From NCBI GenBank assembly GCA_030765235.1, contig JAVCCW010000029.1, forward strand, positions 140,939-204,938: 64,000 nt of DNA, in the 5' to 3' direction. Made by a program: the position numbers and the translations under genes. Positions 1 through 64,000 of the stretch are shown in pieces. Numbering within the stretch: position 1 is the stretch's first letter; each line of letters starts with the position of its first letter. The DNA comes from Candidatus Gorgyraea atricola (GTDB lineage Bacteria > Omnitrophota > Gorgyraeia > Gorgyraeales > Gorgyraeaceae). The notes below the pieces were generated by a model, which worked only from the letters and a program-made list of their open reading frames with translations, made no database searches and was not told the origin of the DNA.

Positions 1-879
1 CATGCCAAGGTGAAATTGGGGCATGATTTGCATATTGAACCTAATGAGAATATTTTAAATGCATTGGCCGAATATAAGAAAATAATCAGAGATGAATTCA
101 AATCCACTTCTAAAATAGAATTATTTTTCAAGACAAAAAATATGAAAAAGACTGAAAAATTTAATATCTATCAAGCGCTCGCAAAGGTAATAAAGAAAGG
201 CGATGAAATAGAAATATTTCTAAAACCTTCAACTGATATCCCAGATTATGTAACACTATTTGTTATGAAAAACCTTATCAAAGTCTTTGAGTCAGAAGAT
301 TATGCTTTAGGTACTAGTGGCAAAGGCATCAAAGACAGCGCTTCTGAGTTAAAGCAGATGATCTGGTATTTTAAAAAATTTAATTTTAAATCCCAGCATG
401 AACTTTTATCAATTTTATCAATTCGAGAATTTGCAAAGGGGCTACTTGAAAAAGATTTACCAGAACTCAAGAAGGCATATGTAGAATATTTCGAACATTA
501 TTCTAATAATACTAAGGATGTAAAAACTAAGGAGGAGGATTTTAGGATTAAATATAGGATTGCTCGTGAGAAAATTCTAAGCTTTTTCGGAAATCATAAA
601 TTTAATATAGATAATGATGCTGAGTGTTACTTGAATGAGAGCCTTAAATTTCCACTTCATGTCATAGGTTTATATTTAGCAAATTTGCCGCGTAAGTGGG
701 GATTTAAAAAAAATAGATTAACAAAATCAATAAAAGAAAAGTTTGAAGATATAAAGGAAGGAATCAAGGAGTTTGAAATAAATCTTTCTATTCTATCTAC
801 CATAGAAAATATCCCAGTCGGACTAGATAATTATAAAGACTTTCTTGCGCATTGTAGATCTGCGCAAGTAAACATGTAA
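1..879 (+). CDS. Hypothetical protein, AT-rich, probably the C-terminal part of a longer ORF that begins upstream of the window
   Basis: The ORF track gives 10..879. Frame 1 is open from nt 1, so the ORF may continue upstream. Lys/Glu-rich, no recognised motifs. Codon usage is more AT-rich than the housekeeping genes. Confidence 0.4.
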   Translation, partial: HAKVKLGHDLHIEPNENILNALAEYKKIIRDEFKSTSKIELFFKTKNMKKTEKFNIYQALAKVIKKGDEIEIFLKPSTDIPDYVTLFVMKNLIKVFESEDYALGTSGKGIKDSASELKQMIWYFKKFNFKSQHELLSILSIREFAKGLLEKDLPELKKAYVEYFEHYSNNTKDVKTKEEDFRIKYRIAREKILSFFGNHKFNIDNDAECYLNESLKFPLHVIGLYLANLPRKWGFKKNRLTKSIKEKFEDIKEGIKEFEINLSILSTIENIPVGLDNYKDFLAHCRSAQVNM

Positions 880-913
880 CAAGCCCTCCTAAAAAAATCT
901 AAAAAAAATTGAA

Positions 914-1121
914 CCCCATTCCAAATTCTGAGTGATGCGCGATTTATTTTTTGGAACTACTTGCGTGCAATTCTAATGGATTACTTGGTGATCTTTAAGA
1001 ATTTGGAACGGGGCACGCCCCATTCCAAATTCTGAGTGATGCGCGATTTATTTTTTGGAACTACTTGCGTGCAATTCTAATGGATTACTTGGTGATCTTT
1101 AAGAATTTGGAACGGGGCACG
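914..1121. repeat. Two tandem 104-bp repeat units (family A), each with 15-bp inverted ends CCCCATTCCAAATTC...GAATTTGGAACGGGG
   Basis: Seen directly: the unit at 914-1017 is repeated almost exactly at 1018-1121. A third, diverged copy lies at 15082-15185. Confidence 0.9.
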
Positions 1122-1280
1122 CCCCACAGCCCTAAAAAAAATTGAAAGAAAATAAGGCACTTGATGTGTCTTATATGTATGAGGGCACGGATTATGTGTA
1201 TTGGTCAAAGTATACTTTTTCTTACTTTTACTTTACAAAGCATACCTTTCATGGTATACTCATATTGGAGGTGGTAAACT

Positions 1281-1505
1281 ATGAAGGGTGTATTTTCAAT
1301 AAAAATCGAGAAGTCTCTGATTCACATGATCAAAGATTTTTGTCATTCTCACGGACTTAAACAAGGTTTTTTCGTAGAAAAGGCCCTGCGGGAGCAGCTT
1401 CAGCGCGAGGAGATGATAGAGGACATGATCGATTTTAAAAAGCTGCGTCTTGATGAGAAGTCCGCAATAGATTTCGATGACTATCTCAAGAAGCGAAAGG
1501 CATGA
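1281..1505 (+). CDS. Ribbon-helix-helix antitoxin (CopG/ParD-like)
   Basis: 74-aa acidic protein with an N-terminal beta-strand/helix pattern typical of RHH (KIEKSLIHMIKDF...). Overlaps the downstream RelE-like toxin by 4 nt (ATGA). SD GGAGGTGG lies upstream. Confidence 0.65.
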   Translation: MKGVFSIKIEKSLIHMIKDFCHSHGLKQGFFVEKALREQLQREEMIEDMIDFKKLRLDEKSAIDFDDYLKKRKA

Positions 1506-1756
1506 AATATAAATTAAAGATTATCCCTAAGGCTCAAAAAGACCTTGATGATATGATAGGTAAAGATTTTGATTTTATCAAAAGAAGGATCCTATTCTTA
1601 TCAGATAATCCCAGACCTTTTGGATCTAAGAAACTCACAAATGAACAAGGCTATAGAGTCAGAGTGGGAAATTTCAGAATATTATATCGTATCAATGACT
1701 CCTTAAAAGAGGTTATCATCTACAGAGTAAAGCATAGAAAAGACGTTTATCGTTAG
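1502..1756 (+). CDS. RelE/ParE-family type II toxin
   Basis: 84 aa with GYRVRVGNFRILYRIN...EVIIYRVKHRKDVY, the characteristic RelE/ParE C-terminal motif. Translationally coupled to the upstream RHH gene. Confidence 0.8.
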   Translation: MKYKLKIIPKAQKDLDDMIGKDFDFIKRRILFLSDNPRPFGSKKLTNEQGYRVRVGNFRILYRINDSLKEVIIYRVKHRKDVYR

Positions 1757-1846
1757 TCATCTTTCAAGCCCCCCTAAAAAAATCTAAAATATTTGAAAGA
1801 AAGTGGGGTAGTTAATGTGTCTTATATATAAGGAGAGGAACCCCTA

Positions 1847-1875
1847 TTGACATTACGTACGTAATATGGTACGCT
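1847..1875 (+). promoter_or_regulatory. Putative promoter (TTGACA) overlapping a perfect 14-bp palindrome ATTACGTACGTAAT, a likely YefM/YoeB autoregulatory operator
   Basis: TTGACA at about 1847, followed directly by ATTACGTACGTAAT at about 1852-1865, then a G-rich SD and the ATG at 1893. Confidence 0.4.
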
Positions 1876-1892
1876 TTAAGTAGAGGGGGGGG

Positions 1893-2144
1893 GTGATTGA
1901 TATGACGACGCTTACTGCTAGTGAAGCTAGGGCTAATCTGTATAAACTGCTGGATAAATCAGCTGAGTCGCATGAGCCTATTCAGATATCAGGTAAAAGG
2001 CATAATGCTATCCTTATATCAGAAGAGGATTGGCGAGCGATTCAGGAGACCCTGTATCTTCTCTCGATACCGGGCATGAGGGAGTCTGTTCGCAAGGGAC
2101 TGAAGACTCCTATTAAGAAGTGCAGCAAAAAATTAAAATGGTAG
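1893..2144 (+). CDS. yefM: Phd/YefM-family antitoxin
   Basis: MTTLTASEARANLYKLLDK...PIQISGKRHNAILISEEDWRAIQETLYLLS is a classic YefM N-terminal pattern. Confidence 0.85.
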   Translation: MIDMTTLTASEARANLYKLLDKSAESHEPIQISGKRHNAILISEEDWRAIQETLYLLSIPGMRESVRKGLKTPIKKCSKKLKW

Positions 2145-2404
2145 AGTGGAAACTTGTTTATATAAAACAGGCTCAGAAAGATGCCAAGAAACTTTCTAAG
2201 GCAGGCCTGCGGCCAAAGGCCGAGGCTGTACTCGAGATCCTAAAACATAATCCATTCCAGACCCATCCTCCTTTTGAAAAATTAGTAGGTGATTTAAAAG
2301 GCGCTTATTCCCGCAGGATAAACATTCACCATCGCATTATTTATCAGGTGATAAAGCGATACAAAGTAGTGAAGGTCATTCGCATGTGGACTCATTATGA
2401 ATGA
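2138..2404 (+). CDS. yoeB: YoeB/Txe-family toxin (mRNA interferase)
   Basis: Internal ATG at 2138 gives MVEWKLVY...AYSRRINIHHRIIYQV..VKVIRMWTHYE, YoeB-like. The track ORF starts at 2120, but the 2138 start gives the usual 4-8-nt overlap with yefM. Confidence 0.8.
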   Translation: MVEWKLVYIKQAQKDAKKLSKAGLRPKAEAVLEILKHNPFQTHPPFEKLVGDLKGAYSRRINIHHRIIYQVIKRYKVVKVIRMWTHYE

Positions 2405-3497
2405 TGCAGAAAGATTCCTTATCCTTAACATGATCGAGGACTTGGGGAGTATTAGGACGCAGGCGCTCTTAGAGTGTTTTGGGTCGGCAGGGAAGATCTT
2501 TAAGGCTGGGCAAAAGGATCTTGAGGGAGTAGGGGGAATTGGCTCTAAGATCGCGCCTAAGATATGGCATGGTATAAGAGAAATAGATGTGTCTAATGAG
2601 TTGGAGCTAATCAAAAAGAACAATATAAAGATTATAACCCTATTAGACAAGGACTATCCTAAGAACCTTAAGAATATCTATGACCCGCCAGTGGTTCTAT
2701 ATGTGATGGGCGAGATCATTTCTGAGGATGATCTGGCAGTGGCGATAGTTGGGTCGCGGCGCGCATCTTTTTACGGCATGAAGACTGCTGAGAGGCTTGG
2801 ATTTGAGTTAGCCGCGAGAGGCGTTACAGTTGTCTCAGGCCTGGCAAGAGGTATTGATTCAAGTTCACATAAAGGCGCTTTAAAGGCAAAAGGCCGCACA
2901 CTCGCGATCCTGGGCTCAGGCCTTATAAATATATATCCTGAAGAGCATAGGATTCTCGCGGAAGAGATCTCAGAGAATGGCGCTGTGATCTCTGAATACC
3001 CAATGCTTACAATTCCTGACAAGGGCAATTTCCCAAAGAGGAACAGGATCATAAATGGCTTTTCCAAGGGAGTAGTCGTAGTAGAGGCAGCCGAGCGCAG
3101 CGGCGCGCTCATTACAGCTGATTGCGCGCTGCAGGAAGGCAGGGAGGTCTTTGCTGTCCCTGGCAAAGTAGACTCAAATACCTCAAAAGGTACTAATAAA
3201 CTGATCAAACAAGGCGCAAAACTCGCTGAAACCGTAGAGGATATACTCGAGGAATTGAACCTATCCGACCGCGTAGGTCGAATAGGTATATATAATAATA
3301 AAGAATATTTATCTCCTAGATTGGACAAATGCGAGAGTTTGGTGTATAATCTTTTAACCAGCGAACCTCAGCATATAGATGAGCTATCTTGCGCGCTCAA
3401 GCTGAGAGTGAGCGAGATATCGAGTATTTTATTGAATCTCGAGATAAAGAAGTTCGCAAGACAGCTACCAGGAAAGAATTTTGTAAAGGAGAATTAA
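2397..3497 (+). CDS. dprA: DNA processing protein DprA (Smf)
   Basis: Rossmann-like DprA core VAIVGSRRAS.YG...GVTVVSGLARGIDSSSHKGAL, then GAVISEYP. Conserved dprA-topA linkage. Confidence 0.9.
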   Translation: MNDAERFLILNMIEDLGSIRTQALLECFGSAGKIFKAGQKDLEGVGGIGSKIAPKIWHGIREIDVSNELELIKKNNIKIITLLDKDYPKNLKNIYDPPVVLYVMGEIISEDDLAVAIVGSRRASFYGMKTAERLGFELAARGVTVVSGLARGIDSSSHKGALKAKGRTLAILGSGLINIYPEEHRILAEEISENGAVISEYPMLTIPDKGNFPKRNRIINGFSKGVVVVEAAERSGALITADCALQEGREVFAVPGKVDSNTSKGTNKLIKQGAKLAETVEDILEELNLSDRVGRIGIYNNKEYLSPRLDKCESLVYNLLTSEPQHIDELSCALKLRVSEISSILLNLEIKKFARQLPGKNFVKEN

Positions 3498-5477
3498 ATG
3501 CCTAAATCACTTGTAATAGTTGAATCACCTGCCAAGGCAAATACTATAAATAAGATACTGGGCAAGGACTATGTAGTGCGTTCTTCAATGGGCCACATCG
3601 TAGATCTGCCAAGCTCTAAGATGGGCATAGACGTGGAGGATGATTTCAAGGCCCAGTATGTCACGATACCCAGGAAGAAAAAGCAGGCCGCTGCCTTAAA
3701 AAAGGAAGCAAAGGGCATGGAAAAGATATTTCTCGCAACTGATCCTGATAGAGAGGGCGAGGCCATAAGCTGGCATCTTTGTAATCTCTTTGGGAAGAAG
3801 AAAAATATATACAGGATAGCGTTTCACGAGATCACAAAGGACGCGATTAAAGAAGCGTTCAAGCATCCTGGGAAGATCGACATTGATAAGGTTAACGCGC
3901 AGCAGGCAAGAAGGATGTTAGACAGACTTGTTGGGTATAGCATCAGTCCGCTTCTCTGGAGAAAGGTCGGAAGAGGGCTTTCAGCAGGAAGGGTGCAGTC
4001 AGTGGCTGTAAGGATGATCGTTGAAAGAGAGAATGAGATAAGGGCTTTTGTGTCGCAGGAATATTGGGACGTGGAGGCAGAGCTGGAAAAATCAAAGGTG
4101 CCAGATTCGAAATTCACTGCAAAGCTCGATAAGGTAGATGGAAAAAAGATAAAACTTTCAAAACAGCCTGAAGCAGAAAAGATAGTCGCTGATTTAAAGA
4201 AAGAGGATTTTGTTGTCTCAGATGTGCAGAAAAAGCAGAAGAAAAAATACGCGCAGCCGCCTTTTACCACATCAAAGCTCCAGCAGGACGCGTTTTACAA
4301 ATTACGTTTTCCCGCGTCAAAGACCATGAGTATCGCGCAGCAGCTGTATGAAGGCCTGAATATAGGCGAGGAAGCCAATGAGGGCCTTATCACATATATG
4401 CGAACTGATGCTGTGAGGCTATCAAAGGATTCCACAGAGGCTGCAAAGAGTTATATAACTAAAAAATACGGCAAGGACTATATACCTGCCACGCCTAATA
4501 AATTTAAATCAAAGAAGGGCGCGCAAGAGGCGCACGAGGCCATAAGGCCGACATTGCCATTACGCGAACCAGAGAGCGTAAAGAGTTACTTGAGCCAGGA
4601 TCAGTACAAGCTTTATACGCTTATATGGAATCGTTTTGTATCCAGCCAGATGTCTCCCGCGGTATTTTCAGTGATGAGCGTGGAGATAAAAGCAGGCCGA
4701 TGTATCTTTAAAGCACAGGGATCGCAGAAGATCTTTTCTGGTTTTAGCGTTGTCTATGAAGTGGCAGAGGAAAAAGAAAACAATAATAAGGGAGAAAAGA
4801 TCCTACCAGCTTTAGAGGCCAATGAAAAACTCGTTCTTATAAAACTAGACCCCAGCCAGCATTTTACAAAACCTCCAGCGAGATTTTCAGACGCGTCCCT
4901 GGTAAAGGCTCTGGAAGATCACGGCATAGGAAGACCAAGCACTTACGCGCCTATTCTTTATACAGTGGTTGCCAGGAATTATGTAAAACGGAAAGAGGGG
5001 TATTTTCATCCATCTGAATTAGGTATGGTAGTGACTGATCTTTTAATGAAGAATTTTGCGGATATCCTGGATTATAAATTTACAGCAAAGATGGAAGAAG
5101 AGCTGGATGAGATCGAGGAAGGCAAGAAGCAGAAATTAGAGATCATGAAGGCTTTTTACGGGCCTTTTGAGAAAGATCTTGCGTATGCGAAGGTAAACAT
5201 GAGAAAGGTCAAGGGTGAATCTGTTCCCACTTCTGAGATCTGTGAAAAATGCGGAAAGCCAATGGTAATAAAATGGGGCAGGCTTGGCAGGTTCCTCAGC
5301 TGTTCTGATTTTCCAAACTGTAGATTCGCAAGGCCGATCCCGACAAGCGTGACTTGCCCGGAATCAGGCTGCGGCGGCAGGCTTATTGAAAGGCGTTCTA
5401 AGCGTGGCCGGCATTTCTATGGCTGCTCAAACTATCCAAAGTGCAGATTTATGACGCGCAGGCTGCCCTCACCCTAA
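3498..5477 (+). CDS. topA: DNA topoisomerase I
   Basis: N-terminal TOPRIM LVIVESPAKANTINKILG...SSMGHIVDLP and C-terminal zinc ribbons (CEKCGKPM..., CPESGCGG...). At 659 aa it is short but complete in domain order. Confidence 0.9.
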   Translation: MPKSLVIVESPAKANTINKILGKDYVVRSSMGHIVDLPSSKMGIDVEDDFKAQYVTIPRKKKQAAALKKEAKGMEKIFLATDPDREGEAISWHLCNLFGKKKNIYRIAFHEITKDAIKEAFKHPGKIDIDKVNAQQARRMLDRLVGYSISPLLWRKVGRGLSAGRVQSVAVRMIVERENEIRAFVSQEYWDVEAELEKSKVPDSKFTAKLDKVDGKKIKLSKQPEAEKIVADLKKEDFVVSDVQKKQKKKYAQPPFTTSKLQQDAFYKLRFPASKTMSIAQQLYEGLNIGEEANEGLITYMRTDAVRLSKDSTEAAKSYITKKYGKDYIPATPNKFKSKKGAQEAHEAIRPTLPLREPESVKSYLSQDQYKLYTLIWNRFVSSQMSPAVFSVMSVEIKAGRCIFKAQGSQKIFSGFSVVYEVAEEKENNNKGEKILPALEANEKLVLIKLDPSQHFTKPPARFSDASLVKALEDHGIGRPSTYAPILYTVVARNYVKRKEGYFHPSELGMVVTDLLMKNFADILDYKFTAKMEEELDEIEEGKKQKLEIMKAFYGPFEKDLAYAKVNMRKVKGESVPTSEICEKCGKPMVIKWGRLGRFLSCSDFPNCRFARPIPTSVTCPESGCGGRLIERRSKRGRHFYGCSNYPKCRFMTRRLPSP

Positions 5478-5478
5478 T

Positions 5479-5526
5479 CCTTTCCCACTGTAGCCCAGGT
5501 TTAAACCTGGGCTACAGTGGGAAAGG
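5479..5526. repeat. 48-bp perfect palindrome with a PmeI core (family D, extended copy)
   Basis: CCTTTCCCACTGTAGCCCAGGTTTAAACCTGGGCTACAGTGGGAAAGG lies between topA and xerC. The same core recurs at about 16244, 33203, 35924 and 57282. Confidence 0.9.
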
Positions 5527-5539
5527 GAATAAAGTTTAT

Positions 5540-6415
5540 ATGCTAGAGCGGTATATCCAGAAGTTCATGACCTATCTAAGGATCGAGAAGAATGCCTCGC
5601 AGCATACCATTACGAACTATCAGATAGACCTCAAGGAGTTTGACGGATCGATCAAGGAAAAAGCGCTGGAGAAGATCTCACATGTGGATGTAAGGCTTTT
5701 TCTGGCGCGCATGAAGGAGAAGAGTTTTTCAAAAAGGTCTGTTGCCAGGAAGATGGCGTGCTTGAGGAGTTTTTTTAGATTCCTATGCAGGGAGGGATAT
5801 ATCAAGGCAAATCCTGCCACAGGTCTTCAGACGCCAAAGCTGGAAAAAAGGCTCCCGATTTTTTTAGATATAGACCAGGTGGTAATGCTTATTGAGTCGC
5901 CTGATACCTCTGATGTGTATGGAGTAAGGGACAGGGCGATACTCGAGACACTTTACTCTAGCGGAATACGCGTGAGCGAACTCGTAAGCCTTAATAGAGA
6001 CAGGGTGGATTTTATAAGTGGTGTTCTAAAAGTATATGGCAAGGGTAAGAAAGAGCGACTCGCGCCAGTGGGTGACAGGGCATTGAGGGCAATGCGGAAT
6101 TATCTGGAGAAGCTTGGCAGTTCGAGCATAAAGGATAAAAAAGCGGTCTTTGTCAATAAGAGCGGACGCCGCATGAGCGACAGGGCAGTGAGGCGCGTGA
6201 TAGATAAATATATACGAAAAACAAGTCTTAGCGAAAAGATATCACCGCATTCTCTGAGACATTCTTTCGCGACGCATCTTTTGGACAGGGGCGCGGATCT
6301 GAGGTCTGTACAGGAGCTTTTAGGGCACGCGAATCTGTCTACGACGCAGATCTATACGCACGTTACAACAGAGCGTTTAAAGTCGATCTATGACAAGGTG
6401 CACCCGCGCGCGTAA
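5540..6415 (+). CDS. xerC: Tyrosine recombinase XerC/XerD family
   Basis: HSLRHSFATHLLDRGADLRSVQELLGHANLSTTQIYTHV catalytic region. Start moved to the internal ATG at 5540 (MLERYIQKF...), because the track start at 5441 reads through the palindrome. Confidence 0.85.
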   Translation: MLERYIQKFMTYLRIEKNASQHTITNYQIDLKEFDGSIKEKALEKISHVDVRLFLARMKEKSFSKRSVARKMACLRSFFRFLCREGYIKANPATGLQTPKLEKRLPIFLDIDQVVMLIESPDTSDVYGVRDRAILETLYSSGIRVSELVSLNRDRVDFISGVLKVYGKGKKERLAPVGDRALRAMRNYLEKLGSSSIKDKKAVFVNKSGRRMSDRAVRRVIDKYIRKTSLSEKISPHSLRHSFATHLLDRGADLRSVQELLGHANLSTTQIYTHVTTERLKSIYDKVHPRA

Positions 6416-6437
6416 ATTGTGTAAGGTGTAATGTGTA

Positions 6438-7046
6438 ATGAAAAAGGCAGTGATACTACTTTCAGGTGGAATGGATTCAGCAGTTACGCTTTTTCTTGCG
6501 AGAAAAAGAGGATACAAGGTCTACTGTCTTATTTTTGATTATGGACAGAGGCATAAAAAAGAGATAGGCTTTGCTAAAAGATTAGCAAAGTCAGATTATT
6601 TTGTATTAAAAATTAAGCTACCCTGGAAGAATAGCGCGCTATTAGACAGGAAAATCAAAGTCCCTGAGAATAGAAAGTCTTCGGGCGTGCCTGTTACATA
6701 TGTCGCTGCCAGGAATACGGTCTTTATTAGTTTTGCGCTCTCATTCGCAGAGGCAATAGGCGCAAAGGCCATTTTTATTGGCGCAAATGCAAGGGATTTT
6801 TCAGGTTACCCTGACTGTAGACCCCTGTATTTTAAGAAATTCAATGAGCTGGTAAAGAAGGCGACAAGGTCCAGGGGAATAAAAATAGAAACACCGCTTC
6901 TTTACAAGACAAAGAAGGAGATAGTCTCTATTGGGAAAAAACTCGGCGTACCTTTTGAACTTACATGGTCATGCTACAAGGGCGATAGAAAACCGTGCCT
7001 CAGGTGCGATGCCTGCAGGCTAAGAGCAAAGGGGTTTAAATTATGA
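6438..7046 (+). CDS. queC: 7-cyano-7-deazaguanine synthase QueC
   Basis: N-terminal PP-loop VILLSGGMDS and DYGQRH, plus a C-terminal Zn cluster CYKGDRKPCLRCDAC. Confidence 0.85.
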   Translation: MKKAVILLSGGMDSAVTLFLARKRGYKVYCLIFDYGQRHKKEIGFAKRLAKSDYFVLKIKLPWKNSALLDRKIKVPENRKSSGVPVTYVAARNTVFISFALSFAEAIGAKAIFIGANARDFSGYPDCRPLYFKKFNELVKKATRSRGIKIETPLLYKTKKEIVSIGKKLGVPFELTWSCYKGDRKPCLRCDACRLRAKGFKL

Positions 7047-7720
7047 GTAAAGCCAGGATCATAGAGATGTTTACTTCTATCCAGGGCGAAGGGCTTTATG
7101 TGGGAGAGAGACAGCTCTTTATCAGGTTCCATGGATGCAATATCTCCTGCAGGTTCTGTGATGAGAAAAAAAGGAAGAAAGACGAATTTTCAGAATACGA
7201 GGCCTCTGAACTCATAAAGGAGATCGTGATATCCGGCAAGAGAAATATCTCTCTTACAGGTGGCGAGCCGCTGTTACACGCGGATTTCTTAAGAGAAGTG
7301 CTCCCAGCTTTGAAAAAGGAGAACCGAAGGATATACCTTGAGACAAATGGTATATTGACAGCCGAGCTTTTAAAGATATTGAAGTATGTGGATATAATAA
7401 GCATGGATTTCAAGCTTCCTTCCTCAACCGGCCTAAGGCCATACTGGGATGAACATTCTATTTTCCTAAAAGAAGCGGCTAAGAAAGAGGTGTTTGTGAA
7501 ATCGGTGATTATTTCTCAGACACTTTTATCAGATATCAATACAGCCGCGTCTATAGTCGAGAAAGTAGATAAGAATATAACCTTTATACTTCAGCCAGCA
7601 AGCAGCAATGGTGGCTTGGAAAAGATAGATCTATTACCGATTTTCTTTGAAAGCGCGAGGGAGAGACTGTCTAATGTCAGAATAATACCGCAGATGCATA
7701 AATTTTTAGGAGTAAAGTGA
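7043..7720 (+). CDS. queE: 7-carboxy-7-deazaguanine synthase QueE (radical SAM)
   Basis: EMFTSIQGEG.YVG...FIRF.GCNISCRFCD, the QueE N-terminal signature. Translationally coupled to queC. Confidence 0.8.
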   Translation: MSKARIIEMFTSIQGEGLYVGERQLFIRFHGCNISCRFCDEKKRKKDEFSEYEASELIKEIVISGKRNISLTGGEPLLHADFLREVLPALKKENRRIYLETNGILTAELLKILKYVDIISMDFKLPSSTGLRPYWDEHSIFLKEAAKKEVFVKSVIISQTLLSDINTAASIVEKVDKNITFILQPASSNGGLEKIDLLPIFFESARERLSNVRIIPQMHKFLGVK

Positions 7721-8529
7721 TGCGCACTGTAAATAGTGATCTCATAGTTAAGGCAGTCAAGGGGCTTTGCATAAAGGCAAACCTCGAGCTGCGGCCAGAT
7801 GTACTTTCTGCGCTTAGGCGCGCAAGAAAAAAAGAAACCAGCGCCAAGGCGAAGCGTATGCTGGATATAATTATATATAATGCCGCGATTGCTAAACGCA
7901 AACGCCTTCCTATATGTCAGGATACAGGCATGGTGGTCGTGTATCTGGAGATAGGCCAGGATGTGAGGATAAAAGGTGATGTTAATAAGGCTGTGGCAGA
8001 CGGCGTAAGAGGTGCATATAAAGACGGTTATTTCAGGAAGTCTATTGTAAGGGATCCATTGATGCGTACCAATACCAATACAAACCTGCCGCCAGTAATT
8101 CATGTAAAGCTCGTTTCTGGGAACAAGATAAGGATAGCCCTTGTAGTAAAGGGGTTTGGTTGTGAGAATGCCTCAAGGACCAGGATGTTCAGGCCCACTG
8201 ATCCCGGTTCTTCTATTGTGAATTTTGTAGCTAGCATCATTAAAGAGCTGGGTTCAAAGGCATGCCCTCCTATGTATATAGGTATTGGTATAGGAGGTAC
8301 GCTTGATAAAACAGTGTCTCTTTCCAAAGAGGCAATACTGCGGCCAATAGGCAAGCATAATAGAAAAGCGCACATTGCGAAACTAGAAAAAGAAATACTA
8401 AAGAGAGTCAATAAGAGGGGAATAGTGTTGGGTGTGAGTATCTTGACATACCCGACGCACATTGCAGGGCTGCCAGTTGCGGTAAATATTAGCTGTCATG
8501 CTACAAGGGATGCGAAGAAAGTAATTTAA
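7717..8529 (+). CDS. Class I (Fe-S) fumarate hydratase / tartrate dehydratase alpha subunit
   Basis: PICQDTG motif and the overall alpha-subunit pattern. Confidence 0.75.
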   Translation: MMRTVNSDLIVKAVKGLCIKANLELRPDVLSALRRARKKETSAKAKRMLDIIIYNAAIAKRKRLPICQDTGMVVVYLEIGQDVRIKGDVNKAVADGVRGAYKDGYFRKSIVRDPLMRTNTNTNLPPVIHVKLVSGNKIRIALVVKGFGCENASRTRMFRPTDPGSSIVNFVASIIKELGSKACPPMYIGIGIGGTLDKTVSLSKEAILRPIGKHNRKAHIAKLEKEILKRVNKRGIVLGVSILTYPTHIAGLPVAVNISCHATRDAKKVI

Positions 8530-8577
8530 GTTAGCTTTCAGCTGTCAACCTTCAGCTATCAGCTAAGATAATAAATT

Positions 8578-9063
8578 ATGAAAAAGATAAAGCTACCTTT
8601 AACAAAAGCTGTTATAAAAAAACTGAAGCCTGGGGAGTGGGTCTTGTTGAATGGACCTCTTCTGACTGCTCGTGACGCGGCGCATAAAAGAATGGTTGAG
8701 GCAAAGAGATCGCCTGTTTCAATTAAAGACGAGACCATCTATTATACTGGGCCTACGCCTGCGAGAAAAGGCCAGGTTATTGGTTCTTGCGGCCCGACTA
8801 CAAGCGCGAGGATGGATGTATTTACACCTGCATTGTTAAAGCAAGGCCTTCTTGGCATAATTGGAAAAGGCGAGAGGTCAAAAGATGTAGGCCGGGCAAT
8901 AAAAAAATCTGGCGCAGTATATTTTATTACAATTGGCGGTGCTGGCGCGTATTTATCTGAAAAAGTGTGTTCGAGCAAAGTCGTAGCATATAAAGATCTC
9001 GGTACAGAAGCGATCCGTAGGTTAATAGTAAAAGATTTCCCGGCAATAGTAGCTATTAAATAA
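8578..9063 (+). CDS. Class I fumarate hydratase / tartrate dehydratase beta subunit
   Basis: [12 protein letters not shown]...GPTTSARMD is typical of the beta subunit. Confidence 0.75.
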
Positions 9064-9073
9064 TGGAGGATGT

Positions 9074-9766
9074 ATGAGGAAGATAAAGATAAAGAAGAAC
9101 ACCATGAGATTTGCAGAAGGTTCATGCACTATAGAGGTCGGCAATACAAAGATTATCTGCACTGCGTCTGTGGAAAACAAGGTACCACCTTTTTTAAGAG
9201 GCAAAGGTACTGGCTGGGTAACAGCAGAGTATGGCATGCTTCCGCGCTCGTGTGGCACTAGGATACGAAGGGAGTCGTCAGCTGGTAAGCCCAGTGGCCG
9301 CACACAGGAGATACAGCGTCTTATTGGGAGGAGCTTGCGCTCAGTAGTCGATCTTAAAAAACTGGGCGAGAGGACTGTGTGGATTGATTGTGACGTGATA
9401 CAGGGCGATGGCGGTACGCGTACCGCGAGCATTACTGGAAGCTTTATCGCGCTTATAGAGGCGCTAGTTTTTTTAAAAAAGGAAAATATTATAAGTGAAA
9501 TCCCTGTGAATGATTATATCGCTGCAGTGAGCGTGGGAGTTGTCGACGGGAAATTATGCCTGGACTTGGACTATGAAAAGGATTCAAAGGCAGAAGTCGA
9601 CATGAATGTGGTTATGACAGGCGCTGGTAAGCTCGTTGAAGTGCAGGGTACAGCAGAGAAGAACCCGTTTTCCAAAAAAGAGCTGGATAAGATGATCTTG
9701 CTTGCGGAAAAAGGGATCAAAGAACTTATTGGTATTCAGCGAAATGTTTTAAAGATAGATCTGTGA
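9074..9766 (+). CDS. rph: Ribonuclease PH
   Basis: [21 protein letters not shown]...[13 protein letters not shown]...[41 protein letters not shown] aligns along its length with E. coli RNase PH. Confidence 0.9.
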
Positions 9767-10371
9767 TGGAGATCGTTGTAGCCACGAGGAATCAGGATAA
9801 GCTCGAGGAAATAAAGGCGCTTCTAAAAGGCCTGCGCATAAAGGTCGTATCTCTGAATAACTTTAAGGGTGTTCCAGAAGTAATAGAGGATGGCAAGATT
9901 CTGGAGGCCAATGCAAAGAAAAAGGCAGTACAGGTCTCACGTTATTTGAAAAAATTGGCAGTAGCAGATGATTCTGGGTTAGAGGTCCTGGCCCTTAGGA
10001 ACAAGCCAGGTGTGTACTCTGCGCGTTTCTCAGGTAAAGGCGCTACGTATAGCAGCAATAATCAAAAGGTCTTGAGGTTGCTTAGAGATGTGCCTGCTGC
10101 GAAGAGAAAGGCATGTTTTAGATGCGTGGTAGCTGTTGCTGATAGAGGAAAGATAGTTGGCACAGTAGAAGGTAAGTGCAAAGGCAAGATAGGGTTTGAG
10201 CCAAGGGGTAAGGCCGGATTCGGATATGACCCTGTTTTTATACCCGAGGATCACAAAAAGACCTTTGCGGAAATAGGCATACGCAGGAAAAACAAGATAA
10301 GCCATAGAAGCAAGGCCCTGGTAAAGGCAAAGAAGGTTATAAAAAGATACGTTTTGACCCGTTCGACTTAG
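9763..10371 (+). CDS. rdgB: dITP/XTP pyrophosphatase (RdgB/Ham1 family)
   Basis: [19 protein letters not shown]...ADDSGLEV..L...[10 protein letters not shown], and the conserved rph-rdgB pair. Confidence 0.85.
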
Positions 10372-10376
10372 CTCAG

Positions 10377-10437
10377 GGTCAACCCTGAGCAAGCGAGCTC
10401 GCAAGCTTAATTAGTGCGAGCGCGTCGAAGGGTTGAC
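10377..10437. repeat. GC-rich hairpin repeat (family E): CCTGAGCAAGCGAGCTCGCAAGCTTAATTAGTGCGAGCGCGTCGAAGGG flanked by GTCAACCCT/AGGGTTGAC
   Basis: Sits right after the rdgB stop. A near-identical ~50-nt motif recurs at about 12323-12373. Internal stem GCTCGCA...TGCGAGC. Confidence 0.7.
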
Positions 10438-10486
10438 TTTTTGAGGTAGTACTGATAAAATTATACGGCATGCCCAAGTAGTAAGG

Positions 10487-10540
10487 GGCGTGCCCCGTTC
10501 CATTTTTTCAATGAAATTGAAAAAATGGAACGGGGCATGG
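10487..10540. repeat. Mini inverted repeat built from family-A terminal sequence, abutting and overlapping the tRNA-Pro 5' end
   Basis: GGCGTGCCCCGTTCCATTTTTT-caatgaaattg-AAAAAATGGAACGGGGCATGG. The right arm runs into the tRNA-Pro acceptor stem CGGGGCA. Confidence 0.6.
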
Positions 10541-10608
10541 CTCAGTTTGGCTAGAGCACCTGCTTTGGGAGCAGGGGGTCGCTGGTTCGAGTCCAGCTGC
10601 CCCGACCA
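10531..10608 (+). tRNA. tRNA-Pro (anticodon TGG)
   Basis: Acceptor CGGGGCA/TGCCCCG, anticodon loop TTTGGGA, T-loop GGTTCGAGTCC, CCA encoded. Manually folded. Confidence 0.75.
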
Positions 10609-10610
10609 CT

Positions 10611-10687
10611 GTCCCTGTAGCTCAGATGGATAGAGCATTTGCCTTCTAAGCAAAGGGTCGCCTGTTCGAATCAGGCCAGGGACGCCA
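10611..10687 (+). tRNA. tRNA-Arg (anticodon TCT)
   Basis: Acceptor GTCCCTG/CAGGGAC, D-arm TAGCTCAGATGGATAGAGC, anticodon loop CTTCTAA, T-arm GCCTGTTCGAATCAGGC, CCA encoded. Confidence 0.75.
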
Positions 10688-10870
10688 CCCTACGCTCACA
10701 TGTGGCGATACTTCGCAGCAAGCTTCGGGTGGTAAACCACTTGACTTTAAAGCATGCTTGTCCTCCGAAGCATACTACAGAGATTGGCTATATTTGAGCG
10801 TAGGAGGACTTCGGGTGGCAAAGCCATCCATAACATGCTACTGTGAATAGCTATATGTGAGTGACGGGTG
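10688..10870. repeat. tRNA-trailer repeat block (family B), units bounded by CCTACGCTCACATG (or its reverse complement CATGTGAGCGTAGG)
   Basis: Shares long stretches (GCATGCTACGGGTGGCAAGCCA..., CGAAGCATACTACAGAGATTGGC..., GAGCGTAGGAGG) with the blocks at 17039-17215 and 17326-17443, which also follow tRNA genes. Confidence 0.7.
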
Positions 10871-10895
10871 ATAAACCATACCATCTTTAAGTGGC

Positions 10896-11750
10896 ATGAG
10901 AAAAGTAGTATATATAATTTTATTTCTTCTAGTCATTGCTTCGCTGGTGGTTGGTTATCACTATGCAACAGAACATCTGAAATTGTTTGTTGCTAGATTT
11001 CTGGAAGAGAATTTTGAGGAGAAGATTTCTGTTGCTTCAGTAGGACTTGGATTGCCGCTTTGTCTTGAGCTGCGTGATGTGAAAGTAAATGATTCGATCG
11101 ACATAAGGAATGTCAGGCTTTATCTAAATCCCAAGTCCTTTTTGACGAAAAAAGATTTTATGGTTTCAAAAGTCAAGGTAATAGACCCTGTTGTGAGGAT
11201 AAAGAAGAAGGGGAAGAAGGGTTTTCAAGTCCTTAATTTTTTGAAAAAAGAAGAAGGCTTGGGTTCTTTAAAAGGATCAAGTTCAAATATTCATTGCTCC
11301 AAGGTATACATAAAGAATGGCACCTTGATATACGAGCACAAAGAAGGACAGAGCTTTCAACTAGTAAAGATCAGGGGGCGTGTTAATAGTCCAACTCTTT
11401 GTTCTCCAGGGAAAAGCATGTTCGAGTTTGACGCAAGCGGATTTTTTAAAAACAAAGATTCAGACTCCCTGGCGCCTTTGAGCCTGACTGGCATTGCCGG
11501 GTCAGATGATACAATAAACGCAAGGCTCCAGGTAAACGACATAAAACTGGCGAGTCGCCTGATAAAAGACCTGAGCGTCGATCTTAAAAGTGACATTGAG
11601 ATCTCAAAAAAGACTTTAGTGGCCAGATGTTTAGTTGAAGGGAAGAATATGCCAGCTACAGGGAGTTTTATTTTACTTGTTAATTTTAAAAATAATCTAA
11701 TTAAGATAAAGAATCTACAGGGCAATTTTTTAAAGTACATCCTTAATTAA
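10896..11750 (+). CDS. Membrane-anchored protein, AsmA/DUF748-like N-terminal region
   Basis: One N-terminal TM helix (VVYIILFLLVIASLVVG), then a beta-rich region like the AsmA/TamB N-termini. Weak assignment. Confidence 0.4.
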   Translation: MRKVVYIILFLLVIASLVVGYHYATEHLKLFVARFLEENFEEKISVASVGLGLPLCLELRDVKVNDSIDIRNVRLYLNPKSFLTKKDFMVSKVKVIDPVVRIKKKGKKGFQVLNFLKKEEGLGSLKGSSSNIHCSKVYIKNGTLIYEHKEGQSFQLVKIRGRVNSPTLCSPGKSMFEFDASGFFKNKDSDSLAPLSLTGIAGSDDTINARLQVNDIKLASRLIKDLSVDLKSDIEISKKTLVARCLVEGKNMPATGSFILLVNFKNNLIKIKNLQGNFLKYILN

Positions 11751-11758
11751 TACGACGC

Positions 11759-11833
11759 GGTGGCTATAGTGTAATGGCAGCACTAGAGATTGTGGTTCTC
11801 TTAGAGCGGGTTCAAATCCCGTTAGCCACCCCA
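11759..11833 (+). tRNA. tRNA-His (anticodon GTG) with encoded G-1
   Basis: GGTGGCTATAG...anticodon loop TTGTGGT...GGGTTCAAATCCCGTTAGCCACCCCA. Near-identical in the acceptor/T-arm to E. coli tRNA-His, including the extra 5' G. Confidence 0.8.
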
Positions 11834-11926
11834 GTTTTCTTGTAACATATTGATAATAAATGCGTTACTGGGATACCCCTGACGAGACGATTATAAGATT
11901 TTAAACAGGGGATAAGGAGTGAAAGC

Positions 11927-12199
11927 ATGGATTTAAACTCTATTAAAGAATCTATTGTTACAAAAGTATACCATCTCACTTCAGATACAAAAGTCCCTCT
12001 GCATAAACACGAAAAGAATGATGAAATTTTTTATTGTATAAAAGGCTCTGGTTTTGGAGTTTTAGAAGATGGAGAAGTAGAGTTAAGTATAGGAAAAGTA
12101 TTTATTGTTTCTGCTGGAACAATGCATTCGCTTAGAAGCGAAGAAAATCTTTATGTAAGTTCTTTTCTTGTTCCTGTAGTGGATGATAGCTTAGAATAA
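11927..12199 (+). CDS. Cupin-domain protein
   Basis: 90 aa with cupin motifs (PLHKHEKNDEIFYCIKGSG....G..........G....H). AT-rich codon usage. Confidence 0.6.
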   Translation: MDLNSIKESIVTKVYHLTSDTKVPLHKHEKNDEIFYCIKGSGFGVLEDGEVELSIGKVFIVSAGTMHSLRSEENLYVSSFLVPVVDDSLE

Positions 12200-12279
12200 T
12201 TTAAACTACATGCAATATTCTATTTGATCGATGGAGTTGGATAATAAACTAGTTCTAAACTCGCATAAGAAGAGACCCC

Positions 12280-12373
12280 ATGGTTTGACGCGGCCGCCTT
12301 TGGCGGCCTTGCTCACCATGGTCCTGAGCAAGCGAACTCGCAAGCTTAACTATTGCGAGCGCGTCGAAGGGCC
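12280..12373. repeat. GC-rich structured repeat (family E copy 2) with additional hairpins (CGCGGCCGCC-tttg-GCGGCC and a CCATGG...CCATGG pair)
   Basis: CCTGAGCAAGCGAACTCGCAAGCTTAACTATTGCGAGCGCGTCGAAGGG matches 10389-10437 apart from 3 substitutions. It sits in an otherwise AT-rich islet. Confidence 0.7.
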
Positions 12374-12502
12374 ATCCGCCTCCTTCGTGCATGGGGCGAA
12401 TCAAAAGGATCAAAGAGCAATTCTTAAAATCCCCTTGACATTTTACAGGATATGTTGTATACTTTTATACAGAGAGTTGTATAAATATATACAAGTAATT
12501 GT

Positions 12503-13096
12503 ATGAAAGACTACAGAATAGATAATAAGCTGTTGCTGGATACTATTAGTGCGTGGAATAGGTTTCTTAAGAGAAAGGTGCGCCTTATTTCCTGTGGTGG
12601 TACAGCCTTGACTCTTTTAGGAATAAAAGCATCTACTAAGGATATTGATTTAATAGTTCCTGATTTAAAAGAATACGAGTATCTTATATCAATTTTAGAA
12701 CAGCTGGGATACAAGTCTGTAACCGGCTCAGGGTGGACGAGGGGCGATGGTCTTGTCTTTGACTTCTTTAGAGGAAAATTTGTCCATACTACTGAATTAT
12801 TGGAGTCACCATTGAAAGAGAAAAATCATACTTTGATCAAAGAATTCAGCTATATCTACTTAGGAGTTCTTAATTATTACGATCTTATAATTAGTAAATT
12901 GTTTAGAGGTAATGGTGTAGACATCGAAGATTGCAGTTCTTTAATAAAGGCAAAACAAAAAGATATAGACTTGAAATTATTAGAGCAGAGATTCAAAGAA
13001 ACAGCCTCTTATGATATTTCAGAAGATAGGGTAAATAAAAATCTAAAGCATTTTTTGAGCACTGTTAAACAAAAAGGATTAAGCAATGGTCGATAA
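12503..13096 (+). CDS. Nucleotidyltransferase-fold protein (minimal NTase, GG...D.D motif)
   Basis: SCGGTALTLLGIKASTKDIDLIV fits the pol-beta-type NTase signature hG[GS]x9-13DxD. Overlaps the next ORF by 11 nt. AT-rich. Confidence 0.45.
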   Translation: MKDYRIDNKLLLDTISAWNRFLKRKVRLISCGGTALTLLGIKASTKDIDLIVPDLKEYEYLISILEQLGYKSVTGSGWTRGDGLVFDFFRGKFVHTTELLESPLKEKNHTLIKEFSYIYLGVLNYYDLIISKLFRGNGVDIEDCSSLIKAKQKDIDLKLLEQRFKETASYDISEDRVNKNLKHFLSTVKQKGLSNGR

Positions 13097-13751
13097 GAGT
13101 CTTTTGAGAAGATTAAATAAGTTAGGGTTCCCTTTATTTGAGACGGAAGAGGTGCAGGACGCAAATGCTACCTTAGCAGAAGTAGTGCAAAGTAAAGACC
13201 TTCGTCTATGGGAAGGATTTTCTTTATTATTGGCGAATAGCGCGGAAAAAGGACTTTTCGATTATGATGTGGTTAAGCATAGTCTTAAGAAGTTACCTGA
13301 TAAAGTTGATTTGACAGCGCTATTAATAATGTCACTTGCCCTTTATAGGACTTTAAATATAAAGTTTTCATGGGCAGATAAATTATATAAGAATTTAAAC
13401 GCCAAAAGTAAGAAAGAATTCAGCGCTCTTTTAAATAAGTTAAAAAAGGACGAAGACTTTAAACTTGGTGGGCGAGTGATGTCCAGTCAGAGATTGAAAA
13501 CTATATTTGCTAACTATTATAATCAAAGAGACTCGAGTCTTAGCGAATTGCTTTCAGCAAGAGAAGAATTAGGCCTTGAATACGCATTGTCACAGGTTTT
13601 TTCCCCTAAACAAAAAGAGCTTTTTTTGAAAAAGCTAAAAGGCGAAAAAATGACTAAGACAGAAAAAGAATATTACTCTAGGGCCGTAAAAAAGAAAGTC
13701 TTGGCATTGGCGAATACAGAATTACATCGTCTATCGCGCAAGATAGCTTGA
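13086..13751 (+). CDS. Hypothetical protein (partner of the NTase-fold protein)
   Basis: 221 aa, helical and Lys-rich. No HEPN R-X4-6-H motif found and no recognised domain. Confidence 0.35.
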   Translation: MVDKSLLRRLNKLGFPLFETEEVQDANATLAEVVQSKDLRLWEGFSLLLANSAEKGLFDYDVVKHSLKKLPDKVDLTALLIMSLALYRTLNIKFSWADKLYKNLNAKSKKEFSALLNKLKKDEDFKLGGRVMSSQRLKTIFANYYNQRDSSLSELLSAREELGLEYALSQVFSPKQKELFLKKLKGEKMTKTEKEYYSRAVKKKVLALANTELHRLSRKIA

Positions 13752-13816
13752 TTTAAATCTTGCTATTCTAACTTTCTGGATGTAGAATAATCCATCAAAT
13801 TTGCTTAGGAGGCACA

Positions 13817-14554
13817 TTGAGTAGAGATACAATGAGTAGAGATACAATGCTTTTATATGGCAGGAATTCGGTGTATGAGCGGTTGAAGGCTAATCCGAGG
13901 AGCATAAGGACTGTGTTTCTGCAGGATGGTATTGAGCTTTGGCATATTGAGAAATTGGTACGCAAGAATCATATAGAGATGGCGCGTGTGAGTCCGAGGC
14001 AACTGTCCAAGATGAAACACCCTAAGGACCTGCAGGGTGTGGTTGCCAAGGTGGAGAAGTTCAGCTATGCTGACTTTGATGATCTGTTGAATAAAAAGAC
14101 CACGCTTATTTTTCTGGATAGGCTTAATGATCCTCAGAATCTAGGTGTTATCATTCGAACAGCAGCGTGTTTTGGAGGATTTGCGATCGTTATACCTAAG
14201 TTTAATGCGTGCGAGGTTACAGAAGCGGTTTTACATGTTGCATCAGGCGGTGAGAATTTCATAGCAGTTAGTATGATCTCGAATATCTCAAGCTCCATAC
14301 TAAAGGCAAAGAAAAAGGGATACTGGGTCATGGGAGGCGTTGTTGGTGACGATGCGCAGGACATTAACAGTATTTCTATTCCTTTTCCTTTAGGACTCAT
14401 ATTAGGATCAGAAGGTGGAGGGATCCGTCATGGCATTGACAAGCAGCTGGATGTAAAGGCGCGTATACCCATGAAGGGCGCTAATCTTTCCTTTAATGTG
14501 GCGATCTCCTGCGCCATCTTTTGCCACGAGATAGCCAAGCAGAGAAAATCATGA
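13817..14554 (+). CDS. rlmB: TrmH/SpoU-family RNA 2'-O-methyltransferase (RlmB-like 23S rRNA Gm methyltransferase)
   Basis: N-terminal substrate-binding domain (LLYGRNSVYE.L...P..I..VFL) plus the SPOUT motifs NLGVIIRTAACFG and LGSEGGGI. The start is ambiguous because of a 15-bp tandem duplication giving MSRDTMSRDTM. Probable ATG at 13832 or 13847. Confidence 0.8.
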   Translation: MSRDTMSRDTMLLYGRNSVYERLKANPRSIRTVFLQDGIELWHIEKLVRKNHIEMARVSPRQLSKMKHPKDLQGVVAKVEKFSYADFDDLLNKKTTLIFLDRLNDPQNLGVIIRTAACFGGFAIVIPKFNACEVTEAVLHVASGGENFIAVSMISNISSSILKAKKKGYWVMGGVVGDDAQDINSISIPFPLGLILGSEGGGIRHGIDKQLDVKARIPMKGANLSFNVAISCAIFCHEIAKQRKS

Positions 14555-15099
14555 ATATTCAGGATGCCTGGGGAAAGGCGTTAAAAAAGACAAAGATAAT
14601 ACGTCCTCGCGCGCAGGAGCTACAGACCTTTTCTGACACGAATATCTCGTATACATTTTTGGCAGAGGCATTAGTGAATAAGGGCGATACTATTGTAAGA
14701 CAGGGCGAGGTTATGGTGGAAAAACCTGCGATCATACTACCTTCTAATCTGCCGCAGTTCGAGGGTTTTGATTTTGAGAAGGAATTAGAGATCGGTCACG
14801 AGATGGTCATGAATTTTCTTCTTGTAAGAGGTGTGAATTTTCCTTCCATGAAGTACAATAATAAAACAGCGTCGCTTAATATTTACGACGGCCACATAGA
14901 AAAGGCGATTTCGTATCACTCTGATATGTTGCAGCGCAAGGAAGACGTACATTCCGGGCTGGTTGTCGGACCTGAGGACTGCTGGCAGTTTTCAGTGCTG
15001 ATCTTTATTTGCACCCAGATCGCCAAGTCAGCCAATAGCGACATAAGAAGATTGTTAGAGCGTTTCAATAAAGAAGACAGACCCCATTCCAAATTCTAG
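14551..15099 (+). CDS. Hypothetical protein
   Basis: Internal ATG (MNIQDAWGK...) overlaps the rlmB stop by 4 nt (ATGA coupling). No recognised domain. Its 3' end runs into the family-A repeat. Confidence 0.45.
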   Translation: MNIQDAWGKALKKTKIIRPRAQELQTFSDTNISYTFLAEALVNKGDTIVRQGEVMVEKPAIILPSNLPQFEGFDFEKELEIGHEMVMNFLLVRGVNFPSMKYNNKTASLNIYDGHIEKAISYHSDMLQRKEDVHSGLVVGPEDCWQFSVLIFICTQIAKSANSDIRRLLERFNKEDRPHSKF

Positions 15100-15185
15100 T
15101 CGATAGTCAATTTGCTGTTTGTAACTAACTGCGGGCAATTCTCGTAGATTATTTGATGATTTTTAAGAATTTGGAACGGGGCAAG
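15082..15185. repeat. Family-A 104-bp repeat, diverged single copy
   Basis: CCCCATTCCAAATTC...TTTTAAGAATTTGGAACGGGGCAAGCC. Ends and length match the 914-1121 units while the interior has diverged. Confidence 0.8.
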
Positions 15186-15207
15186 CCTCGCTAATCCCCA
15201 CCACCTA

Positions 15208-16212
15208 ATGCAAAAGAAAAATATCAAGAATTTTACAATTGAAGAATTAAAGGAAGAACTGGGCAAGCTCTCAGAGGCATCTTACAGGGCGAATCAGCTT
15301 TTTGAGTGGATATATAAGAAAGGCGCGCGCAGTTTTGATGAGATGGGTAATCTGCCGAAATCTTTCAGGGATAAACTTGGTAGAGTTTTTTGCCTGGGAG
15401 GTGTTAAGCTAAAGGAGAGGCTTAAATCCAGGGATGGCACTGAGAAGTTTTTGTTTGAATTAGAGGACGGTGGTCTTATAGAGAGCGTACTTATACCAAG
15501 CAGCTCAAGAAAAACGATCTGCCTTTCCACGCAGGTCGGATGTAAATTTGGGTGTGCGTTTTGCGCAAGCGGCCTCAAAGGATTCAAGAGAGACCTTTTT
15601 CCGTCAGAGATCCTTGACCAGATTATTCTTGTGGGCGGTGAGATAACAAATTTTGTGTTTATGGGCATGGGCGAGCCGCTGGATAATTTTGAGAATCTGA
15701 AAAGAGTGATCGAGATAATGAATTCTCCATTAGGTCTGGGTATCGGCGCCAGGAGAATAACTGTTTCAACGTGCGGGATAATACCCGGGATCAGGAGATT
15801 TAAGGAAATAGATCTTCAAGTAAATCTCTCGATATCTCTTCACGCTGCCAATAATAAACTTCGAAGTAGTCTGATGTCTATCAATAAAAAGTATCCTTTG
15901 GAAGAGTTGATAGCAGCATGTAATGATTTTTCAGGAAGGATGATCACGCTCGAATATATATTAATCAAGGATAAGAATGATTCACTAAGGGACGCAAATG
16001 AACTTTCTCACATAGCTAAAAAAATAAAGGCCAAGATAAATCTCATTCCTTATAGTCCTGTGTCTGGGAAGAGATTCAAGGTGCCCACTGGGAAAGATAT
16101 TGAGCTATTTCAGAAGAGACTGGTCAAAAACAGCGTGAATGTAACTCTTCGCGAGTCAAAAGGTAAAGACATCTTTGCTGCCTGCGGCCAGCTGGCAATG
16201 AAAAATAGTTGA
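15208..16212 (+). CDS. rlmN: 23S rRNA m2A2503 / tRNA m2A37 methyltransferase RlmN (radical SAM)
   Basis: ANQLFEWIY, the CxxxCxxC cluster (CKFGCAFCASG), GMGEPL, and a C-terminal Cys (FAACGQL). Confidence 0.85.
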   Translation: MQKKNIKNFTIEELKEELGKLSEASYRANQLFEWIYKKGARSFDEMGNLPKSFRDKLGRVFCLGGVKLKERLKSRDGTEKFLFELEDGGLIESVLIPSSSRKTICLSTQVGCKFGCAFCASGLKGFKRDLFPSEILDQIILVGGEITNFVFMGMGEPLDNFENLKRVIEIMNSPLGLGIGARRITVSTCGIIPGIRRFKEIDLQVNLSISLHAANNKLRSSLMSINKKYPLEELIAACNDFSGRMITLEYILIKDKNDSLRDANELSHIAKKIKAKINLIPYSPVSGKRFKVPTGKDIELFQKRLVKNSVNVTLRESKGKDIFAACGQLAMKNS

Positions 16213-16243
16213 AAGAATCTGACCCTCTTTTTGTGTCTATTAT

Positions 16244-16277
16244 AATAGTAGCCCAGGTTTAAACCTGGGTTACTATT
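16244..16277. repeat. Family-D PmeI-core palindrome (AATAGTAGCCCAGGTTTAAACCTGGGTTACTATT)
   Basis: Seen directly, one mismatch in the arms. Lies between rlmN and radC. Confidence 0.85.
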
Positions 16278-16296
16278 AAAAAAAGGGGGTTTTATT

Positions 16297-16971
16297 ATGG
16301 CTATAGATAGCTGGCCTAAAGATGAAAGGCCAAGGGAGAGGCTTTTTAAGCACGGAGAGCACACGCTGAATAGTTCAGAGCTTCTGGCGATATTGTTTGG
16401 ACAAGGGTCAGAAGGCAAGAGCGCAGTGGAATTAGGGAGCGAACTCATAACGCATTTTAAGACATTTCGCAATATGAGTCATACTGATATTGTTCAGTTG
16501 CAGGGTTTCAAAGGCATGGGCAGGGCAAAGATCGCCAGGCTTAGAGCAACATTTGAGATAGCCAGGAGATTTATGAGCGAGGAAAAACAGCCTGGATACA
16601 GGGTCAGATCGCCAAGAGAGGTAGCTGATTTTTTAATGCCAAGGTTAAGGGACCTAAAAAAGGAGATATTTAAAATATTGCTTCTAGATGGCAAAAATAA
16701 TATAATAGATATACTTGAGGTAGAGGAAGGTTCGGTTGATCGGGCAGCGCCTCAGATCAGGGAGGTAATGGTAAAGGCGCTCCAGAATTTTGCCACAAGC
16801 ATTATTGCGGTACATAATCATCCATCTGGAGACCCTGAGCCGAGTGAAGAGGATGTCTTGTTTACTGAGAATCTTAAGGCAGCAGGTGAAGTGCTTCAGC
16901 TGAACGTGCTGGATCATATTATAATAGGAGACAATAGGTTTTATAGTTTCACTGACGAAAAGCGCCTATAG
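16297..16971 (+). CDS. radC: RadC-like JAB-domain protein (UPF0758)
   Basis: HNHPSGDPEPSEEDVLFTENL JAMM motif and the N-terminal helix-hairpin-helix region. Its 3' end overlaps the first 10 nt of the downstream tRNA. Confidence 0.85.
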   Translation: MAIDSWPKDERPRERLFKHGEHTLNSSELLAILFGQGSEGKSAVELGSELITHFKTFRNMSHTDIVQLQGFKGMGRAKIARLRATFEIARRFMSEEKQPGYRVRSPREVADFLMPRLRDLKKEIFKILLLDGKNNIIDILEVEEGSVDRAAPQIREVMVKALQNFATSIIAVHNHPSGDPEPSEEDVLFTENLKAAGEVLQLNVLDHIIIGDNRFYSFTDEKRL

Positions 16972-17038
16972 CTCAATCGGATAGAGTGGCTGGCTTCGAA
17001 CCAGTAGGTTGGAGGTTCAAATCCTCCTAGGCGCGCCA
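16962..17038 (+). tRNA. tRNA-Arg (anticodon TCG by manual folding)
   Basis: Acceptor GCGCCTA/TAGGCGC, anticodon stem GCTGG/CCAGT with loop CTTCGAA, T-arm GGAGGTTCAAATCCTCC, CCA encoded. Confidence 0.65.
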
Positions 17039-17215
17039 CCCTACGTTCACATGGGGTTAATCTTCGTAGCATACTACGGATGGCAAGCCACCTTTAGTCT
17101 TCGAAGCATGCTACAGAGATTAGCAACGCATGAGCGTAGGAGACCTTTGCTCAAATATAGCGATTCTTCGTAGCATGCTACGGGTGGCAAGCCATTTGTG
17201 TGTTGACTACATATC
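17039..17215. repeat. Family-B tRNA-trailer repeat block (two units)
   Basis: CCCTACGTTCACATGGGG...CTTCGTAGCATACTACGGATGGCAAGCCACC...CATGAGCGTAGGAG...GATTCTTCGTAGCATGCTACGGGTGGCAAGCCA. Shares its ends and internal segments with 10688-10870 and 17326-17443. Confidence 0.7.
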
Positions 17216-17249
17216 TGTTCTATGATATATTACTGAAACTTGGGTAGTC

Positions 17250-17325
17250 GCCCCCATAGCTCAGCTGGTAGAGCAGATCACTCTTAATGATAAGGTCACA
17301 GGTTCGAGCCCTGTTGGGGGTACCA
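17250..17325 (+). tRNA. tRNA-Lys (anticodon CTT)
   Basis: Acceptor GCCCCCA/TGGGGGT, D-arm TAGCTCAGCTGGTAGAGC, anticodon loop CTCTTAA, T-arm ACAGGTTCGAGCCCTGT, CCA encoded. Confidence 0.7.
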
Positions 17326-17443
17326 TCCTACGCTCACATAGAGCGATTCTTCGTAGCATGCTACGGGTGGCAAGCCACCTAATTTTAAAAAGGGCTTGCC
17401 CGCCGAAGCAAACTTCGAAGATTAGCAGCACATGAGCGTAGGC
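17326..17443. repeat. Family-B tRNA-trailer repeat (one unit)
   Basis: TCCTACGCTCACATAGAGCGATTCTTCGTAGCATGCTACGGGTGGCAAGCCACC...CACATGAGCGTAGGCGGG. Confidence 0.7.
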
Positions 17444-17528
17444 GGGCGGATGGTGAAACTGGCAGACACGCTAGCCTTAGGAGCTAGTGGAGCAATCCAT
17501 GGAGGTTCGACTCCTCTTCCGCCCACCA
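17444..17528 (+). tRNA. tRNA-Leu (anticodon TAG), long variable arm
   Basis: Acceptor GGGCGGA/TCCGCCC, anticodon loop CTTAGGA, extra arm, T-arm GGAGGTTCGACTCCTCT, CCA encoded. Confidence 0.7.
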
Positions 17529-17610
17529 AATCCGCCGAAGGCGGATTTGATCCTGAGCGAGCGTAATGAGGCAACGAATAGGAGCCTCATAGCGAAGTGA
17601 AGGACCTTTG
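17529..17610 (+). ncRNA. tRNA-trailer two-hairpin structured element (copy 1)
   Basis: AAATCCGCC-GAAG-GCGGATTT, then GATCCTGAG, then TGAGGC-AACGAATAGGA-GCCTCA. The paralogous copy after tRNA-Gly keeps the loops but changes both stems compensatorily. Confidence 0.5.
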
Positions 17611-17710
17611 ACAAAGTGAATGAGTAGAATTTGTCCCTCAGTGCCTACAATGCTCCTGCTCGTCGCATTGTTTAACGGCACTTCGGGATGAAATTTACTT
17701 CGTAAATTTC

Positions 17711-17785
17711 GCGGGAGTAGCTCAGTGGTAGAGCTTTTCGTTGCCAACGAAAAGGTCGCGGGTTCGAGCCCCGTCTCCCGCTCCA
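17711..17785 (+). tRNA. tRNA-Gly (anticodon GCC)
   Basis: Acceptor GCGGGAG/CTCCCGC, anticodon loop TTGCCAA, T-arm GCGGGTTCGAGCCCCGT, CCA encoded. Confidence 0.75.
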
Positions 17786-17845
17786 ATTTCGCCGAAGGCG
17801 AAATTGATCCTGAGGATGTGACGAATAGGAACATCCGAAGGATCT
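17786..17845 (+). ncRNA. tRNA-trailer two-hairpin structured element (copy 2)
   Basis: AATTTCGCC-GAAG-GCGAAATT, then GATCCTGAG, then GATGTG-ACGAATAGGA-ACATC. Same architecture and loop sequences as copy 1 with covarying stems. Confidence 0.5.
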
Positions 17846-17883
17846 AAATATTTTTACGCAGTCTAAAACAGGAGGATACACAC

Positions 17884-18354
17884 GTGAAGATTCTTGATTT
17901 TTTGAACGAAAAGGCAATTTCGGCAAATCTGAAGTCACAGAACAAAAAAGGAGTCATACAGGAACTCACTGATTCATTGATCAAAGCAGGGGAATTGAAA
18001 CCCCGGATGAAGGACCCAGTAGTCAAGGTACTCCTCAACAGGGAGGCGCTTGGTTCAACAGGCATTGGCCAGGGTGTCGCTATCCCGCACGGCAAATGCG
18101 AATATACGAAGGAACTCGTAGGCGCTTTTGGCGTATCGAAACAGGGTATAAATTTCGATTCTCTTGATGGAGAGCCAGCGTATATATTTTTCCTTTTACT
18201 CGCCCCCATAGAATCATCCGGTCCTCACCTCAAGGCACTCGCCCGCATATCAAAGTTACTAAAAGACAAATATTTTAGAGATTCGTTAAAGAAAGCAGAA
18301 AACGAAAAGGCTCTACTTAAGATCATAAAAGAAGAAGATCAGAGAAGATCATAA
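17884..18354 (+). CDS. ptsN: PTS IIA-Ntr-type regulatory protein (PtsN family, EIIA fructose/mannitol type)
   Basis: GTG start. GIGQGVAIPHGK carries the active-site His motif of EIIA(Ntr)/Fru. ptsH and ptsI lie downstream. Confidence 0.8.
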   Translation: MKILDFLNEKAISANLKSQNKKGVIQELTDSLIKAGELKPRMKDPVVKVLLNREALGSTGIGQGVAIPHGKCEYTKELVGAFGVSKQGINFDSLDGEPAYIFFLLLAPIESSGPHLKALARISKLLKDKYFRDSLKKAENEKALLKIIKEEDQRRS

Positions 18355-18357
18355 AAT

Positions 18358-19602
18358 ATGCGTAGATTAAAGTGGCTATTACCTGGGATGAAGGTAAAGC
18401 GCTGGATCATTACATGCAGTATAGGTGTAGCCCTTGTTGCAATAGGGTCTATCGTATTGATCGCTGGAAAATTTCCTGGCTCGCATGGACTTGGCATATC
18501 TGTTATCGTCCTTGGATCCTTAGTGATCATATACGGGATAAAGAGGATGGTGAAATCCTTCATCAAGGTGTTTTTACCCCAGGTAAAAGAAGGCGAGCTT
18601 GTAAATATAGTATACCATCATCGCCAGCTTGAAAAAGGCCCTAAGATAGTAGTGATCGGAGGAGGGACAGGCCTGTCAGTGCTTCTTCATGGGTTAAAAG
18701 AGCTCTCCAGCAATATCACAGCGATAGTGACTGTTGCTGATGATGGCGGCTCTTCTGGAAGACTGAGGGAACAGTTCGATATACTTCCTCCAGGCGATAT
18801 ACGAAATTGTCTTGTAGCGCTCGCAGACGCAGAGCCGCTGATGAGGGATCTGTTCCAGTTTAGATTCGGCAATGAGTCAGAATTGGCTGGCCACAGTTTT
18901 GGCAATCTGTTTATCACCGCGCTTTCCAAGGTTACAGGTGATTTTGAAAAGGCAATAAAAGAGTCAAGTAAGGTGCTTGCCATACGGGGAAGGGTCATAC
19001 CTTCTACGTTTGACAAGGTCCAGCTTGTCGCAGAGCATCAGAACGGCCAAAAGACAAAAGGTGAGACAAAGATAGTAGAGCAATCAAGTCCCATAAGAAG
19101 GGTTTTTCTGGACCCTGTGAATTGCAGGCCCAGCAAGGAATCTTTCGAGGCCATAGATGACGCAGATATAATAATCCTTGGCCCGGGCAGTTTATATACC
19201 AGCGTAATCCCAAATCTTTTAGTGACTGGCATTGCCGACAGGGCTGCCCTGTCACCAGCGCCTAAGGTCTACGTGTGCAATGTAATGACTCAGCCAGGGG
19301 AAACAGATAATTATACAGCATTCGGTCATTTAAACACTATTATTTCGCATACCAGGCCAGATATTGTAAATAGCTGCATAGTAAATACAGGGACTGTTCC
19401 TTCGGAGCTGCTTAAAAAATATGAAGAAGAGAACGCATATCCTGTACTGGCTGATTCTGACAGGATCATTGAAAAAGGATATAGTGTGATTGAAGAGGAT
19501 ATTATAAATACTAAGGATTATGTAAGGCATGATCCAAAGAAACTTTCAAAGATTATCATAGACCTTGCCCTAAAGGCAAAGGCAGCAGCCAATAAACAGT
19601 GA
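18358..19602 (+). CDS. YvcK/UPF0052 gluconeogenesis-factor family protein with an N-terminal two-helix membrane anchor
   Basis: IVVIGGGTGLSVLLHGLK...TVADDGGSSGRLR..F.ILPPGDIRNCLVALA is the CofD/YvcK signature. The first ~70 aa are hydrophobic. Confidence 0.8.
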   Translation: MRRLKWLLPGMKVKRWIITCSIGVALVAIGSIVLIAGKFPGSHGLGISVIVLGSLVIIYGIKRMVKSFIKVFLPQVKEGELVNIVYHHRQLEKGPKIVVIGGGTGLSVLLHGLKELSSNITAIVTVADDGGSSGRLREQFDILPPGDIRNCLVALADAEPLMRDLFQFRFGNESELAGHSFGNLFITALSKVTGDFEKAIKESSKVLAIRGRVIPSTFDKVQLVAEHQNGQKTKGETKIVEQSSPIRRVFLDPVNCRPSKESFEAIDDADIIILGPGSLYTSVIPNLLVTGIADRAALSPAPKVYVCNVMTQPGETDNYTAFGHLNTIISHTRPDIVNSCIVNTGTVPSELLKKYEEENAYPVLADSDRIIEKGYSVIEEDIINTKDYVRHDPKKLSKIIIDLALKAKAAANKQ

Positions 19603-19868
19603 TGTTGATAGAAAAAAAGGTAATAGTGAATAATTCACAGGGTCTTCACGCGCGTCCAGCCGCGCTTTTCGTACAGATAGCAAATAAGTACGAGAGCGAA
19701 GTCATTGTAAAAAAAGGAAATGACGAAGTGAACGGGAAATCCATAATGGGACTTATGACTCTGGCTGCTGAAAAAGGAAGCACCATACAGCTTAAAATAG
19801 ATGGCCCTGACGCAAAAGAGGCAATGGAAGAACTTGAAAAGGTAGTATCTGGGGAGACAGCCGTATGA
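19599..19868 (+). CDS. ptsH: Phosphocarrier protein HPr
   Basis: NSQGLHARPAALFV, with the His15 motif. Confidence 0.85.
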   Translation: MMLIEKKVIVNNSQGLHARPAALFVQIANKYESEVIVKKGNDEVNGKSIMGLMTLAAEKGSTIQLKIDGPDAKEAMEELEKVVSGETAV

Positions 19869-21622
19869 TATTAAAAGGTATACCAGCTTCGCCTGGGGTA
19901 GCTATTGGGAAGGTATTTTTATTTGACGCGAGGCGTTTCATAGTGTCTGCGCGAAAGATAAAAGAAAGTGATATACCGACTGAGATCGTGCGTTTTGAAG
20001 AAGCGCTTATCAAGACTCGCACAGAGATAGTGGATATACAGAAAAAAATAACAAAGGAGATGGGCACGCATCATGCAGAGATCTTCAATGCTCATCTATT
20101 GGTTCTCGAGGACAGGATGCTTATCGAAGAGGTAATAGATCGCTTGAAGAAGGAACATAAATGCGTTGAACATGTGTTCAGCAATGTCCTGGATAAGTAT
20201 ATAAAGGTCTTTGCCAAGATGAATGATGAATATCTAAGGGAGCGGATCAGCGACATAGATGATGTTGGCAAGAGGATCCTGAAAAATCTATTGGGCGCAA
20301 AAGAAAAGTCATTAAGCGATTTAAAAGAAAAGGTTATTGTGGTGGCATATGATCTTTCGCCTTCAGACACCGCGACCATGCATAAGAAAAATGTGATGGG
20401 GTTTGTCACTGACATAGGCGGCCGCACTTCACATACAGCCATTATGGCAAAGTCCCTGGAGATACCAGCCGTGGTGGGATTAGAGAAGGCCACAGCCAAG
20501 ATGAATTCCGGAGATGTGCTTATCGTTGATGGTACAGAAGGTATTGTGATAATCAATCCGGACAAAGCCGCGCTTAAAAAATACCAGACTCGGCGGTCCC
20601 AGTTTGTAAAATTTGAAAAGGGCCTTATTAATTTAAAAGACGAACCTGCCCAGACGCTTGATGGGCATCGTGTTGAGATGTCAGCGAATATCGAAATGCC
20701 TGAAGAGATAGATTCTGTTATCTCGCATGGCGCAGAAGGTATAGGCCTTTATCGCACAGAATATTTATATATGAATAGAAAGGGCTTGCCTAGCGAGGAT
20801 GAACAATTTGAGGCATATAAAAAGGTCGTAACAAAACTTTCCGGTTCTTCTGTTATAATGCGTACCCTGGATCTCGGAGGTGATAAGTTTTTATCACAGC
20901 TTGATGTGCCGCATGAGATGAATCCGTTTTTGGGATGGCGTGCCATAAGATTTTGTCTCGCGCAGCCAAAGATATTTAAGGCACAGTTGAGGGCAATATT
21001 GCGGGCCAGCGCTTTTGGGAATATCAAACTTATGTTTCCGATGATCTCTGGTGTCGAAGAGCTAAGGCAGGCGATCGAGGTATTGAACGAGGCAAAACAG
21101 GAATTGCGCGCCAAAAAGATAAAGTTCGATAAAGACGTTGAGATCGGCGCGATGATAGAAATACCTTCTGCCGCGATTACATGCGATTTACTGGCAAAAG
21201 AAGTGGATTTTTTCAGCATAGGCACAAATGATCTTATACAGTATTCGCTCGCAGTAGACAGGGTGAATGAAAAGATAGCCTACCTTTACAAACCAACGCA
21301 TCCCGCAGTACTCAGATTGATAAAAAATATAATCGATGCAGGGCATAAGAATAAGATATGGGTGGGGATGTGCGGAGAAATGGCAGGAGAACCTGCATTC
21401 GGGCTTTTATTGTTAGGCCTTGGATTGGATGAATTCAGTATGAGCGCCGCGGCTATTCCAGAGATGAAATATATAATAAGGAATGTTAAGTTTAAGGATG
21501 CCCAGGCCGTGGCTGAAGAGGCATTGACTTTGCCAACAGGGAAAGAGGTGGAGGAGTTTACAAACAAGAAATTAGACGAATTTATCCCAGCCCTGAAAAA
21601 GATGAGGAGAAATATTAAATGA
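19865..21622 (+). CDS. ptsI: Phosphoenolpyruvate-protein phosphotransferase (PTS enzyme I)
   Basis: GGRTSHTAIMAKSLEIPAVVG phospho-His domain, then the PEP-utilising TIM barrel (GICGEMAGEP). Confidence 0.9.
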   Translation: MILKGIPASPGVAIGKVFLFDARRFIVSARKIKESDIPTEIVRFEEALIKTRTEIVDIQKKITKEMGTHHAEIFNAHLLVLEDRMLIEEVIDRLKKEHKCVEHVFSNVLDKYIKVFAKMNDEYLRERISDIDDVGKRILKNLLGAKEKSLSDLKEKVIVVAYDLSPSDTATMHKKNVMGFVTDIGGRTSHTAIMAKSLEIPAVVGLEKATAKMNSGDVLIVDGTEGIVIINPDKAALKKYQTRRSQFVKFEKGLINLKDEPAQTLDGHRVEMSANIEMPEEIDSVISHGAEGIGLYRTEYLYMNRKGLPSEDEQFEAYKKVVTKLSGSSVIMRTLDLGGDKFLSQLDVPHEMNPFLGWRAIRFCLAQPKIFKAQLRAILRASAFGNIKLMFPMISGVEELRQAIEVLNEAKQELRAKKIKFDKDVEIGAMIEIPSAAITCDLLAKEVDFFSIGTNDLIQYSLAVDRVNEKIAYLYKPTHPAVLRLIKNIIDAGHKNKIWVGMCGEMAGEPAFGLLLLGLGLDEFSMSAAAIPEMKYIIRNVKFKDAQAVAEEALTLPTGKEVEEFTNKKLDEFIPALKKMRRNIK

Positions 21623-22698
21623 CCCAGATGAATAATTTAGACAACCGTGAATTAGTGGCTAAGCTGGATACATCAAATATGCTGAAGCTTATTTCAGGAC
21701 TTCCTGAACAATGTAAAGAGGCTTACGAAATAGGAAGAGAGTCTAAGGTATCAAAACCAAAAAACCAGATTAACAATATAGTTTTTGCGGGATTGGGCGG
21801 CTCTGCTATAGGCGCGGATATTGTGAGGATTTATTTGCAAAATGAGCTTGAGCTTCCTGTAGTCGTCTCTCGCAACTACACGCTGCCTAATTTTGTAGGA
21901 AAGAATACGCTCTTATTTTGCGCGAGTTATTCCGGCAATACAGAAGAGACGCTTTCTTCTTTTGAAGATGGCCTTAAAAGAGGTGCCAATATAATTACAA
22001 TGGGCTCAGGAGGCAAGCTGAAAGAGCTGTCTTCTAAAAACGGCTTTAGTCATGTTACAATTCCCTCTGGTTTTCCTCCAAGGACAGCAGTCGGTTACAT
22101 GTCTATTTCTGTAATAGCTATTCTGGAAAAGCTGGGGCTTATAGGAGATAAGAAAAAGGAAATCGAGGCTGTTTTTTTCGCGCTTAATAATTTAAGGGAT
22201 AAAGAGATAGGCATTGATGTTCAAACAGAGAAAAACATATCCAAAAAGCTCGCGCTAAAACTTCTTGGAAAATATTGTATAGTATACGGTACCAGTGATG
22301 TCACTGAGGCCGTGAGCGTCAGGTGGAGAGGGCAGATCGCGGAGAATTCAAAGGCCCTCTCGTCCAGTCATGTGCTGCCTGAGATGAATCATAATGAGAT
22401 CGTTGGCTGGAAATTTCCAAAGCACCTTCTAAAGGATTTTAAGGTCATAATCCTACGAGATAAGAAAGATCATGCGAGGACCGGAAAGCGCATAGAAATA
22501 TCCAAGGCTATTATAAAGGAATCTGGCGCAGAGATCTTTGAATTGGAAAGAGGCGATGATTCCAGTCTCCTGGCGAGGGTAATCTCTCTTATCTATATAG
22601 GAGACTTTGTAAGTTTTTATCTCGCTATATTAAATAACATTGATCCCACGCCTGTAAAGAGCGTAGATTATCTGAAGGCAGAATTAGTAAAAGGATAA
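21619..22698 (+). CDS. SIS-domain bifunctional phosphoglucose/phosphomannose isomerase-like protein
   Basis: Two SIS-like halves (VFAGLGGSAIGADIV...CASYSGNTEET). The length and pattern resemble the archaeal/bacterial PGI/PMI family. Confidence 0.55.
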   Translation: MTQMNNLDNRELVAKLDTSNMLKLISGLPEQCKEAYEIGRESKVSKPKNQINNIVFAGLGGSAIGADIVRIYLQNELELPVVVSRNYTLPNFVGKNTLLFCASYSGNTEETLSSFEDGLKRGANIITMGSGGKLKELSSKNGFSHVTIPSGFPPRTAVGYMSISVIAILEKLGLIGDKKKEIEAVFFALNNLRDKEIGIDVQTEKNISKKLALKLLGKYCIVYGTSDVTEAVSVRWRGQIAENSKALSSSHVLPEMNHNEIVGWKFPKHLLKDFKVIILRDKKDHARTGKRIEISKAIIKESGAEIFELERGDDSSLLARVISLIYIGDFVSFYLAILNNIDPTPVKSVDYLKAELVKG

Positions 22699-22699
22699 A

Positions 22700-23446
22700 A
22701 TGAAGGCATTGCTCCTCGCAGCTGGATACGCTACACGACTCTATCCACTTACACTGGACAAGCCAAAGCCACTCTTACCTGTGGCTGGCAGGCCTGTTAT
22801 TGAATTTATTCTTGATATCATCGAACCCTTGAAGGAAGTGGACGAGGTATTTATTGTAACAAATGAAAAATTTCATAAGCATTTTGAAGAATGGAAACAA
22901 GGTTTCACTAGCTCTAAAAAGATAACTGTTATTAACGATGGCACCGTATCCAATGACGACAGGCTTGGCGCAACCGGAGATATAGAGTTTGTCATAAGAA
23001 AAGAGAACATAAAGGATGATTTATTGGTTCTTGCAGGAGACAATATCTTCAGGACAAGCCTTGCCGAATTCATGGATTTTGCTATTTCCAAGAGGCCATC
23101 GATTTCCATAGGGCTATACGATGTCGGGGACTTGACTCTTGCGAAGAAGTACGGTATTGTTACGCTTGATAAAAATAAAAAAGCGATCGAGTTTAAAGAA
23201 AAACCAAAGAATCCGAGATCTACGCTTGCCGCAAAGTGTCTTTATTTTTTCCCAAAGGAGAAATTGGGAGTTGTAAAGAAATATCTGGACACTGATGAAA
23301 GCAAGGATGCGCCCGGATATTTTCTTGAGTGGCTTTCGAAGAAAGATGCGATATTCGGATATGTCTTTAAGAACGAGAAGTGGTTTGATATAGGCGATCT
23401 GAAATCTTATGAAGAGGCGAATGAAACATTTAAGAAGGAGGGGTAA
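22700..23446 (+). CDS. Sugar-phosphate nucleotidyltransferase (mannose-1-P guanylyltransferase / glucose-1-P NTase-like)
   Basis: LLAAGYATRLYPLT.DKPKPLLPVAGRP is the N-terminal NTP-transferase signature. Confidence 0.6.
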   Translation: MKALLLAAGYATRLYPLTLDKPKPLLPVAGRPVIEFILDIIEPLKEVDEVFIVTNEKFHKHFEEWKQGFTSSKKITVINDGTVSNDDRLGATGDIEFVIRKENIKDDLLVLAGDNIFRTSLAEFMDFAISKRPSISIGLYDVGDLTLAKKYGIVTLDKNKKAIEFKEKPKNPRSTLAAKCLYFFPKEKLGVVKKYLDTDESKDAPGYFLEWLSKKDAIFGYVFKNEKWFDIGDLKSYEEANETFKKEG

Positions 23447-24616
23447 ATGCCGGCTGGGAAATATTTTATAACTTCAGAGTCAGTGTCAGAGGGGCATCCG
23501 GATAAACTGTGTGACCAGGTATCAGACGCTATACTTGATAATGTCTTGAGACAGGATTCAAGGGGTCGTGTGGCTTGTGAGACATTTGTAACAATGGGAC
23601 TTATCATAGTAGGCGGCGAGATTACGACTACCGCATACGTGGACGTTATAAATATAGCCAGGAATGTGGTAAAGAACATAGGTTATACGCATCCTAGGTA
23701 TGGGCTTGATTGCCAGACCTGCGCTATTTTAAATGCGATTCATTCTCAGTCTCCTGATATCGCACAGGGAGTTGACGCGGGCGGTGCAGGTGACCAGGGC
23801 CTGATGTTTGGGTATGCCTGTGAAGAGACTCCTGAACTTATGCCTTTGCCCATAATGCTTGCCCATAAGCTCGTAAAGAGAATGGCTGATCTGAGGAAAG
23901 GTGGGATCTTGAAATATTTAGGCCCTGACAGCAAGTCGCAGGTGACAGTCGAATATAAAAATGGAGCGCCAAAGAGGATCAATTCTGTTGTGCTTGCATC
24001 ACAGCATACTGAAGAGATCCTTGATAAGACAGGTAAGAATATAACGGAAAAAGCAAGAAAAGAGCTGATACAGAAGATCGCAAAGCCTATCGTTGGAAAG
24101 CTGGCTGACAGCAAAACAGAGTATTATGTCAATCAGACAGGGAAATTCCTGATCGGCGGCCCTCAGTCAGATACAGGCATGACTGGCAGAAAGATAGTCG
24201 TTGATACATACGGAGGCGTGGTATCGCACGGAGGAGGCGCTTTTTCAGGAAAGGATCCCAGCAAGGTCGATCGCTCTGCTGCTTACATGGCCAGATATGT
24301 TGCCAAGAATATTGTAGCGGCAGGTATTGCAAAGCAGTGCACCATACAGCTTGCCTATGTAATAGGTAAGGCAGAGCCGTTAGGACTTTTGGTGGACACT
24401 GCTGGCACAGGGAAGATCTCAGAAGAGAAAATAGTAGGTTTAATACGCGAGCATTTTGATTTGACTCCGAGAGGGATAATAACAGAGTTGGATCTATTAA
24501 AGCCGATTTACAATAAAACAGCTGCGTATGGCCATTTCGGAAGGGAAGGCGAGGGCTTTACGTGGGAAAGATGTGACAAGGTAAAACTTTTAAAGAAAGC
24601 AGCGCGTATCAAGTAA
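23447..24616 (+). CDS. metK: S-adenosylmethionine synthetase
   Basis: [24 protein letters not shown] and [19 protein letters not shown]. Confidence 0.95.
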
Positions 24617-24627
24617 GGAGTGTAATA

Positions 24628-26034
24628 ATGTCCAAGGATTATAAAATAAAAGACATCAGTCTTGCTGATTTTGGAAGAAAAGAAATAGAGATCGCAGAAC
24701 ATGAGATGCCAGGGCTTATGGCTGTAAGGAAAAAGTACGCAAAAAGCAGGCCTTTATCTGGTGTCAGGATAATGGGTTCGCTGCATATGACTATCCAGAC
24801 AGCAGTGCTTATAGAAACACTTGTCAAGCTCGGGGCTAAGGTCAGATGGGCGAGTTGTAATATATTTTCCACGCAGGACCATGCTGCAGCAGCTATTGCA
24901 AAGACTGGCGTTCCAGTATTTGCGTGGAAGGGCGAGACGCTTGAAGATTTTTGGTGGTGCACGGAACAGGCCCTTACCTTTCCCGGAGGCAAAGGCCCGC
25001 AGCTTGTTGTAGATGATGGAGGGGACGCGACTTTAATGATACATCTTGGAGTCGCTGCTGAGAAAAATTCAAAAGCACTCGATAAAAAACCAGGCGGAGA
25101 AGACGAGGCAGAACTTATAAAGTTATTAAAGAAGGACTTGAAAAAGGATCCAAATAAATGGAGTAAAATAGCCAAGGAATGGAAAGGTGTTTCAGAAGAG
25201 ACTACTACTGGAGTCAATCGCCTTTATCAGATGATGAAAAAGAAAGAGCTTCTTGTCCCCGCGATCAATGTAAATGATTCAGTCACCAAGTCAAAATTTG
25301 ACAATCTGTATGGCTGTAGAGAGTCCCTCGTAGACGGCATCAAAAGGGCGACTGATGTCATGGTGGCAGGTAAAGTAGCTATTGTGTGCGGTTATGGTGA
25401 TGTGGGAAAAGGTTCTGCCCATTCTTTGGTAGGGCTTGGCGCAAGGATTATCGTGACTGAGATAGACCCTATTTGCGCTTTGCAGGCAGCTATGGAGGGT
25501 TTTGAAGTAGCTACCTTGGAGGACACCTTGGGCATCGGAGATATATACGTGACAGCTACTGGAAATAAAGATGTCATCAGGATCGAACATATGAAAAAGA
25601 TGAAGGACCAGGCCATTGTATGCAACATAGGGCATTTTGACAATGAGATACAGGTTGCAGCCCTTGAAAAATACCCTGGGGTTAAAAAAATAAATATTAA
25701 ACCACAGGTAGATAAATATGTCTTTCCTGGCGGCAAAGAGCTCTATTTATTAGCAGAGGGGCGGCTGGTCAATCTTGGCTGCGCTACAGGGCATCCTTCA
25801 TTTGTCATGTCCAATTCTTTTACAAATCAGGTCCTTGCCCAATTAGATCTATGGAAAAATAAAGACAAATACAAAAAGATAGTTTATAGGTTATCTAAGT
25901 ATCTTGACGAGGAAGTGGCAAGGATGCATCTGGATAAGATCGGCGTGAGACTTACAAAACTTTCCAAAGACCAGGCTGGTTATATAGGTGTGCCTGTAGA
26001 AGGACCTTATAAGCCAGACCATTACCGGTATTAG
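24628..26034 (+). CDS. ahcY: Adenosylhomocysteinase
   Basis: [27 protein letters not shown], the NAD-binding [10 protein letters not shown], and the C-terminal PDHYRY. Confidence 0.95.
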
Positions 26035-27137
26035 TTTCTAATCAGCGTAATCCCAATAAAACCAAATAGGATATTAGCCAGGTGGGCCGAGAGGATGGGC
26101 GGTATGATTCCGCCTTTTCCAAGGGCGATGCATGTTGCCATAAAAGCGTAATATATAAATCCGATCACAATACCCATCGCCATTCCTATAATAGCGGCGG
26201 TCTTGCCCCTCTGTTTTATCTTTATCGCGAATGCCGCTCCTAAAAGGATGATTACCAGGCTTGTGAAAGGAAGACTGATTTTTTGATGTAGATCCACGCG
26301 TAGTCTTTTTATGATCTCAGGCGAGGTATTCGAGAAGTTATTTATATAATTCGATAGATCCCTGAAATTCATCAATTCGTAGTCCGTGCCCTTTGATATG
26401 AGTTCTTTAGGGCTTTCCATGCGGATGTCTTTATTTTCAAAAAAGAGGGGGTTACCTTTTACCATACCTTTCTCATTGAGTTGATATATAAGTATATTTG
26501 AAAATTTCCACACTCCCCCTAGCCATTTTCCTTCGCTGGCATTTATCTTTCCTGCTATGTTACCATTTTTATCCTGCTCCAGTATTGTAATGCCATTTGC
26601 GGTTTTTGATAGGCTATCATAGCTTTCTATAAATATGAGCCTGTCACCCTTGCCGTAGAGGGCGATGTTATTGATTCGTTTAGCCCGTTGCCCGTTTGCC
26701 CGTTGGCCCGTTGGCCTATTTTTTTCGATGTAGTTTTCCTTTATGATTCTTGCATTTTTCGTGCTTAGAGGTAAGATCTTTTCTGAAATCGCGAATATGG
26801 AGATCGAAATGACCAGTCCTAAGAGTATAAAAGGTACGAGTATCCTGAATATATTTATACCTGCGGCGCGCATGGCTGTTATTTCATCATATTTATTCAT
26901 CGCGCTTATGACGTAGATGGTCGAGATAAGGCTGGTTATCGGGGCTGTATTTATAACGATAAACGGTATCATGGAAAAATAATATTCCTGCAGTATCAAT
27001 ATCGGGACAGTGTGTTTTAGTATCTCGTCAAGATGCCCGAATAAGTCTATTATTATGTATAGAAAGATAAACAAGGTCAGACAATAAAAGAAGGGATATA
27101 GGAAATTTTTTGTTATATATTTATCAAGTATTCTCAT
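26031..27137 (-). CDS. LPS export permease LptF/LptG family (YjgP/YjgQ)
   Basis: The 6-TM permease topology with ...[10 protein letters not shown]...; paired with a second member immediately upstream. It contains an in-frame heptamer/octamer SSR ([10 protein letters not shown]). Confidence 0.75.
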
Positions 27138-27143
27138 AGTTTA

Positions 27144-28235
27144 TTATACAGTTTTCTTAAACAGCACGCCGCCTATGATCGCAAGTATTATATTTGGCAT
27201 ATACATATATAATGCAATAGTCTGGCCGCCTTTTAGAGAGAGGGCCATTCCACCCGCCATTAATACATAATATGTCACAATTACAGCCAGTGCTATTGCG
27301 AACTGCACTGTCTTTTCACCTCGTTTCGTAAATATGCCAAGAGAGATCCCGATTATAATAAATATTAGACTGGCAAAGGATATAGAGATCTTTCTGTGAA
27401 ACTCCGCTATCAGGGCAGGCGCGTCTATATGATGACGGCCGAGTTTTTTTAACTCTTCTTTTATTTCATGGAAGTTCATCTCTTTTGGTTTTTTCTGCAC
27501 GTAGTGTCCCTGGGGGACCGTCTTGTCTATGTTCATGGTGAGATAGTATGTCTTGAAATTCAATTTATAGAAGTGCATCGGATTTTTTGGATTGGGCTCG
27601 TCGCTTGTGCCGTTGGTGAGCTTTAGTTTTATCGCATTTTGATTCTCGAGGGTGATGAATTCGCCCTTCTTGGCTATTATGGTCCTTGTCGGGCGGTCTT
27701 TCTGGATCTGGTATATGCGGATTTCCTTTAATCTGTTTTCGTCTATCTCGTTTATGAATATGATATAGCCCTTGAAACTCTTTATGAATACACCTGCCTC
27801 AAGATACGCTATAGGGTTTTTTACGCCTATATTTTTTACGATCTTGCGGGATGCGAAATGCGCCTCTGGCAAGATCCTGTCGTTGAGTATAATAGAAAAA
27901 AGGCTAAGTACGATCCCAGCTATGATCAAAGGTACTGTGAGTCTTGAGATATTGATCCCCTGCGCGCGCATGGCAGTTATCTCATTGTCAGAAGAAAGTC
28001 TCCCAAAGGTAAGCAAGGTCGCGCTCAGGGCAGACATGGGTATGGTATAGCTCAGGAGGAACGGCACCATGAATAGAAAGAGTTTACCGACAAGCGCGAT
28101 ATCCACACCTTTATTGATGACCAGATCAGCAAGCTTTATCATATTTCCTGTAACCAATGCGAAGGTGAAAACAAGGAGGGAGAACAGGAACATGAGAAAG
28201 ATGTCTTTTAACAGATACTTACATAAGATTTTCAT
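27144..28235 (-). CDS. LPS export permease LptF/LptG family (YjgP/YjgQ)
   Basis: Same family pattern (..DNEITAMRAQGI..) and an adjacent paralogue. Confidence 0.75.
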   Translation of the reverse strand: MKILCKYLLKDIFLMFLFSLLVFTFALVTGNMIKLADLVINKGVDIALVGKLFLFMVPFLLSYTIPMSALSATLLTFGRLSSDNEITAMRAQGINISRLTVPLIIAGIVLSLFSIILNDRILPEAHFASRKIVKNIGVKNPIAYLEAGVFIKSFKGYIIFINEIDENRLKEIRIYQIQKDRPTRTIIAKKGEFITLENQNAIKLKLTNGTSDEPNPKNPMHFYKLNFKTYYLTMNIDKTVPQGHYVQKKPKEMNFHEIKEELKKLGRHHIDAPALIAEFHRKISISFASLIFIIIGISLGIFTKRGEKTVQFAIALAVIVTYYVLMAGGMALSLKGGQTIALYMYMPNIILAIIGGVLFKKTV

Positions 28236-28975
28236 ATTGCTTTGTCTCCGCGTGCCAGCGTTATGATCTCCACCTGACGCGAGCCTGCTTCTTTAAGGAT
28301 CCTTGCGCATTCATTTACAGTGCTGCCTGTTGTAAAGAGGTCATCTACGAGCAGCATATTCTTATCTTTGATGTGAGTGATTTTATTTTTCTGCAGTGAG
28401 AAACTCTTTTTTATATTTTTTATTCTCTCGTTCCTGGGGAGACTGCTCTGGGGCGGGGTATTTATAGTTTTTTTAAGGACCCCATCAGAATATTGCACAT
28501 GCATGATCTTTGCTATATTTTCCGCCAGTACGCGAGAAGGATTTATTTCTCTCTTGAAGAGTCTGGAGCGATGCATGGGCACAGAGAGCACCAGATCAAG
28601 ATCTTTGGCCATACCATGTTCTTTCATAAAGTCTATTGTCGATCTAGTGAATTCCTTTACAGGGGAGGTGATTTTTTTATATTTAAAATCATGCACCAGT
28701 TTTTTGATCGCTCCGTCGTAATGGAATACCGAGAGGGCCTTGTCAAAATACAAGGTATCTTCCTTGCAGTCATTGCATAGCTCTTTCATCTCTGGTCCGC
28801 CTGAGAGCTTTTTGCCGCATTTTACGCAGAAAGGAGGCAGTCTTTTTTTTATCTTTTTCATGCAGCTAGCGCATATATTCTCATCAGGAGGCCTGGTCTT
28901 TTCACCGCACACCTGACAAGACGAAGGAAAGAAAAGATTTATAATACTAGAAATCATATAGCATAAATATAGCAT
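28232..28975 (-). CDS. comFC: ComF-family protein (phosphoribosyltransferase domain with N-terminal zinc ribbons)
   Basis: CxxC pairs at the N-terminus (CQVCGEK...CASCMKK...CVKCGKK) and the PRTase motif LLVDDLFTTGSTVNE at the C-terminus. Confidence 0.8.
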   Translation of the reverse strand: MLYLCYMISSIINLFFPSSCQVCGEKTRPPDENICASCMKKIKKRLPPFCVKCGKKLSGGPEMKELCNDCKEDTLYFDKALSVFHYDGAIKKLVHDFKYKKITSPVKEFTRSTIDFMKEHGMAKDLDLVLSVPMHRSRLFKREINPSRVLAENIAKIMHVQYSDGVLKKTINTPPQSSLPRNERIKNIKKSFSLQKNKITHIKDKNMLLVDDLFTTGSTVNECARILKEAGSRQVEIITLARGDKAI

Positions 28976-29038
28976 ACAAGGGAATTAAAGTCAAAATGTC
29001 TTAACAAATCCTTACTTTTGTGCTATATTGATTTGGGT

Positions 29039-29761
29039 ATGGATGATAATACAGAGAGAAAGATAAAGGATCTGGAGGAGTGGAATAAGGAGCGTGGCAG
29101 GATAAAGCCTGTTATTGACAGAGCTGTGGATTGTCATAATAAGGCCAGGGTCGAGGCGCGCTGGAAGAATTATGAGACAGCCACAGGCCTATACAAGGAA
29201 GCTATCAAACATTACAAGGATGCGATAACCCTTAATCCGAAATATTACCTTCAGGATCTTATGGACAGGGTTGATCATGTTATAGAGGAGTACATGAATA
29301 ATGCCTTTAGGTTGAAGACAGTAAGGGATAAATTAAAGAGCGAAAGAGGCATAAAGGAATTCGTGAGTTTTATTGACAGCTTAAAAGAGAGGGAACGCGG
29401 GTATATAAATACATATGATCTGGCTGATGCGTATTTGCGCATAGCTAATCTATATTATGATGAAGAGAAGTTTGAAAAGGCATACGAGTTTTTTAATAAA
29501 GTAATCGATGCAAATTGCGAACGATCTTTTATAAATCGGGAAAGCTATTTTAAAATAGGAAAGATCTATTTCGAGGATGATAAGTTTAAGGAAGCGCTTA
29601 TGAGTTTTGTTTCAGTTTTATCTTTTGATAGGGAGAACGGAGAGGTCATAGATTATGTAGACAGATGCCTCAAAGAGTTAAAGATATCAACGGAATACAA
29701 GGAGAAATTTCTTGCGGCAACGCTTAATGAGGCAAAGAAGCTTATTATGGAGGTATTATGA
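29039..29761 (+). CDS. Tetratricopeptide-repeat protein
   Basis: Several TPR-like helix pairs (A.GLYKEAIKHYKDAITLNPKYY, AYEFFNKVIDAN). Start taken at the internal ATG at 29039. Confidence 0.55.
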   Translation: MDDNTERKIKDLEEWNKERGRIKPVIDRAVDCHNKARVEARWKNYETATGLYKEAIKHYKDAITLNPKYYLQDLMDRVDHVIEEYMNNAFRLKTVRDKLKSERGIKEFVSFIDSLKERERGYINTYDLADAYLRIANLYYDEEKFEKAYEFFNKVIDANCERSFINRESYFKIGKIYFEDDKFKEALMSFVSVLSFDRENGEVIDYVDRCLKELKISTEYKEKFLAATLNEAKKLIMEVL

Positions 29762-30132
29762 TAGAGAGGAGACGGTATCCCAGGTTTGCATTAAAGATAA
29801 ATGCCAAGTACAGGATGATGGACTCCGAGCAAGTTCTAAGATTCGTCAATGTGAAAAATATCTCTGCGGAAGGTATGTGCTTTGAGTCAGATAAGAAATT
29901 AAAACCAGGCACTCATGTAGGATTAGAGGTAGATCTGGGTGACAGAGGTAAGCCTGTCTCTCTTACTGGAGAGATACTCTGGGTTATGGATATCAAAGGG
30001 CTCAGGGGCGGAGAGAAGAAATTTATGAATGGAATAAAATTAGTTGATATCTCCAGTTCAGACGAGGGCAGATTTTTGAAATATTATTGCGGCAGGATGG
30101 TTGAAAAGCTTTCAGGGTATTTAAAGATGTGA
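29758..30132 (+). CDS. PilZ-domain protein (c-di-GMP receptor)
   Basis: RRRYPR and N.S.EG (NISAEGMCF) are the two PilZ c-di-GMP-binding motifs. Confidence 0.75.
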   Translation: MIERRRYPRFALKINAKYRMMDSEQVLRFVNVKNISAEGMCFESDKKLKPGTHVGLEVDLGDRGKPVSLTGEILWVMDIKGLRGGEKKFMNGIKLVDISSSDEGRFLKYYCGRMVEKLSGYLKM

Positions 30133-30782
30133 CTATGAAGAAAAAGAGCAAATTAAACCATATTGTGTCAGAGTTATTAGAACATCTGCCGTATTCTGTC
30201 TTTGGTGTTACTGTAGGGATAATTATCCTGGGGCTTCTGACATTTGTCGCGATAAGTTTAAATACGAAACACCTGCTGCCAAATGCGGCAGAAGAACTTT
30301 TTCATGTATTTCACCCGATTCACATCCTTTTAAGCGCTATTGTAACAACAGCAATGTTTTGGAAGCATGAGAGGCGTTTTTTAAAGGCGTTTCTGGTAGG
30401 CCTTATTGGTTCTATTGTCATCTGTGGTGTCAGCGATATATTGCTTCCGTATCTTGGCGGTAAGCTGTTTGGCCGCCAGATGTTTCTGCACCTTTGCATT
30501 TTAGAACACCCGGGCATTATCATCCCTTTTGCTTTTATAGGGGTACTCTTTGGTTTTCTCGTGCCTTCCACGATCGAGAAGAGCACAGAGTTTTCCCACT
30601 CGATGCACGTCCTTGTAAGCAGCATGGCATCTATCCTTTATCTCATTTCATTCGGCATTACAGACTGGATCCATATGATAGGCGGGATCTTTTTAATAAC
30701 CATAGTCGCTGTAATGCTGCCCTGTTGTCTAAGTGATATTGTATTCCCATTGAGCTTCGTAGACACTAAAGGAGGCAATTAA
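30129..30782 (+). CDS. Integral membrane protein, function unknown
   Basis: Five to six predicted TM helices and no recognised motif. Confidence 0.45.
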   Translation: MTMKKKSKLNHIVSELLEHLPYSVFGVTVGIIILGLLTFVAISLNTKHLLPNAAEELFHVFHPIHILLSAIVTTAMFWKHERRFLKAFLVGLIGSIVICGVSDILLPYLGGKLFGRQMFLHLCILEHPGIIIPFAFIGVLFGFLVPSTIEKSTEFSHSMHVLVSSMASILYLISFGITDWIHMIGGIFLITIVAVMLPCCLSDIVFPLSFVDTKGGN

Positions 30783-32251
30783 TGCAACAGTCGACTCACC
30801 ATGTGACGGCCCGCGAAGATCGCATTTCTATTTTTCAAAAAGTCATATACAGTATAGGAGGCCTCGTTAATAATATTCAGGCCGCCGCCCTTGGATCCAT
30901 GGTCATTGTTTTGAACCTCGGATTAGGCTTGAATCCCGCTTTAGTCGGTCTTATCGGGGCCATTCCCCGTCTTGTCGATGCCATATCAGATCCTCTTATT
31001 GGTTACAGTTCAGATAATACCAGAACCCGCTATGGACGCCGCAGGCCTTTTATATTCTTTGGGGCTCTTTCTGCGGGACTTTTATTCGCAGCGATGTTCC
31101 AGCTATATAAGGGACATAGCGACAATTTCTATTTCTGGTATTTCTTAGGGTTCCAGATCCTGTTTTTCATCGGATTTACCTGTTATTCGATTCCCTGGAT
31201 CGCGCTAGGGTATGAAATGACACCCGATTATCATGAGCGGACACGACTGCAGGGGGCCAGCAACTTTATCGCTCAATTTGCCTGGGTGATCGCTCCCTGG
31301 TTTTTCAAGATCATGAGCAACAAGAATATGTTTACAGATATTGTCCATGGAGCACGGACCCTCGGATTTATCATCGGTGGTTTTATCATAGTTGGTGGCA
31401 TACTTCCGGCTATTTTCAACAAAGAGCGATTCGGCAACTTAGCGAAACCTGAAAAAGGCAAGGGTCTTCTGAATAAACTGAAAGATTTCTTCAAAGGTTT
31501 CGCGATTACTTTGAAATGTCGTCCATTTGTCAAACTTTGCGCAGCGACATTCTTGATCTTCAACGGATTCATGCTCGCTTCCGCCTTCTCAGCCTATGTT
31601 ATTTTCTTCTACGTTTATGGCGGCGATTATTCAAAAGGCGGGACATTGCTCGGTTGGTTTGGATCGATCAGTTCCGTTTGTACTTTTTGCGTCATCTTCT
31701 TGACCACATGGATCTCCACAAAGATCGGAAAGCGAAAGACCTTTTTAATCACCATTTCCCTTTCGATCATCGGTTACGCTTTGAAATGGATAGGGTATAA
31801 TCCAGATCAGCCATATTTACTGCTGATCGCTGCTCCATTCATAGCGTTTGGCCTGGGATCTCTCTTCACGCTGACCGGTTCCATGGTAGCTGATGTTTGT
31901 GACCTTGACGAACTCCAGACCGGCACACGCAGAGAAGGTATGTTTAGCGCTATTTACTGGTGGATGGTAAAACTAGGATTAGCAGTTGCATCGCTTCTTT
32001 CCGGAATCCTCCTCAACGCGACTGGTTTCGATGTTGCGTTAGGCGCTAACCAAACAGTCAAAACTTTATTGTGGATGAGGATCTGTGATATCGGCATTCC
32101 GATTATAGCCTCTATTGCTGCTATTTTTATTATTATGACCTTTAAGATCTCAGAAGCTAAGGCATATGACATTCGTGAACAGGTCGAAAGACGAAGAAAA
32201 GAAAGACGAGGAGAACAAAGACGAGGAGAAGAAAGACGAAGAGAAGCGTAA
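30782..32251 (+). CDS. MFS transporter, glycoside-pentoside-hexuronide (GPH):cation symporter family
   Basis: The GPH signature D.ISDPLIGY.SDNTRTRYGRRRPF and 12 TM helices. An unusual C-terminal Arg/Glu-rich tail (ERRRKERRGEQRRGEERRREA) is encoded by tandem DNA repeats. Confidence 0.8.
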   Translation: MQQSTHHVTAREDRISIFQKVIYSIGGLVNNIQAAALGSMVIVLNLGLGLNPALVGLIGAIPRLVDAISDPLIGYSSDNTRTRYGRRRPFIFFGALSAGLLFAAMFQLYKGHSDNFYFWYFLGFQILFFIGFTCYSIPWIALGYEMTPDYHERTRLQGASNFIAQFAWVIAPWFFKIMSNKNMFTDIVHGARTLGFIIGGFIIVGGILPAIFNKERFGNLAKPEKGKGLLNKLKDFFKGFAITLKCRPFVKLCAATFLIFNGFMLASAFSAYVIFFYVYGGDYSKGGTLLGWFGSISSVCTFCVIFLTTWISTKIGKRKTFLITISLSIIGYALKWIGYNPDQPYLLLIAAPFIAFGLGSLFTLTGSMVADVCDLDELQTGTRREGMFSAIYWWMVKLGLAVASLLSGILLNATGFDVALGANQTVKTLLWMRICDIGIPIIASIAAIFIIMTFKISEAKAYDIREQVERRRKERRGEQRRGEERRREA

Positions 32252-32405
32252 TATAGACAGCTTGTGCCGTTTAAAACCTCGTACCAAGGGACAAGTGACA
32301 AGCAACAAGGGACAAGGAGTATCTAAGCCCCCTTGTCTCTTGTCCCCTGTCCCTTGTCACTAAAGTATCAACATCGTATAGCCATATCCTGCTATAATAT
32401 TCCAT

Positions 32406-32522
32406 TATGACCAAGAAAAGAATCTGCATCCGCACTTTTGGCTGTCACTTCGACTCGCTTCTCGCACTTTGTGCTCGGCGCTCGCTCAGGATTAACCAAA
32501 AGCTTCGAAGAAAGGAATAAGC
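32406..32522 (+). pseudogene. Duplicated 5' fragment of the downstream methylthiotransferase gene
   Basis: Translates to MTKKRICIRTFGCHFDSLLALCARRS...stop, which parallels MNKKFYLRTFGCQMNEHDSGRV at the start of the 32527 gene. Confidence 0.5.
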
Positions 32523-32526
32523 CTTT

Positions 32527-33687
32527 ATGAATAAAAAATTCTATCTTCGAACTTTTGGTTGTCAGATGAATGAGCATGATTCTGGGAGGGTAAGGGATTT
32601 GCTTTTGCAGGAGGGGTATTTTCTTAGCAAAGATCTGGAAGAGGCAGATGTCTTACTTTTCAATACATGCAGTGTTCGTAAGCATGCTGAGGATAGGGTG
32701 TTTGGGAGAGTGGGTTCTCTTGAAAAGCGGCCTGGTGTGGTTTTTGGAATCATAGGCTGCATGGCAGAGGCGCAAAAGGATTTGATATTTAGAAAACTTC
32801 CGCATGTGGATTTTATATGCGGGCCAGCTGATTTAGATAGGATCCCAGGGATTATAAAGAGGGTAAGATCTGGTGCTGGACATATTATTTGTATCGGAGG
32901 CCATAGCGCTAAAAAGATCCCGGATTTTCCTAAGGAAAGAGGCGTGGGTAAAAATGCGCATGTTAAGATAATGGAAGGTTGCGCTAATTTTTGCTCATAC
33001 TGTATTGTCCCTTATGTAAGAGGCCCTGAGAGAAGCAGGCCTTCAGTGGAAATTTTAGAAGAGATAGAGGGGCTTGCAGGTAAAGGTGTTGAGAAGATCA
33101 CTCTCCTGGGGCAAAATGTCAATTCTTACGGAAGAGGGTTAAAGGAGAAGATTAGTTTTTCAGGACTTTTGAGAAAGATAGACGAGCTTGCTAACAGGAA
33201 TAGTAGGCCAGGTTTAAACCCGGCCTACAGTTGCAAGTCAAAGAGCAGCATAAGGATAGATTTTATGACTTCTCATCCTAAAGACGCGGGAATAGATCTA
33301 TTTAAGGCAATGGCAGAGACTGAGTCTCTTTCAAAACAGCTGCACCTGCCTTTACAGTCTGGGTCGAACAAGATCCTGAAGAGAATGAACAGGGGTTACA
33401 CTGTTGAGCGATACAAGAAGCTCATAAAGGATTTTAGACGAATAGTTAAAGATGGAAAGATTGCCTCGGATTTCATAGTAGGTTTTCCAGGAGAGACAAG
33501 AAAGGATTTTAATGATACGCTAAAGGCAATCAAAGAGATCCGCTTCTGCAATGCTTATATATTTAAATATTCGCCAAGGCCTTTTACAAAGGCCGGAAAG
33601 TTCAAGGATAATGTCTTAAAAGAGGAAAAAGAAAGACGTCACGCCTTGCTTTTGGAGACACAAAAGAAGATTTCATTATGCAGGTAA
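32527..33687 (+). CDS. miaB: MiaB-like tRNA methylthiotransferase (MTTase N-domain plus radical SAM), apparently lacking the C-terminal TRAM domain
   Basis: FYLRTFGCQMNEHDS (UPF0004) and CANFCSYCIVPYVRG (radical SAM). It ends about 60 aa short of the usual length and overlaps miaA. It carries an in-frame family-D palindrome (RPGLNPAY). Confidence 0.75.
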   Translation: MNKKFYLRTFGCQMNEHDSGRVRDLLLQEGYFLSKDLEEADVLLFNTCSVRKHAEDRVFGRVGSLEKRPGVVFGIIGCMAEAQKDLIFRKLPHVDFICGPADLDRIPGIIKRVRSGAGHIICIGGHSAKKIPDFPKERGVGKNAHVKIMEGCANFCSYCIVPYVRGPERSRPSVEILEEIEGLAGKGVEKITLLGQNVNSYGRGLKEKISFSGLLRKIDELANRNSRPGLNPAYSCKSKSSIRIDFMTSHPKDAGIDLFKAMAETESLSKQLHLPLQSGSNKILKRMNRGYTVERYKKLIKDFRRIVKDGKIASDFIVGFPGETRKDFNDTLKAIKEIRFCNAYIFKYSPRPFTKAGKFKDNVLKEEKERRHALLLETQKKISLCR

Positions 33688-34532
33688 TATTTTTAGTAGG
33701 ACCTACCGCATCAGGTAAGACCAAGGTTTCCCTTAAATTAGCCAAAAAGCTCAACGCAGAGATAGTGTCCTGTGATTCCATGTGCGTATATAAAGGTATG
33801 GATATTCTTACTTCTAAGCCGAGTAAGAGCGACAGGCGAAAGGTAAAACATCATCTAATAGATATCATCCCTCCTACTAAAGAATTTAGCGTGTCTGAAT
33901 ATAGAAGATTGGCGATTGCTGCAATAGAAGATATATTTAAGCGCGGCAAGACTCCATTGTTTGTAGGAGGCAGTGGTTTATATGTTAAGGCTATGGTCGA
34001 CGGGTTATTTACTTCAGCAGGAAAGGACGAGAAATTTAGAAAGGCTCAGTATGTCCTGGCAGGGAAATATGGCAATAAGTATCTTTACAATAAGCTAAAA
34101 AAGGTAGATTCAGAGAGGGCTAAGAAGATACACCTGAATGACCTGAGAAGGATAGTAAGGGCGCTGGAGATCTATCGCACTGAGAAGAGGCGGCCATCTG
34201 AATTATTGAAGAAGAGAGAAGCGCTGGGTTATTCTTTTAAGATCTTTGGTATAGACAGGCCCCGTGAAGAACTCTATAAAAATATAGACGAACGGGTAGA
34301 AGATATGTTCAGGCAGGGCATAGTAAAAGAGGTAAGAAATCTATCTCGCAGGAAATTGAGCCTTACGGCAAAAAAGGCTTTAGGGTATAATGAGGTAATG
34401 GGGTATATTAAAGGAGATCTTTCACTTGGCCAAGCAAAGGAGCTTTTAAAGAAGAACACAAGGCATTTTGCCAAGCGCCAACTAACCTGGTTCCGTCCAG
34501 ACAAGCGCATCCAATGGAAAAGGCTATACTAG
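33678..34532 (+). CDS. miaA: tRNA dimethylallyltransferase
   Basis: VGPTASGKT P-loop and DSMCVYKGMDILTSKP. Confidence 0.9.
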   Translation: MQVIFLVGPTASGKTKVSLKLAKKLNAEIVSCDSMCVYKGMDILTSKPSKSDRRKVKHHLIDIIPPTKEFSVSEYRRLAIAAIEDIFKRGKTPLFVGGSGLYVKAMVDGLFTSAGKDEKFRKAQYVLAGKYGNKYLYNKLKKVDSERAKKIHLNDLRRIVRALEIYRTEKRRPSELLKKREALGYSFKIFGIDRPREELYKNIDERVEDMFRQGIVKEVRNLSRRKLSLTAKKALGYNEVMGYIKGDLSLGQAKELLKKNTRHFAKRQLTWFRPDKRIQWKRLY

Positions 34533-35749
34533 TAACAGTTGATTTGAAGAAAGAAAAAGGGTGGTCGGCAGAGGATCGCGCTAACGAGCTCAAAGAGCTT
34601 GCGTGTTCGAGTGGCGCGTCTATAGAGGCAGAGATCGTATGTCATAGAGAGAGGCCCACGCCTGATCTATTTATTGGCAAAGGTAAGTTCGAAGAAATAG
34701 CTTTGCTTTCAAAGAAGAAGAGCGCGAAATCAGTTATTTTTAATAATGACCTTACGCCTACGCAGCTCAGGAATTTAGAAAAAGGGCTTGATGGCATCAA
34801 AGTCATTGACAGGACCCAGCTCATACTTGACATATTTTCCCAGCATGCAAGGAGCATGGAGGGCAAGGTCCAGGTAGAGCTGGCACAGTTACAATATTTA
34901 TTGCCAAGGCTTACTGGCAAGGGCATTGAGCTTTCAAGGCTTGGCGGTGGTATTGGTACGCGCGGCCCAGGAGAAAAAATACTTGAGCATGACAGGCGAA
35001 GGATCGGGGATCGCATTGCAAGGCTAAAGAAAGAATTAAAGGACTTAGAGAAAAGGCGTCATGCCTTACGGAAAAGGCGCAAGGACGCTATGCTTGCCAC
35101 TGTTTCAATCGTGGGCTATACCAACGCAGGCAAGACCACTCTTTTAAACCACCTCACCAACTCCAGAAAATTAACTGCTGACAAACTTTTTAGCACACTT
35201 GATCCTATAGCAAGGAGTTATGTGCTTCCGAATAACCTGAAGATCCTGTTTAGTGATACAGTAGGGTTTTTGTATAAACTTCCGCATCATCTTATAGAGT
35301 CGTTCAAGGCTACGCTGGAAGAGGTCAAGGAGGCAGATCTACTGATACACGTGCTTGACTGTTCGAATCCTCGCGTTCAAGAGCTGAATGAGGCAGTGTA
35401 TAGTGTATTAAAGGAGTTAGGAGCAGAAGGCAAGACTATAATCAATGTGCTCAACAAGGTCGATCTGGTAGAGAATGGGTATCATTTGGACCGCATTAAA
35501 AGTAAATTCAGAGACCCAGTATTAGTTTCTGCATTACGTGGGCATGGCATAGAGGATCTCATAAGCGAAATTTCAAATCTCTTGTCAAACCTTGTCACAA
35601 AGGTAAAAATCGAGATCCCGAACAATAGGATGGACAAGGTGAATTTGATCTACGAACACGGCAAGGTCCATAAAAGAGAGGACAGGCCTACCTCGGTTTA
35701 TATAGAAGCCATAATACCTTTAAGACTAAAGAATCAGCTCAAATTTTAG
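34514..35749 (+). CDS. hflX: GTPase HflX
   Basis: The HflX N-domain (LVTVD..) and the G-domain VSIVGYTNAGKTTLLN, DTVGF, NKVD. Confidence 0.9.
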   Translation: MEKAILVTVDLKKEKGWSAEDRANELKELACSSGASIEAEIVCHRERPTPDLFIGKGKFEEIALLSKKKSAKSVIFNNDLTPTQLRNLEKGLDGIKVIDRTQLILDIFSQHARSMEGKVQVELAQLQYLLPRLTGKGIELSRLGGGIGTRGPGEKILEHDRRRIGDRIARLKKELKDLEKRRHALRKRRKDAMLATVSIVGYTNAGKTTLLNHLTNSRKLTADKLFSTLDPIARSYVLPNNLKILFSDTVGFLYKLPHHLIESFKATLEEVKEADLLIHVLDCSNPRVQELNEAVYSVLKELGAEGKTIINVLNKVDLVENGYHLDRIKSKFRDPVLVSALRGHGIEDLISEISNLLSNLVTKVKIEIPNNRMDKVNLIYEHGKVHKREDRPTSVYIEAIIPLRLKNQLKF

Positions 35750-35785
35750 AATAAGATCCTTCGTCCGCCTGCGGCAGACTCAGGA

Positions 35786-35825
35786 TCAATAAAAATCTGC
35801 TAAAAATTTAGCAGATTTTTATTGA
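35786..35825. terminator. 40-bp perfect palindrome TCAATAAAAATCTGCTAAAAATTTAGCAGATTTTTATTGA (terminator-like, after hflX)
   Basis: Seen directly. AT-rich stem with T-runs on both sides. Confidence 0.55.
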
Positions 35826-35855
35826 CAGGTAGCACTCTGGGTGTTAGAGTGCTAA
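35823..35855 (+). promoter_or_regulatory. Promoter (TTGACA-17-TAGAGT) overlapping the CIRCE operator GTAGCACTC-N9-GAGTGCTAA
   Basis: A near-perfect match to the CIRCE consensus TTAGCACTC-N9-GAGTGCTAA, and hrcA lies downstream. Confidence 0.85.
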
Positions 35856-35923
35856 TCTGCTTCGCCGAGTAGCTTGCGTGCTTGGCTTCGCAGAATTTAA
35901 GGAGAGCAGTTTTCTGTCTCTTG

Positions 35924-35949
35924 GTAGGCCAGGTTTAAACCTGGCCTAC
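35924..35949. repeat. Family-D palindrome GTAGGCCAGGTTTAAACCTGGCCTAC
   Basis: A perfect 26-bp palindrome in the hrcA leader. Confidence 0.9.
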
Positions 35950-36014
35950 TATCGAAGATAGCAACAGTAAGAGCCGTGTTCGTAAGGGCGTAGGAATCTA
36001 CGGGATGCAGTAAT

Positions 36015-37055
36015 ATGAAACATGTGGATATCGAACAAAGACAGAAGAAGGTGCTCTCGGCTATAGTGGAGTCGTACATTGACGGTGCCGCGCCTGTTGG
36101 GTCGCGTGCTGTGTCGCAGAGATTCCGCTGGTCTATGAGCCCCGCGACTATACGCAATGTAATGGCTGATCTGGAAGAGGCAGGCCTTATCACACACCCG
36201 CATACCTCTGCTGGAAGGGTACCTACTGACAAAGGTTATAGATTTTATGTGAATTCTCTCCTGGAGCCAAAACATCTGACAAAGGAAGAAGAATCTATAA
36301 TAGTTAGGATGCTCAATAGAAAGAGCGAGGATTTTGAGTCATTGATGCAAAATGCCTCAAGGGCGATCAGTATGATAACGAATGAGGCAGGCATAGTGCT
36401 CACGCCCAGGCTCAAGAAGAGTATTTTCAAGAGGATCGAATTTATTCCTGTAGATTCCTCGCGAGCCCTGACAATACTTATTACCAGATCCGGCATTGTA
36501 AAGAATGCAGTTCTGGATATGGAAGAAGGCCTTACCAAATCAGAGCTTTTCAGGATATCAGAATTTTTAAATCAGGAATTAGAGGGTATGTTTCTGGGCG
36601 AGATCAGGAATCATCTTACACGCAGGCTGCTTGAGGAAAGAGATTCTTTTTATACATTTTTAAAAAAGGCAGTCAGCATGCTTTCAAATCCAAATTTTTT
36701 CAAGATGGAAGAGCGGCTCTATTTTGAGGGCACGAGCGGCCTCATGTCGCATCCTGAGTTCGAGGACATAAAAAAGGCAAGGGTATTTTTGAAACTCTTT
36801 GAAGATAAAACAGATCTGGTGGATCTATTCAATGAGGATATGGAGAGCGACGGTATCAAGGTGCATATCGGCAAGGAAAATAACTGCAAGCATATACAGG
36901 ATTGCACCATAGTGACCTGTAACTACCAGATAAATGGCAGGACAATAGGCGCACTGGGCGCGATCGGACCTACCAGGATGGAATACGGCAAGGTCATATC
37001 TGCTGTGGATTATCTTTCAAAGGTATTGGGAAGGGTGTTGGAAGATCTTGGCTAA
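36015..37055 (+). CDS. hrcA: Heat-inducible transcription repressor HrcA
   Basis: The N-terminal wHTH (RQKKVLSAIVESYIDGAAPVGSRAVSQ), the CIRCE element upstream, and grpE-dnaK-dnaJ downstream. Confidence 0.9.
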   Translation: MKHVDIEQRQKKVLSAIVESYIDGAAPVGSRAVSQRFRWSMSPATIRNVMADLEEAGLITHPHTSAGRVPTDKGYRFYVNSLLEPKHLTKEEESIIVRMLNRKSEDFESLMQNASRAISMITNEAGIVLTPRLKKSIFKRIEFIPVDSSRALTILITRSGIVKNAVLDMEEGLTKSELFRISEFLNQELEGMFLGEIRNHLTRRLLEERDSFYTFLKKAVSMLSNPNFFKMEERLYFEGTSGLMSHPEFEDIKKARVFLKLFEDKTDLVDLFNEDMESDGIKVHIGKENNCKHIQDCTIVTCNYQINGRTIGALGAIGPTRMEYGKVISAVDYLSKVLGRVLEDLG

Positions 37056-37548
37056 GAATATACTTTTAAATTCTAAGGAATACAAGTCTTTAAAGGAAAA
37101 GGCAGAGAAGGTAGAGGAGTGCCTTGACAGGCTTTTAAGGCTGCAGGCGGATTTTGACAATTATAAAAAGCGACTAGATAAAGACAGGATAGAATTTATC
37201 AAATTCGCTAATGAAGAGATAGTCGTAGACATATTGAAAATAGTGGATGACTTTGAGCGCGCGGTAAAGGCAGGTAAATCCAAACACGACTTTGATGTTC
37301 TATATAAAGGTATTGAGATGATACACAAGGATATGAAGGAATTTTTAAAAAATAACGGTGTAACAGAGATAGACGCAAAAGGTAAACCATTTAATCCTCA
37401 TGAGCATGAGGCAATGATGCAGGAAGAGACAGACGAACATCCTGAGGACCATGTTAGCGAGGAGTTTCAAAAAGGATACATGTTGAATGGCCGGATTATT
37501 CGACCGGCGAAGGTAAAGGTTTCTAAAAAACCAAACAAGGAGGTTTAA
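37048..37548 (+). CDS. grpE: Nucleotide exchange factor GrpE
   Basis: [11 protein letters not shown]....E...F.....I.VDIL.I.DDFERA. Confidence 0.9.
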
Positions 37549-37549
37549 A

Positions 37550-39439
37550 ATGAGTAAAGTTATTGGAATCGATCTAGGTACATCTAATTCAGCAGCGGCA
37601 GTTATGGAAGGGGGCCGGCCTGCGATAATACCCAGCGCGGAAGGCGCGGGTGTTGCGAGCGGCAAGGCATTTCCGTCATTTGTGGCATTTACAAAGGATG
37701 GACAGAAACTTGTTGGTGAGCCAGCAAGGCGCCAGGCTGCTGTAAACGCAGAAGGCACTATCTACGCGGCAAAGAGAAAGATGGGTACTGACCACAAATT
37801 CAAGATCTACGGCAAGGAGTATACGCCGCAGGAGATCTCAGCATTTATATTGCAGAAGGTAAAGCAGGATGCTGAGGCGTATCTTGGGGATAAGGTAGAA
37901 GAAGTAGTCATTACCTGTCCTGCTTATTTTAATGATAATCAGCGCCAGGCAACAAAGGATGCGGGCGAGATAGCGGGCTTAAAGGTCCTGAGGATAATCA
38001 ACGAGCCTACTGCCGCGTGCCTTGCATATGGCCTGGACAAGGTCGGCAAAGAGATGAAGATAATGGTGTTTGACTTTGGCGGCGGCACGCTTGACGTCAC
38101 TATTATGGATATGTGGTATGACAAAGAGCATAGTGCCAGCGGATTTGAAGTAAAATCCACAAATGGCGACACACATCTTGGCGGAACAGACATGGATAAT
38201 GTATTGATAGATCATATTGCAAATCAATTTAAAAAAGAGACAGGTATAGATCTGAAGAGCGACAAAATGGCAACGCAGCGTTTAAGAGAAGCAGCTGAAA
38301 AGGCAAAGGTCGAACTCTCAAGCACAGTTACAACAGACATAAACCTACCTTTTATTACAGCAGATAGCAGTGGGCCAAAGCACTTGACCATGGCTATAAA
38401 CAGGGCAAAGTTAGAGGAATTGGTCGGCCCCATAGTGGATCGCTGCAGCGAGCCTGTTGACAATGCGCTTAAGGACTCAGGACTTACACCTAATGACATA
38501 GACAAGATCATTATGGTGGGCGGCCCTACCAGGATGCCTATTGTGCAGAAGTTTTTAGAAGAGCATGTTGGCAAAAAGATAGAACGCGGCATAGATCCGA
38601 TGGAGTGCGTTGCGCTGGGCGCGGCAACTCAGGCTGCTATTATAAAGGGTGACGCAAAGGAAGTCTTGCTTTTGGATGTCACGCCGCTTTCTCTGGGTAT
38701 AGAGACGTTAGGAAGTGTTTGTACGAAACTTATTGAGCGCAACACTACAATACCTACGAAAAAGAGCCAGGTATTTTCAACAGCTGCAGACAATCAGCCG
38801 GCAGTTACAGTGAGGGTCTTGCAGGGCGAGCGCCAGATGGCAAATGACAATACTGAGCTTGGTAGATTTGATCTCGTAGGCATACCGCCAGCGCCTCGCG
38901 GCATACCGCAGATAGAAGTCACATTTGATATCGACAGGGATGGCATCGTGCATGTGGGCGCAAAGGATCTTGGTACAGGCAAGGAACAGACGATCAAGAT
39001 AACAGCCCCTAGGAAGCTCTCAAAAGAAGAGATAGAAAAGATGGTCAAGGACGCGGAGAAATTTTCCGAAGAGGATAAGAAAAAGAAAGAAGAGGTAGAG
39101 GTAAAGAATCAGGCAGACACCCTGGTGTATTCTGTTGAAAAATCTTTAAAGGATTTTGGAGACAAGGTCACACAGGATGAAAAATTAAAGATAGAACAGG
39201 GCCTGAATGATTTGAAAGAGGCAATAAAAGGTAATGATATTGAAAAGATCAAGAAAGGCATGGAGGAGCTGTCCAAGGCAGCGCATAAGTTAGCTGAAGA
39301 AGTGTATAAGGCAGCTCAGGCAAAACAGGCCCAGGCGCAGTCAGGAACTGCTGGCCCACAGCCAGACGCGGCTAAGCCTGAAGAGCCAAAGAAAAAAGAA
39401 GGCGACGACGTTATTGATGCGGAGTTTAAAGAGAAATAA
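37550..39439 (+). CDS. dnaK: Chaperone DnaK (Hsp70)
   Basis: [21 protein letters not shown], the EEVD-less bacterial C-terminus, and 629 aa. Confidence 0.95.
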
Positions 39440-40590
39440 TGACGACTAAAAGAGACTACTACGAGATATTGGGTGTACAAAAAGGCGCGAGTGTGGATGA
39501 GATAAAGCGCGCGTACAGGGGCCTTGCGCTTAAACATCATCCTGATAGAGTGTCTCCAGATAAAAAGAAAGAGGCAGAGGATAGGTTTAAGGAGATCTCA
39601 GAGGCCTATGCTGTGCTTTCTGATCCTCAGAAAAAGAGCCAGTATGACCAGTTTGGCCACGCTGGAATAGATTCTCGTTATAGCGCGGAGGATATTTTTG
39701 GAGGAGCTGATTTTAGCAGTATCTTTGAGGACATGGGTTTTGGCGGCGGCCTTGGAGATATGCTTAGCGGTATATTCGGTGGTGGTTTTTCTTCCAGAAG
39801 AAGAGGCGGGCCCATGGCTGGCAGGGATCTGGAATATGAGATCGAGATCTCTTTTGAAGATGCCGCGTTTGGAATAAAAAAGACAATAAATATACCACGT
39901 TACGAGACATGCGAGACATGTAAAGGCGATGGCGCAAGACCTGGCACTAAGAGGACCAGCTGTTCAAATTGCGGAGGCAAAGGTCAGATCCTGCAGTCAG
40001 CAGGCTTTTTCAGTATCAGGCAGACGTGTCCCAGGTGCAGGGGCGAAGGCATGATCATAAAAAGTCCATGCGTGAAGTGCGCTGGCAGTGGAAAGACCAG
40101 GATCGCCAAGAAGCTCGAGGTGAGCATACCTGCTGGAGTTGATACTGGTTCGCGGCTGCGTATCCAGTCCGAGGGCGAAGCAGGTTCAAAAGGCGGACCA
40201 AGGGGCGACTTGTATATTTATGTACATGTAAAAGATCATGCTATATTTGAAAGACATGGTTATGATATAATATGCGATGTGCCAATAGACTTTCCTACAG
40301 CTGCCCTGGGGGGAGAAGTAGAGATCCCGACCTTAAATGGAAAGGTATCAATGAAGATCCCTGATGGTACGCAGAGCGGAAAGGTCTTCAGGCTCCAGTC
40401 TAAAGGCGTGAAAAGACTAAGGGGTCACGGACACGGGGATGAGCTCGTGAGGATCATTATCGAGACACCGACGCGCCTAAATTCCCAGCAGAAACGCGCA
40501 TTAAAAGAATTCGCAAAATCCTGTGACGAGAAAGTCAATCCGCTTTCAAAGTCATTTATGGATAAAGCTAAAAAGATATTCGGGAGATAA
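39439..40590 (+). CDS. dnaJ: Chaperone DnaJ
   Basis: J-domain with HPD (LKHHPDR), a G/F region, and four CxxCxGxG zinc-finger repeats. Confidence 0.95.
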
Positions 40591-40592
40591 TA

Positions 40593-40874
40593 ATGCCGAC
40601 ATATGAATACGAATGCCAGAAATGCGGGAAGAGATTTGACTTTTTTCAGAAGATGAGCGATGAGCCCCTGTCTATTTGTCCTGAACAGAATTGCAAAGGA
40701 GCTGTAAAAAGACTCTTGAGCGCGGGCGCTGGTTTTATCTTTAAGGGCTCAGGATTTTACGCCACTGACTACAGGAGCAAGAATTACAAAGAGAGAGAAA
40801 AAGAAGAAAAGCCAAAGTCCGAATCTCCTTGCCAGGGTTGCGATAAAAAAGAAAGCTGCAAAGTTGACGAATAA
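40593..40874 (+). CDS. FmdB-family zinc-ribbon protein
   Basis: MPTYEYECQKCGKRFD...CP..C, the FmdB signature. Confidence 0.75.
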   Translation: MPTYEYECQKCGKRFDFFQKMSDEPLSICPEQNCKGAVKRLLSAGAGFIFKGSGFYATDYRSKNYKEREKEEKPKSESPCQGCDKKESCKVDE

Positions 40875-41229
40875 TATTGTCAAATATTGGATACCCTTAT
40901 ATCTATATGCAGGTTTGATATTTTACGTCTCGGGCATATCAAGGCCCTTACCTGGAGTCAGCATACCTTTTCTTGATAAGTTCCTGCACATATGCGAATA
41001 CGCGGTTTTTGGTATTCTCGCGGCAAGGGCTTTTAAGAATTCTTCCAGAAAAACATTTTTTGAAAATTTTAAGATCTTTGCTATAATAGTATCTATCGTA
41101 TATGGCATTTCAGATGAATTCCACCAGAGTTTTATACCGTTGCGTCAGTTTAGTATGCTTGATATGATGGCTGATGGTATAGGTGGGGTAATAGGAGTAA
41201 TTTTATATGGCAAATGTAATCCCGTTTAA
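40864..41229 (+). CDS. VanZ-family membrane protein
   Basis: Small 4-TM protein with DKFLHICEYAVFGIL and DEFHQSF.P.R, as in VanZ-like proteins. Confidence 0.65.
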   Translation: MTNNIVKYWIPLYLYAGLIFYVSGISRPLPGVSIPFLDKFLHICEYAVFGILAARAFKNSSRKTFFENFKIFAIIVSIVYGISDEFHQSFIPLRQFSMLDMMADGIGGVIGVILYGKCNPV

Positions 41230-42427
41230 AGGCACACTCTATAATCCAGAAAAGATAAAAGACCTCTCAAAGGTAATGGCGCCGCCCTATGATGTCATCT
41301 CGCCGCAAGAACAGGCCCAGCTTTACGATTCCGAGGCCCATAACATAATTCACATATTACTGGGTAAGGTCAAGCCGGATGACAATGAAAAAGAAGATAA
41401 ATATACAAGGGCCGCGGGATGTTTAAAGGACTGGCAGGCACAGGACGTGTTAAAAAAGGACAACGAACCCTGTATCTATGTTTACGAACAGGAATTTGAG
41501 GTGGATGGGAGAGACCTGCGCAGACTGGGCTTTATCTCGCTTTTGAAATTAGAGGAGTTTGATAGAGAGGATTCGAGCATCCATCCTCACGAAAATACAC
41601 TTAGCGCGCCAAAGAAGGACCGTACTAAACTTATCAGTTCAATAGAGTCTAATCTGGGACCTATATTCGCGATATTCGCGGACGATAATCAATCTATCGA
41701 TAATATTCTAGCACAGGCAACAAAATCACAGCCGATTATAGATGTCGTGGATCACCACGGTATAAAAAATAGGCTCTGGAGACTTTCTGATAAGGAAAGA
41801 ATAGAAAAAATAGTCAACCTGATGAAGGACAAAAAACTTTTTATCGCAGATGGCCATCACAGGTATGAGGTCGGGCTTGAATTCAGTAAGACCAAGAAGG
41901 ATCCAAAATTCGGTTATATACTCACTTATTTTACAGACCTTTGCGCTGATGGAATAGTGGTTTTACCGACACACAGGTTGATCAGCGGAGTGGATAAAAG
42001 TAAATTATCTGAACTAAAGCAGGATCTAAAAAAACATTTTACAACCGAAGAGATTTCTTCGAAGGAAAAGGCTAAGGATTTTCTTTCTAAGGCAGTACCT
42101 CCTGAAAAGAGATTTGTAATATATGAGAAAGACGGATTTACAGGATTGTGCGTAAAGAGCAATAATTCTCTGGATGTCAGCGTGCTTCACGATATGGTCA
42201 TAGAGCCATTAAAGAAAAAGGTCGCCTCGCTTTCAATAGATTTCACAAAGGACATAGAATATGCTGTTAAAGAGGTGAATGAAGGAAGATTTTCTTTGTC
42301 CGTCATATTGAACTCCACAAAGGTTACTGAGGTTAGAGACATGGCGCTTTCAGGTAAACGCATGCCTCAGAAATCAACCTACTTTTATCCCAAGGTCCTG
42401 ACAGGCCTGGTGATTAATGTGTTTTAA
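41207..42427 (+). CDS. DUF1015-domain protein
   Basis: N-terminal VIPFKGTLYNP...PPYDVIS and the overall length are typical of DUF1015. Confidence 0.65.
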   Translation: MANVIPFKGTLYNPEKIKDLSKVMAPPYDVISPQEQAQLYDSEAHNIIHILLGKVKPDDNEKEDKYTRAAGCLKDWQAQDVLKKDNEPCIYVYEQEFEVDGRDLRRLGFISLLKLEEFDREDSSIHPHENTLSAPKKDRTKLISSIESNLGPIFAIFADDNQSIDNILAQATKSQPIIDVVDHHGIKNRLWRLSDKERIEKIVNLMKDKKLFIADGHHRYEVGLEFSKTKKDPKFGYILTYFTDLCADGIVVLPTHRLISGVDKSKLSELKQDLKKHFTTEEISSKEKAKDFLSKAVPPEKRFVIYEKDGFTGLCVKSNNSLDVSVLHDMVIEPLKKKVASLSIDFTKDIEYAVKEVNEGRFSLSVILNSTKVTEVRDMALSGKRMPQKSTYFYPKVLTGLVINVF

Positions 42428-42430
42428 TGA

Positions 42431-42560
42431 CGAGGTTTCGTAAAGTTGCGTTAGGTTTCGTTAGGTTGCGTAAGGTTGCAGAAGCAAAATTTGAATTCTA
42501 GTTTTTTGTAACTTTACGAAACATTACGAAACTTCACGAAACCTTACGTAACCTCCATTG
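42431..42560. repeat. Long imperfect inverted repeat built from TTACGAAAC / GTTTCGTAA-type units, upstream of accD
   Basis: Left arm GGTTTCGTAAAGTTGCGTTAGGTTTCGTTAGGTTGCGTAAGGTTGC, right arm GTAACTTTACGAAACATTACGAAACTTCACGAAACCTTACGTAACC. Confidence 0.7.
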
Positions 42561-42579
42561 GGTTTATAAGGAGCATAGG

Positions 42580-43422
42580 ATGCCTCTATTCAAGAAACCA
42601 AAATATAAAGTTGTAAAGGTCTCGAATCGCAAGGGCGTGCCTGACGGGAGTTGGCTTAAGTGCGGCGGGTGCTCGGACATGATATACAAAAAGACCCTTG
42701 ATGAAAACTTAAGGGTCTGCCCGAAGTGCGGCTATCATTTTATACTCGGCGCATATGAACGCATCAATATGTTTCTTGATCAGGGCAGTTTTGAGGAGTT
42801 TGAAAAAGGAATGAAGCCGCGGGATATCCTGAAATTCAAGGGGCCTAAGAGTTATGTGGAAAAGATAGAAAAGGATACATTGACGACTGGCATGGAAGAG
42901 GCAGCAGTAGTGGGAAAGGGCCGCGTCAATAACAGGAAGATTGCGCTGGGCGTGACTGATTCGCGTTTTATAATGGGATCAATGGGCTATGTGGTGGGCG
43001 AGAAGATAACCAGGATCACAGAGTATGCCACTGAGAATGAATTGCCGCTGGCGATCATCTCTGGTTCAGGGGGAGGCGCAAGGATGTACGAAGGCATGAT
43101 CTCGCTTATGCAGATGGCAAAGACCTCAGCCGCGCTCGCAAGACACAATGAAGCAGGAGGCCTGTACATATCTATTTTGACAAATCCTACAATGGCAGGA
43201 GTCTTAGCGAGCTTTGCTTCTCTGGGGGATATTATTATTGCTGAACCAAGAGCCCTTATTGGGTTTACAGGGCCCAGGGTTATAGAGCAGACCATACATC
43301 AAAAACTCCCTGAGGGCTTTCAAACATCAGAGTTTCTCCTGGAACACGGGCTTATAGATATGGTGGTAAGCCGCAAGAATCTAAACGACACTGTTACCCA
43401 GATCGTTGATTATACGACTTGA
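42580..43422 (+). CDS. accD: Acetyl-CoA carboxylase carboxyltransferase beta subunit
   Basis: N-terminal Zn ribbon CGGCSDMIYKK...CPKCGYHF and the CT domain. Confidence 0.9.
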   Translation: MPLFKKPKYKVVKVSNRKGVPDGSWLKCGGCSDMIYKKTLDENLRVCPKCGYHFILGAYERINMFLDQGSFEEFEKGMKPRDILKFKGPKSYVEKIEKDTLTTGMEEAAVVGKGRVNNRKIALGVTDSRFIMGSMGYVVGEKITRITEYATENELPLAIISGSGGGARMYEGMISLMQMAKTSAALARHNEAGGLYISILTNPTMAGVLASFASLGDIIIAEPRALIGFTGPRVIEQTIHQKLPEGFQTSEFLLEHGLIDMVVSRKNLNDTVTQIVDYTT

Positions 43423-43441
43423 TATTTAATGGCATTGGAAA

Positions 43442-44335
43442 ATGGAAAATCGCAGCAAGATAAAGAACGGCATAATTTGTGGTGCCAGCTTTATTATTGT
43501 CTCCTTCCTGGTATTTCGCACTGATCTACCTAAGATCCCCACTATTTTTCTGTACAATCTGATCATTATAATGAGCCTGCAGGACCTTGGTTATTATCGA
43601 GGTCTTTTTTTTCTTGGCGCTTCGATCTTTCTCACGATCCTGACTTCTCTCGCAGTGAATTTTAACTATGTCTGGGGAGTACCGATGTTCTTCGTAACAT
43701 TTTTGATCGTGGACGATCAGATAAAGAAACATAACTATGCTAGACATATTATTGAAACGCGCACAGAGGAACTTAGTAAGAGTACTGATCTTCTCACAGA
43801 TGAACATTTAAGGCATAAAAGAGAAGCAGTCTCTCTTGAAAAGAAAGAAAGAAGATTCAATCTGCTCAAGGATATGACTGCCTGTCTTGGCTCTACGCTT
43901 TCCCTTGACGATGTTTCTAAAATTATTTTAGATAACGCGCTGAGTATAGTAGGAAAATCAGAATCAGCGCTTTTATTTTTAGTGGACACTGAAAAACAGG
44001 AATTAAATCTTGTTACGTCCAGGATGGAGAAGGTAAAGGCTAAAAAAGTAGATCTTCTGGACAAATGGGTTTTTAAACAGAGACAGTGTCTTCTTATCGA
44101 GGATATCAGAAAGGATTCTAGATTTGGCGAAGAAGAGAAAGGAGTTTTTCGTTCAATTATCTCTTCACCACTCATAGAAGAGAAAAAGGTCATAGGCATA
44201 GTGCGGCTTGAACATTCAAAACCTTATGCATATACCTCTGAGGATCTGCGGCTTTTGGACATACTGTGTGATCTGGGTGCTGCGAGTCTTGGCAATGCCA
44301 GGCTCTATCAACAGATGCTAACAGTTAACAGCTAA
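43442..44335 (+). CDS. Membrane-anchored GAF-domain protein (no output domain)
   Basis: N-terminal TM helices, a coiled-coil segment, and a GAF-like region (LDDVSKIILDNALSIVGKSESALLFLVD). Confidence 0.55.
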   Translation: MENRSKIKNGIICGASFIIVSFLVFRTDLPKIPTIFLYNLIIIMSLQDLGYYRGLFFLGASIFLTILTSLAVNFNYVWGVPMFFVTFLIVDDQIKKHNYARHIIETRTEELSKSTDLLTDEHLRHKREAVSLEKKERRFNLLKDMTACLGSTLSLDDVSKIILDNALSIVGKSESALLFLVDTEKQELNLVTSRMEKVKAKKVDLLDKWVFKQRQCLLIEDIRKDSRFGEEEKGVFRSIISSPLIEEKKVIGIVRLEHSKPYAYTSEDLRLLDILCDLGAASLGNARLYQQMLTVNS

Positions 44336-44336
44336 C

Positions 44337-45620
44337 ATGAAATTTCTAGTGTATTTTATAATTTCAGCGGTGGTATTATTTTTGAGCTACAGGATCAGTC
44401 TGTCTAAGGCCTTAACGTGGTCTGCATTGGCTAGTGTATTTATTCTGATCAGGGGGCTTAGAGCGTTTCCATATGAGACTATGGTCTTTGTATTAGCTAT
44501 AAATGCCCTACCTTTTATTACGGATAGATTCAAGAAAGACTTTGATCACCATAAAGAGTCTATGCGCGCCAGATTTGAAGAAGTAAAGACGCGTTATGAG
44601 GATTTGGTGCGCCAGAATAATGGCGAGATAGAATCAAACCTTGAGAGAGAAAAGAAATTACAGCAGGTGCTTTCCCTGTACGAGATCTCTAAAGACATGT
44701 CCGGCTGTCTCTCGCTCGAGGATATATTAAGTATATTTTCGTCGACGCTGAGAAAGTCTTTCAGGTTCAGGGCTTCCAGGCTCGCGCTTTTAAATGATTC
44801 CCGAGAGGTAGTATCGGTTTATCAGATTAAGACCGGACAGACGATCAGCAAGGTCAGTCCTGATGACTTCGATAAAGAACTCGCTGTTATTATGATCGAA
44901 GAAAAAAAAGTGATCTCACTGTTTTCTCAAGTCGAGGCACGACTCTTAAAAAGGCTGGCCATTGTAAAGGATTTTGGGACGCTTGTAGCGATTCCTCTTT
45001 TTGTCGAGGAAAGGCTCGCGGGGATATTGTATATAGAAAATCTCCCTAGGCCGTATTTTGAGAATTTTATTATTCTTGGTAGCCAGTTTGCGATACAGTT
45101 TCAGAAGGTTGTCCTCTATAAGAAGGTGCAGGAGGCGTCTATTACAGATTCTCTGACAGGTGTTTCTACGAGGAGGCATTTTTTAGAGAGGTTGGCAAGG
45201 GAGCTAAGGCGTTCAATGCGTGGCAAGACGAATCTGTCCTTTCTTATGCTGGACCTGGACCATTTTAAGGAAAAGAATGATCGCCTTGGCCATTTGGTAG
45301 GGGATGTTGTTTTAAAAGAGGTAGCAGGTATTATCAAATCTAATCTGCGGGAAATAGATATTTTAGGAAGATACGGCGGCGAAGAATTTGCAATAGCGCT
45401 TGCTGATACAGATAAAGAGGGAGCCTTGCAGGTAGCTGAGCATATCAGGAGAAGCATCGAGTCTGCTATATTCAAGGCCTACGACGAGGTCACATCCAGC
45501 ACTGTAAGCATAGGCATAAGTACTTTTCCAGAAAACGGAGCAGACGCAAACTCCCTAATCGAATCCTCCGACCGCGCCCTGTACAAGGCAAAGGAGTCCG
45601 GTCGCAATCGGGTGTGTTGA
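44337..45620 (+). CDS. Membrane-anchored GAF-GGDEF diguanylate cyclase
   Basis: DSLTGVSTRR...LMLDLDHFKEKNDRLGHLVGD...RYGGEEFAIAL, with an intact GGEEF active site. Confidence 0.85.
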   Translation: MKFLVYFIISAVVLFLSYRISLSKALTWSALASVFILIRGLRAFPYETMVFVLAINALPFITDRFKKDFDHHKESMRARFEEVKTRYEDLVRQNNGEIESNLEREKKLQQVLSLYEISKDMSGCLSLEDILSIFSSTLRKSFRFRASRLALLNDSREVVSVYQIKTGQTISKVSPDDFDKELAVIMIEEKKVISLFSQVEARLLKRLAIVKDFGTLVAIPLFVEERLAGILYIENLPRPYFENFIILGSQFAIQFQKVVLYKKVQEASITDSLTGVSTRRHFLERLARELRRSMRGKTNLSFLMLDLDHFKEKNDRLGHLVGDVVLKEVAGIIKSNLREIDILGRYGGEEFAIALADTDKEGALQVAEHIRRSIESAIFKAYDEVTSSTVSIGISTFPENGADANSLIESSDRALYKAKESGRNRVC

Positions 45621-45850
45621 CAAGCCAAAGGAAGTCCTGTTCGCTCAAGTGAAACTTTCCCCCTCGCTTTGCTCGGGGTCGCCTTTCATTTTGCATTTTG
45701 GTGGGGGTGAAAAAACTTACCCGACACCATAGGTGTCGGGGTCGAACAGTTTTCGCCCTTTTTGTCTCATAAAATGTGACAAAATAAACCCCCAAAATGC
45801 AAAATGAAAGGCTAAATTTTCAATTCGCTCCCAGGACTTCCTTTGGCTTG
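45621..45850. mobile_element. MITE-like 230-bp element with 19-bp perfect terminal inverted repeats and nested internal palindromes
   Basis: CAAGCCAAAGGAAGTCCTG...CAGGACTTCCTTTGGCTTG at the ends. Internal IR CTTTCATTTTGCATTTTGGTGGGGG/CCCCCAAAATGCAAAATGAAAG and a central hairpin CCCGACACCATAGGTGTCGGG. Confidence 0.6.
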
Positions 45851-46017
45851 GAATAATTTGTTGCAGTAGGGTGTACCCAAATAGGACGTTTGTAGTATAG
45901 TATATAATATAGTACTTAAATTTTAGATTGCAAATGCCGTATTTGTATGATATAATTAAAATTACTAGATAGATAGAATAAATATATAGCCTTATAAAAA
46001 AACAAGGCTTATTTTTT

Positions 46018-48345
46018 ATGTGGATTATGAGAAAGTTTAAAAAACATTACAATTTCAATATAAAGATTATATTCTTCATAGTTTCTGTTACATTTATATT
46101 TACAACCATTGTTCATTCTTGCCCAATTTCAAGAGGCTCACTAAGAGTTCCTTTTTTATTTCAAGACACAAGTAAAAAAGAGATAAAAGATAAGCCTAAT
46201 GCATTTATAATTAATGGAAAGAAACTATCCCCTTTGATTGCACCAACGGCAATTACTCACCGATTTGAAAGTGATGATTCTAGTGTTGCATGTATTCGTG
46301 AGCTCGCGCCAAATGTCGCATGTGACCTTGTTATAAAGTCTGAGACTCAAGTTTTTATTTTTTTACCAGGAGATATAGAAGAATTAAAGAAAAATTTTAC
46401 TTTAAGCGAGGCAGAGGAGTTGCTACAAAAAGCTAAATTTGGAAAGAATTCTGGTTTCTTCAAGCTGGGTAAAGAAGGAAGCATCCCTGAGTCAATGGGT
46501 ATTGAATATATAGAATTAGTTCAACAGGCACTAGTCGAATTGGGCGAAACAAGAGAGTTTATTGCGATAGGAAACACCAGCAAGGCCAAAACACAAGAGG
46601 AAGCCATAATAATGGCAGGACTGTGGGCCGGATTTTTAAAAATGCCTTATGTTAAGCTTGAGATCAGAGATCAAGATCTAATGACAAAGAATGATGAAAT
46701 AATAGATACTGTAGAACGATTGATCAAACTTAACAAGGATATTAAAATCCTCCCCTTAATAGGAAAAGGAATAACAAAAAAAATGCTAAAGAAATTATTG
46801 AACTTGAATCAAGTCATTGCGTTGCGTATCGAAGGAACGCAACCAGGCTCAGGTAAAGGTTTGGGAACAGAAAAGGAGAAAGATCGAATAAAAAAGATTA
46901 TTACTTGGGTTAAAGAGATAAAACCAGATATTCCATTGATTGCCGAATGTGGTATAGGTATGCCTGAACATGCTAAGGAAGCAATGAATATGGGATTCGA
47001 TGCTGTTTTAGTAAACGCGGCTATCACTGAATCTGATACTCCAGTTGAACTCGCTGTTGAATTCGCCAAAGCTGTTAACGATGCTACAAGGGTATCGCAA
47101 CCACATATCTGGCTTAAAAGAGAAAATATAGATAAATTTTATACCCAGTTCTTGAAGAAAAATATATTATCTGAGATTCTCGAAAAGGTAAATGAGGCGA
47201 TTAGACAAGGCCGCACTCGCAAGTTTTTTGTTGGCAAATATGAGTTACTTAAATTGCCGTCATCAAATATAGTTATGGCAAAGATTACATTTCCTGATTT
47301 GGTTAAGCCGAGAGCAACTACAAATGCAATAGAAGCAGGTAAGAGCACTCTTGTAAAGCCAAGTTTTTTAAAAGTAGACCAAGATGATTTACTATATGAT
47401 TTAGATAAAATAGGATTACCATATAATTTTTTAGTTAGACATGCACCTTTTTGTAAAGATCAATTTATGTTTTGTAACAAGAAAGATAAATATATTGGCT
47501 TTGTACCGTTAATGATTATGTATGTTTTAGGAAAGATAAACCCTGATATTAGATGCTATCATCAATCTTCAGGTGCTGGAGCCACAGATCCCACTTTTCC
47601 TCACTATTCGTTCTTTTTTAAGATAGATATGAATGATATAAAGAATCCTGTTGTAGAAAATGAACTATTCAATACATCAATCGATCTAAGCGCACCTATT
47701 TTATCATTACCAACAAAGAAGATGCAAGACTATCCCAACTTACCTATTAATATGCTACCAAATTATCCTGGGGCTAATTTTATCATTGAAGGGGAGGATA
47801 TAGTAAAAAATATCTTCATCACTCTGTTTATAATAAGATTGTTGGATGAGTTAAAATTATCATATAATTTTATTTATGCTGATGGTCGTTATTATATTTT
47901 TGTAAAATCAACTCAATATGGCGGAGAAGGAATTTTTAGTACTCTGAAAGTAGGGATATTAGAAACAATCGGTTATTTTGTTCTTGATGGAAGATCTTGT
48001 AAGGAGATTGAAGAGTCTTTAGTCAGAGACAGAATGAATCTGGAGTTTAACAGCTTAGACGGCCATATGTATGAGGAAATATTGAAAGACATTTTGTCTA
48101 AAGAGAAAGACCTCGAATTTGTTTACAAAAGACTAAAAAAACTTGATCAATGGTTTGCGGTTTTAGAATCACTAAACCTAGCTCCTGTAGAAGAAATTTT
48201 ATCACGATTATCTCCGATATTGTCAGATAGAAAAAATAACATAAGTGCTTTTATTGAATCATTGCCTATAGATAAAAATCTTATATCTGAGTTACTAGGT
48301 GATAAATTGCTAGACCAGGTTAGGGCCATTGATTTTTATTTGTAG
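46018..48345 (+). CDS. Large signal-anchored protein with a central ThiG-like (thiazole synthase) TIM-barrel domain; the N- and C-terminal extensions are unknown
   Basis: Residues ~195-365 parallel ThiG: YVKLEIRDQDLMTKNDEIIDTVERL, GTQPGSGKGLG, IPLIAECGIGMPEHAKEAMNMGFDAVLVNAAI (compare ThiG [26 protein letters not shown]). Hydrophobic N-terminus. Strongly AT-rich, no obvious SD, flanked by the MITE and a terminator. Confidence 0.5.
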   Translation: MWIMRKFKKHYNFNIKIIFFIVSVTFIFTTIVHSCPISRGSLRVPFLFQDTSKKEIKDKPNAFIINGKKLSPLIAPTAITHRFESDDSSVACIRELAPNVACDLVIKSETQVFIFLPGDIEELKKNFTLSEAEELLQKAKFGKNSGFFKLGKEGSIPESMGIEYIELVQQALVELGETREFIAIGNTSKAKTQEEAIIMAGLWAGFLKMPYVKLEIRDQDLMTKNDEIIDTVERLIKLNKDIKILPLIGKGITKKMLKKLLNLNQVIALRIEGTQPGSGKGLGTEKEKDRIKKIITWVKEIKPDIPLIAECGIGMPEHAKEAMNMGFDAVLVNAAITESDTPVELAVEFAKAVNDATRVSQPHIWLKRENIDKFYTQFLKKNILSEILEKVNEAIRQGRTRKFFVGKYELLKLPSSNIVMAKITFPDLVKPRATTNAIEAGKSTLVKPSFLKVDQDDLLYDLDKIGLPYNFLVRHAPFCKDQFMFCNKKDKYIGFVPLMIMYVLGKINPDIRCYHQSSGAGATDPTFPHYSFFFKIDMNDIKNPVVENELFNTSIDLSAPILSLPTKKMQDYPNLPINMLPNYPGANFIIEGEDIVKNIFITLFIIRLLDELKLSYNFIYADGRYYIFVKSTQYGGEGIFSTLKVGILETIGYFVLDGRSCKEIEESLVRDRMNLEFNSLDGHMYEEILKDILSKEKDLEFVYKRLKKLDQWFAVLESLNLAPVEEILSRLSPILSDRKNNISAFIESLPIDKNLISELLGDKLLDQVRAIDFYL

Positions 48346-48438
48346 GTGTTAGAGGTATTAGTAAAGTATTAGGGACGGTTCTCAGCCCAATCCCAGGCCT
48401 GTCTTTAAAATTCAATAAAGTCCAATCAGTTTTCACTT

Positions 48439-48484
48439 AACTTTACATTTTAGGTCTTGCTTTAAATGTAAAGTTATTTTTTTG
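48439..48484 (+). terminator. Rho-independent terminator (12-bp stem AACTTTACATTT...AAATGTAAAGTT, then a T-tract)
   Basis: Seen directly, downstream of the 775-aa ORF. A TTGACT-17-TATTAT promoter for glk follows. Confidence 0.75.
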
Positions 48485-48518
48485 TGATTGACTAAAATCT
48501 TGAGTTACGGTATTATAA

Positions 48519-49430
48519 GTGGCAATGAGTAAACGGCTTAAGATAGGGATTGATTTGGGGGCTACTCGGATAAAGATGGGGCTTGTGGGCCGAGGTGGTA
48601 GGGTTTTGGCTCGGCGCGAGGTGGATACTCCTTTTAATGCGAAAAGAGTCGAGCTTATTAGTATTTTAGTGGGGAATATAGATTATATAATAAAAGAATC
48701 TAGATTTAATAGGAGAGATATCGCGGGCATAGGAATAGGTGTGCCTGGACCTGTGGACTCAAAGAAGGGTATAGTGCGTTATTTTCCTAACATAAAAGGA
48801 TGGGAGAATGTCCCACTTAAGTCTATATTGCAGAGACGATTAGGTTTAAAGGTCAACCTGGACAATGACGTGAACGCAATGACACTTGCAGAGCACAAGT
48901 TTGGCGCTGGCAAAGGCGCGGATAATCTCGTCTGCCTTACTCTTGGCACAGGTGTTGGCGGCGGCATTATACTTAGTGGAGAGCTATATAGAGGCAGTAC
49001 AATGGTCGCGGGAGAGATAGGCCATATTCCTATAAATGAAAAAGGACCCCGGTGTAATTGCAGAGGGACTGCGTGTATTGAAAGATATGTAGGAAACAGA
49101 TATATACTGAATAGAGCAAGAAAGATCTTCGGAAAAAATATAACACTTAAGCGCATAGATAAACTTGCAAAGAACGGCAATAAAAAAGCAATAGGTATTT
49201 GGGCTGATGTTGGCATAAAGCTAGGCGTCATGCTTACAGGTGTAGTAAATCTCTTAAATCCTGACAAGATCATTATAGGTGGTGGTGTTTCAAAGGCAGG
49301 CGAGTTGATTCTAAAGCCTCTGAGACAAGAGTTAAAGACACGCGCAATGAAAGACCCTGCTGCTCACATAAAGATAGTTCGCGCAAAGCTTGGCACTGAC
49401 GCAGGAATAATCGGAGCATCCTTACTGTGA
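48519..49430 (+). CDS. glk: ROK-family glucokinase
   Basis: GTG start. IGIDLGATRIKMGLV, the ROK Zn motif CNCRGTACIERY, and GGGV. Confidence 0.85.
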   Translation: MAMSKRLKIGIDLGATRIKMGLVGRGGRVLARREVDTPFNAKRVELISILVGNIDYIIKESRFNRRDIAGIGIGVPGPVDSKKGIVRYFPNIKGWENVPLKSILQRRLGLKVNLDNDVNAMTLAEHKFGAGKGADNLVCLTLGTGVGGGIILSGELYRGSTMVAGEIGHIPINEKGPRCNCRGTACIERYVGNRYILNRARKIFGKNITLKRIDKLAKNGNKKAIGIWADVGIKLGVMLTGVVNLLNPDKIIIGGGVSKAGELILKPLRQELKTRAMKDPAAHIKIVRAKLGTDAGIIGASLL

Positions 49431-51631
49431 AATCCCAAATCCCAAATTCAAAATCCCAAATAAATCCCAAATCCCAAATCCCAAAACATGGTTGGGATTT
49501 TGAAATTGGGATTTATTTGGTAGTATTGGTATTATTGGGATTTGGGATTTTCGTGCATATTTTTTTTATGCCCGATGTAGCTAGCGCTCAAGAGGCCGCA
49601 CGGCCCGTAGAAGTAAACGGCGATCAGGTGGAGTATTTCCCAAAAGAAAAAAAGGTCACTGGTGTTGGCGACGTGTCTGTTGATTACGAGGACGTGAGAC
49701 TTACGTGCGATAAGATAACAGTGTACACAGAGACAAAAGACGCGGACGCGGAAGGGAATGTACTCATAAAGAGCCTGGCTAGCGAAATAAAGGGCGAGAG
49801 GGTAAAATATAATTTTGAAACTAAGGTAGGAGAAATATTAGAACCCAGGATAAAATCAGGCGAGTGGTATGCTGGAGGAGACAGGGCAGAGTTTGTCTCA
49901 GATGGTTCAATAAATGTCGGAGAGGGTTACATGACAAGCTGCGATCTCGACAAGCCGCACTATAAGATCAGCTCAAAGAATATCATAATATATCCTGACA
50001 ATAAGGTCGTGGCAAAGAATGTGATCTTCAAGGTCGGCAAGGTGCCGGTCGCGTATTTGCCGCGATATGATTATTCTCTGGATACAGACTGGCCCACAGT
50101 GGATGTGATCCCCGGTAAAAAGAAAAAATGGGGCGCATTTGCCCTTACCAGCTACAGGTATGCGTTGAACGAAGACAATAAGCTGACGCTCAGGCTGGAC
50201 GAAAGAGAGAAATGGGGATTTGGCGAGGGCATTGATTATAAATATGGATCCGGAGAGGTTGGCGAGGGTATTCTGCGGACATATTATACACATCAGAGAG
50301 ATAGGGATAGGGGCGAGGTTGGCATAAGGGCGGAAGAGGAAAGATTCAGGATACAGCTGCGGCATCGCTCAGATATAACTGATACAACAAGCGCCATAAT
50401 CGAATATCACGAGCTCAGTGACGTGGATTTCACAAAGGATTTTTTTTACAGGGAAGAGTATGACAGCGAATCATCACCTGAGTCATATTTTTATCTATTA
50501 GATACGCAGCCAGAGTATTCCCTGAGCCTTCTGGCGCGCAAAAGGATGAATCGATTTCAGAGCGTTGTTGAGCGCTTACCAGAAGCAAGGTTTGACCTTA
50601 AAGACCAGAAGATGTTTGATCTGCCAATCTACTTTAAAACAGACACGGCTTTTAGCAGTCTGAGCTCTAAGACAGGAAACAGCTCTACAGATAGCGATGT
50701 CATAAGATTTGATACATATAATAAGTTAAGCGCGCCTCTGCACCTCGTAGATTTCCTGAGTGTTTCACCTTTTGTTGGGACCCGGGGCACCTTTTATACC
50801 AAGGACATAGACGGTGACGAGGAAGAATTCAGGACAGCCTTTTACACAGGTGTAGACCTGAGTACAAAGTTCGCAAAGACATATGATGCATCAGGTAGTT
50901 TTCTCGGAGTTGATTTTGACAGGCTTCATCACGTCATTACTCCTACGATAGAATACGAGTATATACATGAGCCATCTATGACGCCGGGTAATCTGCAGCA
51001 GTTCGACGATATTGATAATGTAGAGAGAAAAAGCGCCTTTGGCCTGGGCTTTGAAAACAGGCTACAGACAAAGAGATTAGTCGATGGTAAATTAAGGACA
51101 GTAGATCTTGGATGGTTTTTATTGACAGGAGATTATCTGTATAAGCCGGAAAACGGTAGCCGTTTTTCAGATGTAAAAGGAGATCTGGAGCTTACACCTT
51201 TTGACTGGCTCAGGATAGAGTCAGATACAGAGTATGATCCTGCTACCAGAGATTTTCAGAGCTGGAATGTGGATTTGAATATCAATAAGAATGAAGACTG
51301 GCAGCTGGGGTTTGGTTCCAGGTACTGGCAGGATGAAGAACATGAACTTACCTCGCAATTATTCTATAGGCTGAATAATGAGTGGGCGGTCAGGCTTTTT
51401 GGCAGATATGATTTAAAGGAGGTCGAACCTGATGGCCATAAGATAATCAATAGGTTTGACACAAAGGAGATAACTGTTATAAAAGATTTACACTGCTGGA
51501 TAGCTGAGGCAAGTCTTGAGATAGGCAGGGATGGCGGCATAACTGCCTGGTTTACCATGAAGCTCAAGGCCTCCCCCAAAGTGCCCTTTGATTTTGGAGA
51601 CTACTATGCGTATCCAAAGGAGAAACCATGA
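49427..51631 (+). CDS. lptD: LPS-assembly outer-membrane protein LptD (OstA)
   Basis: The OstA N-domain (VNGDQVEY...GNV.I........A..I.Y) and a long beta-barrel region. The true start may be an internal TTG (LVVLVLLGFGIFVHIFF...) downstream of the heptamer array. Confidence 0.75.
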   Translation: MKSQIPNSKSQINPKSQIPKHGWDFEIGIYLVVLVLLGFGIFVHIFFMPDVASAQEAARPVEVNGDQVEYFPKEKKVTGVGDVSVDYEDVRLTCDKITVYTETKDADAEGNVLIKSLASEIKGERVKYNFETKVGEILEPRIKSGEWYAGGDRAEFVSDGSINVGEGYMTSCDLDKPHYKISSKNIIIYPDNKVVAKNVIFKVGKVPVAYLPRYDYSLDTDWPTVDVIPGKKKKWGAFALTSYRYALNEDNKLTLRLDEREKWGFGEGIDYKYGSGEVGEGILRTYYTHQRDRDRGEVGIRAEEERFRIQLRHRSDITDTTSAIIEYHELSDVDFTKDFFYREEYDSESSPESYFYLLDTQPEYSLSLLARKRMNRFQSVVERLPEARFDLKDQKMFDLPIYFKTDTAFSSLSSKTGNSSTDSDVIRFDTYNKLSAPLHLVDFLSVSPFVGTRGTFYTKDIDGDEEEFRTAFYTGVDLSTKFAKTYDASGSFLGVDFDRLHHVITPTIEYEYIHEPSMTPGNLQQFDDIDNVERKSAFGLGFENRLQTKRLVDGKLRTVDLGWFLLTGDYLYKPENGSRFSDVKGDLELTPFDWLRIESDTEYDPATRDFQSWNVDLNINKNEDWQLGFGSRYWQDEEHELTSQLFYRLNNEWAVRLFGRYDLKEVEPDGHKIINRFDTKEITVIKDLHCWIAEASLEIGRDGGITAWFTMKLKASPKVPFDFGDYYAYPKEKP
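49431..49560. repeat. Array of AATCCCA heptamer repeats arranged as a long imperfect inverted repeat (AAATCCCAAATCCCAAA... / ...TTGGGATTTGGGATTT)
   Basis: Seen directly at the glk/lptD junction. It is translated as the KSQIPNSKSQINPKSQIP N-terminal extension in the track ORF. Confidence 0.85.
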
Positions 51632-52923
51632 ATATTTGTATAATCGGCGCAGGTTACGTGGGATTAGTGACAGGCGCGTGTTTTGCTGATCTAGGTCATA
51701 AAGTCATCTGCGTGGATAATGATAAGAAGAAGGTAGAGACGCTGAAAAGGTCAAAGATACCTTTTTATGAAAAAGGCCTCGGGGATATGGTGAGGAGAAA
51801 TATAAAGGCCGGGCGGTTATCTTTTACAGATAGCATAAAAGATGGCGTAAAGAAATCCCTTGTTATTTTTATTTGCGTTGGCACCCCGAGTCGACAAAAC
51901 GGAGAAGCTGACCTTTCGTACGTAGAGACAGTGGCAAAAGAGATCGCCGCGAACATGACTTCGTATCGCCTTATAGTCGAGAAAAGCACAGTCCCTGTTG
52001 AGACGGGAAAATGGGTAGAGCATACGATAAAGTTAAACATCAAGAAGAAAGTAAAGTTTGACGTTGCCTCTAATCCGGAATTTTTACGAGAGGGCACAGC
52101 GATACAGGATTTTTTGCATCCTGACAGGGTCGTAATAGGCGTAGGGTCTAAAAAGGCAGAGGAGATCCTTCTGGAATTATACAGGCGGATCAGCACAGAG
52201 ATCGTAGTGACTGACATAGCGAGCGCAGAGCTTATAAAACATGCCGCAAATTCTTTTCTTGCCACAAAAATATCTTTTATAAATTCAGTCGCGAATATCT
52301 GCGAGCGCACAGGAGCAGACATTAAAAAGGTAGCGCGCGGCATGGGCCTTGATGCCAGGATAGGAAGGGGCTTTCTAAATAGCGGCATAGGTTATGGAGG
52401 CTCGTGTTTTCCTAAGGATGTAGACGCGTTTATCCATATATCAGGTAAATTAGGATATGACTTTGGCATCCTTAAGGCCGCGAGAAAGGTAAACGAGGAG
52501 CAAAAGGCGCTTTTTGTCCGGAAGATCGAAGAAGCGCTCTGGATAGTGAAAGGCAAGACCATAGCTGTCCTGGGAGTTTCTTTTAAGCCAAATACCGATG
52601 ATATGAGAAGCGCTCCATCAATAGATATTATAAATTCTCTAAAAGAGGACGACGCTAAAGTAAGGGTCTATGATCCACAGGCAATGAAAAAGGCAAAGGC
52701 CGTAATAAAGGGAAAAGGCGTTACTTTTTGTAAGACCGCATATGATGCAGTCAAGAATAGCGATGCGCTTGTAATAGTTACAGAATGGCATGAGTTCGAA
52801 GTCCTGGATCTGAGTCGTATAAAGAGATCAATGAAGAATCCGTTAGTTATAGATGGGAGAAATATTTTTGAACCTGATAAGATGAAGAAGTTGGGATTTA
52901 AGTATATTTCAATAGGCAGATGA
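51628..52923 (+). CDS. ugd: UDP-glucose 6-dehydrogenase family protein
   Basis: ICIIGAGYVGLVTGACFADLGH.V.CVD and GYGGSCFPKD. Confidence 0.85.
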   Translation: MNICIIGAGYVGLVTGACFADLGHKVICVDNDKKKVETLKRSKIPFYEKGLGDMVRRNIKAGRLSFTDSIKDGVKKSLVIFICVGTPSRQNGEADLSYVETVAKEIAANMTSYRLIVEKSTVPVETGKWVEHTIKLNIKKKVKFDVASNPEFLREGTAIQDFLHPDRVVIGVGSKKAEEILLELYRRISTEIVVTDIASAELIKHAANSFLATKISFINSVANICERTGADIKKVARGMGLDARIGRGFLNSGIGYGGSCFPKDVDAFIHISGKLGYDFGILKAARKVNEEQKALFVRKIEEALWIVKGKTIAVLGVSFKPNTDDMRSAPSIDIINSLKEDDAKVRVYDPQAMKKAKAVIKGKGVTFCKTAYDAVKNSDALVIVTEWHEFEVLDLSRIKRSMKNPLVIDGRNIFEPDKMKKLGFKYISIGR

Positions 52924-53366
52924 TAAAAGACGTTAAGATAAAAAAACTCAAGTTAATTCCTGATGAGCGGGGCAGGCTCATGGAGATCCTTCGTTCAGAT
53001 GATGAGATATTTCAGCGGTTCGGCCAGGTGTATATGACGACTGCTTATCCTGGAGTAATAAAGGCATGGCATTATCATAAAAAACAGGATGATCATTTTA
53101 CATGCATATCCGGTACAATGCGGCTCGCGCTTTATGATGCACGCAAGGATTCTGATACATATAAAGAAGTTAACGAGTTTATTGTAGGTCTGGACGATCC
53201 TATGCTGGTCAAGATACCAAAATGCGTATACCATGGATTCAAGTGCGTTAGCGACAAAGAGGCAATTGTAATAAATACGCCCACACTGCCATATAACAGC
53301 AAAGAACCAGACGAATACCGTGTGGACGCGTTTGAGAATGATATTCCTTATGATTGGAGGAAATGA
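52920..53366 (+). CDS. RmlC-like cupin (dTDP-4-dehydrorhamnose 3,5-epimerase-like / sugar ketoisomerase)
   Basis: DERG.L.E..R....F......Q...T....GV.KAWHYH, an RmlC-type motif. Confidence 0.55.
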   Translation: MIKDVKIKKLKLIPDERGRLMEILRSDDEIFQRFGQVYMTTAYPGVIKAWHYHKKQDDHFTCISGTMRLALYDARKDSDTYKEVNEFIVGLDDPMLVKIPKCVYHGFKCVSDKEAIVINTPTLPYNSKEPDEYRVDAFENDIPYDWRK

Positions 53367-54088
53367 TAATGAAGGGTGTAATATTAGCTGGAGGACTCGG
53401 TAAGCGACTTGAACCCTTGACTCGGATCACAAACAAGCATCTTTTGCCTGTGTATGATAAGCCCATGATATATTATCCTATACAGACTCTTGTGGAAGCG
53501 GGAATAAAGGATATCCTTATTGTTACTGGCGAGAATCATGCAGGCGAGTTCTTAAGGCTATTAGGCAATGGCAAAGAATTCGGCTTAAAGCATATAAATT
53601 ATATTTACCAAAAGGGCGAGGGGGGTATTGCAGAGGCGTTGGGCCTTGCAGAACATTTTGTAGATAATGGCAAGGTGATAGTGGTTCTTGGCGATAATAT
53701 CATTGAAAAATCAATAAAGCAACATATCGAAGATTTTAAAAAACAACAAAAAGGCGCGAAGATCCTTATAAAGGAAGTGGATGACCCTGAGAGATTTGGC
53801 GTGCCTGAGCTAAAAAATGACAAGATCGTAAAAATAGAAGAAAAACCAAAAAGGCCTAAATCAAAATACGCTGTCACAGGCATTTACATGTATGATACAA
53901 GGGTCTTTGAGATAATAAAGACATTGAAGCCATCTGATAGAGGCGAGCTTGAGATCACGGATGTGAATAATGATTATATTACTCGCAGCGAGATGACGTT
54001 TTCTGTTTTAGATGGCTGGTGGACAGACTGCGGCACGCACGAGTCGCTACTGAGTGCGAGCAATCTAGTGGAGAAAAAAGTTAAATGA
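53354..54088 (+). CDS. Glucose-1-phosphate thymidylyltransferase-like nucleotidyltransferase (short form)
   Basis: GVILAGGLGKRLEPLTRITNKHLLPVYDKPMIYYPI. Confidence 0.7.
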   Translation: MEEMIMKGVILAGGLGKRLEPLTRITNKHLLPVYDKPMIYYPIQTLVEAGIKDILIVTGENHAGEFLRLLGNGKEFGLKHINYIYQKGEGGIAEALGLAEHFVDNGKVIVVLGDNIIEKSIKQHIEDFKKQQKGAKILIKEVDDPERFGVPELKNDKIVKIEEKPKRPKSKYAVTGIYMYDTRVFEIIKTLKPSDRGELEITDVNNDYITRSEMTFSVLDGWWTDCGTHESLLSASNLVEKKVK

Positions 54089-55038
54089 GATTATTGATTA
54101 CAGGTGGGTGCGGGTTTATTGGATCTAATTTCATTCGCTATATGCTCAAGAAGCACCCATCTTACAGGATTATAAATCTGGATAAGCTTACATATTGCGG
54201 TCGCCGGGAAAATCTCAAGGATGTTGAAAGGGATAAGCGCTATACATTTGTAAAGGGCGATATCTGCAACGAGAAGCTGGTCGCTAAATCAATGAAGAAT
54301 TGTGACGCTGTGATAAACTTCGCAGCTGAATCGCATGTCGATAGATCTATTAGCGATGCCTCGGATTTCATCCGCACTAATGTGCACGGCGTGCAGGTAC
54401 TTTTGGACGCTGCGAGAAAAAATAGAATTAAGAAATTCATTCAGATCTCAACAGATGAAACATACGGCAGCATTAAAAGAGGTTCTTTTAAGGAGACGAG
54501 CCTCTTACATCCTAACAGTCCTTATGCTGCATCTAAGGCAGGCGGAGACCATCTGGCATTGGCGTACTATACGACATTTAAGACACCTGTTATTGTCACA
54601 AGGAGCAGCAATAATTTTGGGCCATACCAGTTTCCTGAAAAGGTAATGCCACTTTTTATTACAAACCTCCTGGAGAACAAAAAGGTGCCTCTTTATGGAG
54701 ATGGGATGAATGTGCGTGACTGGTTGTATGTCCTGGACAACTGCAGGGCCATAGATGTAATTTTACATAGGGGTAAGAACGGTGAGATCTATAATATCGG
54801 CGGCAGTTATGAGATACCTAATATAAAACTCACGCGCATGATATTAAAACTCCTGGGCAAATCCAGCAGGATGATAAAATATGTGCCTGACAGACTTGGC
54901 CATGACAGACGCTATTCTCTAAGTTCATCAAAGATAAAAAGGCTTGGCTGGCAACCAACAAAGGATTTTAACGCGGCAATAAAAGAGACAATTGAATGGT
55001 ACAAGGACAATAAATCGTGGTGGAAGAGGCTAAAATGA
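54085..55038 (+). CDS. rmlB: dTDP-glucose 4,6-dehydratase
   Basis: LITGGCGFIGSNFIRY and the SDR YxxxK (YAASKAGGDHL). Confidence 0.85.
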   Translation: MRLLITGGCGFIGSNFIRYMLKKHPSYRIINLDKLTYCGRRENLKDVERDKRYTFVKGDICNEKLVAKSMKNCDAVINFAAESHVDRSISDASDFIRTNVHGVQVLLDAARKNRIKKFIQISTDETYGSIKRGSFKETSLLHPNSPYAASKAGGDHLALAYYTTFKTPVIVTRSSNNFGPYQFPEKVMPLFITNLLENKKVPLYGDGMNVRDWLYVLDNCRAIDVILHRGKNGEIYNIGGSYEIPNIKLTRMILKLLGKSSRMIKYVPDRLGHDRRYSLSSSKIKRLGWQPTKDFNAAIKETIEWYKDNKSWWKRLK

Positions 55039-56339
55039 TAAACCAATTGAAATCTAAAATTACAGACAAGAGCGCGAATATCGGCATAATCGGACTTGGT
55101 TATGTGGGGCTTCCGCTTGCAGTAGAATTCGCAAAGGCAGGATTCAGTGTGACAGGTTTTGACGCTGATAATGAAAAGCTCTCCCAGATTCACAAGGGGG
55201 AATCTTATATATTGGATGTTTCGTCAAAGGATGTAAGGGATTTAACCTCGTCCAAAAAATTAATTGCCACGCCTGACAAGGCCTTGCTTAACAAGATGGA
55301 CGCGATTATTATCTGTGTGCCTACGCCTCTTCGCAAGACAAAGGAACCAGATATCTCATTCATACTTTCAGCTGCAGAGGATATAGTAGCCAGTCTCAGA
55401 AAAGGTCAACTCGTAGTACTTGAGAGTACGACCTATCCAGGCACTACTGATGAAGTAATACTCGCTAAGTTAGGCGCAGACAGCTTAAAAGTTGGAAAGG
55501 ATTTTTTTCTCGCGTTTTCTCCTGAGAGAGTAGACCCTGGAAATCCAAAATACAAGACAAAGGACATCCCGAAAGTAGTTGGAGGTGTTACTGAGACATG
55601 CACTGAACTTACAAAGCTTTTGTATTCTCAGATAATTAAAGAGGTGATTCCTGTATCCAGCACGCGTTCAGCAGAGATGGTAAAACTTCTTGAAAATACA
55701 TTTCGCGCTGTAAACATAGGCCTTATTAATGAACTGGCCCTTATGTGCAATAAGATGAATCTTGATATCTGGGAAATCATAGACGCTGCCAAGACAAAAC
55801 CATTCGGGTTTATGCCGTTTTATCCTGGCCCTGGCTGGGGAGGGCATTGCATTCCGTGCGATCCAATATATCTTTCGTGGAAGGCGAGACTACATGGTTT
55901 TGAAGCAAGATTTATAGAGCTGGCAGCAGAGATAAACTCTTATATGCCGCATCATGTCGTAGAGAAAATTTCAGATGGATTAAACAACCAGAAGAAGGCC
56001 CTGAAGGGCTCAAAGATCCTTATAATAGGTATCACATATAAGAAAGACATCAATGATATGAGGGAATCGCCTTCACTCGCGATAATAAATGCGCTTATTG
56101 AAAAAGAGGCAAAGGTTCAGTATCATGATCCCCTGGTGCCGAGTTTTAAAATAGATGGATTAAAGCTCGACTCTGTAGATTTGACAAAAGAAAATATCTC
56201 TTCAAGCGATTGTGCCGTACTTGTTACAGATCACACGTCACTGAATTATAGACTGATAGCGGATAACGCAAAACTGATCCTTGATACTCGCAATGCGTTG
56301 AAAGAGTTTAAAAAGAATGGGAATGTAATAACTTTATAG
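55035..56339 (+). CDS. UDP-N-acetyl-D-glucosamine / mannosamine 6-dehydrogenase family
   Basis: IGIIGLGYVGLPLAVEFAKAGF.V.GFD and GPGWGGHCIPCDP. Start taken at the ATG that overlaps the rmlB stop. Confidence 0.75.
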   Translation: MINQLKSKITDKSANIGIIGLGYVGLPLAVEFAKAGFSVTGFDADNEKLSQIHKGESYILDVSSKDVRDLTSSKKLIATPDKALLNKMDAIIICVPTPLRKTKEPDISFILSAAEDIVASLRKGQLVVLESTTYPGTTDEVILAKLGADSLKVGKDFFLAFSPERVDPGNPKYKTKDIPKVVGGVTETCTELTKLLYSQIIKEVIPVSSTRSAEMVKLLENTFRAVNIGLINELALMCNKMNLDIWEIIDAAKTKPFGFMPFYPGPGWGGHCIPCDPIYLSWKARLHGFEARFIELAAEINSYMPHHVVEKISDGLNNQKKALKGSKILIIGITYKKDINDMRESPSLAIINALIEKEAKVQYHDPLVPSFKIDGLKLDSVDLTKENISSSDCAVLVTDHTSLNYRLIADNAKLILDTRNALKEFKKNGNVITL

Positions 56340-56351
56340 AGAGGATAGGTT

Positions 56352-57296
56352 ATGAAATTTTTAGTTACAGGCGGCGCAGGTTTTATTGGGTCGCATATTG
56401 TTGAAAGTTTAGTAAATAATGGCGATAAAGTGACAGTTATCGATGATTTAAGTTCAGGTCAGCTTAGAAACTTAGAATCTGTAAGAGGTAAGATAAAGTT
56501 TGTAAAGGCGGATATAAGGGACAAGGGACAAGGGACATGGGACATGCAGGGGATTGATTATGTTTTGCACCAGGCAGCATTGAGGAGTGTACCAAAGTCA
56601 CTTGGGAATCCAAAACTTTACAATGATGTAAACATAAACGGGACCTTGAATATCCTGACCGCGGCAAAAGATGCAAAGGTAAAAAGAGTGGTATTTGCCT
56701 CCTCAAGCTCTATCTACGGAGAGACAAAGACGCTCCCTAACAAAGAAGATTTTTACCCGCTTTTGATATCGCCTTACGCTCTTACAAAGCTGGCAGGTGA
56801 ATACTACTGCAGGATCTTCAGTGAGATATATGGACTGGAGACAGCAAGCCTTCGTTATTTCAATGTGTTCGGGCCAAGGCAGAGCCTTGAGAATGAATAT
56901 GCTGTTGTTATACCGAAGTTTATAACCTGCATACTAAAAGATGAACAGCCGCCTGTTCATGGTGACGGCAAACAGACACGTGACTTCACATATGTAGAAA
57001 ATGTTGTTCAGGCCAATATTAAAGCTGCCACAATGCCAGGCGTAAAATGTGAGGTTTTTAACATCGCTTGTGGAAAGGCATACACAGTTCTTGATATAGT
57101 CAAATACACAAATAAGATCCTCAAAAAAGACATAAAACCAAAGCTAGATCCAGTGAGACCAGGGGATGTAAAACATACACTCGCAGACATAAGCAAGGCA
57201 AAGAAACTCATAAAATTTGATCCTAAGGTTAGTTTTGAAGAGGGGCTTGCGAAGACGGTAGAGTATTTTTCTAGACTCCATGTAGGCCAGGTTTAA
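56352..57296 (+). CDS. NAD-dependent nucleotide-sugar epimerase/dehydratase (UDP-GlcNAc/UDP-Glc 4-epimerase-like)
   Basis: FLVTGGAGFIGSHIVE and YALTKLAGEYY. It contains an in-frame 8-mer x4 tandem repeat (GGGACAAG/GGGACATG). Confidence 0.75.
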   Translation: MKFLVTGGAGFIGSHIVESLVNNGDKVTVIDDLSSGQLRNLESVRGKIKFVKADIRDKGQGTWDMQGIDYVLHQAALRSVPKSLGNPKLYNDVNINGTLNILTAAKDAKVKRVVFASSSSIYGETKTLPNKEDFYPLLISPYALTKLAGEYYCRIFSEIYGLETASLRYFNVFGPRQSLENEYAVVIPKFITCILKDEQPPVHGDGKQTRDFTYVENVVQANIKAATMPGVKCEVFNIACGKAYTVLDIVKYTNKILKKDIKPKLDPVRPGDVKHTLADISKAKKLIKFDPKVSFEEGLAKTVEYFSRLHVGQV

Positions 57297-57307
57297 ACCT
57301 GGCCTAC
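57282..57307. repeat. Family-D palindrome GTAGGCCAGGTTTAAACCTGGCCTAC overlapping the epimerase stop codon
   Basis: A perfect 26-bp palindrome. Confidence 0.9.
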
Positions 57308-57331
57308 TGCTACTGCTAAAAAGGAGAGGCA

Positions 57332-58303
57332 ATGAAGAAGGCACTCATAACAGGCATCACCGGACAGGATGGCGTGTATTTATCAAGGCTGCTGCTGGAA
57401 AAGGGCTACGAGGTCCATGGTATTGTCAGGCGCGTTGCGCTGGAAGATCCCGAGCATCGTCTGTGGCGCATAAAGGATGTGTTAAAAAAAATAAAGCTCC
57501 ATTCAGGTTCTCTTGAGAGCTACGCGAGTTTATTTGATGTGGTGGAAAAAGTAAAGCCTGACGAATGCTATCATTTGGGCGCGCAGAGTTTTGTGAGTTA
57601 TTCTTTCGAAGATGAATTCTCTACTATAAGTACCAATATAAACGGTACGCATTACGTACTCTCCGCGATAAAAAATAGGGCGCCCAAGTGCAAGTTTTAT
57701 TTTGCCGCGTCGAGCGAAATGTTTGGCCAGGTAAGAGAAGTGCCGCAGAAGGAGACCACGCCTTTTCATCCACGTTCGCCTTACGGAATTTCCAAGGTGG
57801 CTGGTTTTGATCTAACCCGTAATTATCGCGAGGCCTACGGCCTCTTTGCATGCAATGGCATACTTTTTAACCACGAATCTCCCATGCGCGGTTATGAATT
57901 TGTAACGCGTAAGATATCAAGAGGTGTTGCCAGGATAAAAAAGGGCATTGCTAAAGAATTACGTCTCGGCAACCTGGACGCTAAGAGGGATTGGGGTTTT
58001 GCGGGAGATTATGTCGAAGCAATGTATTTAATGCTCCAGCAGGATAAACCTGACGACTATGTGATAGCTACAGGCGAGACGCATACGGTCAAGGAATTCG
58101 CAGAACTTGCCTTTAAACATGCGGGGCTTAACTGGAAAGATCATGTAAAGGTAGATGAATCATTATTTCGTCCTGCCGAGGTCCATGAGCTCAGAGGCGA
58201 CTGCGCTAAAGCCAAAAAAACATTAAACTGGAAACCAAAGGTCAATTTTGAAGAATTGGTCAGGATGATGGTGGCTGAGGATTTAAAAAGGATCAAGACA
58301 TGA
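57332..58303 (+). CDS. gmd: GDP-mannose 4,6-dehydratase
   Basis: [31 protein letters not shown] is a near-canonical GMD N-terminus. Confidence 0.9.
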
Positions 58304-59226
58304 CAAAGACGATTTTAATTACAGGCGGCGCGGGTTTTTTAGGTTCACATCTAAGCGATCGTTTTCTTAAAGAAGGTTATAAGGTTATCTGCATGGATAA
58401 TCTTATAACAGGCAGCCTTTCAAATGTTTCTCATCTTGAAAAAGATCCAAAATTTAGATTTATAAAACATGATATCTCAAAGTATATAGATATTGACGAG
58501 AAAATAGACATTATCCTGCACTTTGCCTCCCCTGCAAGTCCGATAGATTATCTGAAGTATCCTATACAGACGCTTAAGGTCGGTTCATTGGGTACACACA
58601 ATGCACTTGGTGTTGCAAAAGCAAAAAAGGCTTCGTTTCTACTTGCCTCTACCTCTGAGGTCTATGGAGATCCAAAAGTCCACCCTCAGCCAGAGACTTA
58701 TTATGGCCATGTGAATTGCATCGGGCCACGTGGAGTTTACGATGAGGCCAAGCGTTTCGCGGAGGCGATTACTATGGCCTATCATAAGACACACGGCCTT
58801 GATACTCATATAGTGCGCATATTTAATACATATGGGCCGCGGATGCGAAAGAAGGATGGCAGGGCAATCCCTAATTTTATAAGCCAGGCGTTAAAAAATG
58901 AGCCGATAACCGTATATGGCAAGGGTTCTCAGACCAGGAGTTTTTGTTTTGCCTCAGATCTGATAGAGGGGATCTATTTATTGAGCCAGTCTGATATCCA
59001 TGATCCTGTAAATATAGGTAATCCTGTCGAATTAAGCATCATAGACCTTGCCAAAAAAATAATAAAACTCACGCGAAGTAAAAGTAAGATTATACACAAG
59101 GATCTTCCGGAAGACGACCCAAAGGTAAGACAGCCAGACATAACCAGGGCAACAAAACTTCTTAAGTGGAAACCAAAGATAAAACTAGAAAAGGGATTAA
59201 AAGAGACTATCGAGTGGTTCGCCTAG
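58300..59226 (+). CDS. UDP-glucuronate decarboxylase (UDP-xylose synthase-like)
   Basis: [29 protein letters not shown]. Confidence 0.85.
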
Positions 59227-60776
59227 CCAGTTTTTTAATTTTTTGTTCTATTTTTTTAGCCCCTTCGATTCTATTGGCAAATCCCTCCGTCGATGTGCCT
59301 GTAAGGCATTGGAGCTATAATGCGATAGAGAAATTGGCCATATTGGATCTTGCTGATATCGCGGATATTGGTTTCAGGCCGATCTCTCGCATAAAAATGG
59401 CGCATATGATAAAAAGCGCCATTGAAAAATCAGCTGATTATGAGCAAAGTTTTGAATGGGCACAGCAGGAATATTTAGAGATACTTTTATATAACCTGAT
59501 AGATGAATTCAGGGAAGAATTAGTTACGATAGGAGTTGATGTTGCCGCAGTAGGAGATGATGGGCCAAGAAAATATATCTTAAGCTCTCCAGAACTGAAT
59601 ATTGAAAAGATCTACGCGAATATAGATTCAGACCAACGGCTCTTTGAAAACAAAGAAGGCTGGAAACTAAAAGACGGTTTTAATCTTCGCGCCAGACTGA
59701 ACACATGGGCAAAGGTCGCGAATCTCTTTGCGATCTCTTTAACCCCTGGACTCAGGTACACCCCTGAGGATATAGACGCGGATCTGGAAAAAGGCCATAT
59801 AAGAGTCGCCCATCCGAGCTTTAATATGGAGCTTTCAATGGGCCGCAGTTCAATGTGGTGGGGTCCTGGGTTTCATGGCGCATTGCTTTTAACAGATAAT
59901 GCCTTTCCTCTGGATATGGTAAAGTGGAATAATATCCATCCTTTCAGGCTTCCATTTATTTTAAGAAAGATCGGCAGGTTTAACGCGCAATTTTTTGTCT
60001 CCAGACTTGAAGACAAAAGAACTGTGCCCGGAGCGTTTGTAACAGGATGGCGCCTGGATTATACCCCGTGGAATTTTCTGAAATTCGGATTCGGGCATAT
60101 CCTGATGCACGGTGGTAAGGGTGTAAAAAACCTTGGTTTTGCTAATTTCTGGAGTTCAGCGTCGCTGGTATTTAGCGCGGCAGGCGGCGGCACAGAGACA
60201 GAAAATCATATAATCTCAGGCGATGTCCAGTTATTTATCCGGCGCATAGATAGATTTTTGCCGATCGCGACAGGCGCAAAATTATATACAGAATGGGGCG
60301 CGGAAGACGAAGCAGGTAATGTCCCGATAAATCTAGCTTCTATTACGGGCATTTATCTTACGGATGTGTTTAAAATTCCAGGGTTTGATGGTAAAATAGA
60401 ATTTGCCAAGCTTGATAATATTTTTTATGACCATTTTAGATATGCCTCGGGCTATACTCGTCGAGGAAGCATAATAGGCCATCGCATAGGAGGCGATTCA
60501 GAGGAGATAGCAGTAACAGCTATATTTAATCTTCCCCGGGAATACAGCATGAGTACCACCTTCAGTCATCAGCGCCGGGGCCTCCAGAAGACCAGCGTAG
60601 AGACCGTAAATGAATTAAGGATAGAATTTAGTGTAATAGACGCCCTGAAGATGTATAATATACACGGCATTGAAGTCGATGTGTTCTACGAATTCGAAGA
60701 CATAGATAATTACGATAATACTTCAAACGCGGCAAGGAATCATATCGTAGGTGTTGAAGCAAAAAGAAAATTTTAA
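59212..60776 (+). CDS. Putative outer-membrane beta-barrel protein of the polysaccharide locus (Wzi-like capsule assembly protein is a possibility)
   Basis: A GTG start at 59212 gives the signal peptide [21 protein letters not shown]|NPS. Beta-rich with a C-terminal aromatic (KRKF). Sits next to the Wza-like exporter. Confidence 0.4.
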
Positions 60777-60786
60777 GGAGGCAGCG

Positions 60787-63627
60787 ATGATCAGGAGACT
60801 TTTAAGTATCAATTTAATTTTTGCATGTATTTTTTTGGTGAGCGTAATTTTGCCTGTGCAGGCCTTTTCATATGAGACTTCAGCTGATGGTTTTCAGCTT
60901 GAACGCGTAGATGAATCTCTTGGCTATAAGCCCGCTGCGTATAAAAAAATCCGGTGTCCGCGCTGCGGCATGGAGTTCTATTATATCGAAGGGAAGGAAG
61001 GCCCTCATTCTCATTGGGTGCATTACGAGATCTCCGAGGAAAAGGGAAGCGATATCGAGATGTCTGAACAGAATAAGAATGGAGAAGGGAAACAAAAAGG
61101 CATCTTTGATCTTTCCGAACAAAAAAAAGAGCTTGATAGGCTTAAGGCAAGTCTTTCTAGGGCAGAACAAAGAAATGAAAGCCTGGCCCTTACCCAGCTC
61201 GATAGGTTAAAAGGACCGCAGTATGAACTTCGACAGAAACTCACCTGTCCGTACGACGGACATAATTTTTTCCCGGAAGGCACTGTTATAGAAAATAGAA
61301 AATTGATGCAGAAGTCTTTATTTGCGGAAAAACCATCCAGCATAGAAGAAAGCTTTGCAAAATCCATTCCTTTTGGCGTTTCAAAGGATTTGAAGCAGTT
61401 CGGTTATGACCTGTTTTTAATACCTGAAGAACGCGATGAAAAAGAAGAATCCGCGGCCAGGGAAGAAACGGGCCAGGCATTAGGCGCCCTTGGCATATTA
61501 AGCGCCGCGTTCAGCACTAAGTCTTCTTCTCCCGCGCTTTCATTGCAGTCCACTTCTAAAGCAGCAGTTGTACCGATCGGGCCGGATTATGTAGTAGGAC
61601 CAGGGGATACACTTGTTATCAATATTTGGGGTAGTGTCCAGGAAAGTTTTCCAGTAGAGGTGGACCGCGAAGGCAAGATCATGCTCCCAAAGGCAGGGCC
61701 GCTCTATGTCTGGGGCTTGAAGATCAAAGAGACTGAAGACCGCATTAAAAAGATGCTCAAACAGCATTACACGAATTTCTACATGGACCTTTCAATGGGT
61801 AAATTGCGCGATATCCAGGTCTATGTAATGGGCGAGGTGAAGAAACCAGGGTCTTACACCATAAGCTCTCAATCAAGCATCTTCCAGGCGCTCTATGCAG
61901 CCGGAGGGCCTACCAAGCTCGGCTCACTAAGAAAGGCCAAACTTATAAAGGCAGATGGCCAGACAGAGAAGATAGACCTTTATCCTTTTCTTTTAGAGGG
62001 CAAGATGGTAAGGCCCACCAGGGTGCAGTCAGGCGATACTATTTTTATTCCTACAGTGGGCGATGTGGTTGCTATAGCCGGCAATATAAAGCGCCCTGCA
62101 ATATACGAGACAAGGGGTGAGACACCTTTGCAAGAACTTTTGAATTTTGCAGGCGGTGTTACGCCTACAGGAGACCTCCAGCGGATACAGGTAGAACGTA
62201 TCGAGAACAATGAAAGACGCGTGATGCTTGATATTGAATTAAAGCGCACGGATGTTGGAAAATTTTCATTGGAAGATATCAGCCTGCAGAATGGCGATGT
62301 GGTGATCATTTCGCCTATAGTAAGACTAAAACATAACTTTGTATCTATTGTTGGAAATGTTGAGCGGCCAGGCGATTACGCGTTGACAAACGATATGAGC
62401 GTAAGTGACATTATAGACAGGGCAAAGGGATTTTTGCCAGGCACATATTTAGACAGGGCTGAGATAGCAAGAGTGACTGATGACAGGACCAGACAGATCA
62501 TACCGATAGACTTGAATAGTATACTGCTTGATGAAGAAGATCTGGAACTCTTTTTAGACGAATGGGACATTCTACTTGTGTATTCTGAGTCTCAGGTCAG
62601 GCCGCCTTTGTTTGTGGAAATAGACGGAGCTGTTAATCGGCCAGGGAAATACGAGCTGACACCAGATATGAAGGTTTCAGATCTTATTTTTAAGGCAGGG
62701 GGCGTTAAGCCTGATGAGGTCATAAGAGGGGCTGAATTATTTCATATTATACCAGGAGAACAGCCTGTTGTGCGGGATATCGCGATAAGGCGCGTATCTG
62801 ATGTCAGTGTATCACTTGATAAAGATATAATCCTGCATGCAGGAGACGCCCTTTCTGTAAAATCAGAGCCAAAACTTACTGAAAGAAGGGTAATTACAAT
62901 CAAGGGTGAAGTAAGGTATCCAGGGGCATATTCAGCAAGAAAAGGTGAGAGATTAAGCTCTCTTATTGAACGTTCAGGAGGGTTTACAGAAGAGGCATTT
63001 TTAAATGGAAGTATCTTTACGCGCGAATCCATAAAAAAAGCTCAGGAAAAGATGAGACGGCGTTTTATCGAGAGGGAGAATAGGAGTTTATTGGAAGAGC
63101 AGCAATCGATACTGCTAAGGAGGACAGATAGGTCTAATCCATCTGCTGTGGCTGAGTCCTTAAAGACAAGGAGAGAGATGCTGGAGTTTATATCCTCGGC
63201 TGATATAGAAGGCCGCATGGTAATCAAGCTCAAGCCGCTTGACCAGTTAAAAGATACCAAGTATGACATCCTGCTGGAGGACGGAGACAGCCTTACAGTG
63301 CCTCAGATACCTTCAGCTATCGCGGTAATCGGCAGTGTGAATAATCCCACATCTGTTCCTTTTGAAGCAAGTAAAGGCCTTGAATATTACGTTCGCAAGA
63401 CAGGCGGCCTTACAAAACACGCAGATAAGGTCGGTATCTATGTTATAAAGGCCAATGGCGAGGCAGTCAGTAAATTCATGATGTCCAAGAGGATCACAAG
63501 AGGCGATAGCATAGTCGTTCCCCAGGAGTTCAAATACTGGACACCACCAGGCCAGCTCTTACGAGATACCGTAGAGATCCTATCGCGCGTAGCAGTAGGT
63601 GTAGGCATCATTGCTGCACTGAATTAA
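60787..63627 (+). CDS. Polysaccharide export protein (Wza/KpsD family) with multiple SLBB (beta-grasp) repeats
   Basis: Poly_export motif YVVGPGDTLVINIWG...GKIMLPKAGPLYVWG.K..E....I, then repeated SLBB-like modules. Start at the ATG after the AGGAGG SD. Confidence 0.8.
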   Translation: MIRRLLSINLIFACIFLVSVILPVQAFSYETSADGFQLERVDESLGYKPAAYKKIRCPRCGMEFYYIEGKEGPHSHWVHYEISEEKGSDIEMSEQNKNGEGKQKGIFDLSEQKKELDRLKASLSRAEQRNESLALTQLDRLKGPQYELRQKLTCPYDGHNFFPEGTVIENRKLMQKSLFAEKPSSIEESFAKSIPFGVSKDLKQFGYDLFLIPEERDEKEESAAREETGQALGALGILSAAFSTKSSSPALSLQSTSKAAVVPIGPDYVVGPGDTLVINIWGSVQESFPVEVDREGKIMLPKAGPLYVWGLKIKETEDRIKKMLKQHYTNFYMDLSMGKLRDIQVYVMGEVKKPGSYTISSQSSIFQALYAAGGPTKLGSLRKAKLIKADGQTEKIDLYPFLLEGKMVRPTRVQSGDTIFIPTVGDVVAIAGNIKRPAIYETRGETPLQELLNFAGGVTPTGDLQRIQVERIENNERRVMLDIELKRTDVGKFSLEDISLQNGDVVIISPIVRLKHNFVSIVGNVERPGDYALTNDMSVSDIIDRAKGFLPGTYLDRAEIARVTDDRTRQIIPIDLNSILLDEEDLELFLDEWDILLVYSESQVRPPLFVEIDGAVNRPGKYELTPDMKVSDLIFKAGGVKPDEVIRGAELFHIIPGEQPVVRDIAIRRVSDVSVSLDKDIILHAGDALSVKSEPKLTERRVITIKGEVRYPGAYSARKGERLSSLIERSGGFTEEAFLNGSIFTRESIKKAQEKMRRRFIERENRSLLEEQQSILLRRTDRSNPSAVAESLKTRREMLEFISSADIEGRMVIKLKPLDQLKDTKYDILLEDGDSLTVPQIPSAIAVIGSVNNPTSVPFEASKGLEYYVRKTGGLTKHADKVGIYVIKANGEAVSKFMMSKRITRGDSIVVPQEFKYWTPPGQLLRDTVEILSRVAVGVGIIAALN

Positions 63628-63667
63628 TCTGCTGTAATATATAAATATATATACTAAACAAATCTTC

Positions 63668-63696
63668 TTGACTGAGATACTCTCCTGTCGTACAAT
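63668..63696 (+). promoter_or_regulatory. Sigma70-type promoter TTGACT-N17-TACAAT, followed by a short palindrome TGTTCAAT-GATTGAACA at the start codon
   Basis: Seen directly upstream of the partial regulator gene. Confidence 0.5.
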
Positions 63697-63704
63697 AGTG
63701 TTCA

Positions 63705-64000
63705 ATGATTGAACAGGCCCCAAAAGAAGAAGTTCTTCATATCATCAAGCACGTAGAGACAGATCCTGCTGTCAGCCAGCGAATTCTCTCCAACAGGCTC
63801 AATATCTCCTTAGGAAAGACCAATTATCTCCTCAAAGAGCTCATCAAAAAGGGCTTTATCAAGGCCCATGATTTCTCGCATAATTCAGGCAAACTGAGAA
63901 AAGCAAATTATCTCCTTACAAAGGAAGGCATAGAAGAAAAACTGCGCCTTACCCGTTATTTTTTAGAGACCAAAGAGCAGGAATACAAGATCATGAAAAA
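63705..64000 (+). CDS. MarR-family EPS-associated winged-helix transcriptional regulator (partial, runs off the window)
   Basis: An open frame from the ATG at ~63705 to the window end. QRILSNRLNISLGKTNYLLKELIKKGFIK...KANYLLTKEGIEEK matches the short MarR-type EPS-locus regulator pattern. Confidence 0.6.
   Translation, partial: MIEQAPKEEVLHIIKHVETDPAVSQRILSNRLNISLGKTNYLLKELIKKGFIKAHDFSHNSGKLRKANYLLTKEGIEEKLRLTRYFLETKEQEYKIMK

Follow-up and report, generated by a model that had tools for sequence, protein, structure and literature searches.

In the 64-kb stretch of DNA analysed here (the window), the genes for tRNA-Leu and tRNA-Gly are each followed by a unit of two hairpins, H1 and H2 (Table 1). 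The original prediction had described this common architecture after both tRNAs, and it is present in copies 1 and 2 as defined here. H1 of both copies consists of a 10-bp stem and a GAA triloop, and overlaps the CA of the tRNA CCA; bases 1-2 of H1 in copy 1 are C75-A76 of tRNA-Leu, and this start at C75 corrects the boundaries given before. The loop had been described as a GAAG tetraloop, but the arms quoted for it give a GAA triloop closed by C-G.

H2 begins with an outer stem GAUCCU/AGGAYC and a tandem G.A/A.G in a 5′-Y-GA-R-3′ context; above them come an inner stem that varies, another tandem G.A, a single C-G pair, and a loop of 5 nt. In the short form of copy 2, the outer stem GATCCT/AGGATC is followed by the tandem G17812.A17838 / A17813.G17837, G17814-C17836, the inner stem GATGT/ACATC, the second tandem G17820.A17830 / A17821.G17829, C17822-G17828, and the loop GAATA. 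In the long form of copy 1, the outer stem GATCCT/AGGACC includes one A.C and leads to the tandem G17555.A17600 / A17556.G17599, an additional GC/GU and GAG/AA module (GAGCGAGCG.../...GCGAAGTGAAGG), the inner stem ATGAGGC/GCCTCAT, and the apical part AA-C-GAATA-G-GA. None of 200 shuffles folds as well as either copy. As claimed before, both copies share the same loop and spacer strings, GATCCTGAG and ACGAATAGGA; within the window these have three and two exact occurrences, respectively. However, GATCCTGAG is not a spacer but the 5′ arm of H2, in which GATCCT pairs with AGGATC in copy 2 and with AGGACC in copy 1, and GA faces GA.

The paired substitutions reported for the two stems are real as compensatory changes, although the second stem of copy 2 had been misread as GATGTG/ACATC and is GGATGT/ACATCC. 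Between copies 1 and 2, the H1 arms differ by two double changes and the H2 inner stems, (A)TGAGGC/GCCTCA(T) and GGATGT/ACATCC, by three. These differences are not compensatory evolution in situ, as copy 1 is of the long and copy 2 of the short subfamily.

Table 1. Positions of the two tRNA genes and of the repeat copies and their hairpins in the window
Feature	Position	Strand	Basis
tRNA-Leu(tag)	17444-17528	+	ARAGORN; Rfam tRNA, 53.4 bits
Copy 1, whole	17527-17608	+	Covariance model R1, 73.3 bits
Copy 1 H1, CAAATCCGCC-GAA-GGCGGATTTG, 10-bp stem, GAA triloop	17527-17549	+	Inverted repeat; MFE fold; covariance model R1
Copy 1 H2, long form	17549-17608	+	Fold -38.7 kcal/mol, z -7.05; covariance model R1
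Copy 3, inverted and diverged	17630-17710	-	Covariance model R1, 45.5 bits, E 1.3e-8
tRNA-Gly(gcc)	17711-17785	+	ARAGORN; Rfam tRNA
Copy 2, whole	17784-17846	+	Covariance model R1, 89.8 bits
Copy 2 H1, CAATTTCGCC-GAA-GGCGAAATTG	17784-17806	+	Inverted repeat; fold; covariance model
Copy 2 H2, short form	17806-17846	+	Fold -31.3 kcal/mol, z -7.17; covariance model R1
Copy 4	35753-35824	-	Covariance model R1, 35.3 bits

Two further copies were found when the window was scanned, with filters off, by a covariance model (R1) built from 26 genomic copies. Copy 3 lies inside the interval of the original prediction, where it had been overlooked. Its H1, GAAATTTAC-GAA-GTAAATTTC, has its end directly at nt +1 of tRNA-Gly. 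The outer stem of copy 3 is compensatorily altered to TCCC/GGGA (CCT/AGG to CCC/GGG), with the tandem G.A retained and a loop GACGAGCAGGAG. The spacer between tRNA-Leu and tRNA-Gly is thus a tail-to-tail doublet, and tRNA-Gly stands between inverted copies, preceded by copy 3 and followed by copy 2. Copy 4 shares the family frame and has an AT-rich terminator-like hairpin in place of H1, followed by ATTGATCCTGAG-TCTGCC-GCA-GGCGGA-CGAAGGATC with a simple inner hairpin. It is antisense to a gene at 34514-35749(+), whose stop codon is 4 nt off, and the AT-rich terminator is on its other side. The window thus holds four copies in 64 kb, whose strands alternate within 18 kb and which are surrounded by housekeeping genes (rlmN, radC, ptsN, CofD/YvcK-like, HPr, and PtsI).

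Several other readings of the locus were rejected. Long-range pairing of leader and trailer around tRNA-Gly is ruled out because the flanking copies are too unlike and each folds locally. Neither TTGATC nor the complement of H1 is a promoter, as no -10 element lies at the right spacing; the sole good promoter of the region is TTGACT-17-TATATT at 17203-17231. A hammerhead-like CUGA...GAA core is ruled out by the pairing of GAUCCU.

Extent and placement of the family

Pattern and covariance-model searches gave more than 100 copies, nearly all from Omnitrophota MAGs. A strict pattern, TTGATCCTGAG-N4-18-ACGAATAGGA, run on representative genomes of 185,579 species, gave 28 matches, of which 26 are true copies; about four would be expected by chance according to our own estimate. 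The true copies are in MAGs labelled Candidatus Omnitrophota or "uncultured Planctomycetia", with at most four per genome, and the remaining two matches, in Dehalococcoidia and Neomarinimicrobiota MAGs, have no hairpin and fit the chance estimate. A looser frame pattern, TTGATCCTGAG-N10-40-CGAAGGAYC, matched at least 120 metagenome loci with many different interiors, apart from a few chance matches in coding sequence. Interiors of the window type have the apical consensus GA-C-RAAYA-G-GA-G, in which the C-G pair switches to G-C or U-A; the others comprise several hairpin types, which often come after a true terminator-like hairpin with a T-run. A covariance-model scan, as proposed in the original prediction, was run with R1 and yielded 53 copies in the genome loci and the window and 62 in 100 metagenome loci. 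Neither outcome named there as refuting, a lack of further copies or changes that break the pairing, was seen.

A unit, H1 plus H2, is about 60-85 nt long. The H1 stem, 9-10 bp in length, is AT-rich with G/C-rich pairs at its top, and the loop is usually GAA. In H2 a constant frame, TTGATCCU-GA-G...C-GA-AGGAYC, surrounds an interior that is freely variable yet always paired. Units fill spacers of very short length, with fixed polarity; they occur singly, in tandem or as tail-to-tail doublets, and such doublets are found in tRNA spacers of the window and of five other loci (L001, L003, L016, L020, and L034). The left flank of the copies mostly ends in C or CC. H1-like hairpins flush with a tRNA also occur without H2, and a related subfamily forms one hairpin within a multi-hairpin repeat of about 170 nt, at which the contigs of one metagenome break.

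The family is apparently undescribed. Rfam 15 identified only tRNA in window positions 16000-19000 at E <= 10, and at the gathering threshold 20 loci gave no family besides tRNA and RNase P, leaving the element unmatched in both scans. The core strings of the element were not found in a full-text literature search, and keyword searches returned general REP and MITE literature only. A scan of viral contigs gave three matches, probably chance or coding; viral contigs are thus nearly devoid of the element, which is therefore not a phage feature. The covariance model also gives artefact matches of 30 bits on the H1 complement together with a T arm; the H2 complement might form a tRNA-like minihelix, but the likeness is superficial. 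The apical loop might conceivably take part in SD/anti-SD pairing (AGGAG / CUCCU; SD, Shine-Dalgarno sequence).

The genomic context of 106 model matches was determined from ARAGORN calls and an ORF scan. The start coincides with C75 of a tRNA encoded on the same strand in 30 copies (offset -1) and with nt +1 of a tRNA encoded on the other strand in 19. In the copies that adjoin tRNA genes, H1 always faces the tRNA, whichever side the copy is on, and in none of the 106 matches does the H2 end abut a tRNA 3′ end; at least 15 tRNA identities have adjoining copies. Approximately 25 copies lie antisense between two co-directional protein genes, with the H2 end 0-13 nt from the stop codon and the H1 end adjoining the reverse complement of the SD. 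In about half of the copies, namely at tRNA 5′ ends, in operon spacers, and in RNase P P12, the conserved G.A strand is opposite to local transcription. All copies are intergenic or in variable regions of RNA genes, and none was seen inside a protein gene. At one locus (L024) the 5′ UTR of a tatA-like gene consists mostly of the complement of an element, and at another (L032) a diverged copy is antisense within helix P12 of a gene for bacterial class A RNase P RNA. A terminator scan made no call on element copies, whose tails read CTTT, CTAA and similar without a U-tract. Some sense copies are followed by a co-directional ORF 7-16 nt downstream and others by another tRNA, and the tRNAs downstream of doublets have no promoter of their own.

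Pairing, strand asymmetry and turnover

The double-hairpin fold is under selection. In an alignment of 26 independent genomic copies, made by MAFFT and not fitted to structure, 97.0% of the cells pair versus 83.2% in shuffles, and 13 of 24 pairs show double changes; the observed values were reached in none of 500 shuffles, and pairing falls to 30-45% in slid controls. Among the 62 metagenomic copies, whose alignment by the covariance model is somewhat biased, all 21 modelled pairs covary, including the otherwise constant outer stem and the apical C-G. The share paired is 97-98% overall. These figures, together with the missing U-tract, the absence of terminator calls on the copies, and the ORFs close downstream, uphold the earlier view that the structure is a selected one and not a plain terminator.

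The two strands are not equivalent. At modelled pairs of the G.A strand, G.T and A.C stand at 46:18 (binomial p = 6e-4), an A.C mismatch on this strand being a would-be wobble on its complement. The ratio is 14:6 in sense-transcribed copies and 11:7 in antisense ones, counts that are too small to separate selection at the RNA level from selection at the DNA level; the bias keeps to the same DNA strand with no visible dependence on the direction of transcription. Of 96 copies, 93 fold better as the G.A strand than as its complement, and the advantage is -6.7 kcal/mol in sense copies versus -4.3 kcal/mol in the others (p = 0.003), a comparison confounded by the mix of long and short subfamilies. 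Because the majority 3′ end GGACC gives A.C on the G.A strand and G.U on the complement, each strand has a non-canonical signature of its own.

Comparison with relatives demonstrated that units are gained, lost, and exchanged much faster than their flanks diverge. Two contigs of genome CAZWYD01 (L003 and L016) are collinear with window positions 16300-18350. ptsN is 92.4% identical between the two genomes, and identity is 100% for the tRNAs, for H1 of copy 1, and across positions 17596-17710, which cover the spacer and the minus-strand copy. In the H2 interior of copy 1, about 40 nt are nevertheless swapped in CAZWYD01 (L016) for an unrelated hairpin within identical frames, with the 9-nt TGAAGGACC duplicated at the right junction of the swapped interior, and copy 2 as a whole, both H1 and interior, has a different member of the family in its place. 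CAZWYD01 has family doublets in the tRNA-Arg/tRNA-Lys and tRNA-Lys/tRNA-Leu spacers, where the window has long CCTACG...CGTAGG hairpins. Gene order around the elements is kept between the window and this relative.

Filled and empty sites were also found in relatives at a greater distance. In L040 the junction of tRNA-Lys and tRNA-Leu is empty, with a spacer of 0 nt, and the same locus has a mosaic insertion of about 125 nt flanked by a 20-nt duplicate of the tRNA-Leu 3′ end. L096 has CCA, 8 nt, and tRNA-Leu where L024 has CCA, a 63-nt element, and 8 nt; as the empty site reads CCA plus 8 nt, the element of L024 occupies the first of the nine positions open to it. L010 has a filled xseA-xseB spacer, and in L034 this spacer is 17 nt long, possibly a relic. 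No target-site duplication was seen at the element borders in these filled/empty comparisons (L024/L096, the L040 junction, and L010/L034). Some element stands both before and after tRNA-Gly(gcc) in L016, L040, and the window.

Readings of the element and their significance

With moderate confidence we regard the element as a dispersed, modular, REP/BIME-like double-hairpin repeat family, essentially of Omnitrophota (PVC), that is recognised as a folded single strand. Such a repeat fits better than a tRNA-trailer RNA because copies are many and in both orientations, form doublets, tandems, and mosaics, extend to an insertion in RNase P RNA, are missing at empty sites, and are rapidly replaced. 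The features peculiar to one strand (sheared G.A, GNA triloop, and wobble bias) suggest recognition of a folded single strand, and DNA would be the simplest common denominator for copies that occur in both orientations. The recognition surface would consist of the non-Watson-Crick features of one strand, namely the tandem sheared G.A in its Y-GA-R context and the GNA triloop, together with the frame sequence, and its reader may be a putative trans-acting nuclease, transposase or recombinase. This enzyme would copy or replace whole units, or interiors alone, at these boundaries, and covariation would arise if only copies that fold were propagated or kept. In tRNA precursors the element would form a structured leader or trailer for RNase P and 3′ nucleases to remove, and it may incidentally serve as an exonuclease barrier or folding insulator.

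Among known systems, the element works most like the REP/BIME/REPIN repeats of proteobacteria, which are mobilised by RAYT, though it lacks their defining tag. Both are short imperfect extragenic palindromes in many copies with covarying stems, in both asymmetric mismatches set the orientation, and both form doublets of alternating orientation and mosaic clusters and are rapidly gained and lost between strains. REP elements carry an unpaired GTAG or CGTC tetranucleotide tag (PMC3733652), whereas the Omnitrophota consensus CAAATTTGCCGAAGGCAAATTTGATCCTGAG...CGAAGGACC has neither. The Omnitrophota unit differs further in belonging to another phylum, in having two hairpins and a constant tandem-G.A frame around an interchangeable interior, and in standing with H1 flush with tRNA ends in mirror orientation and also beside gene 5′ ends; no RAYT match was obtained with approximate queries in 836 kb of loci. 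The Rickettsia palindromic elements and CGTC-tagged repeats likewise insert into stable-RNA and protein genes at tolerated sites, as does the copy in RNase P P12, but they are CGTC-tagged and in frame in proteins, whereas the Omnitrophota element is untagged and has no copy seen in a protein gene. Identity with a MITE is ruled out, since the ends CAAATTT... and ...GAAGGACC are not inverted repeats and there is no target-site duplication. IS200/IS605-derived PATE have subterminal hairpins at the left and right ends, a fixed tetra- or pentanucleotide target, an orientation tied to the replication strand, and TnpA in the genome. The alternation of strands in the window goes against such a replication-strand rule, and TTGAT of the element may resemble the ISDra2 target.

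The mitochondrial genome of Allomyces contains double-hairpin elements (DHEs). Such DHEs, and the repetitive hairpin-forming elements (RHEs) of sponge mitochondria (PMC2800124), resemble the present family in being hairpin or two-hairpin units of about 60-80 nt with conserved structure and compensatory changes, in lying in spacers next to genes, tRNA genes among them, and in the variable parts of structural RNAs, and in a mobility inferred from presence and absence between relatives with no enzyme known. They are organellar, unrelated in sequence, and not known to have a tandem-G.A frame; the likeness is one of analogy only. At the level of motifs, the 5′-Y-GA-R-3′ tandem G.A steps between helices are shared with the K-turn, and the apical GA-C-loop-G-GA recalls a K-loop. 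However, the GA/GA is a symmetric 2x2 between Watson-Crick helices in all short-form copies, and half of the copies are transcribed as the complement; identity with a K-turn is ruled out by the lack of its defining 3-nt bulge.

Several observations count against a mobile repeat. No transposase or recombinase was found: phmmer with approximate IS200 TnpA and RAYT (YafM) queries for a Y1 transposase gave no match among 3,493 ORF pieces from 836 kb, and the neighbours in the window are housekeeping genes. Neither target-site duplications nor terminal inverted repeats were seen, the copy number looks modest (four in 64 kb), the conservation of unpaired nucleotides spans deep divergence, and some element persists at the flanks of tRNA-Gly(gcc) in three relatives. 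The complete conservation of copy 3 and its spacer while ptsN differs by 7.6% fits purifying selection by the host as well as recent exchange. The exact flush placement could reflect function instead of target choice. Owing to this placement with its fixed polarity, the conserved unpaired bases, the unchanged copy 3, and the persistence at tRNA-Gly, a role at the RNA level (as processing signal, exonuclease barrier or insulator), or a REP-like domesticated dual role, stays substantially probable.

One such RNA role is that of a host-functional element whose hairpins are selected in the transcript for tRNA-precursor processing, insulation or stability. H1 would define a cleavage site or block exonucleases, and the tandem-G.A H2 would bind a protein, which generalises the idea of the original prediction. 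We consider this possible but on the whole unlikely. It is favoured by the persistence of an element at the tRNA-Gly flanks, the complete conservation of copy 3, the strong covariation, the tandem G.A motifs and stable loops, the exact start of H1 at C75 or its end at nt -1/+1, the existence of flush H1-like hairpins without H2, and the larger folding advantage in sense copies, subject to the confounding by long and short forms. However, in about half of the copies, namely those in tRNA 5′ leaders, operon spacers, and RNase P P12, the transcript carries the complement of the conserved G.A strand, and one protein could not read both RNAs. Orthologous sites can be empty or have hairpins of an unrelated family, the wobble bias is independent of the direction of transcription, and no Rfam family matches. 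A very stable hairpin that includes C75-A76, or one ending at -1, should also hinder RNase P and 3′ trimming. The antisense copies, the turnover, and the wobble bias likewise speak against the narrower proposal of an RNA, processing element or small-RNA seed specific to tRNA trailers. An improbable alternative is an attC-like recombination site in single-stranded DNA, at which a putative site-specific recombinase would cross over; the frame would correspond to the R box, the tandem G.A to the unpaired central spacer, and the interior to a swapped variable terminal structure. An integron attC site likewise folds from one strand, combines a conserved basal box with an unpaired centre and a terminal structure that varies strongly, and lies between a stop codon and the next SD with its structured strand antisense to the genes; this order in the operon spacers recalls cassette arrays, the terminal structure varies greatly in length inside the constant frame, and the interior of copy 1 was swapped alone, in the manner of a cassette, with frames identical and TGAAGGACC duplicated at the junction. 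The element nevertheless lacks the R′/R″ core (RYYYAAC ... GTTRRRY), no integrase is near the copies among the neighbours spot-checked, gene order is conserved between relatives, and tRNA genes, with which the element is strongly associated, and housekeeping operons are not cassettes.

A boundary element in double-stranded DNA, which might act as a polar site or cruciform for a nucleoid or topology protein and bracket highly transcribed genes in mirror orientation, appears quite improbable. BIMEs bind gyrase and IHF, and the mirror-image orientation around tRNAs and the location at transcription-unit boundaries beside a promoter would suit such a role. Against it, covariation indicates conservation of intrastrand pairing, not of duplex sequence, the conserved G.A/G.A and the wobble bias are properties of a single strand, and many copies are within operons. 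As for ordinary intrinsic terminators or chance similarity, copies do occur downstream of tRNAs and some frame relatives follow hairpins with a T-run; however, no U-tract or terminator call was found, and because ORFs or tRNAs follow so closely, the sense copies are not efficient terminators. The 28 strict matches exceed the roughly four expected, the 26 true ones all have paired stems, and all but one of the strict matches are counted as being in MAGs labelled Omnitrophota or Planctomycetia. This reading is ruled out by the strict-pattern census, the covariation, and the terminator scan, and its probability is negligible. Finally, it is conceivable, though doubtful, that a dedicated Omnitrophota system reads the tandem-G.A double hairpin, placed with fixed polarity exactly where stable RNAs have their mature ends and where genes start, either as an end-definition pathway for tRNA and mRNA or as attC/IntI-like hairpin recombination outside integrons that swaps interiors.

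Omnitrophota are an uncultured phylum with many ultra-small cells, and the non-coding features of their genomes are essentially uncharted. The element is a constrained repeat found throughout the phylum, flush with both ends of tRNAs, in stop-to-SD spacers, and even inside RNase P RNA, and its combination of a constant frame with an interior that can be freely exchanged is unusual for a bacterial repeat. It breaks assemblies and yields spurious ORFs, and it serves as a marker of genome dynamics, as the spacers turn over faster than the genes. If the reading at the RNA level were true, the element would represent an unusual mode of tRNA end definition. The family also provides a handle for finding the putative enzyme that recognises its hairpins.

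Hairpin repeats in tRNA spacers of the window

Besides the double-hairpin family, whose unit consists of an AT-rich hairpin (H1) and a second hairpin (H2), the window carries a second repeat family. Its hairpins are ~100-118 nt in length with the ends CCTACGCTCACAT...ATGAGCGTAGG and CGTAGCATGCTACG inside, have z-scores of about -7, and are similar to REPINs (REPIN-like) with palindromes of the GTAG type. They directly abut the tRNA ends and occupy the spacers 3' of tRNA-Arg(tcg), tRNA-Lys, and tRNA-Arg(tct); where the window has these hairpins the close relative has the double-hairpin family. Near tRNA-Pro, the 3' arm of a perfect palindrome contains the first 6 nt of this tRNA, so that the palindrome would compete with the acceptor stem. 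The hairpin at 10355-10436 scores weakly (12-14 bits) with R1, a covariance model of the double-hairpin family, and appears to be a relative, associated with a terminator, of the frame (the constant outer part of H2).

Coordinates of hairpins and associated features
Feature	Locus	Position	Strand	Remark
Second-family hairpin	window	10689-10805
Second-family hairpin	window	17040-17140
Second-family hairpin	window	17144-17194		half copy
Second-family hairpin	window	17327-17442
Hairpin GTCAACCCTGAGC...CGTCGAAGGGTTGAC, then TTTTT	window	10355-10436		same style as the palindrome at 10492-10536
Perfect 21-bp palindrome, GAA loop, GCCCCGTTCCATTTTTTCAAT-GAA-ATTGAAAAAATGGAACGGGGC	window	10492-10536
Sigma-70 promoter, near-consensus, extended -10, TTGACT-17-TATATT	window	17203-17231		upstream of tRNA-Lys
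H1-like hairpins without H2	L024	3040-3070, 3150-3180, 3340-3368, 3440-3480
RNase P RNA gene, bacterial class A	L032	10408-10819	-
Double-hairpin element, diverged	L032	10583-10647	+

Insertions, H1-like hairpins without H2, and a composite repeat

P12 of the RNase P RNA gene at locus L032 has an insertion of ~65 nt, the complement of a diverged double-hairpin family member with the outer stem ATCTT/AAGAT. At L040 (8850-8990, minus-strand view), the last 20 nt of tRNA-Leu, GACTCCTCTTTCGCCCACCA, occur in duplicate, and between the two copies lies a mosaic insertion of ~125 nt, in which an apical hairpin of the family type is accompanied by a minimal CCCTGAGCGAAGCGAAGGG hairpin; tRNA-Lys adjoins tRNA-Leu without a spacer at this locus. 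AT-rich H1-like hairpins lacking any H2 are flush with tRNA 5' or 3' ends at L024, L032, L043, and L131, and terminate in ...TTTGG in place of ...TTTGATCC. Such hairpins represent either H1 sites that are empty or products of deletion.

Metagenome Ga0164318 contains a multi-hairpin repeat of ~170 nt, TTAATCAATGAGACTTAG...GGTAGTTCATT (L037, L046, L067, L068, L078, L085, L087, L093, L101, L103, L116, and L135), one module of which is the frame TTGATCCTGAG-CGRCCGAAGGGAGT-CGAAGGATC. Its copies are numerous and near-identical, some lack certain modules, and contig starts or ends fall within it.

Order and transcription of the tRNA cluster

The tRNAs are arranged as Arg-Leu-Lys-Gly at L024 and as Arg-Lys-Leu-Gly in the window, L016, and L040, a difference in order which suggests that repeat-bracketed tRNAs have been rearranged among themselves. 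The predicted promoter upstream of tRNA-Lys is kept in the relatives (L003 and L040), and implies that tRNA-Lys, tRNA-Leu, and tRNA-Gly, probably together with ptsN, form a single transcription unit reading through the repeat elements.

Follow-up and report, generated by a model that had tools for sequence, protein, structure and literature searches.

A dispersed 230-nucleotide repeat with a covarying, branched fold beside a GGDEF gene of Candidatus Gorgyraea atricola (Omnitrophota)

The 230-nt sequence at positions 45621–45850 of a 64-kb stretch of DNA from Candidatus Gorgyraea atricola (the whole stretch is hereafter called the window) is one copy of a dispersed repeat and, judging from sequence comparison, very probably a structured one whose fold is under selection. 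In its fullest form, the reading favored here is that the sequence belongs to an old, low-copy family of branched palindromic, MITE/REPIN-like repeats (~230–270 nt across the family) of Gorgyraea-type Omnitrophota, in which the fold is selected, has a role in transcripts and was spread by an HUH-type enzyme; the components of this reading differ in strength, and as a whole it is plausible without being quite probable. The family of branched-hairpin repeats is undescribed, and no paper was found in the literature that covers both Omnitrophota and miniature inverted-repeat elements. Omnitrophota are uncultured and little known; for them the outcome is a family that can be aligned and whose fold is supported by covariation, together with a covariance model ready for searches of new complete Omnitrophota genomes.

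Nested inverted repeats had been described at this place in an earlier note on the same DNA, and this architecture was borne out by the present analysis: the 19-nt terminal inverted repeats are exact reverse complements, the second, inner pair of 24 nt is complementary to 96%, a single T being bulged or mismatched, and a hairpin occupies the center of the element (Table 1). When the terminal repeat was tested against dinucleotide shuffles of the window, two matches were obtained in 0 of 100. Three helices had been absent from that description, namely P2, the small hairpin P3 and the hairpin P7; P3 carries an insertion of ~37 nt in the copy at locus L031, and at L038 another sequence forms the same hairpin. 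Folding, which the note had proposed as a check, gave a very stable structure for a stretch of 242 nt on both the plus strand (−117 kcal/mol, compared with −60.6 ± 4.8 kcal/mol for shuffles, z = −11.7) and the minus strand (−116 kcal/mol, z = −10.5). The covariance model, R1, scores the window copy at 282.9 bits on the minus and 38.1 bits on the plus strand; by convention, the window's minus strand is here the sense strand of the element. The two TTCGCTC copies constitute a direct, not an inverted, repeat and face each other across an internal loop. The element also adjoins the GGDEF gene (ORF 44337–45620; Pfam GGDEF, E = 1e-46) as closely as had been claimed, its first base following the stop codon.

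Table 1. Positions of the element, its helices and motifs, and its immediate flanks in the window.
Feature	Position	Strand	Basis or remark
Whole branched palindromic element, family A, 230 nt	45621–45850		Inverted repeats, fold and covariance model
Helix P1, left arm; 19-nt terminal inverted repeat CAAGCCAAAGGAAGTCCTG	45621–45639		Covaries with 45832–45850 across loci
Left TTCGCTC copy (GAGCGAA on minus strand)	45640–45646	−	Alignments; 4 of 4 loci, one G for A in the left copy of L038
Helix P2, left arm TGAAACTTT	45650–45658		Partner 45814–45822; helix 3 of the covariation analysis, 8 pairs, 0 vary
Small hairpin P3, CCCC-TC-GC-TTT-GC-TC-GGGG	45660–45678		Fold
Helix P4, left arm; inner 24-nt inverted repeat	45681–45704		Helix 4; both bases changed in 3 pairs
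Helix P5, left arm GGGTGAAAAAAC	45705–45716		Helix 6; minus strand reads as U-tract GUUUUUUC after hairpin P6
Central hairpin P6, CCCGACACC-ATA-GGTGTCGGG	45720–45740	−	Helix 7; both bases changed in 7 pairs
Helix P5, right arm GTTTTCGCCC	45749–45758		Fold and covariation (helix 6)
Hairpin P7, TTTTGTCTCAT-AAA-ATGTGACAAAA	45760–45784		Helix 5; both bases changed in 2 pairs
Helix P4, right arm	45789–45812		Partner 45681–45704
Helix P2, right arm AAATTTTCA	45814–45822		Partner 45650–45658
Right TTCGCTC copy (GAGCGAA on minus strand)	45824–45830	−	Alignments and pattern scan; inside invariant block 45812–45831
Helix P1, right arm; 19-nt terminal inverted repeat CAGGACTTCCTTTGGCTTG	45832–45850		Exact reverse complement of CAAGCCAAAGGAAGTCCTG
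TGA stop codon of GGDEF gene	45618–45620	+	Element starts at the next base, 45621
Right flank GGAATAATTTGTTGCAGTA, flank and not element	45851–45869		Common to orthologous L008 and L011, not to the other three loci

Relatives were reached through homologues of the GGDEF protein, the exact protein of the window not being on record, and further copies were found through the ORFs predicted on them, by means of two single-frame protein queries. Orthologous copies, 95–96% identical, occupy the same site in L008 and L011–L014, and two relatives that have the element at this site carry GGDEF proteins that are 82–88% identical. The copies of the window, L008 and L011 can be assigned to one site because the right flank of the element is common to all three. 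Relatives with a GGDEF protein of 68–70% identity have the same spacer without the element, and in one of them, L027, this spacer measures only 87 bp. A search for further copies, as the earlier note had suggested, revealed related copies at three other, unrelated intergenic loci on contigs from metagenomes of what is apparently the same sample series: upstream of a Band_7 gene (L031–L034), at L035–L037, and upstream of a nitroreductase gene (L038–L040). The copies adjoin unrelated genes and occur in both orientations. These three unrelated loci, together with the lack of the element in the orthologous spacer of more distant relatives, mark it as a dispersed repeat, in contrast to a unique terminator. 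The comparison of spacers indicates that the element was gained between the GGDEF and ROK genes in the ancestor of three sampled genomes. Its copy number appears low, with one copy in the 64-kb window and no additional copy in 239 kb of window and related loci.

Larger collections were searched with the exact 19-nt terminal repeat. In 185,579 GTDB representative genomes there were seven single hits of 19–21 nt, and in JGI metagenomes there were 10 hits, none of which, by BLAST, extends into the element in either collection; the JGI scan missed the L008 contig, which carries the 19-mer, and is a weak negative for this lineage. These matches, which were never paired, are ascribed to chance. Plasmids, phages and IMG/VR viral contigs contained no genuine match to the element, the one viral 19-mer hit lying inside a coding region. 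A 978-aa tandem-repeat protein returned by the protein search (P0123) was discarded as a spurious sum of 18 weak matches.

In an alignment spanning the four independent loci, 94% of the cells are paired, and 19 of 83 pairs have changed on both sides and still pair, compared with 7.4 ± 1.9 in shuffles (0/500) and at most five when the partners were slid; a DNA palindrome would give the same signal. Covariation is strong in five of the eight scored helices. The outer arms of L038 (ATCCAGACGAGGCTTT / AAAGCTTCATCTGGAT) have no sequence relation to those of the window and retain their pairing, and the terminal sequence of L031 and L036 (TAAGCTAAAAGGAAGG...) differs from that of the window and from that of L038; a 1-nt insertion in L031 and L036 occurs in both arms. 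The core and the internal loops are nearly invariant across loci, seven of 84 core columns being variable, whereas among the stem columns 28 of 87 are (Fisher p = 1e-4). The alignment thereby indicates a seven-helix fold that is maintained by compensatory change.

Orthologous copies diverge by K = 0.03–0.05 (7–11 differences in 230 nt), whereas synonymous divergence of the flanking genes is dS = 0.28–0.64, at which a neutral element would show 64–90 differences. Because the element changes ~10-fold more slowly than the synonymous sites of its neighbors, it is very probably retained through purifying selection on a conformation that is single-stranded, be it RNA or ssDNA, and is not drifting as selfish DNA. 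In principle, orthologous copies could also be this similar through recent recombination between strains that occur together, and not through selection. Judged by this rate and by the compensatory changes, the sequence behaves more like a functional structured element than like a decaying jumping gene. A bolder proposal, which is doubtful, is that it represents an undescribed class confined to this lineage: a seven-helix RNA of ~230 nt, or a strand-specific folded ssDNA, in which the core is invariant, the two GAGCGAA copies face each other in an internal loop and a terminator is embedded; it would be held at fixed loci by purifying selection and served by a specific cellular or protein partner, and would thereby go beyond a generic hairpin repeat. 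The family may offer a clean test case of how a palindromic repeat becomes a structural module retained by its host, or else of a new class of RNA.

A terminator-like feature lies within the fold. On the minus strand, P6 is followed by TAAGTTTTTT, which together resemble an intrinsic terminator, and this hairpin with its T-run (U6) is conserved on that strand; in L038 the stem sequence is replaced and still pairs, and the T-run is retained. The element may be transcribed as part of neighboring transcripts. With the orientation that it has in the window, which is that of the GGDEF gene, it would fold in full, as a 230-nt hairpin, in the 3′ untranslated region of the GGDEF mRNA and could obstruct 3′ exonucleases and read-through. 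Where it is turned the other way (L031, L036, L038 and the minus strand of the window), the GC-rich central hairpin with U6 would serve as an intrinsic terminator, which in the window would stop antisense transcription from the adjoining AT-rich island. The terminator and the whole fold would not act in the same RNA, because termination in the middle of the element leaves the outer helices unformed. A hairpin or terminator role at the transcript level is the likeliest function, though one put forward tentatively.

Several of these properties would also be expected if the loci were paralogous genes of a stand-alone family of new noncoding RNAs, ~230 nt in length, read from the minus strand and acting in trans or in an RNA–protein particle. 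Strong covariation in most scored helices, invariant loops and divergence ~10-fold below that of synonymous sites all accord with such genes, and the minus strand has features suited to an RNA: the self-facing GAGCGAA direct repeat, which as read from the sequence is able to form tandem G·A pairs, the purine-rich internal loops in P3 and P4, the hairpin with U6, and a minimum free energy that is the lower of the two strands in five of six copies. The multiple covariation-supported helices and conserved loops resemble those of the structured RNA families in Rfam; the element differs from these in that no family of Rfam release 15 reaches its gathering threshold, the weak hits (plant miRNA precursors, manA-II, BTnc231) differing among copies, which accords with a new family. 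However, no conserved promoter was found upstream of the element at the four loci, the flanks are unrelated, and an RNA terminated in mid-element would lack the covarying 3′ arms. The wobble pairs are not decisive, with ~12 G·U cells on the minus strand against ~9 that are G·U only on the plus strand; this near-balance of G·U and A·C is weak evidence for constraint at the DNA level, or for palindrome-templated repair, and against selection on one RNA strand. The near-perfect global palindrome, the palindromic repeats nearby in L036 and L011 and the absence from close relatives fit mobile DNA better, and an RNA gene family is unlikely. Two narrower explanations fare far worse. That the element is a unique terminator or regulatory structure of the GGDEF gene might be suggested by its start one base after the stop codon and its very stable fold, but this is refuted by the copies beside unrelated genes in both orientations; moreover, the opposite strand carries the only hairpin that, with its T-run, resembles a terminator, GGDEF orthologues of 68–70% identity lack the element, and in relatives that have it the GGDEF gene ends in TAA followed by 37–70 nt, containing its own terminator hairpin and a spacer, before the element begins. 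This explanation is highly improbable, and still less credit can be given to an encoded small protein. A single minus-strand frame stays open over 57 or more codons in every copy, and it was the called ORFs that led to the copies (P0121, P0122, P0124 and, in the window, a 101-aa minus-strand ORF at 45490–45795); however, these ORFs differ among copies in frame, start and end, no Pfam domain is on record for P0121, P0122 and the window ORF, the latter runs antisense into the GGDEF gene, and the substitutions track base pairing and not codons, so that a coding function was rejected.

The earlier note had offered two readings, a miniature inverted-repeat transposable element (MITE) or a large structured noncoding RNA. 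Dispersed copies do exist, and a selected structure suits the latter; the hallmarks of the former fail. A classical MITE would be a deletion derivative of an insertion sequence (IS), selfish and without host function, that was moved in trans by a DDE transposase binding the 19-bp ends. The element does resemble one in being short (230 nt, within the usual limit of < ~600 bp), intergenic and non-coding, its ORFs being inconsistent in frame and start and without a Pfam domain, and also in its perfect terminal inverted repeats, its copies at four loci, the empty site in more distant relatives and the presence of IS21-family elements within 1 kb of the L032/L033 copy. Yet target-site duplications, which the note had named as a check, are seen at none of the loci L008, L011, L036, L031 and L038, and the window has only a 2-nt TC compatible with chance. 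The sequence of the terminal repeats varies within the family, from one subfamily to another and completely so in L038, only the pairing being retained, and the interior is the most conserved part, the reverse of the usual MITE. No autonomous partner that combines these ends with a transposase turned up in GTDB representatives, JGI metagenomes, plasmids, phages or viral contigs, the 19-mer end never occurring as a pair elsewhere in the first two collections, and the IS21 copies near L032 share no sequence, at their ends or otherwise, with the element. Together with orthologous copies far more conserved than neutral sites, the invariant core, covarying stems and slow divergence amount, on the aligned sequences, to what seems the opposite of a decaying MITE; the combination of invariant core, covarying arms, slow rate and lack of target duplications is unlike that of most bacterial MITEs. 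The label is thus partly supported, and a classical MITE in the strict sense is improbable.

Past spread of the repeat was probably not through a DDE transposase that is specific for the terminal repeats and makes target duplications. An enzyme recognizing folded ssDNA, for example a Y1/HUH transposase of the RAYT/IS200 type, would be the more likely agent. In a relative (L053), a Y1_Tnp/RAYT-like gene lies in the same GGDEF–ROK spacer, flanked by a 15-nt perfect inverted repeat that contains GTAG, and GTAG-type REP-like palindromes occur elsewhere in the window; these flanking repeats have no sequence similarity to the element, no GTAG or CTAC is present at or within the element ends, and, L053 apart, neither the loci examined nor the window contains a Y1 gene. 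The link to a Y1/RAYT enzyme is circumstantial, and mobilization of the HUH type is rated as rather unlikely. One close comparison is with REPINs, doublets of REP sequences that form hairpins, show common compensatory changes on their two sides and are mobilized by RAYT Y1 transposases (Bertels and Rainey, 2011, PMC3116915). The present element is likewise non-coding, intergenic and dispersed, the whole unit forming one long hairpin in ssDNA or RNA, and it shares the compensatory changes, the lack of target duplications, the GTAG palindromes in the window and the RAYT-like gene in a relative's spacer. In contrast, REPINs are ~70–110 nt long and have two inverted REP sequences at their ends, of which the GTAG and REP hairpin are most conserved and the spacer variable, whereas the element has 230 nt with three side hairpins, variable ends and an invariant center, and is apparently low in copy number, without GTAG-hairpin ends or a linked RAYT gene.

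Imperfect palindromes of 100–250 nt are also known among bacterial MITEs with functional cores, such as Correia/NEMIS elements in Neisseria and ERIC sequences in enterobacteria, which lie in transcribed intergenic DNA in either orientation, fold in mRNA and can terminate transcripts, stabilize them or be processed. The element resembles them as an intergenic palindrome of similar size with copies in either orientation. What sets Correia elements apart is that their 26-bp terminal repeats are conserved, that a TA target is duplicated and that their copies number in the hundreds; nothing of this kind is seen here. PATEs derived from IS200/IS605, and other HUH-mobilized elements, are recognized by structure and strand and insert without target duplication; the direct, not inverted, GAGCGAA near both ends of the element is a similar asymmetry, again without target duplication. 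PATEs, however, have a separate subterminal hairpin at each end and insert 3′ of a fixed tetra- or pentanucleotide, whereas the element is one global hairpin and no common flanking motif was found across its loci. The element might be a site at the DNA level only, either a folded ssDNA substrate (attC- or REP/RAYT-like) or a protein-binding cruciform, with no role as RNA. Conservation of structure instead of sequence in the arms, compensation that is equally good on either strand and the absence of target duplications agree with such a site, as do the RAYT-like gene of L053 and the finding that the family A element in L008 and a distantly A-like element in L009 abut the same flank, TCTGAAGGCCC, in strains with identical GGDEF proteins. 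However, neither the window nor the surroundings of any copy yielded a recombinase or Y1 gene, the element as read from its sequence lacks the R′/R″ cores of attC as well as GTAG-hairpin ends, and strong purifying selection on an inert substrate at a fixed locus for dS ~0.5 is hard to explain, which makes a purely DNA-level site less likely than an RNA gene family. A selected, structured repeat carried in neighboring transcripts is the reading retained here.

The element had also been taken as the left border of an AT-rich island carrying a ThiG-like ORF. It does adjoin the left edge of the inserted segment, to the right of which GC content falls from 0.49 to 0.24–0.34; homology with relatives, however, extends ~19 nt beyond the right terminal repeat, to 45869, L011 has no ThiG-like ORF at the position of the island, and the element is older than the island. 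A deletion between the GGDEF stop codon and the element may have occurred in the window genome, as suggested by the longer interval in relatives. A separate observation is that 45583–45595, in the 3′ coding part of the GGDEF gene, matches 45620–45632, at the terminal repeat, in 12 of 13 positions; the similarity is weaker in L008 and L011 and was judged to be due to chance. The GGDEF–ROK spacer of this lineage appears to be a hotspot, where the element, a methyltransferase cassette, a RAYT-like transposase gene, the ThiG-like island and further palindromic repeats arrived independently.

The repeat beside the GGDEF gene is real, and it belongs to a small, previously undescribed family of branched palindromic repeats that are MITE/REPIN-like in form. 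The perfect 19-nt terminal inverted repeats, the second, inner inverted pair and the central hairpin reported in the earlier note are all present, together with two hairpins and a 9-bp helix that were absent from its list, and 0 dinucleotide shuffles of the window reached the two matches to the terminal repeat. The position directly after the GGDEF gene is also correct, because the first base of the element follows the TGA stop. The predicted fold energy of the stretch is -117 kcal/mol, compared with -60.6 ± 4.8 in shuffles (z = -11.7), and the predicted fold of the opposite strand is nearly as stable (z = -10.5); the folding that had been proposed as a check is thus strong on both strands. 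Positions 45620-45632 at the left terminal repeat resemble a stretch near the 3′ end of the GGDEF coding region, 37 nt farther upstream (45583-45595; ACAAGGCAAAGGA vs ACAAGCCAAAGGA, 12/13), a likeness that is probably due to chance because the match is weaker in L008 and L011, two contigs of relatives.

Features of the element, its surroundings and other repeats (window coordinates unless a contig of a relative or metagenome is named)
Feature	Contig	Positions	Remark
GGDEF ORF		44337-45620	Pfam GGDEF, E = 1e-46; stop TGA 45618-45620
Element		45621-45850	230 nt
Terminal inverted repeats		45621-45639 / 45832-45850	CAAGCCAAAGGAAGTCCTG and exact reverse complement
9-bp helix		45650-45658 / 45814-45822	
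Small hairpin		45660-45678	
Inner inverted pair		45681-45704 / 45789-45812	24 nt, 96% complementary
Central hairpin		45720-45740	
Further hairpin		45760-45784	
AT-rich segment		45870-48436	GC 0.24-0.38
ThiG-like ORF		46018-48345	775 aa
40-nt hairpin		48437-48476	T-run to 48485
40-nt hairpin	L008	9615-9656	opposite orientation
40-nt hairpin	L008	3539-3577	
40-nt hairpin	L031	9028-9067	
IS21-family elements	L032	929-5455	two, opposite orientations
IS21-family element	L033	316-2491	one
Y1_Tnp gene region in GGDEF-ROK spacer	L053	5298-5987	
26-nt GTAG palindrome		5490-5515, 16248-16273, 35924-35949, 57282-57307	one imperfect
48-nt palindrome copy		5479-5526	perfect
Family B	L011	~10637-10825	
Family B	L036	657-866	
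Distantly similar element	L009	9540-9656	contig end
~130-nt palindrome		42428-42560	fold z = -6
GGGGCACGCCCCATTCCAAATTCT... / ...AGAATTTGGAACGGGG family		914-1125, 10491-10537, 15082-15181	
AAATCCCAA / TTGGGATTT repeats		49430-49550	
LptD-like ORF		49427-51631	
tRNA genes		10531-17782	seven, two clusters
40-nt imperfect inverted repeat		17102-17141 / 17326-17365	

The GGDEF protein shows 100% identity to one from Candidatus Gorgyraea atricola (phylum Omnitrophota). Among contigs encoding its homologues, which were taken for comparison, the same element lies 3′ of the same gene in L008 (88% GGDEF protein identity) and L011-L014 (82%), with 95-96% identity across 249-250 nt, of which about 19 nt belong to the right flank. 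The TAA stop and the element are separated there by 37-70 nt, with a terminator hairpin in L008 and then a spacer that has GGGCCTTCAGA at its end. Because these bases are missing in the window, and because its TGA stop includes the GA that stands directly before the element in the relatives, a deletion between the GGDEF stop and the element probably occurred in the window genome. The element is absent in relatives with 68-70% GGDEF identity: L027 has an 87-bp spacer between GGDEF and ROK, L025 a methyltransferase cassette in this position and L054 a short spacer. Present at 82-100% and absent at 68-70%, the element was therefore acquired by the common ancestor of the 82-100% clade.

The element had also been placed at the left border of an AT-rich island, which it does adjoin, but it predates the island, because L011 has the element and lacks both the ThiG-like ORF and its AT-rich surroundings, with ROK following after 665 bp. 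The ThiG/TIM-barrel-like domain of this ORF covers residues 169-355 only; the remainder matched no family, and PADLOC gave no defence-system match.

Further copies, for which the earlier note suggested a search, occur at three more loci in related contigs, and were reached by protein searches with the translated element, since spurious ORFs are called across some copies. The copy of L031-34, in which the small hairpin is enlarged by an insertion of ~37 nt, precedes an SPFH/Band_7 gene by 40-90 nt, that of L035-37 adjoins another palindromic repeat, and the divergent copy of L038-40 precedes a nitroreductase gene by ~100 nt. The genes beside the copies are unrelated between loci, and the orientation relative to flanking genes at these three loci is opposite to that in the window. 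No second copy was found within the window, nor any in plasmids, phages or viral contigs; among 185,579 GTDB representative genomes and in the JGI metagenome collection, the exact 19-nt end had no matches other than isolated 19-21-mers attributable to chance, and a covariance model from seven distinct sequences found no extra copy in 239 kb (window and related loci). As far as seen, the family is dispersed and of low copy number. Elements of the IS21 family, with IstA/IstB gene pairs, are found at a distance of ~850 nt from the L032/L033 copy and have no sequence in common with the element.

In the alignment of the four loci, standard pairs make up 94% of cells, and double-sided changes that keep pairing occur in 19/83 pairs, compared with 7.4 ± 1.9 in shuffles (0/500) and ≤5 with slid partners. 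The terminal arms differ by subfamily (CAAGCC-AAAGGAAGTCCTG vs TAAGCTAAAAGGAAGGGYTG), and a 1-nt insertion in one arm has its counterpart in the other; those of L038 (ATCCAGACGAGGCTTT / AAAGCTTCATCTGGAT) are unrelated in sequence yet keep their place with respect to the conserved blocks, and in its central hairpin both sides are changed in 7 pairs. Such paired changes can also arise by palindrome-templated repair. The core and the block CTAAATTTTCAATTCGCTCC are nearly invariant (variable columns: core 7/84 vs stem 28/87, p = 1e-4). The window, L008 and L011 copies show 7-11 differences per 230 positions (K = 0.03-0.05); at the dS of the flanking genes (0.28-0.64; dN = 0.02-0.10), neutral sequence would show 64-90. 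Divergence is visibly higher in the immediate flanks and in the ROK promoter region than in the element. Recombination among co-occurring strains could in principle lie behind the low divergence of the element. A recent burst does not explain why the orthologous copies are so similar, because paralogous copies are 8-25% apart. With these caveats of recombination and repair, we conclude that purifying selection probably acts on a single-stranded fold of the element, and its pattern of conservation speaks for a function that the folded strand has kept.

Some features favour the window minus strand acting as RNA: a GC-rich hairpin with a trailing U6, which resembles an intrinsic terminator and is kept in L031 and, despite a different stem, in L038; purine-rich internal loops; a lower MFE in 5/6 copies; and a GAGCGAA direct repeat, conserved at all loci, which flanks the internal loop on both sides and could form tandem G·A pairs around two G-C pairs. 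Against a single RNA strand, the numbers of G·U-only pairs are similar for both strands (~12 vs 9 cells), no conserved promoter was found at the loci compared, and because the terminator lies mid-element, the terminated RNA would be unable to form the outer helices. The element matched no Rfam family. A new structured RNA class is a less likely but serious alternative. The best mechanistic guess is that the element may be a transcript-level hairpin/terminator module, the effect of which would depend on orientation.

The earlier note proposed a MITE or a large structured RNA; the MITE-like form, the dispersed copies and the structured fold hold, but a DDE-type MITE is disfavoured, as the copies have no shared terminal sequence, no target-site duplications at any locus and no partner element that combines these ends with a transposase in GTDB representative genomes, JGI metagenomes or the IS21 neighbours. 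Nor does the element agree with the definition of a REPIN, since GTAG-hairpin ends are missing. Among the closest known kinds are the Correia and ERIC elements, which are MITEs with functional cores. REPINs, in whose hairpin units compensatory changes are on record (PMC3116915), are also close. No paper naming both Omnitrophota and miniature inverted-repeat elements was found, and none of the terms MITE, palindrome and inverted repeat occurs in a 2026 preprint on complete genomes.

The GGDEF-ROK region is a hotspot for small palindromic DNA. The spacer of L053 (GCA_018896715.1, JAHILR010000110.1; 68% GGDEF identity) holds a minus-strand Y1_Tnp (RAYT/IS200-like) gene of 161 aa; on its two sides lie the arms of a perfect 15-nt inverted repeat with GTAG (ATAGAGACGTCTACC / GGTAGACGTCTCTAT) and of another pair of 16 nt. 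The window has four copies of the palindrome GTAG[G/C]CCAGGTTTAAACCTGG[G/C]CTAC, and from such GTAG-type REP-like palindromes the genome may be expected to have a RAYT/REP system. In view of these palindromes, the hotspot and the L053 gene, a HUH enzyme that recognises structure is a reasonable candidate for the agent of past spread; the repeats of the L053 gene show no sequence link to the element.

Other repeats occur in the window and in related contigs. Family B, with ends around CCCAGACCAGTGG, adjoins the element in L011 and L036 and has no copy in the window. In L009, with a GGDEF protein identical to that of L008, a different, distantly similar element lies at the flank where L008 has the element, and the two have TGAGCGAA and GCTCGTCCCGCCCTTTTG motifs in common. 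The 40-nt terminator-like hairpin TTAACTTTACATTT..AAATGTAAAGTTA with a T-run recurs after the GGDEF stop (L008/L009), after the ThiG-like ORF (window), in the dnaK-dnaJ spacer (L008) and in L031, and looks like a small repeated terminator family. The ~130-nt palindrome between DUF1015 and accD, in which 10-11-nt tandem repeats GTTTCGTWAR... face ...CTTACGAAAC, is absent in L008 and L011, where these genes are 1 nt apart, and represents a further recent insertion of palindromic DNA. The LptD-like ORF opens with a dense array of direct and inverted AAATCCCAA / TTGGGATTT repeats. One site of the GGGGCACGCCCCATTCCAAATTCT... / ...AGAATTTGGAACGGGG inverted-repeat family lies directly upstream of the tRNA genes at 10531-10684. 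The seven tRNA genes form two clusters, and the 40-nt imperfect inverted repeat brackets one of these.

What the first reader, a model, noticed from the sequence alone, without database searches (positions are those of the whole stretch)
46018..48345. 775-aa signal-anchored protein with an embedded ThiG-like thiazole-synthase barrel, in an AT-rich island
The middle ~170 residues of this ORF align colinearly with thiazole synthase ThiG (ThiG text from memory, not retrieved).
- The Schiff-base lysine context is kept (VKLEI here, compare IKVEV in ThiG).
- The Gly-rich phosphate loop is kept (PGSGKGLG, compare IGSGQGI).
- The DAGIG...AMELG.DGVL.NTAI block is kept (ECGIGMPEHAKEAMNMGFDAVLVNAAI).
Around this core lie a hydrophobic N-terminal anchor or signal and about 400 residues of unrecognisable C-terminal sequence. 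The gene is markedly AT-richer than its neighbours and has no clear SD. It sits between a MITE-like element and a strong terminator, and has no thiS/thiF/thiO/thiH/thiE neighbours. A ThiG-fold catalytic core in a large exported protein is not a described architecture. It could be a repurposed imine-forming sugar-phosphate enzyme acting on the envelope or outside the cell, or a horizontally acquired effector.
Basis: partly seen in the sequence, partly recalled or inferred. Interest (0 to 1): 0.78.

Follow-up and report, generated by a model that had tools for sequence, protein, structure and literature searches.

The report
Exported ThiG-like enzyme cassette, Omnitrophota
This gene, recently inserted into a Candidatus Gorgyraea atricola (Omnitrophota) genome, encodes a signal-bearing protein with a complete but very divergent thiazole-synthase/thiosugar-synthase-type barrel; the same barrel also occurs as a portable cassette in other exported and giant multi-enzyme proteins of that phylum, so it is almost certainly not a vitamin B1 enzyme, and its real substrate is unknown.

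Summary
ORF 46018-48345 (775 aa) has one N-terminal hydrophobic segment, then a complete ThiG/BexX-type TIM barrel at residues ~60-358 (Pfam ThiG E=6e-23; model pLDDT 81; Foldseek hits BexX and ThiG at TM ~0.8, other barrels ~0.5). The last 420 aa have no relative among 1.84 billion representatives. The Schiff-base Lys213, Glu215 and the phosphate loops are kept. ThiG's catalytic Asp is Glu310, as in BexX. The barrel belongs to a small clade, Omnitrophota wherever a locus is titled, equally distant from ThiG and BexX (~30%). It occurs alone behind a signal peptide, in a 1139-aa protein, and in three giant ORFs (>=3771 to >=4457 aa), with no thiamin genes or recurrent partner. The window is Ca. 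Gorgyraea atricola. Relatives with identical synteny lack the gene, so ~45872-48478 is a 2.6-kb low-GC insertion with its own promoter and terminator. The palindromic element belongs to the backbone, not the island. A near-identical variant carries a stop at codon 518. Best reading: a horizontally acquired, exported two-module protein whose barrel forms a lysine imine with a phosphosugar independently of thiamin synthesis. Function is inferred only. New variant of a known kind; moderate interest.

The parts
45872..48478 (+). Low-GC insertion (~2.6 kb) holding a promoter, the gene and a terminator. It replaces 332 bp of unrelated spacer found in syntenic relatives.
   Evidence: Backbone homology to L014/L015 (84-88% identity) ends near 45871 and resumes near 48478. 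In the relatives GGDEF and ROK are 664 nt apart with no gene between them. GC is 0.31-0.36 against 0.41-0.46 in the flanks.
45928..45956 (+). Sigma-70-like promoter, TTGCAA - 17 nt - TATAAT, with a TG immediately before the -10 hexamer.
   Evidence: Scores 10 of 12 in the scan, with TG before the -10. The -35 TTG and the TGATATAAT block are conserved in the L002 homologue's leader.
46018..48345 (+). CDS of 775 aa. An alternative start at 46027 (M4) is possible.
   Evidence: ORF listing. P0002's start codon aligns with M4.
46018..46122 (+). N-terminal signal peptide or N-in signal anchor (residues 1-35). VHS|C is a possible cleavage or lipidation site.
   Evidence: Kyte-Doolittle 2.21 for residues 17-35, with +5 before the segment and +1 after it. 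Model helix at 2-34. P0002 has a homologous N-terminus, and P0004 and P0001 also begin with hydrophobic segments.
46123..46194 (+). Disordered linker (residues 36-59) containing the conserved SLRVPFLFQ.
   Evidence: pLDDT below 50. Conserved with P0002.
46195..47091 (+). Complete ThiG/BexX-type (beta/alpha)8 barrel (residues ~60-358).
   Evidence: Pfam ThiG E=6.3e-23. AF2 pLDDT mostly 85-98. Foldseek: BexX 4n6f E=3e-17 with TMt 0.80-0.82; ThiG structures E=6e-16 to 5e-12 with TMt 0.75-0.83; the next barrels score E>=5e-8 with TMt ~0.5.
46654..46668 (+). K213-L-E215-I-R217: Schiff-base Lys, catalytic Glu, and an Arg shared with BexX.
   Evidence: K213 aligns with B. subtilis ThiG K96 and E215 with E98. 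K and E are invariant in all 8 clade members. R217 is shared with BexX but not ThiG.
46843..46866 (+). PGSGKGLG phosphate-binding loop (residues 276-283).
   Evidence: Aligned with ThiG IGSGQG.
46945..46959 (+). E310-C-G-I-G: Glu in place of the ThiG catalytic Asp (B. subtilis D182), followed by the GIG loop.
   Evidence: Glu in all 8 clade members and in BexX; Asp in all 6 canonical ThiGs aligned.
47083..48342 (+). C-terminal ORFan module (residues 356-775). It is coding, but its fold and function are unknown.
   Evidence: 0 in-frame stops against 17-46 in the other five frames; 0 of 20,000 shuffles stay open; GC1>GC2>GC3. Its only hit among 1.84e9 representatives is its own fragment. No Pfam, PHROG, PADLOC or PDB hit. 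AF2 pLDDT 34.
47569..47571 (+). Codon 518 (TCA, Ser), which is TAA (stop) in a 99.8%-identical contig from another metagenome assembly.
   Evidence: L005 equals window 47483-48373 with 2 mismatches, K491E and S518*.
48438..48484 (+). Terminator-like hairpin (13 bp) plus U7 at the right edge of the island.
   Evidence: I7. dG -15.4 kcal/mol, z -4.35.
45621..45850 (.). Adjacent backbone palindromic element. It is not part of the island.
   Evidence: 19-nt perfect terminal inverted repeats, 2 matches against 0.01 expected. MFE -117 kcal/mol, z -13.3. Present in L014/L015, which lack the gene.

Best explanation
The gene is a horizontally acquired accessory gene of Candidatus Gorgyraea atricola. 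It encodes a two-module protein that is exported or anchored by its N-terminus.

Module 1 (residues ~60-358) is a complete, strongly divergent member of the ThiG/BexX barrel family. It belongs to a small clade, Omnitrophota in every titled locus, that behaves as a portable cassette. The cassette occurs alone behind a signal peptide, in a 1139-aa protein, and inside giant multi-enzyme ORFs. It never has a thiamin-pathway context or a fixed partner module.

Inferred mechanism: Lys213 forms a covalent imine with the carbonyl of a phosphorylated sugar held by the retained Gly-rich phosphate loops. Glu215 and Glu310 act as acid/base residues to move the carbonyl, giving an Amadori-type isomerisation or a follow-up addition or elimination, as in the first half-reactions of ThiG and BexX. 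This would not use the ThiS-type sulfur carrier or dehydroglycine that thiazole synthesis needs, and so would not make thiamin.

Module 2 (residues 356-775) is a lineage-specific ORFan module of the kind that dominates Omnitrophota long proteins. It is coding but possibly dispensable.

Shown: fold, family, residue conservation, clade distribution, insertion, N-terminal hydrophobic segment. Inferred: export topology, catalytic activity, substrate class, independence from sulfur carriers.
For: Fold and family:
-.
- The Foldseek hits show a clean gap between ThiG/BexX (TMt ~0.8) and all other barrels (TMt ~0.5).

Active site:
- K213, E215 and the phosphate loops are invariant across 8 modules that are only 45-61% identical.
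- The Asp-to-Glu change at residue 310, R217 and R270 are shared with BexX.

Separate clade:
- Subfamily hits score 478-496 bits and canonical ThiGs ~70 bits.
- Identity is 30.2% to ThiG and 29.0% to BexX, while ThiG and BexX are 40% identical.

Cassette behaviour:
- Standalone forms: P0002 (375 aa) and P0004 (368 aa).
- Split form: P0003/L004.
- Larger hosts: P0001 (1139 aa), and giant ORFs in L007 (>=3771 aa), L009/L010 (>=4457 aa) and L011 (>=4278 aa).
- Only the cassette is shared between these proteins.
- No conserved neighbours and no thi genes.

Export signal: plus homologous or analogous N-termini in P0002, P0004 and P0001.

Horizontal acquisition:
- Empty site in syntenic relatives.
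- Low GC and low GC3.
- Promoter and leader co-conserved with L002.
- The relatives' own genes match their genomes' GC.

Host identity.

Literature frame:
- Omnitrophota long proteins tile many unrelated enzyme Pfams, 94% carry a signal peptide or TM segment, and 80% are sequence singletons (bioRxiv 10.64898/2026.06.07.730766).
- A predatory or parasitic lifestyle has been proposed for the phylum (PMC10066038).
Against: - No biochemical or expression data exist, so activity and substrate are pure inference.
- Export rests on hydropathy and the positive-inside rule only. No SignalP or DeepTMHMM run was possible, and a periplasmic phosphosugar substrate is not obvious.
- ThiG and BexX both need a sulfur-carrier protein, and its absence nearby does not prove independence from one.
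- The junction between barrel and C-terminus (~47080) has no independent sequence support.
- The only near-identical variant has a nonsense codon and a missense change in the C-terminal module, which hints at decay.
- The family census relied on word- and pattern-limited searches, so rarity and phylum restriction describe only what these searches could find; divergent members may have been missed.
Confidence: 0.6

Rival explanations
1. It is a real sulfur-carrier-dependent ThiG or BexX-type enzyme (a thiazole or thiosugar synthase). [quoted passage not shown]
For: - The Pfam ThiG score is well above the gathering threshold.
- K213, E215 and the phosphate loops are kept.
- It shares Glu and Arg states with BexX.
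- thiG was called in only 38 of 176 complete Omnitrophota genomes, while thiE, thiC and thiL are near-universal (bioRxiv 10.64898/2026.06.07.730766).
Against: - The clade is far too rare to fill a phylum-wide gap: 8 loci in searches of billions of proteins.
- The positive-inside rule puts the barrel outside the cytoplasm.
- The ThiG catalytic Asp is not kept.
- No thiS, thiF, thiO, thiH or thiE gene, and no secondary-metabolite genes, occur in any of the loci.
- The cassette sits inside giant ORFs next to unrelated modules.
- It is an accessory insertion that close relatives lack.
Confidence: 0.08
2. It is a decaying chimeric relic. A P0002-like gene was fused to foreign or non-homologous sequence during or after transfer, the C-terminal 420 aa have no function, and the gene is on its way to pseudogenisation.
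For: - The C-terminus has no homologue anywhere.
- The AF2 model has low confidence.
- Both differences in the 99.8%-identical contig change the protein, and one is a stop at codon 518.
- It is the lowest-GC part of the gene.
- Standalone relatives end right after the barrel.
Against: - 420 codons are open in 32%-GC DNA where ~35 stops are expected, and 0 of 20,000 shuffles stay open. The region also has a coding-type GC1>GC2>GC3 pattern.
- The barrel part keeps every clade-invariant residue.
- ORFan modules are the norm in this protein class.
- The variant is one short contig, so the stop may be a sequencing error or a minority allele.
Confidence: 0.17
3. The barrel is a non-catalytic phosphosugar- or ligand-binding or scaffolding module, for example one used for adhesion to or recognition of host surface polymers.
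For: - Omnitrophota giant proteins have been proposed to act in adhesion or as a surface coat (PMC10066038).
- The cassette is combined with WD40, HPr and other non-pathway modules.
Against: The Lys/Glu/Glu triad and both phosphate loops are invariant at 45-61% overall identity. That pattern is typical of a maintained active site rather than of a binding surface alone.
Confidence: 0.1

Closest known systems
Thiazole synthase ThiG (Pfam PF05690; PDB 1tyg, 2htm, 1xm3, 5z9y, 1wv2)
   Same: - Same (beta/alpha)8 fold (TMt 0.75-0.83).
- Significant HMM match.
- The Schiff-base Lys, the following Glu, and the GSG.G, GIG and VN.A phosphate loops are all kept.
   Different: - ~30% identity, forming a separate deep branch.
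- The catalytic Asp is replaced by Glu.
- The N-terminal third is divergent, about 45 residues longer and carries insertions.
- It has an N-terminal signal or anchor.
- It is fused to other modules.
- No thiS, thiF, thiO, thiH or thiE context.
- It is an accessory, horizontally moved gene.
BexX, 2-thioglucose-6-phosphate synthase of BE-7585A biosynthesis (PDB 4n6e, 4n6f; Sasaki et al. 2014, cited through PMC5925218)
   Same: - Best structural hit (E=3e-17, TMt 0.80-0.82).
- Shares Glu at the ThiG-Asp position and two Arg residues (R217, R270) that canonical ThiG lacks.
- It is a precedent for a ThiG-fold enzyme that uses a hexose phosphate rather than DXP.
   Different: - 29% identity.
- At 5 other discriminating positions BexX sides with ThiG rather than with this clade.
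- BexX is a cytoplasmic actinomycete enzyme in an antibiotic gene cluster and takes sulfur from carrier proteins. Here there is no such cluster, and the protein carries an export signal.
Omnitrophota long 'multi-enzyme' proteins (bioRxiv 10.64898/2026.06.07.730766; 10.1101/2023.11.21.568195; PMC10066038)
   Same: - Same phylum and class (Gorgyraeia).
- N-terminal signal or anchor.
- Unrelated enzyme-type and ORFan modules strung together.
- The very same cassette is found inside ORFs of >=3.7 to >=4.4 kaa.
   Different: - Only 775 aa with two modules.
- It lacks the VNLSPYE head and the GGIDLN tail seen in P0001, L004 and L007.
- I found no mention of a ThiG cassette in either paper's main text, or in the one held supplement of the 2026 preprint.

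Membership tests
ThiG thiazole synthase (PF05690, EC 2.8.1.10) | Significant match to the family HMM above the curated threshold | tested here: met
   E=6.3e-23, 81.8 bits against a cutoff of 23. Only profile positions 51-226 of 247 are matched.
ThiG thiazole synthase (PF05690, EC 2.8.1.10) | Complete (beta/alpha)8 barrel superposable on solved ThiG structures | tested here: met
   Model pLDDT 80.8. TMt 0.75-0.83 to 2htm, 1tyg, 1xm3, 5z9y and 1wv2.
ThiG thiazole synthase (PF05690, EC 2.8.1.10) | Schiff-base lysine (B. subtilis K96) and the neighbouring Glu98 | tested here: met
   K213 and E215 align with them and are invariant in all 8 clade members. The residue roles come from my own knowledge of Settembre et al. 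2004 and Dorrestein et al. 2004, not from anything re-read here.
ThiG thiazole synthase (PF05690, EC 2.8.1.10) | Catalytic Asp in the DAGIG motif (B. subtilis D182) | tested here: not met
   Glu310 in the window protein and Glu in all 8 clade members. Asp in all 6 canonical ThiGs aligned.
ThiG thiazole synthase (PF05690, EC 2.8.1.10) | Phosphate-binding Gly-rich loops | tested here: met
   PGSGKGLG, GIG and VNAA are aligned and conserved.
ThiG thiazole synthase (PF05690, EC 2.8.1.10) | Genomic association with thiS, thiF, thiO/thiH or thiE (pathway listed in PMC3020362) | tested here: not met
   None within about 5 genes either side in the window, and none in L001-L004. The rest of the genome was not examined.
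ThiG thiazole synthase (PF05690, EC 2.8.1.10) | Soluble cytoplasmic protein of ~255 aa without a targeting signal | tested here: not met
   775 aa, with a hydrophobic segment at residues 17-35 preceded by a +5 charge. The test used hydropathy only; no dedicated signal-peptide predictor was available.
ThiG thiazole synthase (PF05690, EC 2.8.1.10) | Binds ThiS thiocarboxylate and forms the thiazole phosphate | not testable with these tools
   Requires biochemistry or complementation.
BexX-type thiosugar synthase | ThiG-fold barrel with the imine-forming Lys and BexX-specific active-site states | tested here: inconclusive
   Best Foldseek hit. It shares 3 of the 8 discriminating positions where BexX matches one side or the other (R217, R270, E310), but BexX sides with ThiG at the other 5. 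Identity is 29%. Only a BexX fragment (residues 76-235) was available.
BexX-type thiosugar synthase | Located in a secondary-metabolite cluster and served by sulfur-carrier proteins | tested here: not met
   No such genes in any of the loci. Use of a sulfur carrier is not testable here.
Omnitrophota long multi-enzyme proteins (>=10 kaa catalogue of the 2026 preprint) | Length of at least 10,000 aa | tested here: not met
   775 aa. The cassette-bearing relatives are >=3771, >=4457 and >=4278 aa, and all three are cut by locus ends.
Omnitrophota long multi-enzyme proteins (>=10 kaa catalogue of the 2026 preprint) | Omnitrophota host, N-terminal signal or TM segment, and a string of unrelated enzyme or ORFan modules | tested here: met
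   The host is Ca. Gorgyraea atricola. Signal segment. ThiG-like module plus ORFan module. The same cassette is shared with giant ORFs.

The most novel reading that the evidence does not exclude
The ThiG-like barrel is one cassette of a shuffling repertoire of Omnitrophota exported 'enzyme-on-a-string' proteins. In this reading, giant precursors are cut at protein-private linker motifs (D[PG]AMV in L007, RSE[VTA]R in L009, possibly [LT]RV here) to release individual enzymes. The released barrel would be a sulfur-carrier-independent, imine-forming phosphosugar enzyme that acts outside the producer's cytoplasm, on a host or prey cell or on the shared envelope space. That would be a new biological role for the ThiG fold and would make these giant proteins bacterial polyproteins.
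Probability: 0.12. Interest if true: 0.8.

Novelty: new variant of a known kind. Interest (0 to 1): 0.52.

Why it matters
The known members of the ThiG fold are cytoplasmic, sulfur-carrier-dependent enzymes (ThiG and BexX). A third, deep branch that keeps the imine-forming active site would extend the chemistry and biology of the family, because it travels as a cassette in exported and giant proteins of a phylum thought to be predatory or parasitic. It would also offer a small, tractable entry point into the function of the otherwise intractable Omnitrophota giant proteins: 375-775 aa to express, instead of tens of thousands. The clean empty-site comparison shows that such cassettes move between Omnitrophota genomes as self-contained units of promoter, gene and terminator.

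Tried and rejected
C-terminal 420 aa (nothing found):
- Pfam, NCBIfam, PHROGs, PADLOC and PDB sequence searches gave no credible hit.
- An exhaustive phmmer search of 1.84e9 representatives found only the protein's own fragment.
- tblastn against all fetched loci and the rest of the window found nothing.
- The single-sequence AF2 model had pLDDT 34, so I ran no fold search on it.
- An apparent internal duplication (LDKIGLPYNF / LDELKLSYNF; D1) is not significant (E=0.1).
- From memory, 'GAGATDPTFPHYSFF' and 'SYNFIYADGRYYIF' resembled GalT/Apa2-type HIT half-domains. No tool result supports this, so I dropped it as a claim.

Origin of the extension by read-through of a P0002-type stop codon: tail similarity is not significant (624 of 2000 shuffles reach the score).

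The palindromic 'MITE' as vehicle of the island: rejected, because it is present in relatives that lack the gene.

Functional hints from context:
- No conserved neighbours.
- No recurrent partner module within the multi-module proteins.

Other checks:
- There is no canonical thiG elsewhere in the window.
- Exact look-ups of the 775-aa and 772-aa products and of the GGDEF neighbour found nothing on record.
- The afdb50 fold library was unavailable.
- The primary ThiG and BexX papers were not held, so catalytic-residue roles rest on my own knowledge.
- The Rfam gathering scan found only tRNAs.
Full report

Yes. The ORF 46018..48345 (+) encodes 775 aa. Pfam ThiG (PF05690) matches residues 169-355 at E=6.3e-23 (81.8 bits, cutoff 23). 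By sequence, the best solved relatives are T. thermophilus ThiG (2htm, 7e-15), the thiosugar synthase BexX (4n6e, 6e-11) and B. subtilis ThiG (1tyg, 6e-9).

The residue-by-residue alignment to 1tyg gives these equivalences:

| Window protein | B. subtilis ThiG |
|---|---|
| K213 | K96 |
| E215 | E98 |
| PGSGKGLG (276-283) | IGSGQGI |
| E310 | D182 |

A model of residues 1-371, built with a 10-sequence alignment, has mean pLDDT 80.8 and pTM 0.75. It shows a single helix at 2-34, a disordered stretch at 35-59, and a barrel from ~60 to 358.

Foldseek against the PDB separates two groups cleanly:
- BexX (E=3e-17, target TM 0.80-0.82) and five ThiG structures (E=6e-16 to 5e-12, TM 0.75-0.83).
- Every other TIM barrel (E>=5e-8, TM ~0.5).

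The ThiG-like part is therefore a whole barrel of ~300 residues, not a 170-residue core.

- The N-terminus has one hydrophobic segment (17-35, Kyte-Doolittle 2.21), with a +5 charge before it and +1 after it, and there is no other such segment.
- Gene GC is 0.334 against 0.423 for the window, and GC3 is 0.26-0.30 against 0.38-0.52 in neighbouring genes.
- The neighbours are DnaJ, DUF1015, AccD, GAF and GGDEF upstream, and ROK kinase, LptD, UDP-glucose dehydrogenase, a nucleotidyl transferase (Pfam NTP_transferase) and a dTDP-glucose 4,6-dehydratase downstream. There are no thiamin genes and no canonical thiG elsewhere in the window.

**2. The C-terminal 420 residues**

They hit nothing in Pfam, NCBIfam, PHROGs, PADLOC or PDB sequences. 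An exhaustive phmmer search of 1.84 billion representatives returned only a 238-aa fragment of the same protein. The single-sequence AF2 model is unusable (pLDDT 34).

The region is nevertheless coding:
- It has 0 in-frame stops, against 17-46 in the other five frames.
- About 35 stops are expected, and 0 of 20,000 shuffles stay open.
- GC1>GC2>GC3.

The fragment comes from an independent 891-bp ENA contig (L005). That contig equals window 47483-48373 with two mismatches, and both change the protein: K491E and S518*. This confirms that the sequence exists in a second assembly, and it hints that the extension may be dispensable. It is only one short contig, though.

**3. Relatives of the barrel**

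Word-indexed searches of 5.8 billion proteins found four close relatives:

| Protein | Length | Identity | Notes |
|---|---|---|---|
| P0002 | 375 aa | 61% | Candidatus Omnitrophota; N-terminus and 5' leader homologous to the window gene |
| P0004 | 368 aa | 45% | Own hydrophobic N-terminus |
| P0003 | 381 aa | 54% | |
| P0001 | 1139 aa | 59% | Barrel at 750-1043, behind a signal-like N-terminus, a 'VNLSPYE' head and a P-loop region |

After these (478-496 bits), the score drops straight to canonical ThiGs (~70 bits).

Pattern scans added more loci:
- The scan of 185,579 species genomes returned four loci, all titled Candidatus Omnitrophota/Omnitrophica.
- The scan of JGI metagenome contigs returned two more.
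- In L007, L009/L010 and L011 the cassette lies inside ORFs of >=3771, >=4457 and >=4278 aa, which run to the locus ends.
- Those ORFs also contain MutS-V, WD40, HPr and methyltransferase modules.

All-against-all BLASTP shows that only the ThiG-like cassette is shared among these proteins. The exceptions are a 'GGIDLN...LLGL' tail shared by L007 and P0001, and the 'VNLSPYE' head shared by P0001 and the ORF upstream of P0003 in L004. No neighbourhood is conserved, and no thiS, thiF, thiO, thiH or thiE gene occurs in any locus.

**4. Active-site state of the clade**

Across the eight modules (45-61% identical to the window copy) the following are invariant: the Schiff-base Lys, the next-but-one Glu, the GS..G and G-I loops, and VLVNAAIT.

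- All eight have Glu where the six canonical ThiGs have Asp. BexX also has Glu there.
- The clade also shares R217 and R270 with BexX.
- At five other discriminating positions BexX sides with ThiG.
- Mean identity over the common core is 30.2% to ThiG and 29.0% to BexX, while ThiG and BexX are 40% identical.

The clade is thus a third, deeper branch of the ThiG/BexX family with a maintained active site.

The roles of K96, E98 and D182 in ThiG, and of the imine-forming Lys in BexX, come from my own knowledge of the primary papers. I could not retrieve those papers. The BexX-G6P complex and BexX's homology to ThiG are documented by the PDB title and by PMC5925218.

**5. Genomic status**

Ten backbone proteins of the window match NCBI proteins MDP8230709-745 exactly. 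These come from a 404-kb contig of the MAG 'Candidatus Gorgyraea atricola', so the host is Omnitrophota, class Gorgyraeia.

Contigs of close relatives (L014 and L015, 84-88% nucleotide identity) have identical synteny, from HrcA-GrpE-DnaK-DnaJ through DUF1015-AccD-GAF-GGDEF to ROK-LptD-UGDH. In them only 664 nt, with no gene, lie between GGDEF and ROK.

Backbone homology stops at about window 45871 and resumes at about 48478. So a 2.6-kb segment replaces 332 bp of unrelated spacer. That segment carries:
- the promoter (TTGCAA - 17 nt - TATAAT, 45928-45956);
- the gene;
- a terminator hairpin (48438-48484, dG -15.4 kcal/mol, z -4.4).

Several further observations support horizontal acquisition from another, lower-GC Omnitrophota lineage:
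- The window gene has low GC.
- The relatives' cassette genes match their own genomes' GC.
- DNA-level similarity to L002 starts 70 nt upstream of the ATG and ends at the barrel's end.

No integrase or target-site duplication is visible.

The 230-nt palindromic element at 45621-45850 is real (perfect 19-nt terminal repeats, z -13.3). It is present in the empty-site relatives, so it belongs to the backbone.

**6. What it most likely is and does**

Shown:
- A complete ThiG/BexX-type barrel with a conserved imine-type active site and phosphate loops.
- An N-terminal Sec-type signal or N-in anchor, judged by hydropathy and the charge rule.
- Cassette-like distribution in Omnitrophota exported and giant proteins.
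- Absence of any thiamin or sulfur-carrier context.
- Recent insertion.

Inferred:
- The barrel forms a Lys213 imine with a phosphorylated keto- or aldo-sugar.
- It carries out carbonyl migration or a follow-up step without a ThiS-type carrier, outside thiamin synthesis.
- The second module is a lineage-specific ORFan of the type that dominates these proteins.

The literature frame fits this reading:
- Omnitrophota long proteins tile hundreds of unrelated Pfams. 94% have a signal peptide or TM segment, and 80% are sequence singletons (bioRxiv 10.64898/2026.06.07.730766).
- Giant ORFs have been linked to predation or adhesion (10.1101/2023.11.21.568195; PMC10066038).
- The main text of the two giant-protein preprints I term-searched mentions no ThiG cassette, and the one held supplement of the 2026 preprint has none.

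The rivals are a real sulfur-carrier-dependent ThiG/BexX enzyme, a decaying chimeric relic, and a non-catalytic binding module. They are weighed in their own sections.

**7. Verdict**

The thing is a new variant of a known kind: a new deep branch and a new architectural context of the ThiG/BexX fold, within the already reported class of Omnitrophota modular proteins.

Interest is moderate. Function is unproven. The cassette is small and expressible, and so could give access to the biology of the giant proteins.

Caveats:
- The family census used word- and pattern-limited searches.
- Export was not tested with a dedicated predictor.
- The barrel/C-terminus junction has no independent sequence support.

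Noticed in passing
L007 ORF 18-11318 (aa 273, 1438, 1550, 1772, 2418, 2962, 3313, 3691); L009 ORF 3-13376 (aa 1274, 1401, 2646, 2968, 3177, 3726, 4164): Each giant ORF has its own short motif recurring between modules. L007 has D[PG]AMV 8 times (0.002 expected; 0 of 5000 shuffles reach this) and L009 has R[SA]E[VTAI]R 7 times (0.056 expected). Each motif is absent from the other proteins. The ThiG-like cassette is bounded by them: in L007 one follows it directly, and in L009 one lies 20 aa before it and one right after it. They may be processing sites or linker signatures. No paper holding both 'Omnitrophota' and 'polyprotein' was found.
   Followed up: partly
window 46141-46149 (aa 42-44) and 47086-47094 (aa 357-359): The window protein contains exactly two [LT]RV tripeptides (GSLRVPF and DATRVSQ), one on each side of the barrel. 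The second aligns with L007's 'TDGAMVSQ' linker. This is a post hoc observation on a short motif, so the evidence is weak.
   Followed up: partly
L001 10001-13420 (P0001); L004 22-696 and 717-1934; L007 C-terminus: A 'PVLLKG...VNLSPYE...DLLAQDY' N-terminal head (in P0001 and in the ORF upstream of P0003) and a 'GGID(L/M)N...LLGL' C-terminal tail (in P0001, P0003 and L007) frame otherwise unrelated cores. No Pfam family covers them. In L004 the head and the barrel-plus-tail are separate ORFs in different frames, which could mean a split gene or a pseudogene.
   Followed up: partly
window 47483-48373 compared with L005 (ENA ERZ27315522 k141_84126): A 99.8%-identical contig from another assembly carries K491E and a nonsense S518* (TCA to TAA) in the C-terminal module. 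The gene caller there split the gene.
   Followed up: yes
window 45621-45850; L014 ~10630-10825: The GGDEF-ROK spacer is a hotspot for long palindromes. The window element (19-nt perfect terminal repeats, MFE -117 kcal/mol, z -13.3) is conserved in relatives. The relatives carry a second, different long inverted repeat (CTCTGCATTGCCCAGACCAG...CTGGTCTGGGCAATGCAGAG) exactly where the island sits in the window. There is no Rfam hit.
   Followed up: partly
window 46018 / 46027: The start codon is ambiguous. The start of the P0002 homologue aligns with the second ATG (M4). Neither the 775-aa nor the 772-aa product is on record in the gene index, although neighbouring proteins of the same NCBI MAG are.
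   Followed up: partly
window 10531-17782: Seven tRNA genes lie in two clusters, at 10531-11830 and 16962-17782 (Rfam gathering scan).
   Followed up: no
L002 2716-4755: In the Omnitrophota SAG AM-312-B13, a TPP-enzyme gene lying next to pyruvate:ferredoxin oxidoreductase (POR) family genes carries Hint and intein-splicing domains.
   Followed up: no
L017 29-1132 (-): One relative contig has an rve_3 integrase/transposase gene upstream of the HrcA-DnaK block that is not seen in the other relatives.
   Followed up: no
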